Below, one piece after another: positions 1 to 64,000 of a stretch of 64,000 bases of DNA. Made by a program: the position numbers and the translations under genes. Positions within the stretch are counted from its first letter, which is position 1, and each line of letters starts with the position of its first letter. The DNA comes from Chara braunii (Eukaryota; Plantae; Charophyceae). The notes beneath the pieces are model-generated. The model searched no databases. It was not told the DNA's origin and saw only the letters and a program-made list of their open reading frames with translations. Where the stretch lies: the NCBI GenBank assembly GCA_003427395.1, contig BFEA01000003.1, positions 8,803,657 to 8,867,656 on the forward strand, given 5' to 3'.

Positions 1-19
1 TGGCCGCGCCTGTCCGCCG

Positions 20-340
20 CCGGGGGGTGTTCATAACTCTTAATCCATTTTACCATTAGCGTTGTGGTCTGAGTACCAGGGTCCAAAATCCCCAAGCCCC
101 CTTTATCTCTGGGTTGGATTACCGATAGCCAGGCCACCCTGTTGATAACGTTCGGAAGCTTGTTGTTGCCTCACCACAGCATGGCCGTTATTTGCCACCT
201 GAGCGACCACACTGCATCCTTGCTAAGTGCCCATACTGCAGACTTGTACCATGGAGCAGCTAGCACAACACTATTGATCACGAACGCCCTACCAATCAAG
301 GAGGTATGTTGATCATTCCAGCACACCAGATTCTCCAGTG
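20..340 (-). mobile_element. L1/Tx1-like LINE ORF2 fragment (post-RT region), degraded
   Basis: Minus-strand translation gives TSLIGRAFVINSVVLAAPWY...MLW and GLGILDPGTQ, the LSxxGRxxxINS and GGLGI motifs C-terminal to L1-clade RT. The same motifs occur in the LINE at about 33190-33430. Confidence 0.7.
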
Positions 341-1570
341 CGGGGTCTCCGACCACATCTAAAACCTCCCATGGTTCGAAATANTGGGGCATGAACTTGC
401 AAGAAATTTTGTGCTCTTGCCCAAGTTCAGACGACTTTACCCAGACTCTATCCCCAACCTGGAATGCAGACGGGCGACGATGTTTGTTTTCAGATTCTAT
501 CATAGCCGCCTGTGCTTTGTGCATTTGCTCCACTGCTTGCTGCATGAGGCTTTCATACCGGTAAGCANAATCTAATGTACCAGGCGCAACAGTGGGCTGG
601 TTCTCAGGCAGTAAGAAATCTAGAGGCAGTTGAGGCTTGAAAGTTAGTAGCAGATTGTTGGGGCTCACCCCTGTTGCGCTGTGCACAGTGTTGTTGTACA
701 NACTGGCGACGAGAGCGAGTTTCTCATCCCAGTNCACCTAGTTAGGCTTGATATAGTGCCTCAACAGGTGTTGTACAACATGGTTCAGCTGCTCTGCTAA
801 GCAACTTGTCAGAAATCGATCTTAGATTTCTGGCATTATATTATAGTGGACTCCTTCCTGAGCCTTTGAGAACATTTACCTACGGACAAGCTATCGGTAC
901 CTTTATTTTATTTTATTTATGGTAAGTCCTAGGTATTCACCACATTGTTGCAGTGGTGTGGTTGCAAACATCTAGCACAGCGGCGCACAGTTCATTAAGA
1001 AAGCGTGAGCTGTTATTAACACATTATAAAGTTGCCCGTTTGCCTCTAGGTGGTTTCCAGTGGTCATCTGCAGCTGTGTCCCCTGTTCAGCAGCTGCAGC
1101 TTTCCACATCTCACTAGTAAATCGCATATCCCGGTCACTGACAATATACTTTGGCAGTCCAAAATCTCTGACCCAATTCTCTTTAAGCAGCTTAATCACG
1201 TACTCGGTTTTGGCTGTCTCGGGCATTGCGAATAACCTAGCATACTTATTTAACCTATCCAAAATGATAAAGACGTATCGCATACCGCTCTTGCTGGTGA
1301 CCAGCGTGTCCATGAAATACATGGACAGGCTCTCACCGGGCCTTTCCGGAATCGGAAAGGGCTTGAGAAGCCGAAGAGGGGCCTTTGTACGTGGCATGTC
1401 TCTCTGACACACCTGACAAGTTTCCACGTACAACTTGGCATCTCTCATCATTGTGGGCCACCAGAACTGCTGCAGCAAGTTTGCTGCAGTCTTCTTATAG
1501 CCAAAATGTCTTGTGGCATCATGACACTCTTCTACCCTTCACTGCCCGTCTCCTCCTCCCGCCAGTTGCT
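341..1570 (-). mobile_element. Ty3/gypsy integrase remnant with a ~233-bp insertion
   Basis: ORF 972-1478: CQVCQR zinc finger, SLSMYFMD, IVSDRD, GNHLEANGQ. ORF 345-737: YNNTVHSATG, NKHRRPSAFQVGDRVWV. Insertion at about 798-1031 splits ANGQ/AEQLN. Confidence 0.85.
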
Positions 1571-4500
1571 CACCTTACTTCACCCTCGACTGATCTATGT
1601 CTTTCCCCTTCTTGCCAGTTTGGAGGGGGCTCCTCTTTATCACTGTGTACTTATCCATCATCCCCATGTTCTGCCACTGCTGCTCTATCGAGTGTCCAGC
1701 AATTCTGATTTTTTACTTGCACAGCAGTATGGTTTTTGTAACCACGGTGTCAAACAATTCTTGTTCTGTGACCCAATGGAAAGAGCATGGGAATTTTCCT
1801 TAGTTTTCATCATCTGTTGCTGGTCGAACAGAAGCAGTATTGGGAGGGAGACCTGCAGTGAGGGGATACCTTCTGGTTGAACAGAAGCATGCCTTTTACT
1901 TGCGGGTCGGAGTGCAGGTGGGTGGCTTGTATCAGCTCATCCCCTGGGAGGAGCTGGTTTTTCCGGCCGTCTATTGTCATTCCTGCCAGGGTCTTCCCAG
2001 AGGGCAGGGGAAGAGGTGGGATTCTGTCAGAGCCCCAAATTGTGTTCTGAGCCCGCGGATCCAACCTCGGTCGTTGTCCTCTTTAGCAACTGGGCTAAGG
2101 AATGTGCCCTGTGTTAGGGGGGGAATGGGCGGCCACCACTTCTAACCAGTCTCTGATCCTGCCCTGAGTGATTGTTCTTGGCTTGTTCTGCTCGGCCTAG
2201 TGCGGTACAGGTCCCCACAGTGCTTAGGGGAAGGCACAGGGTGGGGGCTTTGTCAGCGTCACGTTCGTCGCTGTCCGAATTTGAGGACCCGTCTTCCTCC
2301 GTGGTTTCCTCCGAGTCGGAGTCTGACAGTGAGATGTACGGTTGATTGCGTCTGCCTCTTCCTAGTTGTCTTGCTGCGGACTGGTGATCTTGAGAGGGTG
2401 GTGACCTGGCGGGGAGGGGTCATGTCTCAGACAGGAACTGCAGTGAGCGGGTGAGGTGGTATGCGTTGTTCCAACAAGGCTGTCACGACTGAGACTGCTC
2501 CCTGATTGAAGTGGATGACTTTCTCTAATTCCAGGATTATGACCTCTGGCCAGCCACATCCCATTTCTGTTCTTGCAGCAGAACGATCTGCGTAACCCCC
2601 GAGACGGACAATTCCAGATTCTTTACTGCGGTGAGAAATTTTGTCTGTCAGAGATTGGATGACTTCAATTAGCGCTTGCCCCACTTGTTGCTAATCAATG
2701 TCACTCGGGTGGCTTGTGGCATTGATTATTTCTATTATTTTATTGTTAGACATAACCGTTTTTCATTTTTTTCCCCCAGTGGAGTGGGGGCATCCTGTCT
2801 TGCAGCAAGATGGCGCCTGGGGAGAGGGAGTTGAGTAAGTTTTTTAGTCTGTTCTTTTATTTTCTGGACTGATATGTCGTGTGCGGTTGTCTCATTTTTT
2901 GACCTGCTTCCCCAGACTCAATTATCGAGCTGTCTGAATCCATATCTGCATCATCCCCCGGTTGTCGGGCCCATGTCTCTTTATTCATGGGAAGCGTACT
3001 AGGCAAGCAGTCTCCCTGTACAGTCAGATCAGCTGGTGTTTGTTGTGGGACGGGGCACTGTCGTTGCAGGTATATTTGTTGCTGTGCGATCTGAATATTT
3101 GTAGAAGTTGGTATTGCCTGTGGCAGGTGTGTCTGCAACAGAGGATATGGCTGCAGTATAAATCCCTGTCCGTGGTGCTGCATATGCAGGTTCGGATGAC
3201 GTTGGGGTGGAACGGATGAGACAGTGCTGCATGCTACTCAGCAGCTCGCTGTTGCAGTGGATACGGCTGTTATCGCAGCAAGCTCGGGCCTGTCTGATCC
3301 AGGTGTTCAGCCGATGGGGGAGCTCCTGCGACTGGTCGATCTGTCAGTGACCCTTGCCATTGCCCTTGCTGATGATGAGAGGGGAGGTGTACGCCCTGCA
3401 ACGAGGTTGGGTCTGTTTAGAGTTGTTCTGTCTGGGGGAGTGCTGCTGGCCAGGTGTCACATGCCATGCCCCGAGGAGTTTCCCTTATGCGTTTGTTTAT
3501 GGCCATTAAACAGTTCATCTTCTGCTTTTTCCCTGTTCTCGGAGGAGTTCCCTGTATTCTTGTGCGACGATGAGGCAAAGATCATGGCACATTTCTTGTG
3601 GGCCCTCCTCAGGTACCTGGGATGGAGCACCCCCATGGTTATTGATAGTTACCGCCTGAGGTGTTATGGGTCGTTGGCAGTCCTCAGCTTCCTCACGTTC
3701 AGCTGGGGAGGCGTGCCCTGTGCAGGTGTCTCCCTGCTGGATCACTGTGACTGGGACTGGGACTGCGACAGGCCTTGGAACCTCACCGTGCTTGCTGTGA
3801 GCCTCTGTGTTGGTCGTCTCTAAAGGCGGTGATTGGGGGGCTGACGGACCCTGGGTGACTTCCTTCTGAATTGTGTGAGTGTGAGTAGCTGAGTGTGACA
3901 TCTGCTGCAGCTGGCGGGTCTGCAGTGGACCTCCCTGTTCTCTCTACTTCCTGTGTTGGGGTTCCTGAGTTCCCATGGATGCTGCCTTTTGTGCACTTCC
4001 CTCATTGGCATTACTGATTGCACCATCTAGACAGTTGGATCTCGAGTCCTCACGGGGATGAGGATGATGGTCTTGCTGGCATCGGGGCCCACGTCAATCC
4101 GAGCAGGCGCCGCTGTTCATCTGATTTTGTTGAGCTGGTTCCGGACTTATGGCGTCCCTTGTTGCCCCACGGATGGCAAGCAGGTGGGGCTTTACTGATG
4201 TCTGTTGGTTCTTTTGGTGCTGTGAGAGGGGTTCGTTCTTCCTTGTTCTGTCCTTCGCCCCCTGAAAAGAGGGTGTTTGGCGAAGAGGTTCGACAGCTTA
4301 CCCGGGGCAGGGGCCGTCACTTCTTAAGCCAGTATTCTATGTTCAGGTCGTCAGACATGGGCCGAGAGACGGTCAGTTGTTTTTCCTTTCTGCGTGTCCC
4401 TTGTGTGGCTGTCAGGAGGCCTGCCCTGGCCCTGACTGTCCACCTGCACGGCTGGTGTGTCTCTGGGCCTGCAGCATCTCGAGGCTGGCTGATCAGTTCT

Positions 4501-4890
4501 TTCGCAGCTGTTATGATTATGTCAGCTATGTAGAGCTGCTCTCTGTCTATGTGCTGTTGCATTTCTCCTACCGCTAGGCCTGCAGCTGGAAGGGCAAGAA
4601 TGTCTGGGATCTGTTATCAATTGTGACGTCTGTGACAGTGGCTCTTCCTTGACCCATGTGACATGTCCACCCCTTCGACCAGCGGTGTTTCACTGTCTAT
4701 GTGCTGCTGTATCTCTCCTGCCGATACCCCAGCAGCAGAGTTTTCGAACTTTTTTCCAGACTTCATGTTTCTTGAATACATCGTGTAATTTGAGGGTCTC
4801 AGACGCTTAACCCTGAAGGCATCGTAATCAAGCCAGGAATCATCCATGATGGATGTTGTGTGAATGTCAGCTGATACTGGCAAGAATTCA
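1570..4890 (-). pseudogene. Long degenerate Q/P/T-rich coding-like remnant, possibly a retroelement ORF1
   Basis: Chain of broken minus-strand ORFs (1810-2064, 2427-2684, 2857-3183, 3515-3901, 4317-4562, 4617-4883) with no recognisable domain. Confidence 0.3.
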
Positions 4891-4904
4891 ACCTTAGAAT
4901 TCTA

Positions 4905-5215
4905 TTTTTGGGTACTATGTCCCAACTGGCTATCTAGTAGGACCTGAGCAGTCCTTTTTCCCCAGCACATATTGGGCACCACACTTGGTGACGACTCTGG
5001 GTCACTGCCCTAGATCGCTCTACCAGGCCTCATGCTCCCACATAGCTACGGGTTAGGGGGTGGCACTACTCACCGCAGGCTGAGTGCCAACCAGCGTCGT
5101 TCTGGCCTCGGCCCGCCTACCTTAGACCACTGAAAGTGACTGCAGCAGGTTTCAAACCCAGCACCTACTTGATGCCGCTCACTGCGCTCAGGCATGAAAC
5201 CTACTGAGCTAGTCG
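4905..5215 (-). mobile_element. tRNA-derived SINE-like element
   Basis: Minus strand: A box TAGCTCAGTAGG (about 5212-5200), B box GGTTTGAAACC (about 5159-5149), body, short A-tail at 4905-4909. Confidence 0.55.
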
Positions 5216-5309
5216 ATGGGACAGGCCAAGTTACAAAGTTGTTTTTTTGAAGATTTTTTTGAACTTTTTTCTATGGGACAGGCTGAGTTTCTTCTTTTTG
5301 TTTTTTGAA

Positions 5310-5985
5310 ATGACTGCGCGGGTGACCGCTGCACAGTTCCAAATTCGCAGCAGGAATAACAGGGCACCGTGGTTCTGGGCCGAGGGCAGTTAGAAACTGC
5401 AAAAAACAGAACAGCTTTGTGCACTTCTAGACATCGGAAGTTCGGAAGTGGCAAAATCAGGCGGCCACTCGTGTTTTTTTTTTTTTTTTTTTCCGGCGCC
5501 TGCGACCTCTTTTCTTTTTATCTTTTTTTTCTTTTTTCTTTCTTTTTTCTTCTTGCGCCTGCATATGCCATGGCCGAGCTGTCTAGGCCACACCCGTGGC
5601 TGGGCCATGGCCGAGATGTCTTGGGCATGCCCATGGCTGGGCCACGGCCGAGATGTCTAGGCCACGCCCATGGCTGGGCCACGGCCGAGATGTCTAGGCC
5701 ACGCCCGTGGGTGGGCCACGGCCGAGATGCCTACGCCACACTACTGGGGAAACAAGCCAAAACGGGAGGGCCTGCTACCATAACTGCTCCCAGGCCAGGC
5801 CACGGGAAAAAGAGCGGTACCACTACCGCCACCTCCCGGTTTTGCCAATTATTGAACCGGTAGGCTGTCAAACGCATGGTTTACTGTTTTTCTTGCAGTT
5901 TCTAACTGGTCTTCGCCCAAACTTGCAATGGACTGTTATTTCAGCGAATGCTGAACTGTGCAGCGGTCACAGGCACAGTTGTCTC
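5310..5985. mobile_element. Foldback/MITE-like element with ~100-bp imperfect TIRs and an internal 37-bp tandem array
   Basis: GTGACCGCTGCACAGTTC...CAGTTAGAAACTGCAA (about 5322-5409) recurs as its reverse complement at about 5883-5970. Confidence 0.7.
5567..5740. repeat. 37-bp GC-rich tandem repeat, ~4.7 copies
   Basis: Unit GCCAYGGCCGAGATGTCTAGGCCACGCCCATGGCTGG starts at 5567, 5604, 5641, 5678 and 5715. Confidence 0.95.
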
Positions 5986-5987
5986 TT

Positions 5988-6117
5988 GTTTTTTTTTAGG
6001 CCAAAGTTAGCGTACTAGAGGGGTTGATAACAGCATCCTCTTCTAGTACACCAAACGAGCGGCCACTCCGTCTATTGGTGGGGAGCATCACCTGCTGGAA
6101 ACCGGGTCCAGCGTCTC
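5988..6117 (-). other. Retroposon 3' cassette (double pseudoknot + hairpin + poly(A))
   Basis: Minus strand: GACGCTGGACCCGGTTTCCAGC-AGGTGATGCTCCCCACCAATAGACGGAGT, then hairpin GTACTAGA..ATGCTGTTATCA..TCTAGTAC and an A-run. Confidence 0.8.
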
Positions 6118-6904
6118 ATTCGAACATGAACAAGAATCAATGACCAGATGAGGAACATAGGACAGTTTGCGACTGGAACTTGTATATCTTCGCCCGATTA
6201 AAGGGCGCCAGATCTATCGCTTACTTACTAGTACTACACAGTCAAGGTTAAAAACAATGAGAAACTGAAAACACCTTAGAAAGCCGCTTTTTTGAAGTTT
6301 CTTTTTTTTTTTTGAATAGCATGGCTTGGGCGAGGTGTCTACTAAGAGGGTTTCTAAGAATCACTCAAACAGTAGTTCCCAAGCGAAGAGGTGACTGCTA
6401 GTGAATGAATTCCACACATGTGGTTAACCAGGGGTGGTATCTTTGGCGAATTTTGCACCGAAACTGTCACATTGCGCTGATTTTTTCCTTTTTTTCTTGT
6501 TTTTCTTTTTGTGTGACATATATGTGCTTTGGGGTACGTCATGTGTCCAGTTTTTACATGTTTGAAACTTTGGATCAATAATGAAAAAGTTGGCATTTCG
6601 TTGAACTCGTTGGACGCTTCATTTTGACTCAGACAGTGTTTTTGTGTTAGGGTTTTATAGTGTTTTTTGTTTTTGTTTTTTTAATCATTGATTAATGGTA
6701 ACTTAAAGGGGGATTCTGCTTTTTTTTTTTTTTTTTTTTTTTTTTTTTNNNNNNNNNNNNNNNNNNNNNNNNNNNNNNNNNNNNNNNNNNNNNNNNNNNN
6801 NNNNNNNNNNNNNAGTTTGAGATACCGGGGCCATTACCCGGCTTTGGCTAAGAAAAATTAGAGCTACTTAGAAAATTACTACGACGAAATTCAGAAATAG
6901 GCAA

Positions 6905-7296
6905 AATTCAGACAACAACTCAGAAACCCCCCACCAATCCTCTTTACCTCACTCCAACAAGACTTACTGCAGCAGAGCCACCATCTCCACTGCTGCTGTA
7001 CCCTATTTCCATCCTACGAGCGAGCCCTCTCACTAGTCGGACGCTTCATATCCCACCATCTACTTCTCCCCACTCACCTCTTTTTTTTGAGAAACAAAAA
7101 CATATGCACAATTCAGAAAAAGACTCAGACCCCCCCAAACAATCCCCTGTACCCCACTCCGGCAAGACTTACTGCAACAGAGCCACCATCTCCACTGCTG
7201 CTGTACCCTATTCCCATCCTACCAGCTAGCCCCCTCACTAGTAGGACGCGTAATATCCCACCATCTCCTTCACCCACTCACCTCGATCTCTTTTTT
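6905..7296. repeat. Diverged tandem duplication of a ~205-bp unit
   Basis: ...CAAGACTTACTGCARCAGAGCCACCATCTCCACTGCTGCTGTACCCTATT... occurs at about 6958 and 7163. Confidence 0.9.
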
Positions 7297-8914
7297 GAGA
7301 TACCGGGGCCATTACCCGGCTTCGGTTGAAAAACGTCTGAAAATACTTCAAAAGGAGAAAGGACGAAAACTAGAACCACTAACAATCCACCTCCTACCCT
7401 CACCACAGATGAAGGACACGTCAATCAGGCTTTCAGTCCTCGTACCAGAAATCATCAGATCTCATACCCCCGGCTAGGGTTACAAGGCAACACAAACTGC
7501 CCCAGTACCGACCTAGCCGTTTTTGACGGACAGAGAGTGCCTTCCCCCTTGACAACTCTCTTAACTGTAAGGCCCCTCAAAAGGTTACAGGGTCACCGTC
7601 CCGGCAACAGCTACGTCGGGCAAGATGGTTATGCCTTCCACCCTCGGCATAACTTCAATGGCCTCAAGCTCCCCTGGTCTCAGAGCAAATGCTCCAGCAC
7701 CGGCCAATGTCGTCCCACCCCACCCTTCTAGTTAGACTTACCACCCTAAACCGTCGATCCCTCTTCTGAATGAGCCCCCCCACTTCCCTCCTGCCTCTAA
7801 TTCGACCTTCCCCTTTTTGTTTACAAAAATTATATCATAACTAAGACGAATTACTTAATAAAAACTGATGGAAAAAATTCTACGCACAAAATCAGAATAC
7901 GAATTTCAAATTTCAGACATAAATTCTTCAAATAGGAAATTAGTCAGGAGAGGAAAAAATTATCCTCTCTTCTGATGTAGGTTTTGACGTTCACCCGGGA
8001 CTCCATAACACGCTCACTGTGTGACCATCGAAGTTACTCCTTCCCTCAAAAAACAACCCCCCTGTTCCTACAATGCCCCCACCGGGAGGCACCCCCTCTC
8101 CTCTCGGCCCCAGTTCGGAACAGCCTGTAAACGGACACTTCAACCCCCTAAAAGGCATACAATTCCCCCTAGAGCATGCCTCACAGGCTGAAGTTCCCCC
8201 TTTCCCTCTGCCCCACCCCTTCTTGGCAAGGCAACCCTCACATCCACACACCCTGTTGTAAGCAGCTTCACCCCCTTGCCTTCTCTCCCCAACCGCCAAA
8301 GCTGATCCGACCCTAAATCAGCCTGGCCCAGAAAAAGACAATCCCACAAAACCGCCTCTCCCCTCCAAGGATAACACCTCCCACCTTGTGAAACCCTCAC
8401 GGGGAGGGTCTCCAACCCTAAAGGAGAACCCCACCAATCGCAAAGCAAGACGTAAATATATGACACAAAGACCCAGGCGCAACTTGGAACACAATTAATA
8501 AAAAAACCAATCAGAATCAGCTTGTTACCGCAACAGTAATAAAAAATAGGAAGTTGAAAATACAGACAGAGATTTTTTAAATGGAAAATTTCTTCGAAAG
8601 CATACTTTTAGAAATTGAAAATTGAAACAGAAAATCCTAAGGAAAAACAGTAGAAAAACGATTATGATGTCCAACCGGACTTTTCTACTCTGATTTCCGG
8701 AACCCAAGGTTCAAGAAATCGCTCAAACCGTAAATCAGGAAGATGCTAATTAGAAAAAAATTATCGTATGAACATCTAGGATTGCAACTAGAAAAGAAAA
8801 ACTAGTAGCACAATTATTGAATCGTCATCATTGGTTAAACGTCAAAGAAAAACTGAATCAGATTATCTTCATTTGAAGGAATATCCAGAATTACGACATA
8901 GAAAAAATAAATGA

Positions 8915-9390
8915 GCAACAAAAAAAATTCCTAGAATTAATTAATCATTCTAGAGTAAAATTATATTTTAAATTTTAAATTTTCATTCCATCTTTAAAAA
9001 TGTCATTCCAATTTTAAAATTTTTCGTCTTACTTGAAAATTTTCCTTCCAAGAATGGGGTATCCCTTCTTATTTGAACTGCATGCTAGAGATGGATTGAA
9101 AGTTTGAATGAGTTCATGAAATATTTTAATTGGACTGTCATTCTAAGTAAGGATTTCCGGTCATAAATAGGTTAATCGAATCTAAATTAGAAGATATTTG
9201 TTCTATTAGAATGAAAGTTTAATTAAAACATTTCATAAACACGTCCAGACTTTCATTCTATCTTGAACAAATAGATGTAGTTGGAAGGGAAAACTCATAT
9301 TTAGACGGGAACTTATCAAATTAAATTGAAAATTTTAAAATTGGACGAACATTGGAATGAAAATTTATAAATCTGAAGGATTTTTTTTGT
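8915..9390. mobile_element. AT-rich MITE-like inverted-repeat element
   Basis: AAATTTTCATTCCA...TCCAATTTTAAAATTTT (about 8977-9024) is matched by its reverse complement at about 9328-9366. The outer A-run at 8919 mirrors the T-run at 9381. Confidence 0.55.
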
Positions 9391-11430
9391 ATGGAATGTT
9401 TTTTCAACTTTCATTTCTCGTGGGAATTTTTCTGTTGAGTGATACACCTACTACAATCGAATAAGAAATTCAGAATAAAAAAGACAAAATTAAAAAAAAA
9501 AATAATTAGATCATCATCATGTAGTGAGCATCAAGGATTATGACATGCGGAGTTTAAGAATCAAGAAAGAGAGGGAAAACAGACAATACAAAGTCAACCA
9601 ATCAGAAAACTATTAAAAACAAAACCCTGAGATCATGTTGACACGTAACCTTCTTCACTCGCAGCAAGCTTCACATGAGATAGCTATGTCCTCTTTCCTC
9701 CTTGAAACATTATTCTCCATGAAGATCAAGACATCAGAACAGGTAAGAGGAGAAACACTAACACACCCCTCCCCCCTTCAAACCTCACCTCCTTGCCTTC
9801 ATCGGCCGTCAAGCACCCGACCGCCTATTGGTCGACTACACCATCGAAAGGCCGGACAATGAAGATAATCAGACCGTAGCCAGGATCACCATCACAGCAG
9901 TCCACGCCACTTCACGAGCACCACAGCTGAGCCTGCCAGCTGCCCCTCGCAGGTAGTTTGAAGAGATGAAAGAGGTAAGATCGTTTCCACTGTTAATCCC
10001 TCTTGATACACCATATAACCCCAAACCTTACCAGATATTCCTCCTCTAATCAAGATATTTCTACACTGGTTGCTCCTTCTCCTTCTTCCACACAGCACGC
10101 GACTCCCTCCTGCTGTCAATTCCTCTTGTCAACAGCCCCTCCTCCATCCTTACACTCCACCTCCACCTCCACCTCCTACTCGCCCGGCGAAAACATTCGT
10201 TTTCTCACACTGCATCACTCTCCTACCCGCGACCACCCCTCTTCGTCACCATACCCGTCATACCAACCCCCCACCATAGCCCCATCTTGCTGCTCTCTCG
10301 ACAATCGCTGCCGATCTTCCTTGTACAAACAGTGCCACGCCGCTGCTTTTCACACGAGCGATGTCGAACGCTCCATCGTACCAGCCCCCCACCATCACCC
10401 CTCCGTGCTGCTCTCTCGTCACTTGCTGCCGATCTTCCTAACTCTGCATTGCTGCTGCACCTCGCATGAGCGATGCCGAAGCCTCCTCATGCCAACCCTG
10501 TCGCGTTCTGGCAGCCACACCCATGAACCGAACTCTGGTGCGGGCGGCGTAGAGCACCCGGTTGCGCTGCGCCGCAGAATGACTCCCTTCTTGAGAACCG
10601 ACTGACCAAATCTGCCTTTGTCAAAGGGGAATTCTGCTTGATAGACGTGTTTGGGCCATTGAGAGATAGATTGCGGGGCGAGGTAAATCCTTCTCCTTGG
10701 AGAGAGAAACAATGCCTCTCGCCCCAGTCTCAAGTGGAGAGGTGTAGACAATGGGAACCCAAGAAGAGGGGATGAAAAAAGGAAAAGGAACGAGGGTGGC
10801 GAGATGCATCTTTTTCCGTATTAATTGTAATTTTATGTGATGCTGGACCCGGTTTCCAGCAGGTGCGGCTCCCCACCAACAGAATGGAGCACTCGTGTCT
10901 GTTAAACCATCAGTACCTTTCCCAGCCAACTTGCTGAAACGCGCCGGTTAAGATACAGTTACAATGGCGCCCGCCCAAAATTACAGTTACACACACGATT
11001 AAGGGCGCCCACTAATCAGAGTACCGTTGCGGCCGCATGAAGAAGTGCGTAGACAAAAGGCGCCGCGCGGCAGAAAAAAATCCTAATTACTGAATTCCTA
11101 AATTCCTATCTGATGCGAAAAAGCAAAAAGCACAATTTTCAGAAGGAAAGTCCAAAATTCCGAGAGTCATCGGGGGGGGGCTCAACAAAATCCGAAAAAG
11201 ATTCAAAAGGAAATTCAAAAAGAACGAAGCAATTTCCCGTGCGGTGTCCGCGCCCAAAAGATCGAAACCGCATCAAAAGAAACGACGTCAACATTTATTA
11301 ATCGCGCGCATGGTGGAGCGCCAGACATCCATCCGACCAATCAATCAACCGACCGTCCTAGGACACACCCAGCTCCGAACCCAACACTCCGTCTCTCCCG
11401 CCCTCCCTCTCTTTCTTTTGCTGAAAATTT

Positions 11431-13179
11431 TGTAAGCCGCGGCTTGCATGCTCGGATCGATGCGTGGAGAAGGGTTACGTCCCCCACGCCGCGGCCGATC
11501 ATGCAGAACGCAGGCGCTCCCTCTCCAATCCCCCACTCCAAGTCCTGGTAATTCCGTGTTCTTCACGCATGAATGCACGCTATAAATTTCGGCTGCGCGA
11601 TTAGTCAGCTCTCTTAACCCGTTGTTGGAAGCTCGAGGTTGCACGATCAGGAAGGGTCGGCACACGAGCGAAGTAAGAGGTGAGTAGAGTAGGAGTTGGG
11701 CGACCCGACGGGCTGGTGCCGAACGCGCAGGATTGACGTGGGCCACGACGGACTGTGGGCACGGGCGAATCCGACGGGTGCGGAAGGACTAAGCGGGGTG
11801 ACGACTTCGTGGGTTGGTGCGTGACGACGGACTGTCCGCATCGGAGAGAGAGAGAGAGGAGGAGAGAGTTGAGGTCGATGGACGCGGATTTGCTGTTTCT
11901 TTGTCTCTTCCCCCTCTTCATCTGTGTACATACGTTTTGATTGCGGCTCTGGGCGGTTTGCCCGTTCTTATTTTCGTTCCGGCTTTCTGAAATCTGGGCT
12001 TGGGTTTTTGCTCACACTTGTCCTTGCTATGTCCGTCCCGATTGCATTATGTGTATGATTATCGAATGTATGGAGGTATGGATGTATGGACGTTATGCCT
12101 GCTTGTCTATCTTTTTGCTGAGAATCCCAGTCCTTGTCTTTTGCTTGTGTCTAATCTTTGCCCGCACCTGATACAGCTGTAGATGGGGTAAGAATCTGAC
12201 CCCGATAGCGGTTTTGTTCTCGTTTTTGCTTAGCTCACGATGGAGGTTGTGATATGGTTGCATCTTGCATAATCAAAATTTCTGAAGCAATTAGACGATC
12301 CGAAGTCTGGCCCCGCGAACGCCGCACGAGAACACATGTAAACGCGATCCGAGTCGCGCCCTTACACGCATTCCCGTGCATCGATTCGCCCACCCAAAAA
12401 GATTCGTGGCGGAACCGTCATCCCGTACGAGCACGCTGGGGCGCCGCTAAGTCTGCCTGCCCTGCACGTGCTCGTGCGAGGCAACGATATCCCGACCCGA
12501 GCTATCCCATCGACGATGATACCATGACGCGATCTTGGAGCTCAGCCTGAGATTCATCCTACGACCCGAACTATTTCACCCCTTGGATAAACGAACTCAT
12601 AAGGCTGCGATACCCCTGTCACACGGAGAATCGACTATGTCCGCGGGAATTCCACTGCACCACCTCTAGCGACCCTCGGTGCTCTGATTTCCCTTCCCCC
12701 GACCACACCTACTACTTTACCCACCCGGGATTTGTTGTCATCACCACCAGTTTCCCTCCTTTCCGCCTTCTTCTCCTGTATCATCAACTCAGCGTCATTC
12801 TGTGGCCGGCCATAGCCCTCTATTGGCCCAGTACATTTTGTGTGAACTGCCGACGTAGCGGCGAACAGAGAACTCCGGAATTTCGAAGGCCCAACCCAGG
12901 TGCGCGGCGGCCTGCGCCACGTGGCGGCCCCCGACGGCCTAACTTTTCGGGACCGCCTCCACCGCGGAGGGATTTCCCCGTAAACCGTCGCCCACAGTGC
13001 CCCGGCCCCACCGGACCGTGAGTCCCTTGCGCACGCACTCCTTATTCGCCTAATTGCATCCATACCCTTAAGACTCCCCCACTTTCCCAAAAATCCTTGG
13101 CACACCCCTTTTCGCACTTCCAGGCCCATACCCCACTCCGATCAGGAAGTCGCGCTGGGCGTGAGGTTGGGGCTTCACA
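11431..13179 (+). mobile_element. Solo-LTR-like unit 1 with TATA box and internal ORF
   Basis: Begins TGTAAGCCGC and ends GAGGTTGGGGCTTCACA. Collinear homology with 25130-26850. TATAAAT at 11581. No TSD found. Confidence 0.5.
12254..13021 (+). pseudogene. Unknown Cys-containing protein with one in-frame TGA at 12548-12550
   Basis: ORF 12254-12550 continues in the same frame as DSSYDPNY...RLCPREFHC...GFVVITTSFPPFRLLLLYHQL...YWPSTFCVNCRR to TGA at 13019-13021. Homologous to ORF 26160-26972. Confidence 0.7.
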
Positions 13180-13440
13180 ACACAGGCATCGACGCAGCCA
13201 CCGCACAGTGTGCAATTGCACTGCAGGCCGCCCACCTGCTGTAGCAGGTCTTGCACCTGCTGGTGGGTGCAGCTCCTGCATGTTCCCTCCTTGGAGGCTT
13301 GAGCACGGATGTGGCTGCTACGGGGTTCCCCATAATACCATAATGACAATACAAAAGGCCTGAAAGGCCGTCCTGTCCAGATTCGACAGGTAATTGATTT
13401 ATTATTATTATTTTTTTTTTTTTGCTGCCTTCTCATCATC

Positions 13441-14182
13441 GGGGGACAGCCATATATTTTTCTCTCGCCTCACATATTTTTTAGCTGGCGTTCTGCCATG
13501 TCGTGGAACATATCTTTCTTTCACTACCTACCTACCACTATTCCTAAGGCTATACAGGGGACCCCTGCAAGTGTAGTAGCTTTCTATCTCACTTCAGTGA
13601 AGGGAGGTTACCTCTCTCGGTGGAGAGAGGTACCGGCATGTTTGCCCCTTTGCCCTAATGTTTAGAGTGCAGGGTTCGGGCCGCCGGTGGGGTCCCGGCT
13701 AACACAAGGACCCAGCATTTGCCAGTAACTGTACCTCCCTTTTCATCTTCCCCCACCCCCATCGACTAACAGTAGTGTCTGAAGCCAACACTCTCCCACA
13801 CACCACACACAACCCACTCACAGGGGCACTCACACCCCCGTGTTGGCTGAAGACCTTACTAATACCAACTGTCAATTGGTTGGCCTTAAAAGAATTAGCC
13901 TTTATGACGGGAAAAAAAAACCTGCAGCCGAAGGGTGGGGGACGATGAGAAAGGGAGGCACAGCTACTGGCAGGTCTCGGTCTTTGTGTTAGCCAGACCC
14001 CACTGGCGGCCCCAACCCTATACCCTAACCATTAGGGGCAAGGGGCAACATGAAATCCCCCCTTCACAGAGAGAGGAAAACTATGCTTGCAGGGGTCCCC
14101 TCTAGATAGTCTTAGGAGTAGGTAGTAGAAGGTAAACAAAAACAGAAGTTGAGAGACGAATATAGACATTTGTGATCACCCC
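13441..14182. mobile_element. Foldback/MITE element with ~300-bp diverged inverted arms
   Basis: CCTAAGGCTATACAGGGGACCCCTGCAAG...GCCGCCGGTGGGGTC..GGCTAACACAA..CCTCCCTTT (13540-13760) is mirrored at 13930-14130. Related arm fragments lie at 40340-40700. Confidence 0.75.
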
Positions 14183-14239
14183 ATAAAAATAAAAATAAAA
14201 AATTCAGAGAAGAATGTAGCTTAAAAAAAAAAAAAAAAC

Positions 14240-15418
14240 ACCCTTTTTGCCTCTCTTGTCCCTCCTACCTCTTGTCTGTTGATCCCAGAGACTGGGCCTG
14301 GGAACACCCTCTGCACCGAAATGAGAAGGTTCAGATACATCGATATTCAACTAAACTGGGATATTTGCTTTCAACTCCTCAGGTCGATGTTAATTGGAAG
14401 GTGGCCTGTAGATGGTTGGCGACTGGTTGGATCAGAGACTCACTGACAAGACTTTTGGAAGCCCTGCCCACATTCTGGGTGCATCTCATGGACTTGGTCG
14501 TTGTTAAACAAGCCAGCTTTCTTTGGCTTATGATGCACTCCCGGTAGCGGCCTGGTGTGCAAAACGAACAACTAAGGCACGGGCGGAATGTCAGATATGC
14601 TCTGGTACTCGAATGGAAGATTTGCAACACTTTGCGTTATACTGCGACATTTCTCAGCCTTTTTGGGACTGGTGGAGACACTCTGACATCCCAGTTCCCG
14701 AAAATGGATCCAGATGGTTAGATAACTTCGTGCTGATGGGAACTGCAGCAAGACGAGCACCTCTCTCTCTACGTTATACATATGCGGAAGAGACACTCAG
14801 AGGTGCAATACTATGGACCCTTTGGACATTGAGGAATTCAGCAACTAGACGTGGAGAGAAACTGACGCCACCAATGGTTCGAGCAGAGGTCAAATATGGC
14901 ATTAAAACAGCAATGCAGGCTGACTGGGAGTATAGAGTACAGCGGAAAGGATTCACTAGAAAGGCAATGCAGCTCTTCACCACAAGGTGGGGCGCCTTTT
15001 CGGGCCTTGCATCGGTGGACTGTCCCCTGGCCCAATCGCCTTCTTTAGTTTTTTCAGGTTTTTTTCTGTGACTTCTCACTTGCATAATTTTAGAGTGGTA
15101 GGATTACTTGGTACTACGGTACTAGGGTATGGCCTATTGTGGAGGGCTACCAATTTACTGATTTGTCACCTTTTGTTGAACTAGATAGGATCTTTTACTT
15201 GGGATTGAGGTTGTTTTTTTCTGTTTTCTGTCGATCCAGATTACCGTGGTCCGGGCTCTGCTCGGCCGGAGAGCCTTGCTCAGCTCGAGAACTGCGGCAC
15301 CTTTTGTGAGGGACGCTGGGCCCGTTTCCCAGCATATAATGATAATTGTTTAAAAAAAAAAAAAAGAAACAAAAAAAAAAGAAAAAAAAAGAAAGAAAAG
15401 AAAAGAAAAGAAAAGAGA
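14240..15418 (+). mobile_element. 5'-truncated L1/Tx1-like LINE (zf-RVT/C-terminus, 3'UTR, A-rich tail)
   Basis: ORF 14523-15071: CQIC...EDLQHFALYC, ILWTLWTLRN. Pseudoknot-A motif at 15310-15333, then a poly(A)/(GAAAA)n tail from 15352. Confidence 0.85.
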
Positions 15419-16527
15419 AGTGGCAGAAACCAGGACAGAACGCCTTTTACTGACAGCCTTGGCGGGCTTAAACGGCCAGTAAACGGGCCCAGCCTTGTGG
15501 GAAAACGCTCGTCACCTACCCTGAAAATTTTGCAGCTCGGGCCTACCCGACCACGATGGCAAGAAAAAAAGTGTGCTGCTGGCGGTTTGGAAAAGCTTGG
15601 TGCGCAATAATAATATTTTTGGGTTCTACTTTTAATAAAAAAAAAAAAAAAAAAAATCTTGGGGCGCAGTGCAGCGCCTCCAAGCCCGCACGAGTGGCTA
15701 GCAGTCAAATCCCCCTAATTTTTTTATGGGTAATCCGTGCTGGTCAGACCAACCCTATACAACCTGTAACATCTCTAATCTTGTACTGTGTGCGACACTG
15801 GACCTGGTTTCCAGCATGTGATGCTCTCCACTCACATATACATTGGCGCTATCTACAACAGTTGAGCCTCCATCTGATTCAAAAGGGAGCCTGCCCTCCC
15901 ACTGATAGGCAGTCACTAAATGATACGATGTTTTCTTTTTGCAGAAAACATGAAAACAAGAATAGGTAGCGGGCGTAGAGGGGGTGTCTGCTCTTACCAG
16001 CACCCCCCCCACGCTCGACCGCGATGCTTTCTTTTTTTTTTTTTTTTTTTTTTTAAAAAAAACAAGAATAGGACGGCACATCGAACAGCCCCAGAAGAAT
16101 AGGACGGCAAATCGAACTGCTCTTACAAATAGTTTCGGGATGCTGGCCCCAGTTCCTGCCACGTGTTGTTCCGACTTGCTCCCCACGAATAAGAATGGAG
16201 CATTCAGGGATTTTTGCTGTGATTAGTCACCCGACTGATGTTGTCCATGCGCCTGTCACAGCGTGCCACTACCGGTAGTAGGCATCACGGCCTCTCGCGC
16301 TGGTCCAGCGGGCGCCATTTCCATAGTTTCTTGAGCGCGCGAGCAGGGATCGCCTGGTGTTGTCGGCGCCATTCATCCGCTGCGGTGGAACGCGGTTCGC
16401 GGAGCAGTTCCGCTGCGAGCTTGCGCGCTCCAGTGTGAGTCTATTGCCAGAGTCCGCGCGAGGGTTGACTTTGACGTTGACTTTGATGATCTTCGGGAGT
16501 GAGGTTTGTCGGCGTGACTCCGGGAGA

Positions 16528-17075
16528 CCGTCTTGGATCTTGGAGTCGTCGGGATTCTAGCGTTTGTGTTTGGTTCGAAGGTTGGCTCAGCTGGGCGGCC
16601 CAGGTGGATTTCGGAGTACGACGGCCGTCAGGATACGAGTTTGACTTGAGCTTTTTTTTGAGTTCGACTTCGATAAAGTATTTGTGTTGACATTAACGTC
16701 TTGGATCTTGGAGTCGTCGGGATTCTAGCGTGTGTGTTTAATTTGGAGGTCAGGCTTGACTCTCGGTTTGACTCTCATCCACAGCTTTCAGGATACGAGT
16801 TTGACTTGAGCTTTTTTTTGAGGTCGACTTCGATAAAGTATTTGTGTTGACGTCACTAACGTCTTGGATCTTGGAGTCGTCGGGATTCTAGCGTGTGTGT
16901 TTAATTTGGAGGTTGGCTCAGGCTGGGCGGCCCAGGCGGTCCTCACTTTTGGTCAATCGCGCGCCAGGCTTGACTCTCGGTTTGACTCTCATCCACAGCT
17001 TTCAGGATACGAGTTTGACTTGAGCGTTTTTTTTATTTCGACTTCGATCAAGTATTTGTGTTGACGTCACTAACG
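16528..17075 (+). repeat. Three diverged tandem units (~165-215 bp) upstream of the oleosin ORF
   Basis: CGTCTTGGATCTTGGAGTCGTCGGGATTCTAGCGT starts at about 16528, 16697 and 16860. Each unit ends ...TTCGATMAAGTATTTGTGTTGAC. Confidence 0.95.
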
Positions 17076-17184
17076 TGGCTTTGGGGTTGATACCCGAGTT
17101 CGCCTTTGGTCAAGTTTGAGGCGGAAAGAGGAGGGGGCCGGGGGGAGGGGGGGTGTCACGAATCCGTAGAAGAGCGTTTGCTTT

Positions 17185-18120
17185 ATGAGTGACAAGCAGA
17201 GGACGGGTGAGAAAGCGGGGCGGGAAGGAGGGGGGGGTCCTCCACCCGAGCCCGAGCCTGATCGGGATATCTTTGTCGTTTTGTTGGCGCTCAGAACCGC
17301 TACGAAGATGACCTCAATGATGCTCAATGCTGCAGAGAAGGGCCAGGAGATGGTCGAGGGAGCGTCGAGGTATGTCTCGATTACTGTAGAGAGCATTATG
17401 CCTGATCCCTTCAGCAGATGGTTGACTCGATTTCGGCAGATGACTTATTTTCAATGGTTCCTGCTTGCTGTGATGGGCCTATTTTTGGCGGTAATTACTC
17501 CCCCCGCTTTGATCTTGTTAGGTTTGTTTTCCGCGGTGGCTCTGCCCGTGGCTGCCGTCACTTCCCCCTTTTGGGGCCCCGTGGCCGTGGTGTTTTTGGC
17601 GCTCACTTTCCCTCTCTGGAGTCCTGCTTTGGCGGGATTGGCCATTTTTCAGTGGGCGGGAAGAATGGCGGGCAAGGTGAAGGAGGGGGTGACCAAGCTG
17701 GAGGGACACCTTCCTAAGCCCGCTAGAGGGGTGATCGGCTGGTTCAGAGGCATGAGTCGGGCGAAGCAGGTGTTGGCGCTCTTCGCCCTGGCCGCTGCCA
17801 CCGTCCTCGGCATCGGCGCGCTTCTGGTTGTCGGGACCCCCGTCGTCGTTATTGGCGGGGGGCTGATGCTCTTTTTCTCGCCTGTCATTCTGTTGACGTC
17901 ACCGCTGTGGATTCCGGTTGTGCTCTTCTTCCTCGCCGTTGCCGCAGTGGTGTTGGGCGGCGCCGGCTTCCTCGTCGCCATGGCGGTGAGCGCCTACTGG
18001 CTTTATCGGTATTACCGAGGGCCGATGCCGCTTGGGGGAGAGTCGGTCTTCAAATTGCAACGTAAGATGGGGGGGATGCTGGACCGCACTAGGCAGACGA
18101 TCGCGGGGAAGGCCGTTTAA
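17185..18120 (+). CDS. Oleosin-like lipid-droplet protein with two hydrophobic hairpins and two proline knots (311 aa)
   Basis: Two exact PX5SPX3P knots (PVAAVTSPFWGP and PVILLTSPLWIP), each within a long uninterrupted hydrophobic tract. C-terminal YWLYRYYRGPMPLGG resembles the oleosin WxYRY..G.HP.G motif. ATG start, no stops. Confidence 0.88.
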   Translation: MSDKQRTGEKAGREGGGGPPPEPEPDRDIFVVLLALRTATKMTSMMLNAAEKGQEMVEGASRYVSITVESIMPDPFSRWLTRFRQMTYFQWFLLAVMGLFLAVITPPALILLGLFSAVALPVAAVTSPFWGPVAVVFLALTFPLWSPALAGLAIFQWAGRMAGKVKEGVTKLEGHLPKPARGVIGWFRGMSRAKQVLALFALAAATVLGIGALLVVGTPVVVIGGGLMLFFSPVILLTSPLWIPVVLFFLAVAAVVLGGAGFLVAMAVSAYWLYRYYRGPMPLGGESVFKLQRKMGGMLDRTRQTIAGKAV

Positions 18121-19044
18121 CTTTGCCAGACTGTTCAGCAGAAGACAGGGTAGGTAATGTGGGCTTGGGCACGATCGTGTGGTGCCATTAGCTAATGGCT
18201 TCGGCTGGTGCAAATTTGTCTTCATTGTGTGGTGGCTATGGCTACTTCGATTGTGCATGTGTGTGACCGGGTACACCGGATCACGGGGAAAAACGAGTAG
18301 GGGTGAAGTGCTCATCTTGGGGCTTAACTTTGACCCCGGTCCACTTTACCGTTTGGTTGAGTGTTTGCCTCCGGATAGGGAGGTCACGTGTTCGATCCTT
18401 GCACAGTGCGGACTTATAAATAATGTATTTACAAATACAAATATTTACAAATGCAAAAATTTACAAATGTGGGCTGGCATGCATGAAATAGGGGTTGTGT
18501 TTTGGGACCGGAGAATTACTGCGGCGCCGCACAGTGATATTCTGACCAGGAGGGTCGAAGGGAGTTCGTTGTATGTACTAAAGGGGTGTGGCTTAGGGGT
18601 CAATTCGAGAGGAGTAATTTCAAAGATGGAGAGTTTGACAGGGGTTGACGAAGTTTAAAGGGGGTTTTGCCGCAGTGCGGCTGTTGGCATCCACTGCATT
18701 CGATCCTGCTGAATTGTGTCGTCGTACACTTAACTCACCGACGCGGATGACAAATCGACCGACGCAGATGACAAATGGACAGTGCCCATAGAGGGTCGTT
18801 TTTTTAAGGTGGGGAAAAAAACGGCTCTACAGCCTCTACAGTCTAGACTGGCTAGGGATTTGTGGTGGAGCGTGAAATTGCCGTGAATGTATATTTAATG
18901 CCCGCATGGTAGCTTCCTCTTACGTTTGACGCTCAAAGTAAATCTGCGTCAAAGTCAATCTGGTGTTAATCTCACCGGTGGTCAAGCAGTGTGGTCTACC
19001 GTGCCGATCGCGAATGTTGACGTTGATGGCAGCATGCTTATCAC

Positions 19045-19162
19045 TTCTTCCTAGACGTTTTAACTGGAGTGTACTTCTTTAGACGTTTTAACTGGAGTTT
19101 ATCTTCTTTAGACGTTTTAACTGGAGTTAATCTTCTTTAGACGTTTTAACTGGAGTTAATCT
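19045..19162. repeat. 29-bp tandem repeat, 4 copies
   Basis: Unit CTTCTTTAGACGTTTTAACTGGAGTTAAT repeated head-to-tail. Confidence 0.95.
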
Positions 19163-19544
19163 GACGGGCGGGTTTGTAGTTCGGTAATCAGTGTGTTAGC
19201 CGTGGTGCTGTTTTACGGTTTTAGTGAGTCACACCTACCACAGTAAATAAGTTGTACTAGCTATGCAGCTCAGTGAAATGAATTACCATCAGGTGATGGT
19301 GTAGGTTACCCAAGCCTACCACAGTGAATAAGACGAAAGTGTTCGAAGCTCGTGGTGAGGGAAGGATTATCACCCGGTAGCGGTTGAGCTAACTGTAGAA
19401 TGCATTACGGAACGTAACGGGTTTTTAAGTGCGGTGAGTTTGTTGTTAAGGGCCTCACCGGTCATCGAAGTAACTGGGGTAGAGAGCCTTCCACGTGGCT
19501 GTCGGGCTTGTTGGTGCGGAGGGAATTTGATTAATCGACTTCTC

Positions 19545-19690
19545 GTTTTTTTTTTCTTCTTTTCTTTTTCTTCTTCTTTTAACACCCCGGCCGGTGTTAA
19601 TGCTGCTTATAAGAGCAGACACCACTAACACCTAGGGAGAGGCTCCATCTAATGGTGGGGAGCATCACCTGCTGGAAAACGGGTCCTCTC
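19545..19690 (-). other. Retroposon 3' cassette (pseudoknots + hairpin + A-rich tail)
   Basis: Minus strand: GGACCCGTTTTCCAGCAGGTGATGCTCCCCACCATTAGATGGAGCC, then GGTGTTAGTG..GCTCTTATAA..CATTAACACC and an A-rich tail. Near-identical to 46308-46455. Confidence 0.8.
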
Positions 19691-19754
19691 CTTGATGAGG
19701 AGATTAAGAAATGTGCGATCGTGGAAGTCGTGCCTATAATATGAAAGTTGATGA

Positions 19755-19933
19755 AAGTGCCGACGGTGGACGAGAGGGATGTCGCCGTACAAAATGTACC
19801 CGTGCATGAATCTTGACAGAAATGCCGACGATGAAGGAGATGGATGTTGCTGTACAAAATGTACCCGTGCATGAATCTTGACGGAACTGCCGGCGATGGA
19901 GGAGATGGATGTTGCTGTAGAAAATGTACCCGT
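19755..19933. repeat. 65-bp tandem repeat, ~2.7 copies
   Basis: GGATGTYGCYGTASAAAATGTACCCGT starts at 19777, 19842 and 19907. Confidence 0.9.
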
Positions 19934-20588
19934 CGCGTTTTGGACGGGTGTGTGTCACAAGGATGGCGGCGGTAGAGGCTGACAAGGGATGATCGTCGGG
20001 CTTGAACAATATAGAGGGGTGCTCGAAGAAAGGGGTCTTTGAAGTCGGAGTCGGAGATATAATTGGCAAATAGCCACTTGGCTGTTAATAAAAAAGTTGC
20101 TTCATTCCTAATGCGGAAATTGTTGACTTCAATAAGTAATTGGTTGTTGCGTCTCCCAAAAAAAAAAAAAAAGAATGGAGCATGTAAGGGGGGAGGGGGG
20201 CGGAAGGGGCAAGTACGCTGGAGTCACACCCTTTTTTCTTTTTTTTTAAAGCCCAGGGTGTTGTAGAGGCCAAGGACCAGACCCGTGGTGATTGCTGGTA
20301 GCGGCAGCCAATGGTTGTCCTGACAGGATAGGCCACCTAGCCTACCCATCCCCAGTTAATACTCCCAGCGCACCCCCTGTCCCTACTATCACATCCTACA
20401 TTCAGAATAGGCAACTTTAGCAGTTCCCGAAATCATGGCTCAAAAAAGGCGACCCCCCTAAATCTGCCAACCCGCCCTGCGGGTAATGACTGGTGCAGTT
20501 TCAGACCCCTGCTAAACGTGCACATTTCAAAACTCACAGCATGACATAGGCGCCACTTAGTCTTCTCTTGCCTATTTCAAATTACAAA

Positions 20589-20632
<44 letters not shown>

Positions 20633-20837
20633 AGCAAACTGAAAGAGTGCCACAGCCACAGTTTTCCCAAAAAAAGAAACTTAATAAAAGGAGGTTTCTT
20701 CACAGTCATAAACTGCGACTTTTTAACTTTTCTTTTTAACCCATCTGGAAGGCCTCTATTTCGGTGGTATTAAGAGAGCCCTGCAACTTTCTATGCATAG
20801 CTCCAAGGTACAGCTGTAAGGGTGGAAAATGCCATTC

Positions 20838-20922
20838 CTTTTCTGCTGTTTTTTCTGCTGTTTTATCTGCTGTTTTATCTGCTGTTTTTTCTGCTGTTTT
20901 TTCTGCTGTTTTTTCTGCTGTT
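20838..20922. repeat. 12-bp minisatellite (TTTTWTCTGCTG)n
   Basis: About 7 consecutive units. Confidence 0.95.
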
Positions 20923-21439
20923 GTTCTGTTTGTCAATTTTTGCTCTTTCTGCACTAGGGTTGATTTCTGCTAGGGACGGGTATGAGATAGGGAGATCATT
21001 ACTTGGCCTTTGCTGTGCATATTTTACACTTGGGTAGAGTTTTTTCTTGGTATTATTTCTCTTTCTTTGGTCCCTTGTCACAGGGGACAGGCTCGACTAC
21101 AGTAGCTGGGCGCAGCTCCAGACCTCCTGGCCCCTGGATTTTAAAACTTCGTGCTGCATTTTATTTTTTGCCTTGGGCACTGGGCCCGTAATAAAGCTTG
21201 TGAAAAACGGAGAAAGACACAAAAACAAAAACAAAAACGAAAACAAAATCAAAAAGTCAGGGTGGGAAATCCTCTCTTGCTTCCCCTTTTTCTGATGCTC
21301 ATCTGGCTTCCTACAGAAAAGGTCCCGTACTCCTGCAGCCCTTTGAAAGGTGTCCATTTAACTCCATTAGTTCAATCTAAAGGTGTCCATTTAACTCCAT
21401 TAGTTCAATCTGAAGTTCCGGGCATGGTTTCAACTCTTA

Positions 21440-21536
21440 GGGTCAGATCCCACTACCCTGGATTATTCATTTTTCACCCTCGATTACGACGATCGACGGT
21501 CAGAAATGAACAATAGGGGCTAGTGGGATCTGGCCC
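21440..21536. mobile_element. 97-bp Tourist/PIF-Harbinger-type MITE
   Basis: TIRs GGGTCAGATCCCACTA / TAGTGGGATCTGGCCC, TTA direct repeats at 21437-21439 and 21537-21539. Nearly the whole element is self-complementary. Confidence 0.8.
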
Positions 21537-22237
21537 TTAGTACTATATTAAATATTTGCATGGCCATGCTTTCGGCTCTGTGGAGCTGAATAAGCTGATC
21601 AATCCCATGCATTTCCGTTCCAGTGGTACGCATAGCAATAAGTAAGCAGGGCCGTGGGGTTGCCCGGGGCTAGGTCCCACTCACACGAATTAAGAGATAT
21701 TGACCGTAGATAGCACAGATCAACGGTCCGAATCTCATAATCCGTTTAAGTGGGACCTTGAGCACGGAATAAAGCACCAGGCGGCTGGCACATCTTTTTT
21801 TTTTTTTTTGCAAAGCCAAGAGTCCGGAATCGAAAATTTCACAAATGAAACAGGGAGGGGAGGTATGAGATGATGAACGTTTGACAAACCGAAGAGCTCA
21901 GGAACGAAAATTCCGTCGTCGAAGGAAGAAGGCAAATTTAAACAGTTTGGCCTGCTGTCTCGAGACATGTAGGCAGTCTCGGAGTTTGCGAGAGGGAGAG
22001 TTGAGGTGGCTGGGGACATCAAAAGCAGCATGCAATATTTTTTTTGTCTCAAGTGTGGACTCAGGACTGTGATCGATTGAGAAATTGAGAGAATGCTAGA
22101 ATCCCGCGTGGCTGCTCTTTCAATGACTGGTCAAAAAGCGTCATAACAGGGTTCACCGTTTTTTTCTTTCACCGGATCACTGGGATCAGTAAAAAAAATG
22201 TTTTTTTCTTTCACCGGATCAGTAAAAAAAATTGCAT

Positions 22238-22501
22238 TCAACGAGCGGTTACTATGCTATAGAAAGGCTCTCGCATGATCTTCCACCGCATCAATACATC
22301 AAGTTCAGAGGCCACCACCTCCATGAATCGCTCTGCATGAATGCTTCCGCGGCAAATGCCAAGATTCACACGCGCTGCATCCGCCATTTGCTGGTTGTTA
22401 ATAAATCGTGCAATCTCAAAGAACTTCTCAAAGTACACGGCGGCTCGATCGAACTTCTTCTGCTGGTGGTAAATTATGCCCAATTTGCAACAAGCCTTAG
22501 C
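22238..22501 (-). CDS. TTC29: Last coding exon of a TTC29-like TPR protein (axonemal)
   Basis: Acceptor TTGCAG| then AKACCKLGIIYHQQKKFDRAAVYFEKFFEIAR...ARVNLGICRG...LMRWKIMREPF to TGA. Contains a TPR and a C-terminal motif resembling LLxWK of TTC29. Phase 0, joins exon 40842-40967 in frame. Confidence 0.75.
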   Translation of the reverse strand, partial: AKACCKLGIIYHQQKKFDRAAVYFEKFFEIARFINNQQMADAARVNLGICRGSIHAERFMEVVASELDVLMRWKIMREPFYSIVTAR

Positions 22502-23120
22502 CTGCAATTTTTTCATCATCAAAGAGGCCCACAACAGGACGCAAGGACCACCAGCAAGAACCGGCAGAACGAAAGTCTTAGGGCGTTTCATTTCGAGTAA
22601 GGAGGGCCTGCATGAAAGCCAGAATCACACATACTCTCATTGACAAGCAATTTGAAGCAAACCAAAAAAGTCCCCAGTCTTCTAAAGCGGATCCAGCAAA
22701 GCGATTGCAAATGGCATGAACAACTCTACAGTCAGGAGGGCTACCCTTTTCTTTCTTTCTTTTTTCTTTTGTTTTTTGGGTAACCGTTACGATGCTCCAA
22801 TCGTTTTTGTGGGGAGCAGCAGCACGTGCTGATGGTGCTGGGAACGGGGCCCAGCGTCCCGTAGGAATTTATACGGAACAGTGGGTCATAGGTTCAATTC
22901 CTAGTGAGTTGATCTTGGACTTCTTGTGTATAACAAGCACTGCCAGTGGGAGTCTGTGAGATACCCGGGCTGTTACCTGGTTTGGCTGAGGAAAACGAAA
23001 AATCCTGGAAGAACTACTGAGGTATTCAAGAACTGGGGCTAACAAGGATACTCTTGAGTCATGAGAAATCAACATATTAAACGGACGACGGAAGAACTAC
23101 TGAGCTAGGCTGCCACCTGC

Positions 23121-24510
23121 TGTTAGGACCTACTAGTAGGGATGCTTTTGGGGAGGTTTCGGGAGAGGTCTGTTTCAGTAAAGGGATAGGATGACTATAT
23201 AAGGGATGCAAGGCGTAGGTATGGCCTCCGTGAGTCGTTGAGGTATTCTGGTGTTTGCACTGGGAGTGATCCCCCTGAAGAGTCTGCTGGCGGGGTGGAC
23301 GAAATGTGTCAGGGAATGGCCGCGTGTGTTATGATTTTCAGTGACCCAATGGACTATCATGCTTTTCTAATCTCAGAGCTGGTTCTCTATGCTGTTTTCA
23401 TGATTCTTCTCGGTGATATTGTGCGCCACATTTGCTTTCGTCTTCTTAACTGCATTACGGGGAATATGGCTCTGTTGCCACTGTTGGTGCATCTTCTTTG
23501 TCCGTTCTCATGCAGCTTAGACAGTCTTGCCGGGCTGTTGTTCTTTTTCCGAATTTCGTGACAACCTGCAGTGCGGTTGAACATTGGGTGGTGGTCGCGT
23601 CTTCGGTAGGTTAACCTTTTGCTATGGATCGATTATTGATAAAGTGTGCCATCATGGCAGGGCGATCCGGCGCGTACTCCAGAACCGCCGCGGGAAGAAG
23701 ACGAAAGAGATGGAGGCGCCACCGCAGAGGGATCATCAAGAAGCCGGCGCCGCCGAAGAAGTCAATCGCTCTCCCAATCCTCCCCAGTTCGATCGCAGCC
23801 CTTCATTTACGTCAAGATGAGGGCACACGGGCTTCGTCCCCGGTCGTTATCCCGTCGTCCCCGTGACTTCCTCACCCTCCAACAGCTCTCAGGGAGACCC
23901 CCATTCCCCGATGGGTGGCAGCCGTTCCCCCTCTCCTTTTTCTACTACCGCTACGCCACCCGCCTTTTGGTCACCATCTTCCCGCACTCTGTCACTCGCT
24001 CGCTCGTCACTTCGTTCCCCTTCCACGTCCTCCTTCTTAGCGTGGAATGGCAAGAATATAATCATATAGAGGTCTATTGCGTCATCGTGGGCACGATCCC
24101 CGCGTGCGAAGAATATGACGATTTCCGCGCTGCCATCCGCCGCACCCTCTGCACCCTCTACCCTGACTACCTCGCCTCTCTCCCCCATCAACGTCGGCAC
24201 CCTCGCTTTCCTCGCATCCATCGCTCCATTCATTACGTCCCACTCCCTTCTAGTGATGAGAAAATTACTTGCTTCATGCCTCCTCTCCCCCAAGTCTATC
24301 CACCACATCCCCCACCCGTAATTAGATTATCTTTCCCAGGCAACGTTTTTGATTGAGCGCACGTATGCCACGTCGGATGGCTTCCACACTCAGATCCTAC
24401 GGTAAGTGGCACGTGTGAGCTCCATGTCGATCATCGGGTTAAGGGATCGGCGCATGAAGTGTGTGAGCAAGCAGGAGCTTGCTCAAGATTGGAACCCCCT
24501 GGGCGTCACA
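23121..24510 (+). mobile_element. Solo-LTR-like unit 3 with TATA box and unknown ORF (23646-24356)
   Basis: Possible start TGTTAGGACC, TATATAAGG at about 23196, a 236-codon open frame, end GGGCGTCACA at 24501-24510 followed by cTGGCAT (PBS-like). Confidence 0.4.
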
Positions 24511-24518
24511 CTGGCATA

Positions 24519-26850
24519 TGTGACGAACCATTTTCTGTAACCGCGCGACTTTCTGCACGAAGCTGCCTTGGGGAAACGAGACGGGTCGGAGGGGTAAGTT
24601 GCAGGAAGATGGTTGGTCAGGCTGATTGCGTGGATGCCCTCGTTTCTTTTTGTTTTCTGTGGAAATCTGTCAGGTCGGTGTCGGGAAAGTCCCACGCCGG
24701 CGATTGGGTAACCGCGCCTTAGCGAGCGCAATGGACAACGGTTGTTATGGTCCCTTTCTTGTTCTGCTGTGAGCACTAGGAATTTTGGCGCGATCATCGC
24801 GCGGGAATATCGTTTTTGAATTTTCAACTGACGTCGAGCCCCCACGGGCTCGCGGAATTGTTTTTGGGCTCTTAGGAAGTTCCCTTTTGCAATTAGGAAT
24901 TAGGCTAGGAATTTAGCTACTCTGAATTCTGCTACGCCGCGCTTCTTACTCGTGCACATCTCGCGACATTAGGAATTGGGCTTTGACTGAATCGCGCCCT
25001 TAATCCTGCGTAACTGTCGTTTTTGGCGGGCACGATTGTAACTGTATCTTTCTTCTTTCTTGATTTCCTCGTGTTTACTCGCCTTTTCCTTCTTCCTCGC
25101 TTTGCATCCTCTGTTCTAATTGACCTGAACGCCTGCATGACCGGATCGATGCCTGGAGTGTGGCTATGACCCTCACGCTGCGGCCTGGCCATGCAGACGT
25201 AGGCACTTCTTCTCTTCTCCTCTTGACCTCTTGAGCTTAATCCCGTACCTTTCGCGCAAGCATGCCTGCTATAAATTTTGCAAGCGCGATTGGTTTGCTC
25301 TCTAAGAACCTTGGAGTTAACGAGATCAGTGAGGGTCGGCTAACGAGTCAGCTTGAGAGTTGAGTCGACGAGAGAGTTGGGCGATCCGACGAGTTGGTGT
25401 CGGGTATGCGGGGTTGACGTGCGGCGGGGCCGCGACGGACTGTGGCGCACGGGCGAACCTGGCTTGCATGCTCGAACCAAGCGGGGTGACAACTCTGAGT
25501 TGGTGCGAGGCGATGGACTGCCCGCATCGGGAGTGGAGAGAGAGAGAGCAGTTGTGGGTGTGGGATGCGGTTCTTTCTTTTGTTTATCTGTATAATTTTG
25601 GCTCTTGCTATGGTCGATTTTGTTGCGGCCTTTTCGGACTTCTCTTTGTAAATTATCTCGGATTTTCTTTGTTGTTTCTGCCTCGTGTATGCATGGAATG
25701 AATGTGGACTCTTTCCCGTTAGTGATCTTTTCGGATTTCCAATCTTGTTTTGCGGCCTGTTTCGTCACCCTCTATTATCCATCTGCATGAGCCATACTCT
25801 CAGATCTGATTGGAAGCACTCGCTATGGATGTTTGGGTTCAATCGTTAGTCTTTGATCACCAAGAATGTTGTGAGGAGTTGATTGTTTTTTCCCCTTTTT
25901 TTTCTCCTTTTCGTCACACATATGACATGGATTTGAATGTAATGTCTGGATATCGCACAACATAGCATGAGCAGGATAGTTGCATGGAGGCCGAACGTGA
26001 TCGGTACACGGAGCCTAGGACCGCTCCACTTCCTCTCATGTGCTCGCTCGCGTACAACCGCGACCTCGAGAAAGCCGAGTCGCCGCGTACTCGCTCGTCT
26101 GCATGAGTTGACCTTGAACTCAGTATAAGGATGCAGGGGACCGAGTTCACTAAACGGATATGGTTGTGGGATTTCCCTCTTGGATCCCCGATCGTGAGAG
26201 CCTGAGGGACCCGGAATATCGCGAATACTGGGAAGGTGAACAACTCAGACAGCGGGAAAACTTAAGAAACCCGGAATTCCCCTATCTGACAAAGAATGAC
26301 CGATTGTGCGCAAGGGACTTTCAATGTGTCGTAACTAACGATCCTAGGGGCCCCGACTACCCGGATACTTATAACACGCAATATTACATATTCCTCGGCT
26401 TCGTCGTTATTACCACCAGTTTCCCTCCCTTTCACCTCCTTCTTCCATATCACCAGCTCACAATGGTGCCGTGGAATTTCATAGCTGGCTATTGGCCCCG
26501 CACACCGTGCGAAAAGTGCCAGCGGCACCAGGCATATCGAGCTTCTGAAATTATTCGGCAAACCCGAACTGAAGCCGAGCGGCGCCGACAACTGGTCGAA
26601 CCACGCGATCGCACTACAACCCACAAAACCGACCACAGCGACGCGACTGGCAGAGACGATAATCCCATACGCGATCTTCGCGTACCGTCTTGTACCTTCG
26701 TCTCGAAACTTGCCACTGGAGATCTCAGTTCCGACCTGGGACTCCACCCCCACATTCTTAAAATCCTTGGCAAACCCCCTTTTTCGCACTTCCAAGCCCC
26801 CATCCTACTCCGATCAGGAAGTCGCGCCTCGCGTGAGGTTGGGCGTCACA
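24519..26850 (+). mobile_element. Solo-LTR-like unit 2 with TATA box and internal ORF
   Basis: Starts TGTGACG and ends GGGCGTCACA (7-bp terminal inverted match). TATAAAT at 25270. Collinear with unit 1 from about 25130 to the end. Confidence 0.55.
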
Positions 26851-26972
26851 CCCCACCCTCCAACGTCCGCGTAGTCCCCCAATGTCCCCCAACGGCTACT
26901 GTTGGCGGTGGGCCTCCATTGGGTGGCATCGTCGTTTTCGACCGGCATCATGCGGTCTCGCGCGCTCGATGA
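26160..26972 (+). CDS. Unknown protein, paralog of 12254-13021 (conserved core about 26270-26530)
   Basis: RLCARDFQC...DPR..D.P...GFVVITTSFPPFHLLLPYHQL...YWPRTPCEKCQR. Differences from copy 1 in the core are mostly synonymous. The C-terminus probably reads through the element end. Confidence 0.6.
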   Translation: MVVGFPSWIPDRESLRDPEYREYWEGEQLRQRENLRNPEFPYLTKNDRLCARDFQCVVTNDPRGPDYPDTYNTQYYIFLGFVVITTSFPPFHLLLPYHQLTMVPWNFIAGYWPRTPCEKCQRHQAYRASEIIRQTRTEAERRRQLVEPRDRTTTHKTDHSDATGRDDNPIRDLRVPSCTFVSKLATGDLSSDLGLHPHILKILGKPPFSHFQAPILLRSGSRASREVGRHTPPSNVRVVPQCPPTATVGGGPPLGGIVVFDRHHAVSRAR

Positions 26973-27060
26973 ACGTATGCCTAGTCCCCCAACGCCCCCA
27001 AACGGCTACTGTTGGTGGTGGGCCTCCATCCGGCAACGTCGTCGTTTTCGGCTGGCATCA
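26872..27060. repeat. Tandem duplication of a ~110-bp unit
   Basis: TAGTCCCCCAA...AACGGCTACTGTTGG.GGTGGGCCTCCAT...GTCGTTTTCG..GGCATCA at 26872 and 26982. Confidence 0.9.
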
Positions 27061-27315
27061 ACGGTCGTAATTTTTTTTTTTTCCCGGCGGCGCCTTCAGT
27101 CCATCCAGAGAAGAGGTTTCTTCACAAGCGTCATATTCCCATGCATGTCGTCACATGCTGCGCGTCCGATAAGACTCTTGCCTTCTCCGCCGTCGTGTGC
27201 TCATTGCTGCCCTCTCCACCGTGCAACTCATGGCTGACCTATACCGCAGGCTCCCTCTGCTGCTCCTCATCCCTGTGCTACTTCTGGTGGTCCCTCTTCT
27301 GCAGCGCTGTCCTGC

Positions 27316-27674
27316 TTCTCGTTGAAGTAGCCATCCGTGGCATCGTCACATTGTCGAAGGTCTTCCCATGCCCCCCCCGTCCTGCGTTTGATCCACCACC
27401 TCGGTGTTGCTCGTGCAATGACGCCACAACCCAACGTGTAGCACAACTCAATGACAGCCTCCGAAGTTGCCACGTAGTTGGGGCCGTCATCCGCAACTTG
27501 CATCAGCGTCCTTTTTCTATGCGCACGCAACTGCACCTTCATTTGTCCCAACGCCCTCTCCTCCTGACAACGAAGAATAACGGTTGACACGGCCGCCACC
27601 ACGGCTGCCTGTTCAAGCGGTGTCAAAAGCGCGCGTCCGCCCTCTCCACCGCCCTCCATCGCCACCACCTCCAC
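27316..27674 (-). pseudogene. PIF/Harbinger-like transposase N-terminal fragment
   Basis: PRWWIKRRTGGAWEDLRQCDDATDGYFNEK resembles the region just before the F..FRMS helix of Harbinger/HARBI1 nucleases. Truncated before the DDE core. Confidence 0.5.
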
Positions 27675-28582
27675 ATGGATGACGTCTCTCCGTTGTCATC
27701 TCAATCCTCGCACCCCAGAGACGTAAAAATCAGCCCCCGAGGAAAGGTCCGAGAAGCTTCCGCCTTTTCGTGGATGTCGTCCCCTGGTGGAACAGCGTGT
27801 GACGGCGCGGACGATGTGGAGGAGAAGCTCGGCGATAATGCACGCACCCGGTGCACGCACGTACACTAACCGGGAGGTGGGCGAAAGGGATGCCGCCGCT
27901 AAGGCTGATTCAGCCCTGCAACGTCTACGCGCTGCAAGCCGAACGTCGTCGTCGTCACCACAACTGTACTTCAAATTTTGAATTTCAAATGTAGAGGTCC
28001 CCCTTTTTTCTTTAGTTTCTGTGGCCTACCTCATGCCCTTTTCCGCCGGACGTCGCTGGACCACGCCATCTCCACATGGACACCGGACGCTGGACCATGG
28101 ACACCCTCACCCGCGGCCGCTTAGCTTCATATGAAAATGGCCGCGAGCAGGCCACAACGAAACGTCCTCGGGGGACGTTCCCAAGAAGATGTGGAACAAC
28201 GCCGCTAAATTCCCTTACGAGCCACAAGGAAAATTCCTTATGGCTCAAGGAACTAGTGAGGAGTGTCTAACGACGCCCCATTTCCCACTTGCACCGTTTA
28301 GTTGAGGCAACTCAACGGTGTGACAACTGAAAACGTTCATTTTCATTCGATTTCAAATGAGAAATGCATTTATAAATGACACGGATACAATTGTTCTGTT
28401 TTTTCTTTTTTCACAATTGGAGTAGCATACGGGCACCTCTATAGCAGAAAATGAAGATTTAAACTAATGACCTATCTACGCATATTATGTTTTTTTTTTT
28501 TTTTTTTTTTTTTTTTGAACTTCGTATATGGATAACCTACTTATCGAGGTGATAAGAGCATCCCCGGTAAGTAGGCCACAGC

Positions 28583-28616
28583 CTGTCTCTTATACACATC
28601 TAGATGTGTATAAGAG
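28583..28616. other. Nextera mate-pair junction adapter (assembly artefact)
   Basis: CTGTCTCTTATACACATCT+AGATGTGTATAAGAG directly before an N gap. Sequence 28518-28582 is repeated at 28663-28727. Confidence 0.97.
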
Positions 28617-28799
28617 NNNNNNNNNNNNNNNNNNNNNNNNNNNNNNNNNNNNNNNNNNNNNNAACTTCGTATATGGATAACCTACTTATCGAGGTGATAA
28701 GAGCATCCCCGGTAAGTAGGCCACAGCGTCGAAGGCTTCATCTATTGGTGGGGAGCTACACCTGTTGGAAATCAGGTCCAACGTCCTTATACAAATGAT

Positions 28800-29490
28800 G
28801 AAAATATATCTGCTCGAAATCAGGTCCGGCGTCCTTGTGCCATGGTGTGAATGTATGTGCTGGAAAACGAGTCCGACGTCCCCATCGATTTGATCTATAG
28901 AACCTAACAAACAAAATGAAACATCAATCATATCAGGCAAAACCCTAATCATGATGTAATGTGTATTACAACAATGTGATTTGCATCTGCTGGAAATCGG
29001 GTCCAGCATTCCTATACCATATTGTATAACCATATCCAACAGTGAGAAACAAGCGACCTTTGTGCAATGATAAGATAGCAAAGAAGCAATACACTCCTTC
29101 TTGTACATATACTTAACCTATATCTTGAAAAAGAACAGAGGAATGAAAGTATATTTGTTGGACATCAGGTCTAGCATCCTTGTGCCATGGTGTGAATGTA
29201 TGTGCTGGAAAACAAGTCCGGCGTCCCTATCGATTGGATCTATAAAACCTCGCAAACAAAATGAAACATCAATCCTATCAGGCTAAACCCTAATCATGAT
29301 GTAATGTGTATTACAACAATGTGATTTGCATCTGCTGGAAATCGGGTCCAGCATCTCTATACCATGTTGTATAACCATATCCAACAGTGAGAAACAAGCG
29401 ACCTTTGTGCAATGATAAGATAGCACAGAAGCAATACACTCCTTCTTGTACATATACTTACTTAACCTATATCTTGAAAAAGAACAGAGG
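28800..29490. repeat. ~350-bp tandem duplication containing reiterated pseudoknot-A motifs
   Basis: CCTTGTGCCATGGTGTGAATGTATGTGCTGGAAAAC...CTTGAAAAAGAACAGAGG occurs at about 28833-29141 and 29178-29490. Confidence 0.9.
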
Positions 29491-30493
29491 CATTGATTAC
29501 TCCCCTACAAAAGGGGAGGATTGACCTCCTGTTGATGAGGTATTGTTTATATTCGAGCATTATTAGTTTCTGACTTCCTATATGCAGGCAAAATTATCAT
29601 TGTCCACCCTTCCGCCAATAACAGACCGAGCTGGTGATGCCCTGACCTATCTCCCCCCTAATTGAATTGCAGAAAGCAACTCCAATCAGGAATCTCAACA
29701 AGGGGGAGCATCAAACCAACTCCCACCCTATACTACCCAAAAAAGAGGACATGAACTCATAGTACACCATCAATTTGTATTTGTTGAGCAGAGGTATTGA
29801 TTACTTCCCCACGCCAGGGAAGAACCGCCTCCAGAACATGAAGCATGAACACGAGGAAAAATAATGAGAGAAATCTTCATCGTCGATCACCTCACCCAAA
29901 GAACCAAATCAGAACTCGTACCCCAAATCCCCAGCAGGCAATCACAAAACCTGAGGGGCAACCCACCCCCTACCTCCATTGAGGTTGCGGGCCGGGCAAC
30001 CCCACTCAACCAAGGGGACGGGCAGACTCAAATATCCTATCCCAACCCGATGCCAGCCAAGGAAGAGCAAGTGATCCCTATCCACCTCAGGCAATCCTCT
30101 CCCCTCTCCCCACATACAACTGATAATAGTGGATGCACGCACCTTGCTGTTGAGCATGCCTCTGACTCGATCCCTGCTATCATTGCTGAATCCGACGTTG
30201 AGACTATCGTTATAGTTATCGTTGTTGTATCGTCCTCCCCTCTCTTTCCCGCTGTTCCCATGGTTGTCGTTGCCGCCATCGTCGCGATTATTGTTGATCA
30301 TGTTGTTGTTGTTGTTGTTGTCGTTGTTGTTGTTGTTTTTGTTGTTGTTTTTGGCGTTGTCGTCGTTGTTGTTTTCACCATCATTGTTGTTGTTACTGTC
30401 ATCCTTCACGCCCCCTTCGCCCATTTCGCCCAATCCCAATCCCTGCGCACCATCGTTTTTGTTGTTGTTGTTGTTGTAGTCGATATTGTTGTT

Positions 30494-30532
<39 letters not shown>

Positions 30533-31384
30533 GACATCTCCATTATCTTCCGCGTCCACCTGCAGTATCACTCCCATCATGCTGCAGCCGTGGACGTCAC
30601 CCCCCCCATCATTGTTATTATTGACATCGTCTCTGTCGTTGATGTCGCTGTAACTGATGTTGTTGCTGTTATTTGTATTTTCACCGCAATCATCTTCACC
30701 GTCGCTGTAACTAATGTTGTTATTGTTATTTGTATTTTCGCCGCAATCATCTCACCTGCCAGCAATCCATACCGATACTCCAACTGATTGCGTAGATCTC
30801 GCCCCAATGTAAAGAGGGTTCTACAAACAGCCAACCTGTCATCCGCCCGCCTCCAGTCGATGTAGATATCGAGTCGGGGATTCGTCCCCTCCTCCAGCTC
30901 CCACAGGATGTCTAACAACTCCTGAATCCTATCTTCCAACCACTGGTCCATCGAGATCGCTCCCCCATCGATCTCCCCCCCTTCATGCTGCCGCTGCATA
31001 AGCAACCCCACTATCGTCTGCATCTGCTTGCATCCCTCCTCCAGTGTGATAATCCATTCTTATGCTTGTTGTTGTAGCTTCCCTACCAAATTCATCTCTC
31101 CCCCTATTAGTTGCGCCACTCACACAGTTCTACTGATCCCTTGTAATCCCACGGTTGGCGCTACCCCTGCTGACGTGTCATGGGACGTCAGTGTCACCAA
31201 ACAACAGGTGCCACATGGCCACAAGCCACTTCACGCCTATCGGGCACATGCGCAGGCCCAACAGTCGGGGAGCTGTTCTTCCCAGGCGCTAGTCGAGTCG
31301 GGGTGACCGGGCCCTACCGGTCTGCCGGCTTCGGGGCGCTAGCGCTTGCGCAACTTCTTCCCTCCGGAACCCATATTATGTTAT

Positions 31385-34300
31385 TCTAACCACTAGCATC
31401 TACTAAATCAAAAGACTATCGACCAAAACACTAAGTTTATCAACCCTATTTTTATTCTCTACATTGGGATTACTAATCAGCCCCTAAAACGGGGGAGGGG
31501 CACTCTAAAGTGAGGCCATTGCTCATGTTGTCACTCCCTCCTCGTCCTCCCTCTACCTGCCTCCTGCAGCCGATCCATCAACCGAGTGAGCAGGTTGTTC
31601 ATGACCCTACTCTATGGATTGAACAACCAGGCAACCAAACAAAGCTGACCCCTCTCATCAATTGACGCAAACGAATTATTCAAACACCAAGTTTCTCTGA
31701 ACCACAGTTTGTCAGCACCTCCGAGTCTGTTACTTGATTTGACAACTTCCCTCTGCCAATCTGCTTGAATCACCCTTCTCAAGTTTTGCATCGTAGTACC
31801 TCTGATTTGTGAGTTAGACCATTGTTTCCCTTCAAAGACTTGATCATTCCTCCCCTGCCAAATCACCAAGAAGATAACAGCTCTGGCCGACTGTGTTGTG
31901 TAGCCCCAGCCTTTGGACAACAAGGCATCGTTCGGAATCCCCCCTAGTAAAGTCCAAAACTTATCTCATATCAGGGATTGGCCAGGTAGGCCAGTCAAGA
32001 GCTTAATCCACCATTTTCAAATTCGAGCAGAGGCAGGACAATCCCACCACAGATGGATAGTAGACTCGAATGCCCATTCGCATCCGAGGCATTTCAGGTC
32101 GATCTCCAACTGCCTAATTGCTAGCCAAACCGCAGAAGTGGTAGCCGTCATTGATAGCGCCATAAGATTGAAGCTTGTCTTTGGCGGGAAATTAACTTTA
32201 GTTGTTCCCAACAGTTGAGCAAGACCTTATCAATTTTGTTAGGATTAAGTTTCATAACAGCCATCCATCTTGATTTTGCAATAGTCAAAGGGTTTTTTGG
32301 AGCAACAATGGCCTTATATCCGATGCTCGGAGAGTAGTCCAGCAGACTTAAGATTTCTCCCGATTTTCCCAGTGCTCGTCATTCCCACATAAGAGAGTCA
32401 AGTTTCATATTGATTACAGTTGAGCCTTTCAGTACTACATTACATTCTCTGAATCGTTGAAAAGTAATTGTTTCTCTCACCCGGATTTGAGAAAGGGTGA
32501 AGCCCATTGACGGGTGTTTATCATCATCCAGTTGCAACAGGCGAGTATTCCGATGGATCTGCCAACCTTGAAAAAAACTATTCCCATCTGGCAAGTATTC
32601 AATCAATTTACATAATTTTGACTGATCCCCATTCGTGCATACGAACCAAGTGACTGGCGGGTCAACGACCTTCAGACCAAGTTGTTGTTTCCAATGTTCA
32701 GGGATCGCACTAATCAACAGTGTTAGTTTCGAGCTAAAGTTTCTTACTTGTCCAATAATTGTTCTCAGTTCCGACTTTGATTTCCACTTACCCAGTAGTT
32801 GATCACATATGTCTTTACTTATGAAAATCCCCAGTTCAATCCATTCGCACCCAAAGCTAGATCTATCTGCTTTGATCCAATCCCCTACCGGTGCACGGAT
32901 GTGGGGTGTTTCAAAGAGTGGTTGGGACAATATTTTTGCTTTGGTTGTTGGTTCAACCCAGACATCTGGTTTTAGCTTCCTCCAAGTCAGGATGACCGCT
33001 CTCTAGAACGGGGATTTAATTCGCCTCCTTTGAAATGAGTATAACATTAGGTAAGTCCATAGATCCTCTGGTCTTGCCAACTTTCACTCCCTTGGCAAAA
33101 TACTTTCGACCATTATGACCCAATGTGGGGCCGAAGTTTCTAAGCGCGCTTTAATCAACCATCGTGCTAGGATTGCACTGTTTTGTTTCTTGGGGTCCAG
33201 AATCCCCAGACCCCCTTGGGATCTGGGTGTACAGATAATCTTTCAGGCTACTTTAGTGATAAAGTCATCCTTGTCTGCAGCAAATGGTTTCCAGATAAAT
33301 TTGGTTGCACGTTTTTTTGTGAGTGATATAGTTGTTTCCCCAAATCCTTAACTGTCCCTACAAACCGTAATAAAACAAACAGAGCTCCGTTTATAACTAG
33401 TGTTCGGCCAAGCAACGAAAGATGGGGGGCCTTACCCCATGTAGTCATGCATTACATGAATTTTTGCAGAAGTAAGTCATCCTGGTTTCCTGAACAATCC
33501 AAGTGGGAGATCTGAACTCCTAAGAAATGTTAAGACAGATCGTCCGATATGCGCTTCATTCCCCACTCACATGTCAATGAAAAACCTGCAGGGGAAGATA
33601 CATTGATTTATGCCAATTAACTGAAGCCTTAGAGAGTTCACAATAACTGGCTAATTCAATCTTCAAAGCACCCAATGATTCCTCCGTATTTTCAGAGATT
33701 GCAAAGAGGTCGTCCGCCAGTGCTTTTACCGTGCACTGAACCGGACCTACCCTAAGTCCTCTAATGAGTTCATGCTTTCTTATATTATTCAAGAGCATCT
33801 TCATTTGGACTGCAAAAGGAAGTGGGGCAAGGGGGCAACCTTGCCTAAATGACCTTGTCAAGGGAAAGTTTTTCGATTCTTGACCATTAATCATTACTGC
33901 AGCAGTTGACAGGGTATACATGGCAACTATCCATCTGGGAAAATTAGCACCAAACCCCATTACTTTTAACGTTGTTAAGACATATGACCAATTCACTCGG
34001 TCATATGTTTTTTTCAGGTCCAGGAGTAATACCGTCATATTTAGGGAGTTGTTTTGTATGATGCCCAGGGATTCAATCGCAGTCACTATATTGTCAAAGA
34101 TCGACCTACCTTGTACAAACGCAGCCTGGTCGTTCTGTACCAGAGCGGAAAGATACTTCCCCAATCTTTTAGCCAAAATTTTGGCAAGTAATTTATAAGA
34201 TATATTTAGTATTAATATCGATCTCAATTGCATATTTATGTACGATCACCCTTCTTAAACAACACCGATATAATGTCCTTGCGCATATTTGCTGACAAAT

Positions 34301-35330
34301 TGGACCCTAACAGAGTTTCGTTATAAATTCCAGTCAGACTACTGCCAACCGACTCCCATATAGCAAGGTAAAGTTCGACCGGGAGACCATCGTCCCCTGA
34401 TGATTCTCCTTTTGACATAGCCTTAAGGGTTTTATGTGCTTCATCAGTCGTGATTGGTCTGTCAAGATTGAGGCGTCATACTGCTGAGATTTTAACTGAA
34501 GTATTTTGCCAATGTTTGTAATTTGTATCAAGGTCTTCTGTGATCTCTACACCCTGCAGCCTTGAAGTGAGTATATCCTTGTAGTATGTCGCAACATATT
34601 CACATAGATCGCTTAATTCCTTAGCCCTTGGGGCACTTGAGTCGAATAGGTGATGAAGCTCTCTCATTTGGACCGAGAATCGACGTGGTAACAACTTCTA
34701 AAATGATTCCTTAGTCATGCGATTGTATATTGCAATACCTTTAATAAAAATTTGTTCTGACCAAACGTCTGAGTCTTTCTTTTGCATCTCCTCCCATTCT
34801 GACATCAATTTTGCTCTTTCCTTCCCCCATACCAGATTCGATATCGGATGCTCCGACATTCTTTCTTTTGCGTAATGGATTTTCCTTCTGATTGCCTTCT
34901 CATTTTTCGACCTGTTTGTCGCCATTATCCTGGAGAACACGTTAAGGAGATTTGCAAACTTTTTGGAACCTGAGTTATCATTGTTCCCGGGTAGGGAATT
35001 TTTTCTTGGATAACTCTTAATCCTTCCAAAACTGTTTCATCCATTCTTCTAACCCTGGGTCCTCAAGGTTCTGAGTATTAAATTGAAAGAGTCCCTTGCC
35101 TCTGGTCAGGGTGGAAGACATCATGGACATACTTACCAACCTATGCTCGGAGAGAGACTGTAATGTAGCTGCCACCTCATCAACCGAATCTCGTTACAGG
35201 GAAGATATTAAGAAATAATCCAACCTTCGAGAAACAGTGTCAGTATTATCACTGCTATTAGAGAACCACGTGAAACCCGACAGATCCGGGTGAGACAATT
35301 TGTAGGGATCAATTAAATTGAGCTCATTTA
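31385..35330 (-). mobile_element. L1/Tx1-like LINE ORF2 pseudogene (partial EN, RT, zinc finger), 5'-truncated
   Basis: EN: FTWFSN..RRLDYFLISS. RT: SGDDGLPVELY, ILILNISYKLLAK, DQAAFVQGRSIFDNI, LDLKKTYDRV, RQGCPLAP, ALADDL. C-terminus: LSLLGRTLVING, CLGC..HLWWDC, IFLVIWQGRN. Multiple stops and frameshifts. Confidence 0.95.
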
Positions 35331-36636
35331 AAAGCAAGCGCTTAGCAGGTTCTGATTGGGCGCACGACGCCTCTCCTCTTCCATTTTGTGCGTTCTTTTT
35401 TTTGGAGGTTTCAACCGGCCCACGCGAATGTTCAAGTACAATCACATAGGAGGTCTAATGTTGTTGTTCTCCGGGACCATGTCCCACTAGCTCCGTTGAG
35501 CTAGGTCATGTCTACGTTTAGTTTTCGACCCTGTGTGACTGTAGGCGGCCACGGAGATGCACTTAGTCCAAGTGATTTAGCGGTCAAATTTTAATAAAAA
35601 GGGAGCAGAGACTACCATCTCTTTTTCTTCCAACAAAAAGAAGGAGAAAATCCTTTCTTTCGAATACTACGCCCCCTACCCTCGTGACTTTCCGTTGAGA
35701 TACATGTCTTCTTTTTCCGAGACAGTCAGCTCAACGACCCTCTTGTTCCCACAAAAGGCATTTTTTTAGAGAAACTGTACGAGCCTCCTTCCGTTTGCCA
35801 TTTCTGGTAAACGTTATGGTTTGTTCGGTTTTCTGGCCACGAAGGCAGGATTCTGGCTAAGTCGATTGATTATATTTTTCGGTTTGTTCGGATGTTTCTG
35901 ACCGTGTGGTACTGTTTTCTTTTCCCGGAATTGGGAAATGTCAGCGTAGCGGTCTGGATTTGGCCATTTTGTGGTTGGACTAATAATTCCCAATGCCTGC
36001 ACCTAAGCTGGTAATGGTCCCAGTAATTTTTGTCCTTGTTTCCGAACTTTCCGGGTTGAGATGTGGAGGGATTCCCGGCCTCCTTTTTCTTGTGCGTTAA
36101 TGAATAAGCTGAGTCTCTTTGTTAAAAAAAATATAATAATAAAAAAAAAAATGAAGAGTTGCCAGAATCCCGTACGAAAATGGCAAATGGAAGGAGGCTC
36201 GTACAGTTTCTCTAGAAAAACGCCTTTTGGGGGAACAAGAGGGTCGTTGAGCTGGCTGTCTCGAAAAAAGGAGACAGCTAGCTGTCATGAGGGTAGGGGG
36301 CGTAGCAATTGAAAGAAAGGATTTACTCCTTTTTGTTGGAAGAAAAAGAGAATATAATCTCTGTTGCCTTTTTTATTAAAATCCGACCGCTAGATCACTT
36401 GGACTAGGTGCATCTCCGTGGCCGCCTACAGTCACACAGGGTCGAAAACTAAAAGTTGACCTAGCTCAACGGAGCTACTGGGACATGGTCCTGGAGAGCA
36501 AACAACATTAGACCTCCTATGTGCTTGTACTCGAACATTGGCGCGGGCCAGTTGAAACCTGGAAAAAAAAAGAACGCACAAAATGGAAGAGGACAGGCGT
36601 CGTGCGCCCAATCAGAACCTGCTAAGCGCTTGCTTT
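35331..36636. mobile_element. Foldback element with ~480-520-bp TIRs
   Basis: 35331-35857 (AAAGCAAGCGCTTAGCAGGTTCTGATTGGGCGCACGACG...) is the reverse complement of 36161-36636. Spacer ~300 bp, non-coding. Confidence 0.9.
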
Positions 36637-36639
36637 GGA

Positions 36640-37400
36640 TGTAGTTCGGGAGCACGGTTCCACTAGCAAAGAGTAAGGTAAACTGTGTCCCACAAACACC
36701 TTTGGGACATCTGCGGGACATCGTCCGACTCCCAAGAATGGGAGGCGGGACAAGAAAATAGAAAGACTCATTTTGATTGGCAGCTCTTCAAAAGATGAAA
36801 AAATCAAGTACTCGAAGAGCATGTTTTTGACCCCCTTCTTTTCCCTGGTCAATTGTTAACCCCGTCTAGTACTTCGATTTTCTCTCAAAATATACGAAAT
36901 GCACGCTTTGGCATGGCAACCGTCAGAGAAGGTTGTCCCATCAAGCACACGAAGGGACTCAGTCACGTACCACTCTGTCCTGATTAGGCATTGGCTGGGT
37001 GGGGAGCAGGGGGACGAGACAGGAGGATTAGTGGGACGGCAGCACTTTCAAAAGCCGGCCTCCTTCCCATCTTGGGAAATGTAAAGTCTCCATTTTTCTT
37101 TTTGTCTCGCCTGGGGAAATAGGGAAAACTTCAAAACTGGCTACTCCTGAAAATTCGGACGCCGGGCCCGACGACAAACGAAACTACTGCCATTGATAAA
37201 TCTGATGGGCGGCTGTCTTTTCCTTTGTCGGGCCTGGCCTCCGAATTTTCAGGAGTAGCCAGTTTTCCCTATTTTCCCATGCGGGAAAGGTACAAAAGGT
37301 TTTTTTCTTCCTTTTCTTACAGTGCCGCACACTGCGCACAGGTCCAAATAGGCCATGACTCGTGTGCTAGTGGAACCGTGCCCCGGATGTGGTTCCATAG
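36640..37400. repeat. Second nested inverted-repeat structure
   Basis: GCACGGTTCCACTAGCA (36651) pairs with TGCTAGTGGAACCGTGC (37365). AAAACTGGCTACTCCTGAAAATTCGGA (37133) pairs with TCCGAATTTTCAGGAGTAGCCAGTTTT (37240). Confidence 0.75.
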
Positions 37401-37814
37401 CTCACCGAATGTGCAGAATGATAATTCTTCCCCTATAGCATGGAAAGACACATATACCTCAGGGCCGTCCTTTCAGGGCCCCTCCAGAGTCCTTCAAAAA
37501 GTCCTGGCATACTATGTATCTGTCCTCAAACTTGACCAAATTCGATACTCCGCTATAGCAGTCCCTCCCAAATTCCGCGCGGCCCACCCGGTCCCAGTCG
37601 GGCCACTCCCACCGCGAATTTTCATGGGCCCGCAACATGCATCACACGATGACCTATCTCCCTTTAGCCGTACACAAGCGGACCCGCTGCGGCGACGCGG
37701 CGATGTCACGGCGCAACAGATGGGAATGAGAGAAGACCAAGAGGATGGTGTGTAGCAGAGGGCATGGAAAGGAAAATAACCATGCCACGCCCGCAAAAAA
37801 AAAACAAAAAAAAA

Positions 37815-38430
37815 ACACCTCCCGTCGTCTGCCCCTCCTCCTCCTCTTCCTTCTACTCTGCCCTTCCTCCCGTCTTTCCTCCTCCTCATCTTGCTCCCGA
37901 TCCTCCTCCTCCCACCCATTGTGTTCCCCCTCCTCTCCGCGCCCCTCCTCCTGCAACGCCTCCCGTTCATCGCCCGCCTTCTCATCGTCTCCCCCCTCCT
38001 CCTTGCATTCCTTTTCGTGGTTCGTTGTCGTCCCCCTCCTCCTCCACTCATCCCGCCCTCCTGCCATTCTTCCTCCTATTTGTCGTCCGCCTCCTCCCAG
38101 TCGTCGTCTTCCCCCGTCTCCTTGCACTCCTTGTGCCACTTGTGCTCCTCCTGTTCGTTGTCCTCCCCGTCCTCCTCCTTTTCCCTCCTCCCGCTCCCCC
38201 TCCTGAGCAAAATGGTATGAACATCCAGCTGGAGCATGGAGAGATGCGCAACATTTTTTTGTCCTTCGTGCATGCGCTCCTACTGTTCGTCGTCCTCCAC
38301 GGTTATCGTTTCCCTCTCTTTCCTCTCGTCATTTCTTCCTTTATTGTTATCATTCTCCTCCTTCCATAGTTGTTCTCGTCCCCCTTTCTCGTTCCTCCTC
38401 CTCCTCCTCCTCCTCCTCCGCCCTCTTGCC
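37815..38430. repeat. Pyrimidine-rich (CCT-like) low-complexity tract
   Basis: Strong C/T strand bias. The overlapping ORFs are compositional artefacts. Confidence 0.9.
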
Positions 38431-38755
38431 TCCTTCACTTTCGAAGCACTGACGGTGCATCTCTCCATGTTCCCGCCAAAGATTCATTGCCATTTTGAAA
38501 ACGGTGTGACAGCTACATCTAATCTCACAACTGAAACAACACAGTCACCTTCTATCATCAGACAGTCAACTACACGGGCATTTCGGACAGCTGCACAGAC
38601 ACCTACAGTGTTCAGGTGTATCTTAGACTGTCAACAACATTGCCAATTCGGGCAGCTGTACAGCTTTGCTAGATGAAGTCTCTAAGTGTGCCGGTACACT
38701 CAACTGTATATCCATTCACACAAACAACTACAATGCTCAGGGACGCTGGACCCGT

Positions 38756-38939
38756 GTTTTTTTTTTTTTTTTTTAATTCAAAACAAAAAAGGGCGACGGC
38801 CTTGAGATATTATCATCGAGCTGACCGGCCCCAAGCAATTCATTTGTAGTCGGTTTTACTCGTCAAGATCCATCATGTGGATTCGAACACAGGTTTGTAT
38901 TTCAACAGTTCATGGGTGTACCCACTGAGCTAGGCTCTT
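38756..38939 (-). mobile_element. Complete tRNA-derived SINE with poly(A) and a 16-bp TSD
   Basis: Minus strand: A box TAGCTCAGTGG, B box GTTCGAATCC, poly(A) at 38757-38774. Flanked by GGGACGCTGGACCCGT (38740-38755) and GGGTCGCTGGACCCGT (38940-38955). Confidence 0.85.
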
Positions 38940-38993
38940 GGGTCGCTGGACCCGTTTTCCAGCAGGTGCTCACACAAACAACTACAATGTTCG

Positions 38994-39084
38994 GGGACGC
39001 TGGACCCGTTTTCCAGCAGGTGCTGCTCCCCACCAATAGATGGAGCCTTCTCGTCAGTGGGGAAAAAAAAAAAAAAAAAAAAAA
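38994..39084 (+). other. Reference copy of the double-pseudoknot 3' cassette followed by poly(A)
   Basis: GGG-AC-GCTGGA-CCC-GTTT-TCCAGC-A-GGTG-CT-GCTCC-C-CACC-AATAGAT-GGAGC, then a ~22-nt A-run. Confidence 0.85.
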
Positions 39085-39149
39085 ACGGCGTGATTCGGGT
39101 TCCTTTTACACCCGGCAAAAGTAAGCAATAGGTGGGCTGGCGCGGCATG

Positions 39150-39152
<3 letters not shown>

Positions 39153-39205
<53 letters not shown>

Positions 39206-39245
39206 AACACACACACACTCACTCACTCACTCACTCACTCACTCA
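39153..39245. repeat. Compound microsatellite (CT)n(CA)n(CACT)n
   Basis: Directly visible in the sequence. Confidence 0.95.
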
Positions 39246-39269
39246 GAGCAGCGTTGTGCGTCGCGACGA

Positions 39270-40015
39270 AAAATATGGCCGTGCATCTCTCCATGTTCCG
39301 GCCAAAGATTCGTTGCCATTTTGGAACCGGGTGAGTCGAGGTTAGCACGCTACGCACTTGTATTCGAACATCAGGCCGCACATACATACCAAACCACGGC
39401 CCGACCATTTCCAATTACCTGTTTATTTTTGTCATTCCAGTATTACCGGGAGCCTCGTGGCAGCCACATGCGGGGACCCCGTAGCGGCCACATCCGTGCT
39501 CAACCAGAACATGCGGGAACATCCTGGAGCTGCACCCACCAGCAGGTGGGCTATACCGGCCAGGGGTCAGCGGGTAGCATCAGGGCCGAGCTTCTTCCAT
39601 GGGTCATGGTGCCTCCCCTCTGGTCCCCTCAACCTATGAACATCAGCGGACTCAGGGACCAACGGCTTGTCTCGACGTGGCGGCCGCCGCGAGGAACGTA
39701 CATGAGGCCAATGGAGATTGAACCCAAGACCTCCTAAAGGCCACTTGCATGCCTTACCAACTGGATCTACGGGCGATTGAACCCAAGACCTCCTAAAGGC
39801 CACTTGCATGCCTTACCAACTGGATCTACGCGCAGCCTTCAAACTCGCATGCAGATGGGTGGGTGGGTGGGTGGGGGGGGAGGGAACACTGGAATTTTTG
39901 TGGGTATCCCTTTGGTAGGCGCCAAGCTTGCCCAGGAAGGTACATGACGCTAATGGAGATTGAACCCAAGACCTCCTGAATGCCACTTGCATGCCTTACC
40001 ATCTAAGCTAAGCGG
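39270..40015 (-). mobile_element. SINE-like element with three tRNA-like heads; body homologous to 13200-13400 (+)
   Basis: Minus-strand heads TAG(ATCCAGTT/CTTAGAT)GGTAAGGCATGCAAGTGGC...GGGTTCAATC at about 39710-39770, 39772-39832 and 39955-40012. Body motif GCCACATCCGTGCTCAA..GGAGCTGCACCCACCAGCAGGTG is also present reversed at 13255-13315. Confidence 0.6.
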
Positions 40016-40841
40016 CTGCATCTACGCGCAAACTCTCACGTGGGGAAAAAAAGAAAACACTGCACTTTTTGTGAGTTTCCTTCTGGCCGGTACCTTATCC
40101 CCGACCATTTCCCAACATAGGGAGCCCGGCCTCGCCGGAGCGTCATGCGAGACCCGCTGTTTCCTTTCCTTTATAAAGAGTACAGAATAGAAAGCGTATA
40201 GAGAGAGAGACTAAAAACAATGAAGAAGTGTCCAGGCATAAGACATGCTCTTTTGTTGCCACAAATCCCATCTTTTGTGACTCTGCAAATGACATTTCTC
40301 CCCCCACCCCCTCTTCAATGCAATAGTCTTCCCTCAAATTCTCTCACATTCATCTTTCACTACCTACCCACCGCTACTCCTAAGGCTATACAAGGGACTC
40401 CTACAAGCATAGCTACGCCACAATGATTTTTTTGCATGTCGCCCCCTGCCCTAACAGCAGTACTCAGGGAGTAGCTCTCACATTCATCTTTCACTACCTA
40501 CCCACCGCTACTCCTAAGGCTATACAGGGGACACCTACAAACATAGCTACCCCACAAAGAATTTTTTGCATGCTGCCCCCTGCACTGACAGCAGTAGTCA
40601 CAGAGAAGGGTGGGGCCGCCGGTGAGGGGCCCGCCCAACACAGAGACCGAGCATTTTGACGGTAGCTGCGCCTCCCTTTCCGTCTTTCCCCACCTCCATA
40701 GAGTATTGTTTTGGAGGATGAAAATGCAATAGAATTTGTTGTTTCCCCTGCCATTGACAGGTAAGGGAGATGGGGCACATGAGGGTCACAAAAGTGGAGG
40801 AGTATGGGCATTCCCAGCAGGGAGAGAGGAGCAGAGGGAAC

Positions 40842-40967
40842 CTGTTGTGCCGGATCTCCAAGCTTTGCAAACTGAAGGAAGATCTCTAAGTTGGCTATGG
40901 CCAGTGGGATATCACCAAGGCCTTGATAAGCCTCAGCCAGTGCACAGCACGCCTTTCCCTCCCCAAC
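40842..40967 (-). CDS. TTC29: Internal coding exon (42 codons) of the TTC29-like gene
   Basis: CAG|GTTGGG acceptor and CAG|GTTCCC donor. Encodes the TPR VGEGKACCALAEAYQGLGDIPLAIANLEIFLQFAKLGDPAQQ. Phase 0/0. Confidence 0.75.
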
Positions 40968-42333
40968 CTGCATGGCAACATTTGATGTCAGTGTCGAGTT
41001 AGCGGTCATGCTTGTTAACCCTTTTTACTTTGGTTTTCAGAAATGGCCACAGTCTTCTGATACCAACAGGTGACCGGGCACAGGTAATTCAGAGTCTTTT
41101 CTATTTTTATAGACAAACATCCATGCAGGACTAACCAATATCCACAGTGATTATAAGAGCAGCCCCCTAGAGTGAGATCCCCCTGTGTAGATGGCTCCAG
41201 TCCTGGCGGGGGGCTACACATGCTGAAAAATGGGTCCAGTGTCCCTGATAACATGTATCTAATACTGCGCATTTGAAGAGCGGCCTTGATTGCCCTCCCT
41301 TGAGGGGATTAACTGCTTCCTTACAATTGTAGCAATGCTCCAAAAACTTCACCCCCAAAACATTCCAATCCCCTTGCTACTTTTCCCCAGATTTGGCAGG
41401 CAGGCAGGCACTTGCTCTTTAGCTGGCAGAACATAAACTCAGGGATTGCAGTTGGTGAATAAGGCAGATCACTGAAAGAACAGACAGAGGACCTGGTTAC
41501 CTGGGTTGAGGAGGGGAGATGTGAGAGTTTTCGGGAGTGAAGGGGCTTAGGCCTGGATCCTGACCCTCTGGGAAGGGTTATGGGGAACAGCAGATTTCCT
41601 CCCAACTGGGCCAGGAGACAGCCAAGTTGAACACCCAGAGTGACAACATCTCTTCCTTTACCAGAGGCGTGAGCGCTAAGAGTGGCTAAACCGGCAAGGC
41701 CCTGTGCCCCACGCCCAACGACTTTGGCAGTCCCAAGTCCAACCAATATGGTTCACGTCACCCTGTACTTCAGTGACTGAAGATGAGTGGGCATCGACCC
41801 TGTACATAGATATGACGAGTGTGTAAGCATGGTCTTAGATCAAGGGAAGCAATAGGCAGAGCAGAAGCAGGCGGCGGGTTTGAGTGAGGAAAAGGATGGG
41901 AGAGTGAGTGGCCAACAACAGGGAGATCACGGGAATGAACAAGGAGTGAGGGGGAGTGAGAGGTGGGTCAACGAGAGAAGGGGAAGCGATCTACAACTGA
42001 TGAGGGGATAGGCGCGAATCAAGGCAATTAATTGAAGGTGGGTGAGCAGGAGGCGAGTCAACATGTCGGCATCAAGGGAAGTGGAGAGAAGAAGACCCAC
42101 AGGTGAGGAGGATGAAAGGGGAGGGATGTTTAGGGGGAAAACAAGAGAGGGAGCGGCTGGTAACGGGCTTTAGCATCTAGAGAGGAGCGGAGACACGTCA
42201 TTTTTTTTTTTTTTTACTTTGGTGCAGGATCCCACTTCAGGAGGTGATAAGAGAAACCACCTTAAGTGGGACCTGCGACAGGCCTATCATATACAAGATA
42301 GCACAACTCTTACATACCACAGGCACACATACT

Positions 42334-42513
42334 ACATAGCTTACGGGCACAATATACAGACACATAGCCTACTGGCACATACACAGCATATGGGCACAAC
42401 ACGCAGCTTACGGGTACAACACGCAGCCTACGGGCACAATACAAAGCCTTATGGGCACAACACATAGCCTACAGGCACATACAGCTTACGGGCACACACG
42501 TACAGCTCACGGG
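42334..42513. repeat. ~20-bp degenerate minisatellite (CAGCCTACGGGCACAACACA)n, ~9 units
   Basis: Recurring AGCYTAYGGGCACA core. Confidence 0.85.
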
Positions 42514-42829
42514 TGGACACACTGTTCACTACAATGCCAGGGGGGGTACTGGTCCTTGCTAGGGGTGTCATAGACTAGATCTGGGCTTGGACGGACTATC
42601 AGATATGCTTGGTAGGGGTTAGGTTCGTATGTGGGGCCGATAGAAACACTGCATGAGCTTGGCGTCTGAAGTACCCGTGAGGCGAGGCTAGCCCGATCAT
42701 GCTTCAACCAGGGCTGGGTGGTCTTCCTGTCTAGCCCTGGTGCATATAACTGTTGTTCGGTCCACGTCTCCTGAAGGTAGTTTTCAAGAGATTGAAGACC
42801 AGTTGGCGGGAAATGCAGTCCAGGAAGAG

Positions 42830-43676
42830 GTGGACTGCGCTAGCGCTAGCGCTATCGCCCTGACGCCGGCGGACCGGTAGGGCCCAGTTGCCCCGGCTAG
42901 ACTAGTGCCCGATGAGGGGAGCTCCTCGGCTGCTAGGCCTGTGCATGTGCCCGACATGCGCACATGGCTCCTTGGTTGTCAAGTGGCACCTGTTGTCTGG
43001 TGACGTGGAGGTCCCCTGATGCGTGGGCAGGGGTGGTGCCAACTGTGAGATTGATAAGCGTTTCTGAAGAATCGTAATAGTGGTGCAGTTCTTTGGGCGA
43101 GAGATGGATGGTGGGGGAGCTACAATGTGGAGTGGAGGACTGGCTGATTACCCTGGAGGAGGGATAACGTGGTGGCTGCAGGCGATTGTGGGGCTGTTGT
43201 CTTCGCGGTGGCAGGAGGGGCCAGAGGTCGAAGGGGGGGCAATCTCATTGGCTGAGTGGTTAGATGACATGGCCGAGGACATGTTGGATATCATCTGGGA
43301 GCTGGAGGAGGGGCTGGATCCCCAGCTCGAAGCCTGCATCGACTGGAGGGGGGCGTATGACATGATGAGAGCCTGCAAAGCCCTCTTCACTAAGGGTCAC
43401 GATCTGCATAACCTGTTGGAGGATTGACAGGAGTTGGGCAAGATGGGCGAGAGGGTTGCAGATTGGAAGCTGATCATGACGGCAGGCGAGAACGAAATGG
43501 AAGGGGCGCAGGCAGCGAAGATGATAACAGCCGCATCGTCAACAACAACTACAACAACAACATCAGCAACGTCAGCAGTGGCGAAGACAACCACGGTAAC
43601 AAAACAACGACAACAATAACAAAAACGACAGCGACGACAACCACAGCGGCGATGGCAGTGGTGACGACAACAGCGA

Positions 43677-43763
<87 letters not shown>

Positions 43764-44563
43764 CGACAACAATAGCGGCAACGGCAGCAACAGCAACAAC
43801 AACAGTGGCAATGACGATGGCTACAGCAACGAGATCAGCAATGATAATGGCAGTAGCAACATCCATACCAGGACAGTGGGCGAGAATTAGGGGTCTGATG
43901 AGGATGATGAGGTGGGGCTTGGGGTTGAATAAGCGTTTTACTATCTTCCCCGCCTTCTGTCCGGTGTTTCTCCCTCTTGATCAGCTCCTCTTCGTCTGGC
44001 ACCGGGTGGGAGTAGGATAGACAATGTCCCCTTCATTGATTGGATTTGTCCGGCCCTCAATTCCCAATCATGATGGGGTTTTGATTGCCCCCCAGGTGGA
44101 AGGTAGGTTGTTTAGGATTTTGTGTGTTGGTTCGACTTGCTTGTTGATGAAAATGTTTTTCGTTAGGTTTAGGCCACAAGGGCAGGAGGTCAATCCTTCC
44201 CTAGCGCTGGGAAGTAATCAATGCCTCTGCTCATTAGGGAGATATGGCAGACACGGTGGAAAGGGACTGTGGCTCCATACGACATATACAGATCTTACGA
44301 ACACATTCACACTGTATTGGATGCTCAGTATGACATCTCCAACACATCATTGTATAGCGATGCTGGACCCGATTTCCAGCTGACACACATCACATTATTG
44401 TATAGGGACGCTGGACCTGGTTTCCAGCAGGTGCAGTTCCCCACCAATAGATGAGCCTTCAACGCTGGGGCCCACTTAATGAGGCCGCTATTATCACCTC
44501 GTTAAGTGGGTTTTCCCACATACGAAGCTCTCTTTACAAAAAAAAAAAAAAAAAAAAAAAAAA
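42830..44563 (+). mobile_element. Poly(A)-tailed non-autonomous retroposon, family W copy 2
   Basis: Same 5' block, IVGLL..WELEEG..IDWR ORF (43080-43427), (GCA)n(ACA)n tract, WHRVGVG*, pseudoknots at 44405-44456, hairpin at 44471-44510, poly(A) at 44538-44563. Confidence 0.8.
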
Positions 44564-44956
44564 GAACCCTGGCGGGGTGATAGTCCTGAGTGATTAACAC
44601 TGAGGTAGGATAATGGCAATAGGGAAGCGCTGGGAGAATTGACGAGAGGATGGGTAGGGAGGTCATCTCACAAATAAAAGATTGTCAGGACAACCAATGG
44701 CTGACTGATGACTGCTACCACTGTATGTCTGGAACCTGGCATCTACAACAACGTGGCCTTTTAATTACCCAAAAAAAAATAAGTGGGACCTTCGAGGAAG
44801 GCTCCATTCCATCTATTGGTGTGGGGCATTACCTGCTGGAAATCCGGTCCAGCGCCCAGTACATTGCAGTATTCAGATCAAGCACAGAGTTATTGAAACC
44901 GAACGGGTGCCCCCTCCTCCCCTCCCTACAGGAAACATCACCCCCATCCACTCCTT

Positions 44957-44991
<35 letters not shown>

Positions 44992-45249
44992 CTCCGTGTA
45001 CTTGAAGAACGGCTGGCAAACCCCCACGCCCTCCCCTCCAAGGCGCTGCCCTGTCTAATTCTGCCAAGCTCAAGACCTGGCCAGGCCGCACGCAGAATTG
45101 GAAAGTACAGCGCAGCCAGCTGCAGATGTGAGAGCCAAATAGTCGGGAAAAGGCCTACTGGCTGCTCGTTAGTGAGACAGATTCCCTGTTCCATTATATC
45201 ACTACAGAAAGGCAAGAGGCATTCATTATTTCCCCAAAAGGAAGCATTG

Positions 45250-46455
45250 ACCTTTTCGCCCGATTTTTCATGAAGTAATTCCTCAAAACCAAACCATTGG
45301 ACAGCATGTTAAAAACTTCAGCCACCCCCTTCAAACCTAATGCCATCAGAACTACCTTTCACTACTGACCTCATTCTAAACAGCCTCGACCTTCATAGGG
45401 AATATGTACAGACTGGGAAGGAGAGTAGTGATTTGGGCTCTTTGGTGGCAGAGGTGCACCCTGGCCATGGAGAGGGTGCGGGTGGAAGGGGTGGAAGTTC
45501 TAGAACAGATACAGCAGCAGATTCACCTTGAGCTTACGCAGAGATGGTTGGACACAAGATCTCAATTAGACCCTTTCAAACAAATTGGAGATGTCAGGAC
45601 ACGGATAACGACTTTTGCACAGACCGGGTGGGTGGAGAAAGAGAAGGATGGATCGCAAAAATTGAATGGAGTGGGGACAAGGGAGTTGGGCCGTATGATT
45701 TGGAGCAAATAAGAGACTATCATCTAATTTTTAAGGACTGGACTAACATAGAGCCCTTCTTCCCTCGACGCCCTCCCTCGGATTTTCCGGAACCCTTTCC
45801 TCCTCATGCCCTGTCTCTAACAGAGATTCTGTCTTCAGCGTAATACTTTCCTTTGCAAACCTCACAGGCTTTCACAAAGCGGAACACCTCCCTGGAGCCC
45901 CCGGGGGAGGACCCCACCAATGGCTTTTTCTATTCTATTTTCTGTTGAGGTAGTCAATGCTGACCTAGAGTATTCTGGAAGCAACTGAGCATGAGGGTTC
46001 TGAATGCAACTGAGCATGGTTTTGGAGTGAGTTGCTCCCCTGATTAGTATCAGTCCCTAGCTGTCTATCTGACACCCTTCTTATAAGGGTGAAGAGATAC
46101 AAAAGGGATTGGCTGCCCTGCATGCTCACACAAGGCTACTTTGCTGGATATTACACAGGACCTGCTCAGTCAATCCCCTGGGTTTCAGGGCAATCAATGC
46201 TGGCAGACTCCATAGCCACTATTTTCATAGGGTCTGCTCAGTCAATCCCCTTTTTTTTGCAGGGTAATCAAGACTGGCAGATCTCACTCAAGATATTTTT
46301 CATTCAAGGGACACTGGACCCGTTTTCCAGCAGGTTACGCTCCCCACTAATAGATGGAGCCTCTCCCCAGGTGTTAGTGGTGTCTGCTCTTACCAGCAGC
46401 ACTAACACTGGTGGGGGGGTGTTTAAAAAAAAAGAAGAAAAAAAGAAGAAAAAAG
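45250..46455 (+). mobile_element. 3' remnant of an L1-like LINE with a full 3' cassette
   Basis: VVIWALWWQRC...QQIHLELT and FPEPFPPHALSLTEILSSA*, then pseudoknots at 46308-46350, hairpin with GCTCTTACCA loop and an A-rich tail. Confidence 0.7.
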
Positions 46456-47193
46456 TAGAGGACCAGGTGATAACGTCCCCACTCCTGTCGCCCATCGCAC
46501 GTCACTTTTGAGCACAGCACAGCAAATCACGCTAGCGGTCCGCGTTATAAGGGAAGCAGGGAGGACTATTGGAAGGCAGAGTGAACCCTAGTCGGCCTAT
46601 ATTCGACAGGCGGGGCATAATTCTGCAGTGCACTGTTTCTTCGGGAGAGGTTCGCCCAATTCGTGAATGCACTCACTGCCACCGGAAGGAAATTCGAAAT
46701 CACTTTTGAACCACCGTCGTGCTTCCCGTCTCGTCCCTCCTATGTAACAGGAGCATGTGCCTCTCTGGACAGGACGACAACCCTAGGACACACGAGACCA
46801 ACTTTTTTTTTTTTTTTTTTTTTAAAGGTAGTTTGTTATACAAGCCAGGAAACGGGCCCGACATCCCTCACATATGTGCAGGCGGCTCACAATTATGAAC
46901 GAGGCATCACCGGCCAAGCCCACATCGGGAGTCGCAAAACCCAAAATAACAAAAGAAAGAAAACAACTGGGAAGTCTGCAAAGCAAACCATCGCCTCTCT
47001 TTCTAACACAGATTGTACTCAGACTGTATGTCTCCTTCATATCCAAAACACGCTACCAAAAAATGTGAGGCAATCGGGACCCAAAAGGTGGCCAACTCCC
47101 GTCCCATTACATTTGTAATTCCGTACCGAAAAACAAAAAGAAAAACAAACAGAAGAACAATGAAGACCGAAGCAGAAGGGCTTTCTTTTCTTT

Positions 47194-47197
<4 letters not shown>

Positions 47198-47277
<80 letters not shown>
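47198..47277. repeat. (CT)n microsatellite
   Basis: About 40 CT units. Confidence 0.98.
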
Positions 47278-47281
<4 letters not shown>

Positions 47282-47399
47282 CTAGCTTCTTCTTCTTCTT
47301 CTTTTTTCCGTTCTCAAAAGCCCAGGCTGTTACTCACAAGCTTCACAGAAAAAACTGGATCAGAACTATCAAAAGTCAATTCTTTTTTGTTTGTTTGTT

Positions 47400-48700
47400 T
47401 GTTTGGAAAAGGACTCAGATCTATTCGTGGGGAGCGGCACGTGCTGGGAACTGGGCCCAGCATCCCTCATGAAGTCATACAGAACAATTACAGAATAGTT
47501 TGGGGATACATGGGCCATTACCTGGCTTCGGCTAAGAATGTGATTTGAGAAAACAGTAAGCTAGTGCTCCTCTATGCTGGAAAAGGGGTCCAGCGTCCCA
47601 GACCTCACTCCCCAAACCAGGGCCCGTGCCCGAGAGGCTTGCTTTCCTGTCCGTGAGGGGAGAGGAGCCTGGCTGTTGGCCCAGGGGCACCCGACTACAG
47701 GCCACAGGCTATCCCTCCCCCCCCCCACTCTCTTCCCTAGCCCCTATTGACCCTGCAGAATTTCCACCAAACACAATGGGTGAGGAGGGAACGGGTCTGC
47801 GAATTCTGATGCCGGCCTCAGCGCTATGCTGGGGTCAATCGTTGTCCAGCGGACAGCTGATAATCCCGTGCCATCCCCGCCTGTGGGACGTCTGCGTCCC
47901 CCCCTTGCCCCTGCGCATCCCCTGACCAGGTTGCCTCTGCCATCCATCCCCCCCGTGTCCCTCCCAGCCACCCCTCTCCAAGGTGGGAGATGATCCTGTT
48001 GACGTCCTTTCTTGACGAAGCTCATCCTTTCCTTGGCCATCTGCCATTGGTAAGTAAGCTCCGCCTGTATCAATTGCTTCACCTGCTCTGCAACCTCCCC
48101 CTCTGCGACCCTCGCACCCTCAAACACCCGGATGCACCTCTGCCACCAGATTACCCATATGATCGTCCTTATGCCCAACCAGAACATCTTCTCTTGGAAG
48201 CAATTGTATGGCTGTGGGCCCAGTGACCCATCAGAATCGCCACCAGTCCCATGGAAAATAAGATCCTGGGACTGCTTGCTGCCCGATCCTGTCCGACCAG
48301 CACCATAACAGTACAGACAAAGGTCATTGCATGAACATGTGTTCAATTGTTTCTGACTTTTTCTGTGGGGGGAAACTTTGAAGACACCTGCTGCACCAGG
48401 GCAGTGCGCACCCCTGCTGTTCCAGGTTCATGTGGTCTATCAGCCACTCATTGGTCGGCAGGCAGCGGTGCGCGATCTGCCACTGCAAGGAGGAGATTTT
48501 TGCTGGCCTTAGCTTGTATTCCCCGAACGATTGGGTGGGTTTCAGCAGACGTGCGTCAACGTTGAGGTGTGGGTTTCAGCAGACATGCATCAACGTTAAG
48601 GTGCGCTGCCACCTGCCTTCCACCACATCCCTCAAGGCCCTCTTACATCTGCCTCAGGGGTCTACAGGCTCTAGTCCTTTCATGTGATTATTGCGTCCGT
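47400..48700 (-). mobile_element. 3' remnant of the same LINE family, convergent with 45250-46455
   Basis: ORF 47744-48346: IIWVIWWQRC...KQLIQAELT...FADPFPPHPLCLVEILQGQ*. Pseudoknot motifs at 47575-47599 and 47412-47466. Confidence 0.7.
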
Positions 48701-48898
48701 CACAGCGGGCCACAGATGATCATAATTGTCTCTATCTTTTAGTGATCAGAGTGCAGCTAATGATGGAAGGCCAGAGTCAGGACTACATGGAAACCCGCAG
48801 GCGACACACCAAGAAAACGAAAGGAAAAAAAAACTCGCCAGGGCAGCTGATTTTGGAGGGAGGGAAGGTTAAAACACCTCCCAAACCCTCGTTTGACT

Positions 48899-51800
48899 TG
48901 CAATGAACCCAGATCGCGAAGACACTTGTCAACGATGCCAGCCCATATAGATAGCAACCTGCTGATGAAATGTCAATAATCATAATCGTGTCCAGATAGA
49001 ATGAGATGGGGAAACATACACAGACGAAAGAGAGAGAGGGGAGAATAGACTTAGAGGGGAGAAGTAAACAACGCCCACTCCTGCTTCGTGCTCCCTCCTC
49101 AATCGCCACCTCAATAATCAATAGTCCGAACACAAATCTGAAGTTTTATCTCAATGTGCCACGTGGCACGTCAACTGTCATCATCGGTGAGCCGGAGCAA
49201 TGTCGACATCGAAAGACCAGGTACGTATCTACAATCGCCTCACAGTCTTGATCTCCTTCCAAGTGACGATGAATCAGAACAGCAATATCAGACACGTAGC
49301 CTGCCACGTCAGCAAGAGTACATGTGGCAGCAGCCACGTCAGCGGCGGCGCGTGGCAGCTGCCACGTCAGCATGCCCAGAAAACAATTGTCAGCCAGCCA
49401 CCATGTCGAGCCAGCAGCGCGTCGCCATAGTCGCTCAAGTGCCAGCGTAGAGCCAGCGTCCCAACCAGTATCGCAGCGTCACACTAGCGTCGAAGTCAAC
49501 GCGTGAAGTCAGCAATGACGCAAGACAGAATGTTCTCTCAGCCAGGTAGTCCAGGCTTATGTAGCGATGATGCGGGGTCTGGACCCTGGTTGCTGCTTCC
49601 CTAGGCCGTCGAGATCTCAAGACAAATGGCGGCCCAAATTTGCCTGAAACCGAACTCCCTGTGGTCTTGATGTTGTCCGGGTACCTGCGCACAACAAGTG
49701 AATGTATCCGACCAAGGCCTGGGCGTGGTACCTTTGATAGTTGACTTAGACTTTTGACTTTCCGAAACAGTGCGTGGTCACACTGCCCGACTCAGGCCGA
49801 GTTTGGCCTGAGTCGTCTACGCTCCGTTTCGAGGGCCCAGACTGCTGCAGAACACGGGTTACTATATTCCTGCCGACCCATTTTCGAGTTCCATTGCAGA
49901 AATAACTAAGATTTTAACCCACGTTCATATGCAGATACAATATCAGGAGTCGTTTCAAGTAATTCTCATTTACTAAACCATTTGTCCTCAGATGGTGCCT
50001 GAGATTTGAAACGTACCTTGAACTGCTTCTGGGGTCGTCCACGTCCTCCTGTAGAGAAGTACCCATGTTCTATGATTCTGTCTACCTCATATCCGCCGTC
50101 CATGTCTGGCGGAATCATAGAAGGTCTGTGTGGAAACTCATTTCCTTCTACATAGGGTAACAATTTGGACGCGTGAAAGACGGGATAGGTTTTGAGGTGA
50201 GGGGGAATATCAATTCGATAAGACGGTCCCTCTGCATCCCCAATTACTTTGAGAACTTCCCAGGGTCCAAAATAGACGGGCGGAAGTTTCTGAGACACAT
50301 TTTCTTCCAATGAAAACTCTTTGGACTTAACCCAGACAAGATCACCTTCCTTGAATGTTGAGGGTCGGCGATGCTTGTTAGCTTGTTCAATCATTTGGTC
50401 CTGAGCTTTCTTCAGATTGTCCTTTACTTTCGTAACATCTTCTTGAAACAATAGTGCATACTCCCGAGTCCCTGGAGGTAACCTAAGAAATTGGTCTCGT
50501 GTTAACACATCAATGGGACGCTTAGGTTTCTACCCCTTGTGCAGTGCATTAGGCGTGCGCCCTGTAGCGGTATGAACACTGCTGTTGTATGCACTTGCTA
50601 TCTTGGGTAAGTTCTCGTCTCAATCAATCTGATCGGGTCTTACATACATATGCAAAAGCTGCTGACACAAACGGTTCATCTGTTCACTTTGTCCATTCGT
50701 TTCAGGGTGTCGCCCTGACGACATGGTCAATCGTGTACCGTATGCTTCCATGAGCTTTTTCCATGGCATGCTTGTAAACCTGGCATCACGATCAGATACA
50801 ATAGAGAGAGGAAACTCATACTCAATCACCCATCGCATCTGAAACTTTTGTATGACAAGTTTTGTTCGCTCTTCTGCGGGGTAAGGGAATGAACATGGCA
50901 TATTTAGAGAAACGATCCACAATAACCATTACTTGACTATTGTCGTTTCAACTTTTGGTGAGGCTCATAAAATCCATCGAGATAGACTCACCTGGTTCGC
51001 TAGGAATCGGTAATGGTTTCAAAAGACCAAGTGGATTCTCGTGTGAGGGTTTATTTCTCTGACATACCAGACATGTACGAACATAAGTTAGTACGTCCTC
51101 CTTCAATCCCTTCCATTCAAAGCGTTCTCTAACCACACCGGTGTCATAACATTCCCCAATCAGCAAAATTTTAATTTCTTCCTGATGAGGAATGCACAAT
51201 ATTTGTTCAGTTTGGTCTAACAAGAAAATCAAACCATCGGTCACTCTATAGTTAGGAAATAGAGATGGATCTTTCACAAGGACATCCATGATAGGTTTCC
51301 AAATAGGATCAGTAGTATATCCTTGACGAATTTTATCTTTCATATCACTCCCAACGTCCAAGTAAGAGACAATAGTACCAAAGAAATCACAACGTCTGGA
51401 CAATGCATATGCAACCACATTAGACTGACCTTTGATAAGTTTCAATTCAAAATCAAAAGTATCAATGAATGTAGACCATCGTACTAACTTATCAAAGAGC
51501 CTAGGCTGTGTCTTTATCCACTTCAGAGTAGAGTGGTATGAGTACATAGTGGCGTGTCTCCCTAACAAGTAATGCTTCCGTGTGTTCAGCGCACAGACCA
51601 AAGCAGACTTATGATATAATTCGATTGGTTTCATTTCAGATTGTGCATCCTTAAGTTGCACAACCTTACCTTTGAAATCGATGTCCAGGTTGGCTTCCTC
51701 GTGCCATTCCATACCCAGAATGAGATCGAAAGGCAAATTATTTTCAACTGGGAAGGATAACTCATGCATAATATTTTTTCCTTCCCTAGTTCTAAACCGA

Positions 51801-54800
51801 CACTTAATACGATCGACATACTGGGAGACAGTGATCGTACTCTTGTCCGCTAATATAGACGTGATAGGTCGAGACAAGTCTTTTACCTTCATTCCGAGAT
51901 GCAACTTGCGGATTGCTTTCTCGGATATGTAGGACCTCGTCGATCCGAGGTCCAACAACGCACCGACTCGTGTTCGTGCGATTTCAACATCTGCAAACAA
52001 CAATTCGCCCTTAGACTTTGCTTTTCGAGCCCATGAGCTACGTAAGGCTAGCAATTCATTGCCTAGCTCATCAAGGGAGTCATCTAGAGAGACAGAATAT
52101 AAGACAATGTCAGGGCGGTCCGGATGATGGGCTAAGGAAGAATCATCCTTTGTCATATGAGAAGAAGGGTAGGAAGGGTTCGTAGGCGCCTTACCTTTCT
52201 GTTCGTCCTTACCCTTTATCTCAATAGGAGCAGATGCTACTCCTAGTAGTTGCTCGCTTTTGGGTTCCGGATCATAGGGCAATATGCGATCACATATCCC
52301 GGAGTGCCGCACTTAAGACATTGCGCATTGTCCATGGGCTCCTGCCAAGTCTCGCGAGTCATTCCCATCTTCAACCAAGGCTTCCCTTTGGCAATGTCAG
52401 GGTGTCATGGAAATGGTAATGGTTTCTTCCCTTTTGCATTTATTGGTGGCCCTCCCTTTGGTGGTCACAACAACAGTAACTTTCCCCTTCCCGGAGTCAC
52501 TGTTGTTATCCTTATCTTCTATTGGTCATTTTTCCACTGTGTCATCATTGAAGACAACAAGGGTGTGGTCCTGGCGTTTTTGTCGCTAGAGAATTCGTTT
52601 CTCATCGTATGTACTTCCTCCTCCTCCTCCTCCAGACTTAAATACGGTTGCATAGGAGTTTTTGACTTGAGAAGTCATTTGCTCTCTTTGCAGAGCAAGG
52701 CCACGAAATTGCCTATAGTTATATTTACCTGACTTTGTTTCGGCGACCAGGTGTCCCCGGATGGGCTCAAGCAACGTGCGGGAGTAAACATCCAGCACTT
52801 GGTTGTCTTGCATGTTCAATCCTGAAACCTATAGCAATCGGTCAACTTCGCGGGACAATGCCTCGACCGACGTCCAATGCTTTTGACCAATCGATGTGAG
52901 CTGGTCAAACGCCTTATCGGTGATCGTCTTGTCAAGGAAACGGTCCTTGATCTTGGCCAAGAACTGTTTCAGGGTCAAGGTCTTTGCCCATTCGCCAATG
53001 TCTTCAAAACCCGCAGCATTGGCCTCAGCCAACACCCATTGTTTGGCCTCACCTCCCATACAAGAGGTGGTGAACCGCGACTTGGAACTTCGGTTCGACA
53101 GGAGCGGTGCTCACATATGTTTGGATTTCAGCAATCCAAAGCAACAGACTCTCATATTTCTTATTACTAAACGTGAAAGGCAATTTCATTTTCACTTTCT
53201 CTTTCTTCTTTGGCTCCTCCAATTCTGCACTTATCTTACCTGGAGTTGTCGAAGAAGGAGACTTGGGAGAAGGAGATGAATGAGAGGAATTAGATGGAGA
53301 GGATGGTGGACTTGATGGTCCATTCCCATTGGTCGACGTCTTAATTGTTGGTCCAGCAGACTTCATGGCATCTCTCATCAACTTCTTTGCTTCTTTCTTG
53401 TTTTCTTTTCCTTCTTGTTTATCTTCTTCCTTACCCTCTATCTGATTCTTTCTTTTCACAATGTTTGCAATGGTTTGTAATCCTACAGCAATCTCATCTA
53501 ACTGAGTTTATTGTCTGTCAATTTTCTCCTCCAAAAAGGTAAGGTAAGTCATAACATGGGACAATATTTGAGACATGTCTGCCTTCTCTCCAGTTTCTAT
53601 TTCAATCACATGTCTAATTTCTTTAACTTTCTGTCCTCTTCTTTGTTCCTGTTCTCTTCTTCTGGCCAATTCTTCTTTCTTCCTTCCTTCCACGGCCAGT
53701 GTTTCTTTCAACTGTTGGATGCTTGCATCAATCGTAGTCTCGCTTACTTTTGGCTTAGTCTCGCCTTTACGAGTCAATTTCATTAGTTCTTCCAATTGTT
53801 TCAAGGCAAACTGGTCCAACGCCTGTCGACATTGGGCAACCAGTTTGGAGACTTCGGTTCCGGCTGCCACAACCTCCACAGCCGTGATAGATTTCTTCAG
53901 ACGGTCTTCAGCCGTCTTCAAATCAAATCTATCACAGATGTGTTGTTTAGCATCCGGTCCGGATATATGTATTTCGGTCAACAGCTGGTTCCATAAAGCC
54001 AACAATTCTTATTTCTTATTCTCAACCTACATCTGAGTCTTAGGCTCAGACAGTCCTTCGCCCACGGAGAGCGTGATCAGAATAGCAAACAAGAATGTGG
54101 TCACAAACCTCGTCAAAATAAACCTTTGCAAACATTTCCAGAAGTAAGACATTTTCGGAGGACAGAAACAAGAAAATTCATCGGCCAGGTTTATCTACTG
54201 CAAAAATAAATAAAAGAGACAATAATTTAACGGTCACCCGAACCAAACACTATCTGAACAGAATATTTAATAACAAGGAACATTATTTTTTTTACTAATT
54301 CTGATTGCGGTTCTATATTCAATGTGATGACGTTCTAATCTATTTCAGGTACCGCGACTCAGGCCAACATAATCATCAACAAACACAAGTAAGTACACAG
54401 ACCCACAACACAGCACAAGATGACAGGTAAGTCCGCCAACAAAATCACAACAATTGTTAGCGTTCTTCCCCTGCTGCTGCTTCTTCTTCAGTCCTGTGTG
54501 ATCAACACCCAATCTGACGTTTGGCACCACAGCCTCGTCAGTCTTCTAGCCATGCCGCTTCGGTCATCAGAATGCAACTCTTACTTAGGCACAACTGTGT
54601 CTGCCATATGTCACCCCTTGCATGCTAACTCAGCAACTCGAAGAGTATGCCACATCAGCATGTCAAATCACAGTCATCAATGAGGTGCACGTCAGCATTG
54701 TGTGTCGATGTTGTCGTCAAGTAAGTCACGTTCTTGCCTGTCATGTGTATCCCCTGGTGTGCCAACACAGCAACACTTGAGTTTGCCACATCAGCACTAT

Positions 54801-55174
54801 AATCCAGTTAGCATCATCAGTGGAATACATGTCAGGAGCGATACCAGCGTGTCGTGCAATGCCACGTCAGCCAGGTAATGGAGTGCCATGTCAGACAATG
54901 CCACACCAGCCTGAAGCCACTCACCACAGTAGTCGTGTGGTGAGTCAGCAATGCCACGTCAGCACTCCTCCACAACCACTGGCCACATCAACAATGCATC
55001 CCGATTGCAAATGCGATCGATCGGGATCTGCACTATCCTTGCTGGATTTTCCCCTGTCGGGATACCAATGCCACGTCAACACCTCGGTTGTAGGCGTCAC
55101 CACTTCTTCGTCGTCGTTCTGTACAGGTCGTCATCATCAGTCACATCATCGGAAGTATTGCTCTGATACCAATT
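48899..55174 (-). mobile_element. Ty3/gypsy chromovirus-like element A: 3' LTR, chromodomain-integrase, partial RNase H, protease, gag, PBS; RT deleted
   Basis: LTR boundary TGCAATGAACCC at 48899. Chromodomain-like YEVDRIIEHG..QFKVRFK. Integrase IVSDRD. Protease ALLDLGSTRSYI. Knuckle CLKCGTPGYVIAYC at about 52277-52321. tRNA-Met PBS TGGTATCAGAGC (55160-55171). Confidence 0.92.
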
Positions 55175-58100
55175 TGCAATGAACCCAGATCGCGAAGGCA
55201 CTTGTCAACAATGCCAGGCATTGCCAGCCCATATAGATATCAACCTGCTGATGAAATGTCAATAATCATAATCGTGTCCAGATAGAATGAGATGGGGAAA
55301 CATACACAGACGAAAGATAGAGAGGGGAGAGTAGACTTAGAGGGGAGAAGTAAACAATGCCCAGTCCTGCTTCGGGCTCCCTCCTCAATCGCCACCTCAA
55401 TAATCAATAGTCCGAACACAAATATGAAGTTCTATCTCAATGTGCCACGTGGCACGTCAACTGTCATGATCATCGAGTCGGAGCAATGTCGACATCGAAA
55501 GACCAGGTACGTATCTACAATCGCCCCACAGTCTTGATCTCCTTCCGAGTGACGATGAATCAGAACAACAATATCAGACACGTAGCCTGCCACGTCAGCA
55601 AGAGTACATGTGGCAGCATCCACGTCAGCAGCGGCGCATGGCAGCTGCCACGTCAGCATGCCAGAAGAGAATAGCCAGCCAGCCACCATGTCGAGCCAGC
55701 AGCGCGTCGCCGTAGTCGCTCAAGTGTCAGCGTAGAGCCAGCGTCCCAGCCAGTATCGCAGCATCGTACTTGCATCGAAGTCAACGTGTAAAGTCAGCAT
55801 TGACGCAAGACAGAATGTTCTCTCAGCCAGGTATTCCAGGCTTTTGTAGCGATGATGCGGGGTCTGGACCCCGGTTGCTGCTTCCCTAGGCCGTCGAGAT
55901 CTCAAGACAAACGGCGGCGCAGATTTGCCCGAAACCGAACTCCCTGTGGTCTTGATGCTCTCAGGTTACCTGCGCACAACAAGTGAATGTATCCGACCAA
56001 GGCCTGGGCATGGTACCTTTGACAGTTGACTTAGACTTTTGACTTTCCAAAACAGTGCGTGGTCACACTGCCCGACTCAGGCCGAGTTTAGCCTGAGTCG
56101 ATTGGGTTCCATTTCGAGGGCCCAAATTGCTATTGAACACGGGTTACTACATTCCTGTCGTTCCATTTTCGAGTTTCATCACTGAAATAACTAAGACTTT
56201 AACCCACGTTCATATGCAGATACAATATCAGGAGCAATTTCAAATAATTCTCATTTACTGAACCATATGTCCTCAGATGGTGCCTGAGATTTGAAACGTA
56301 CCTTGAACTGCTTCGGGGGTCGTCCACATCCGCCTATAGAAAAGTACCCATGCTTTATGATTTTGTCTACCTCATATCGGTTGTTCATTTCTGCTGGAAT
56401 CATAGAAGGTCTATGTGGGAATTAATTTCCTTCTATATAGGGTAACAATTTGGACGCGTGAAAGACATGATACGTTTTGAGGTGAGGGGGAATATCAATT
56501 CGATAAGATGATCCCTCTGCATCCCTAATTACTTTGAGAACTTCCCAGGATCCAAAATAGACGGGCAGAAGTTTCTGAGACACATTTTCTTCCAATGAGA
56601 ACTCTTTGCACTTAACCCAGACTAGATCACCTTCCTTGAATGTTGAGGGTCGACGATGCTTGTTAGCTTGTTCGATCATTTGGTCCTAAACTTTATTCAG
56701 ATTGTCCTTTACTTTCTTAATATCTTCTTGACACAATATTGCATACTCCCGGGTCCATGGAGGTAACCTAAGGAACTGGTCCCGTGTTAACACGTCAATG
56801 GGACGCTTAGGTTTTCACTCTTTGTGCAGTGCATTAGGCGTACGCCCGGTAGTGGTATGAACACTACTATTGTATGCACTTGCTATCTTGGGTAAGTTCT
56901 CATCCCAATCAATCTAATCGGGTCTCACATACATGCGCAAAAGTTGCTGGCACAAACGGTTCATCTGTTCATTTTGTCCATTCGTTTCACGGTGTCGTTC
57001 TGACGAGATGGTCAATCGAGTACCGTATGCTTCCATAAGCTTCTGCCATGACATACTTGTGAACCTGACATCACGATCAGATACAATAGAGAGAGGAAAA
57101 TCATACTCAGTCACCCATCGCATCTGAAACTTATGGATCACAAGTTCAATTCGTGTTTGTGCGGGTAAGGGAATAAACATGACATATTTAGATAAACGAT
57201 CAACAATAACCATTACTTGACTATTGCCATTTCGGCTTTTGGTGGGGCTCATAAAATCAATTGAGATAGACTCACCTGGTTCGCTGGGAATCGATAATGT
57301 ATTCATAAGACCAAGTGGATTCTCGTGTGAAGGTTTGTTTCTCTCACACACCAGACATGTACGAATATAAGTTAGTACGTCTTCCTTCAATCCCTCCCAT
57401 TCGAAGCGTTCTCTCACCTCAACGTAAGTTTTCTTGAAACCAAAATGTCCTTTAGTGTCGTGACATTCCCCAATCAACAAACTTTTAAGTTCTTCCTTAT
57501 GAGGAATACACAATCTCTGTTCAATTTGGTATAATAAGAAAAACAAATCATAGGTTATTCTATAGTTAGTAAGTAGAGATGGATCTTTCACAAGGACATC
57601 CATGATAGGTTTCCAAATAGGATCAGTACTATATCCTTGACGAATTTTATCCTTCAGATCACTCCCAACGTCCAAGTAAGAGATAATAGTACCAAAGAAA
57701 TCACAACGTCTGAGCAATGCGTCTGCAACCACATTAGACTTACCTTTGATAATTTTCAATTCAAAATCAAAAGTATCAATGAATGAAGACCATTGTACTA
57801 ACTTATCAAAGAGCCTAGGCTGTGTCTTTATCCACTTCAGAGTAAAGTGGTCTGAGTACACAGTGAAGTATCTCCCTAACAAGTAGTGTTTCCATATGTT
57901 CAGCGCACAGACTAAGGCATACAATTCTCTTTCATATGTGGAGTTGGCGACTTTTTTCTGATGACAATCGTGCAGAAATAAACTCAATTGCTCTATAACC
58001 ATTGTCGTCGTTTTATTGAAGGACTGCGCCAATTCCGTACTGACTTGCATCAGTAGTGACAATGAAGGGAAGCGATGGATCAACAATTTTCAGAACAGGA

Positions 58101-58600
58101 TAGTGAGTCAAAGCATACTTTATCTTTTTAAAGAAGGACCCACAGTCCTTGTCCCACAACCAGATAGTTCTTTTCTTCAACAATCTTCTCATTGGTGCGG
58201 CGAGCAGTGAGAAGTTCCTGATGAACTTCATATAATAACTTGCCAAACCAAGGAAAGATCGTAGTTCAATTATAGACTTAGGTCGTGGTCAATCTCGAAT
58301 GGTTGATATTTTTTTTTCTTCTGGTCTAAGGCCTTCTTCGTTCACTATATGTCCCAAGTAGATGACTTCAGACTTCGAGAACTCAGACTTCTTTGAATTT
58401 AACTTGAAGTTACCTTCTCGCAACTTCTCTAACACTAGACAAAGATGTTTCTCGTGATCTTTTAACGTTTTACTATACACGAGAATATCATCAAGATAAA
58501 CAATAACGAACTGATCCAGCTATTGACGAAACAATTCATTCATTGATCGTTGGAACGTCGCAGGGGCATTTGTCAATCCGAAAGGCATTACCATGGTCTT
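55175..58600 (-). mobile_element. Ty3/gypsy element B in tandem, sharing the LTR starting at 55175; integrase, RNase H, RT (cut by N gap)
   Basis: Second TGCAATGAACCCAGATCGCG LTR copy. ORF 56914-58086 (YERELYALV, GHFGFKKT, CLVC, IVSDRD), VTTDASQYGIGAVL, VYLDDI, MPFGLTNAPATFQ. Confidence 0.92.
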
Positions 58601-59017
58601 GGGGGGGCGGGGGCNNNNNNNNNNNNNNNNNNNNNNNNNNNNNNNNNNNNNNNNNNNNNNNNNNNNNNNNNNNNNNNNNNNNNNNNNNNNNNNNNNNNNN
58701 NNNNNNNNNNNNNNNNNNNNNNNNNNNNNNNNNNNNNNNNNNNNNNNNNNNNNNNNNNNNNNNNNNNNNNNNNNNNNNNNNNNNNNNNNNNNNNNNNNNN
58801 NNNNNNNNNNNNNNNNNNNNNNNNNNNNNNNNNNNNNNNNNNNNNNNNNNNNNNNNNNNNNNNNNNNNNNNNNNNNNNNNNNNNNNNNNNNNNNNNNNNN
58901 NNNNNNNNNNNNNNNNNNNNNNNNNNNNNNNNNNNNNNNNNNGGGGGTTGGGTAGCCCCGCGACGGGGGTCCGGGGGTGAAACCCCTACCCCGGCTTGGG
59001 CCCCGGGGATCCCCGCG

Positions 59018-62000
59018 TGACAACAGTGGCATGCACCACATCAGCAATGTCGAAGACAGCGTGGCTTGCGCCAAGACAGGAAGGCGCCAGCAAGCAAGCA
59101 GCAGTCTCTCGTCATCGTCCCGAGTGCCAGCGTACAGCTAGCGTCCAACTAGCATCAAGCCAGCGTCTAACCAACATCAAGTCAGCATAGCAAGACTAAA
59201 TGTTGACTTCTTGGAGGCAGGGCCTTATGTAGCGTTGACGAGCTTGACCTGCCTCAGGTCTCCCACCCATGGCGGCTCAGATTGACTCACAGCCAATGGC
59301 CCAGATCTCATACAGTTGTAGACTTCCACTTGGTTCGGATACTGTCTTGGTACCTGTATTCAAACAAGTGTGTGTGTCTGACCGGCAACCTGGGTTGGGT
59401 CCATACAGACTTTGACTCGTGGGCCGCTGAGCGGGTTTATTGCAAGCCTATCCTACTAAGCTATTATACTAACCTACTCTACATATACATAACACGAGCA
59501 CTTCAAGTTGAAGACTAATGTACGTGACGACATCGCTAATGCAAACAGCCAGCATACACCAGGTATGTGCCTCTCATCCTCTCCTCACCCCTCTCATCCC
59601 ACAGCATGTGCCCTCTTCTCCCGAAGACACACCATTGCCAATCCAACATGCGCCCAACAGCCCGACTATGGCCATCGTGCGCCCGCTGCCACCGCAACGC
59701 CCCTCTCACCACCTAGTGCCTGATGCGCGCCCTGGCTTGCCAGCGCTACCAGCGTGGCCGCCCGCTTTAGCAAAGCCAGAATGTGCTTTGGCCTGGGCGA
59801 TCACTTTCCTTTATGGAAAGTGAGCCCTATATCTGCCTGGGCTGGTCCTGGTGTGCACGGGCCCAGAAGCTTCACGTTGGGCCAAAGTGTCTACACCCAG
59901 GCCCATCTAGACAGTTGCCTGGGAGCACAAGTTTGAGGTGCGCCAACCAACCATGCTGGCTTTGACGTGTTCCCTACTTGCTCACTGGCCAAGGGGCCAA
60001 CTTCCACGTCCAAGCTTGGAAGAGCCTAGAAGGTTCTTCAAAGATTCTGATGCTCGTCAGCAGGGCCTATGTAACCAACGGGCACGTAGTAACTGTCTAG
60101 CAACCCACTACGCAGAAATGGCAAAAATAGGGTCGTAGGTCGAAAACTGGCCCGCCTTAGCTTAGGGTGGGTGCTTTGCTTTCTAGGGGCCCTTTGGGCA
60201 TCTTGTTGTCGGAGCCGAGTGGCCAATGTGAGGGCTAAATCCTCGCATTCTATCCCCATTAGCTTCAAAAGTCCGCTGAGATGCTTTTACGCAGGTGATT
60301 TCCCCTTCAACTTGCGTTCATACTTTGCAAAGACCTGAGGTCAGTGCGATGCTGTCTTGACAAGCTTATCTTTCATGAACCAACGATCTTCCTTTGGATC
60401 CATAGGATGCCTGAATATGACACGGTACTCTCTTGTAGGTTTCGGTGGTCTTCCTCTACTCATAGTCTTGGGAACAGGCAGATCTCCATGTTCCAGGATG
60501 TTGTTGACGTCCACATGGCCATCCATGGTCGGGGGAAGCATTGATCTCCTTGATGGGAACTTGTCAGTCTCAGCAACAGGTGGGAGCTTTGAAGTGTGGA
60601 AGACTGGGTAAGTGTGCAGGTGGCGAGGGATTTTAATCTTATAGGAGGGACCATCCGAATCATTACCCAATATATCCAAAACCTCCCAAAGACCAAAATA
60701 CGGAGGGATTAGCTTCTTAGAGATGTCGAACTCTTGTCCTAGTTTCTAGCCTTAACCCAGACTCGTCCTCCTACCTAAAATGTGGACTATCGTCTATGTC
60801 TGTTCTCAGAGGCATCATAGCCTCTTGAGATTTTCTGATGTGCTCAACAGCCTACGGCAACAACTTGTCATCCAGGACACCAAATTCAATGGTTCTAAGA
60901 GCTGCAACTGATTGGTTTTCAGGAAGGAGAAAGTGTAATGCTAATATAGGCTTACACCCCATATGTCACTCATTCAGAGACACACCGGTGGTGTTGTGAA
61001 CTGCGTTGTTGCACAGGCTGACGATCAAAGGAAGTTTCTCATCCTAGTCATCCTCGATGGGCTTGATGCAGTGCCTCGACAGGTGTTGTACCACCCGGTT
61101 CATCTGGTCCGCTTGACCATTTGCTTCAGGATGATTACCTGAAATCATTTGGAGTTGGCTGCCCATCTGTTCAGCCGCTTTTTTCCACATTTTGTTGGTG
61201 AAATTGACATCTCTGTCACTTACTATTAACTTGGGCATGCACCCAATTATCCATGAATAATTTGATGACATGCTAAGTCTTTGCAGTCTCTGGCATGACA
61301 ACATCTAGCATACTGGTGAACCGGTCTACTATGACAGAAATGTCTATTGCCATTCTTGTTGGTCACAAGGGTATCCATAAAATCCATGAAAACGTTGTGT
61401 CTTTGGACATGAAGGAATGGGCAAGAGATTGATTAATCCAAGCGGTGTTTGATTTCTCGGCTTGTCTCGCTAACAGACTTAACAAGTCTGTGCATATAGT
61501 TTCGCATCATCAAGTATAGACGGCCACTTGAAACGTTGTACCAGCACTAGTCTTTTTGTACCCGAAATATCCCATTGCATCTTGACACTCTCCTAGAAAC
61601 AAACTACCCAAAGAATCTCAAGACGGTACACAATCTTTTGAACCCTGCCTTTTCAAGAAAGAGTAACCCATCGACCATCACAAACTCATCGGATGTGGCC
61701 TTGTATTTGGCCTCGAGCTTGAGGATGATGTCCATCGTAATGGGATCTTCCTTGTAGGCATCCACCGTGCATCGAGTCAGCTCATCAAATAGGTCAAACT
61801 CAATAATCAACACACCTAAATAGTCTGCTCGTCGTGAGAGTGCACCCACAACAAAACCTTATTGTGCACCCCGTCCCCTGCACCCTCGTGAGAGTGCACC
61901 AACAAATTATTTAGGTGTGTTGATGGTGAACTCTCACGACGATAAACTTATCTATGTACTAATAAAATATCAAGTTCATGGCATGTCGAAATTTACTCGG

Positions 62001-63445
62001 TGCATTGCAAAGGCCAAAGGCATCACCACAAACTCATACAGGTCGTATCTAGTCTGAAATGTGGTTTTGTGTTGATCCACCGGTCTAATCTCAATTTGAT
62101 GACAATCGGATTTTAAATTTATCTTGGTAAAAGTAGCTACATTCTTGCACCATATCCAAAAGGTCGTGAATGCGGGGTAGAGGCTTTGCATTTTGACTGT
62201 GATGACATTGAGGTCTCTATAATCAATGCGCATCCTCAGTGATCCCCCTTTCTTTGGCACAAATAAGACTGGCGATCGGTAGGAAGATGTGTTAGGCCGT
62301 ATCCAACCTTTTTTGTAAGCTCTTTCAGTTGCCGCCGAAGTTTGTCAAACTCCCTGACGTCGGTGAGGTCACGAACGGTCTTGTACTTCTTCGTGTCAAG
62401 TCGGGCCAACGCATGAATGGTCTACTGAGCCTGCTGAGGGTTGTGCCACCACTCCTCTACCAACTTAAAAAACGAGTCTAAAGTTTGGATCCTTGCCCAA
62501 TCATTCATCCTCCTACCGAAGACATGGGTTGCAACTAATCCACTGAACCATCGCGTTGCTGAACCTCTAAGGTAAGAGGCTGCAAGTAACACTTTTCTTC
62601 GGCCAACGTCCGCTTGGCACATACCCACGTTGGTGTGATCCTCAACCAAGTGTTGAGGTGCTCCTCCGTCGTATCACCTGAAAGGGAGACAACGGGGCCT
62701 TTGGGTACCATTGTTGTTGTGGTCCAACGTGGACCTGTTGTTTCACAAATTGTTGGATCGACTACTCCCTACAGCTGCAGCCGCTGGACTAGAAGATAAA
62801 GAAGCAGCAGTCTGTGCACTTGCCGCTGACATACCACCTGGTGGGAAGCCAAACTGAGGGACAAAAGGGTCTATCATTGTTGGATACGGAATCGACAATG
62901 GGAGGACTGCTTGTGCCCTGACACTTGGCCCGCCTGTTGTGGAAGGAACTGGTCTTCGCTTCCTTTGCATGGCACTCAGTATCTGGTTTAGGGTTGACTA
63001 GGTATCATCCAATTTGCTGTCCATGTACTCGTACATGCTCAGCATACCCGCCTTGAACACTTCACCAGTGTCATCAAGGACCGAGTCATCTAACCCTTCT
63101 AAAGCGGTCTTGCACTCCAGTTTACCTTGTCTCAATTTTGCTTCGTTTGCTCTGTCGGTAGCATCTCTCAGTTCTTTCTCTAACTGTAAGCGGATGCTCT
63201 CTGCTTGTTGGGCATCTAAGGCCTCTCTAGTGAGTGGAGGTGGTTGGCTATACTACAAGCCTGCCATCTGACTGGAAGACGGTCCTGCACTTATCCCGAT
63301 GGAAGAGACAAAGGACATAGAGTACGTCCCTGACATCTGCTGACCTTGAGTCGCAACATAAATAGCCATTGCGTTTACCGTTGCTGCTGTCGCTGCTACC
63401 ACATGCTCTGCTGCTGCTACTGCCTCCCTAGCCCTCTGCAGACCT
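59018..63445 (-). mobile_element. Degraded Ty3/gypsy element C (LTR-like 3' region, chromodomain-integrase, RT fragment, gag)
   Basis: YPVFHTSKL..REYRVIF, LIVSDRDVNF..GNHPEANGQ, ALSRR, PKKGGSLRMRIDYRDLN..YEFVVMP, gag LRGSATRWF. Region 59100-59420 is similar to the LTR of A/B. Confidence 0.85.
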
Positions 63446-63474
63446 CCCACGTGGCAAGAAGTAAAACGGTGGCG

Positions 63475-63993
63475 ATGGGTGACGGAGGTAACCCCACTAC
63501 CCCTCTCTCTCCCCTTTCCTCCTTGTCTCTCCTCTCCCTGGCTGACAAATTTTGCTATTTTTGCGAAGCTATCTCCCGCGTCTACTCGGTCTCCATGTGT
63601 CCTAACGGGGAAGGGTATGTTGATTGGATAGATTGCAGACAGTGTGTCGCACGAGCTCACGGCTCGTGCATCCAATACAGAAACGATAGTAAACCATGGT
63701 TGTGCCCCTTGTGCCGGACCGACAAGATTCCGACCGAGGCTCGCTTTTTGGATGCCACGTCAGAAGGGTTGGAAAAGACCCGGAAGTTTAAAAGGGCCGA
63801 AGTATGGACTGATATTGCCTCAATTGCCACCTTGGTTGGCAACCCCCTCCAGGATTTCACCAAGGAAGATCGGACGAGGGCCAACGAGAGGGCTCGGGAT
63901 TACAGATGGATAGAGGGCAGATTAGAAAAACGGAAAACAGACGGTAGTGGGATTTGGATGGTTGTGCCGCATCCATTCATGCGGTATGACTAG
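63475..63993 (+). CDS. PHD-finger protein fragment (host gene or TE ORF1-type)
   Basis: C4HC3 spacing: FCYFC...WIDCRQCVARAHGSC...WLCPLC. In-frame ATG at 63475. Confidence 0.65.
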   Translation: MGDGGNPTTPLSPLSSLSLLSLADKFCYFCEAISRVYSVSMCPNGEGYVDWIDCRQCVARAHGSCIQYRNDSKPWLCPLCRTDKIPTEARFLDATSEGLEKTRKFKRAEVWTDIASIATLVGNPLQDFTKEDRTRANERARDYRWIEGRLEKRKTDGSGIWMVVPHPFMRYD

Positions 63994-64000
63994 GTTAAGA

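Follow-up and report, generated by a model that had tools for sequence, protein, structure and literature searches.

A conserved two-hairpin RNA module at the 3' ends of poly(A) retroposons in Chara braunii, a probable tail for reverse-transcriptase recognition

The 3' tails of plant and algal L1 elements are common to LINEs and SINEs (PMC3472496, PMC3747384), as in maize LINE1-1_ZM with ZmSINE2/3 and in Chlamydomonas L1-1_CR with SINEX-3_CR (Ohshima 2012, PMC3472496; reviewed in PMC3747384). The plant L1 stem-loop, which is common to ZmSINE2/3, combines a variable stem with a conserved UCU loop (PMC3472496, PMC3747384). In Ohshima's proposal, the L1 ancestor of green plants required a particular structured 3' tail for recognition, a requirement that was later relaxed (PMC3472496). 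In avian R2Tg, a small pseudoknotted element of the 3' UTR is bound by the R2 protein (PMC12222951, PMC11601368). SINE superfamilies are defined by a conserved domain, as in the CORE-, V-, Deu- and Meta-SINEs (PMC4824008).

Here we analysed a 64-kb stretch of Chara braunii DNA (hereafter the window), in which a 53-nt module recurs at retroposon 3' ends. Like the plant L1 tails, the Chara sequence is a 3' tail of ~50-80 nt that is conserved far beyond the rest of the element, is carried by a LINE and by non-autonomous partners, ends in poly(A) and includes a stem-loop with compensatory changes. The terminal hairpin of Chara resembles the plant L1 stem-loop in its variable stems and its conserved UCU loop. 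However, unlike the maize and Chlamydomonas tails, with which it was compared by their published descriptions, the Chara tail adds a 53-nt two-hairpin module upstream of the stem-loop; this module occurs solo, doubled or combined with other tail parts, and it is carried, in very many copies, by numerous unrelated bodies. The likeness to R2 lies in the recognition of a 3' UTR structure by the element's reverse transcriptase to start target-primed reverse transcription, as it would apply in Chara. However, R2 is site-specific, belongs to another clade and uses a restriction-like endonuclease, its pseudoknot is known from a cryo-EM structure, the Chara knots being proposed from sequence, and the two share no sequence or Rfam similarity. 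Like the domains of the SINE superfamilies, to which the plant 3' angio-domain can be added, the Chara module is one short conserved block over otherwise unrelated families; those domains, however, are mostly central and of no shown structure, whereas the Chara block is 3'-terminal, is borne by LINEs too and contains hairpins backed by covariation.

The initial annotation had also likened the module to tobamovirus RNA. The tobamovirus upstream pseudoknot domain and viral tRNA-like ends do have consecutive short pseudoknots near the 3' end, but this is a geometric likeness only, between an RNA virus and a retroposon in an alga, and the analogy found no support in an Rfam search with two tails, which returned only noise at E values up to 10. 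Rfam covariance models run over the whole window gave no match at the gathering score. Two scans of viral contigs yielded chance matches or nothing, and the module was present in none of the viral contigs scanned; the exact pattern matches L016:9346-9365, L017:4586-4605 and L018:1097-1116 lacked the rest of the module and were rejected as chance. An Rfam family, a viral element, a coding feature and a tRNA were each considered as the identity of the module and rejected. In the literature searched, with longer motif strings and for Chara LINE/SINE tails, no description was found.

The focal module and its copies

The window is Chara braunii nuclear DNA, as an intronless oleosin ORF (17185-18117) maps exactly to contig BFEA01000003.1 of assembly GCA_003427395.1 and the transposon proteins encoded in the window find their best hits in this species. 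It is retroelement-rich, with Ty3-type polyproteins, LINE reverse transcriptase, poly(A) runs and microsatellites. On direct inspection, the motif at 38994-39046 reads letter for letter as originally annotated. It consists of two parts, modules A and B, and lies in the following surroundings:

38994..39017 (+): module A, focal copy; stem 38999-39004 with 39012-39017, 7-nt loop
38994-38996 with 39005-39007 (+): proposed pseudoknot helix of module A, GGG complementary to loop CCC
39018..39046 (+): module B, focal copy; 4-bp stem 39019-39022 with 39031-39034
39025-39029 with 39042-39046 (+): proposed second helix of module B, a loop segment and its complement
39047..39085 (+): 3' end of the focal retroposon; 16-nt spacer, then poly(A) of ~23 A from 39063
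38940..38970 (+): upstream tandem module A in the same element as the focal copy
38757..38939 (-): unrelated SINE of tRNA origin; A-box-like and B-box-like motifs, A18 tail (direct reading)

The SINE sits inside a module A copy, so that a half copy is left at 38740, and is flanked by a target-site duplication of 16 nt (38740-38755 versus 38940-38955, one mismatch), which makes the first 16 nt of 38940..38970 a repeat of 38740-38755. The SINE itself is without the module and has a different tail; it is a high-copy element, with high read depth over 38786-38938. Around the focal element, no target-site duplication of at least 8 nt was found.

Between them, blastn, nhmmer and a covariance model recovered all 18 positions listed in the initial annotation, and about seven further sites were found, most of them inside a 345-bp tandem repeat at 28798-29490. 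Altogether, the window holds ~25 module copies, and 10 more were collected from other Chara DNA (loci L002, L003, L008, L009 and L011; contigs L012, L013 and L015). The first half of the module gave 14 matches with up to three mismatches and the second half four, as against none in 100 shuffles. The LINE remnant and the copies of the window are:

14523..15350 (+): LINE remnant; ORF2 C-terminus with zf-RVT at 14523-15071
15310-15335 (+): type-2 module A in the LINE remnant; A-run from ~15350
6065..6117 (-): full copy; terminal hairpin 5999-6064, then A-run
10837..10890 (+): full copy
15792..15849 (+): decayed copy; divergent long loop ahead of the last strand
16137..16201 (+): type-2 copy (CGTG/CACG); 10-nt insertion in the module B linker
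19642..19692 (-): 5'-truncated copy; terminal hairpin 19572-19641 next
22794..22860 (-): type-2 copy closing a short SINE-like element; A-rich tail next
28735..28787 (-): full copy with AGG/CCT and GTTGGA/TCCAAC; terminal hairpin 28663-28734, poly(A) ~28490-28516
28804..29357 (-): six-unit module A array in the 345-bp tandem repeat; internal, partly decayed copies
41194..41245 (-): decayed full copy; hairpin region 41110-41193 next
44357..44457 (+): module A unit 44357-44383 and full module 44405-44457; hairpin 44457-44535, poly(A) from ~44538
44801..44858 (-): full copy; 1-nt deletion and duplication in the long loop
46308..46360 (+): full copy; terminal hairpin 46361-46424, then A-run
46838..46867 (-): module A alone (GTCGGG/CCTGGC); A21 run next
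47413..47466 (-): type-2 full copy (GCTGGG/CCCAGC, CGTG/CACG); (AAAC)n tail
47574..47599 (-): internal module A unit of the element that holds 47466, from which it lies 133 nt upstream

The extra minus-strand copies lie at 28804-28835, 28858-28882, 28973-29012, 29154-29183, 29203-29227 and 29318-29357. The region 28798-29490 comprises two repeats of the 345-bp unit (92% matches) and consists mostly of module A units and CA-rich spacers. Tandem arrays also exist elsewhere in the genome, as seen from contigs that jump back from 39040 to 38994. A metagenome scan returned three true Chara-like contigs plus L014; the latter was rejected as a chance hit, being an exact pattern match (L014:9051-9074) without the rest of the module.

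The sequence variants quoted in the initial annotation were present: GCTGGG/CCCAGC at 15310, 22860 and 47466, GTTGGA/TCCAAC together with AGG/CCT at 28787, GTCGGG/CCTGGC at 46867, and CGTG/CACG at 16137 and 47466. TGG/CCG was likewise found at 44858, but as a pairing it needs a register shift of one base and is a T.G wobble.

One DNA run of Chara braunii contributed 24,116 contigs that matched a 501-nt stretch, and the summed depth, which is not a copy number, reached millions over the module versus 55-340 in the left flank. Copy density is ~1 per 2.6 kb in the window versus 1 per 29 kb in ten Chara loci that were reached via Ty3 proteins and are centred on them, a small sample of only ~7 copies in ~235 kb. 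Extrapolated to the Chara assembly, which we take to be ~1.8 Gb, these densities suggest 10^4 to 10^5 or more copies. DNA reads of two other organisms gave no match to the focal stretch, which is no proof of absence.

Other features of the window comprise two Ty3-type LTR retrotransposon interiors with protease, RNase H and integrase (48936-51440 and 55222-57754), which lie ~6.3 kb apart and are 90-96% identical, and an intronless ORF of 311 aa with an oleosin domain at 17185-18120 (+), an annotated protein in GCA_003427395.1. Long microsatellites of the types (CT)n, (CA)n, (CACT)n and (TC)40 and CAA/CAG-rich and GTT-rich tracts occur as well, with sites at 39150-39245, 47198-47278, 43497-43846 and 30251-30705; these sequences probably explain the small word shares with runs of other organisms.

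Hairpins and proposed pseudoknots

The initial annotation had claimed covariation in all four stems. This holds for hairpin A and for the 4-bp stem of module B, but neither for the GGG/CCC helix nor for the 5-bp helix. The sample comprised about 35 copies, many of them decayed, and the 35 copies of module A could be aligned without gaps. In hairpin A, formed by module positions 6-11 with 19-24, 92.9% of the alignment cells are paired and five of the six pairs are changed on both sides, a result matched by only 2 of 500 shuffles. The apical A-U pair is exchanged for G-C in six copies, with no half-changed copies, and a compensated copy exists for each of pairs 1, 2 and 3. The 4-bp stem of module B reads GGTG/CACC in type-1 and CGTG/CACG in type-2 copies (16137, 47466), and the CACA of type-2 copies 22860 and L012 is a CpG-decay product. 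Types 1 and 2 are distinguished by three fixed differences (positions 11, 19 and 26), all within proposed pairs, the partner of position 26 in type-2 being G or, after CpG decay, A; the chance that four random changes give two kept pairs is about 1e-4. Since the full type-2 copies are members of a single SINE-like family and have their head in common, these changes represent two events in a single lineage. The two stems with covariation, hairpin A and the 4-bp helix of module B, were also returned independently by RNAalifold. Comparison of the copies thus shows a pair of adjacent hairpins in the sense RNA strand, the first with a 6-bp stem and a 7-nt loop, the second with a 4-bp stem and an 8-nt loop, each of which retains its pairing by compensatory mutation. 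The stability of the 53-nt module is unremarkable (z = -0.4).

Each hairpin loop is complementary to its flank and could close into an H-type pseudoknot. In the full model of the initial annotation, both modules form such pseudoknots and the tandem pair is the functional signal, a model that we regard as tentative. It is in keeping with the loop-to-flank complementarity of the consensus in both modules (chance by shuffling 9.5% and 3.8%) and with loops of 2 nt across 5-6 bp and of 4-7 nt across 3-4 bp, lengths that the geometry of H-type pseudoknots permits. Rough stacking-plus-penalty energies favour the knot over the hairpin in module A (-9.2 versus -7.8 kcal/mol) and in module B (-8.2 versus -5.3 kcal/mol). 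Free variation with several alleles occurs solely at module positions 16, 30 and 31, which are the predicted linkers, and the other loop positions are conserved; genome-wide, the reads indicate the same free sites among the best-supported ones listed (39009, 39023 and 39024), the linker 39023-39024 of module B varying freely. Moreover, the last strand of module B is retained despite indels in the long loop and even loop replacement, and a pseudoknotted tail bound by an R2 protein provides a precedent (PMC12222951).

However, the GGG/CCC helix has only its outer pair doubly changed, a count reached by 329 of 500 shuffles. The three units that supply its A-U cells all belong to a single tandem array, and CCT arises repeatedly through CpG-to-TpG change (9 of 35 copies), so that no independent compensatory event is left and the single coincidence matches chance expectation; the 3-bp helix is broken in about a quarter of the copies. 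All changes seen in the 5-bp helix of module B are one-sided; the cells that seemed to be changed on both sides were an artefact of model-based alignment, which had misplaced 16137, 22860 and L002 or involved rows without module B, and MAFFT, too, misplaced the last strand of this module. In addition, conserved loops fit protein contacts equally well, and nested folding offers competing partners to the 5' GGG. The helices that would close the pseudoknots are complementary, conserved and invariant in the amplified lineages. On balance, the chances for module B being a pseudoknot are about even and those for module A, a marginal case, are lower; a tandem double pseudoknot is plausible as a structural model but less likely than not.

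The initial annotation had further read G.U wobbles as a mark of the folded strand. This argument does not hold: G.U and A.C cells number 10 and 10, 5 and 5, and 2 and 3 in three helices, a balance that neutral transitions accumulating in dead copies would produce, and the 9 G.U versus 4 A.C cells of GGG/CCC reflect mostly CpG decay. The strand of the module is assigned from the poly(A) orientation and an RNA read bias. In oligo-dT-selected poly(A)+ RNA, read pairs with the first mate on the minus strand prevail by ~4:1, which, by the convention of most stranded libraries, suggests sense RNA. Two variants stand out in these RNA reads, 38999 G>T (18% versus 0.2% of DNA depth) and 39034 C>T (14% versus 1.2% in DNA), and there is a loose end after 39034 with 0.99 agreement; probably, a few individual copies dominate the RNA signal.

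A tail common to LINEs and passengers

All-against-all comparison of 1.5-kb stretches limited the homology between copies to ~53-60 nt, with unrelated upstream sequences. Public reads agree, as thousands of contigs as well as RNA reads carry diverse sequence immediately 5' of 38993-38995. An A-run follows within 300 nt downstream in 21 of 36 copies versus 13.6% of random sites, and three or four further copies are interrupted by assembly gaps or contig ends. The earlier proposal is thereby supported in so far as the module is conserved, structured and strand-specific and marks where poly(A) retroposons end.

Three arrangements occur 3' of the module, namely near-direct poly(A), a long hairpin followed by poly(A), and further units. 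Module A alone lies beside poly(A) at 15310, 46867, L003:1426 and L011:27416. Eleven terminal segments each fold as a long hairpin; their stems are unrelated, and the apical loop is conserved with UCU. Such hairpins lie at:

28663-28734 (-), 44457-44535 (+), 19572-19641 (-) and 46361-46424 (+): window, immediately before poly(A)
5999-6064 (-) and 15955-16030 (+): window, immediately before poly(A)
L008:18885-18960 (-), L013:325-403 (+), L013:426-491 (-) and L015:7-71 (-): other Chara DNA

Two LINEs carry the tail downstream of ORF2. In the window, the ORF with the zf-RVT domain (14523-15071) is followed by a type-2 module A and poly(A) at 15310-15350. On contig L015, a LINE C-terminus (zf-RVT, 29.1 bits versus a cut-off of 27.5) ends near 839 (-) and is followed by module A at 345, a full module at 124, the terminal hairpin and poly(A). 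Both are remnants in which no intact reverse transcriptase was seen; of an APE endonuclease, a reverse transcriptase and the C-terminal zf-RVT domain, only the last is present, and the ORF2 C-terminus 14523-15071 retrieved no homologue when used as a query. A full-length LINE with intact reverse transcriptase and a module tail was not recovered from the window or from the sampled Chara loci and contigs. The same tail closes unrelated short non-coding bodies, with the 3' repeat next to it, and it is conserved beyond the rest of the element, with compensatory stem changes.

LINEs without the module also occur (window 31657-34233 and L002:12311). A second tail type, present at L002:13190-13290 (+) and L002:1200-1275 (-), consists of a hairpin with a 6-bp stem (GAGGTC/GACCTC) and a CCC loop, set in a common block of ~30 nt. 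It closes the LINE L002:12311-13290 and also the passenger L002:1299, where it comes right after a module A copy. Since this passenger joins module A to the tail of another LINE family, the tails are mosaics. The type-2 modules at window 22860-22990 (-), window 47466-47540 (-) and L012:560-625 (+) come from this one short SINE-like family, whose members have a head of ~40 nt in common. On L012, a second, inverted copy of this family head lies just past the poly(A).

Our preferred reading, which we consider likely, is that the module is a shared cis-acting 3' tail of poly(A) non-LTR retroposons in Chara braunii, recognised by reverse transcriptase ('stringent-type'). The tail stands in the 3' UTR of L1-like LINEs with a zf-RVT ORF2 and at the end of many unrelated short non-coding elements. 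The fold would be recognised by the LINE reverse transcriptase, either by itself or in combination with the terminal hairpin and its conserved loop. Binding of the enzyme would bring the poly(A) end into position to start target-primed reverse transcription; passengers would be copied through carrying the same tail. Judged from sequence, recruitment of reverse transcriptase is the most likely role of the module, which would most likely be an additional member of a kind already known, the stringent-type LINE/SINE tail.

What counts against this reading is the variable distance between module and poly(A) (~20 to 270 nt) and the presence of internal and tandem units, both loose for a primer-positioning signal. 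The unremarkable stability of the module, the failure to recover a full-length LINE with this tail and the sample of ~35 copies, with type-2 evidence from one family, likewise weigh against it. The looseness in position favours an action of the module at another step, i.e. RNA stability, 3'-end formation, export or translation, the true reverse-transcriptase signal then being the terminal hairpin or the poly(A). The terminal hairpin does resemble the plant L1 stem-loop with its variable stems and UCU loop (PMC3472496), and in L002:1299, where module A is paired with the tail of another LINE family, the module may serve such another step. However, families lacking the hairpin were amplified too (38994, type-2 and the LINE tail at 15310), the match of tail types between LINEs and passengers fits recognition by reverse transcriptase, and a signal of another function was not found. 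We regard action at another step as unlikely. Less probable still, and already disfavoured, is recent common descent of one structurally unconstrained tail via template switching: many copies are near-identical and one-sided changes look neutral, with G.U as frequent as A.C and CpG decay dominant, but the module is kept while its flanks are unrelated, compensatory double changes lie far above the expectation for independent decay, and variation is concentrated at three linker positions.

Chara is a streptophyte alga, i.e. an algal relative of the land plants. Read as a tail for reverse-transcriptase recognition, the abundant, structure-constrained module of Chara, carried by LINE remnants and by passengers, fits Ohshima's proposal (PMC3472496). 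With ~53 nt, the RNA offers a compact test case for template choice by an L1-type reverse transcriptase. If the pseudoknots are real, the module would parallel the avian R2-bound element and could provide a small recruitment tag. It is possible, though we hold it to be the lesser chance, that two consecutive pseudoknots, invariant in the active lineages, form the signal of a charophyte L1-like reverse transcriptase that was hijacked by a very large population of non-autonomous elements. If true, the L1 clade would gain its first pseudoknotted tail, and there would be direct evidence for stringent RNA recognition by the ancestral L1 of the green lineage.
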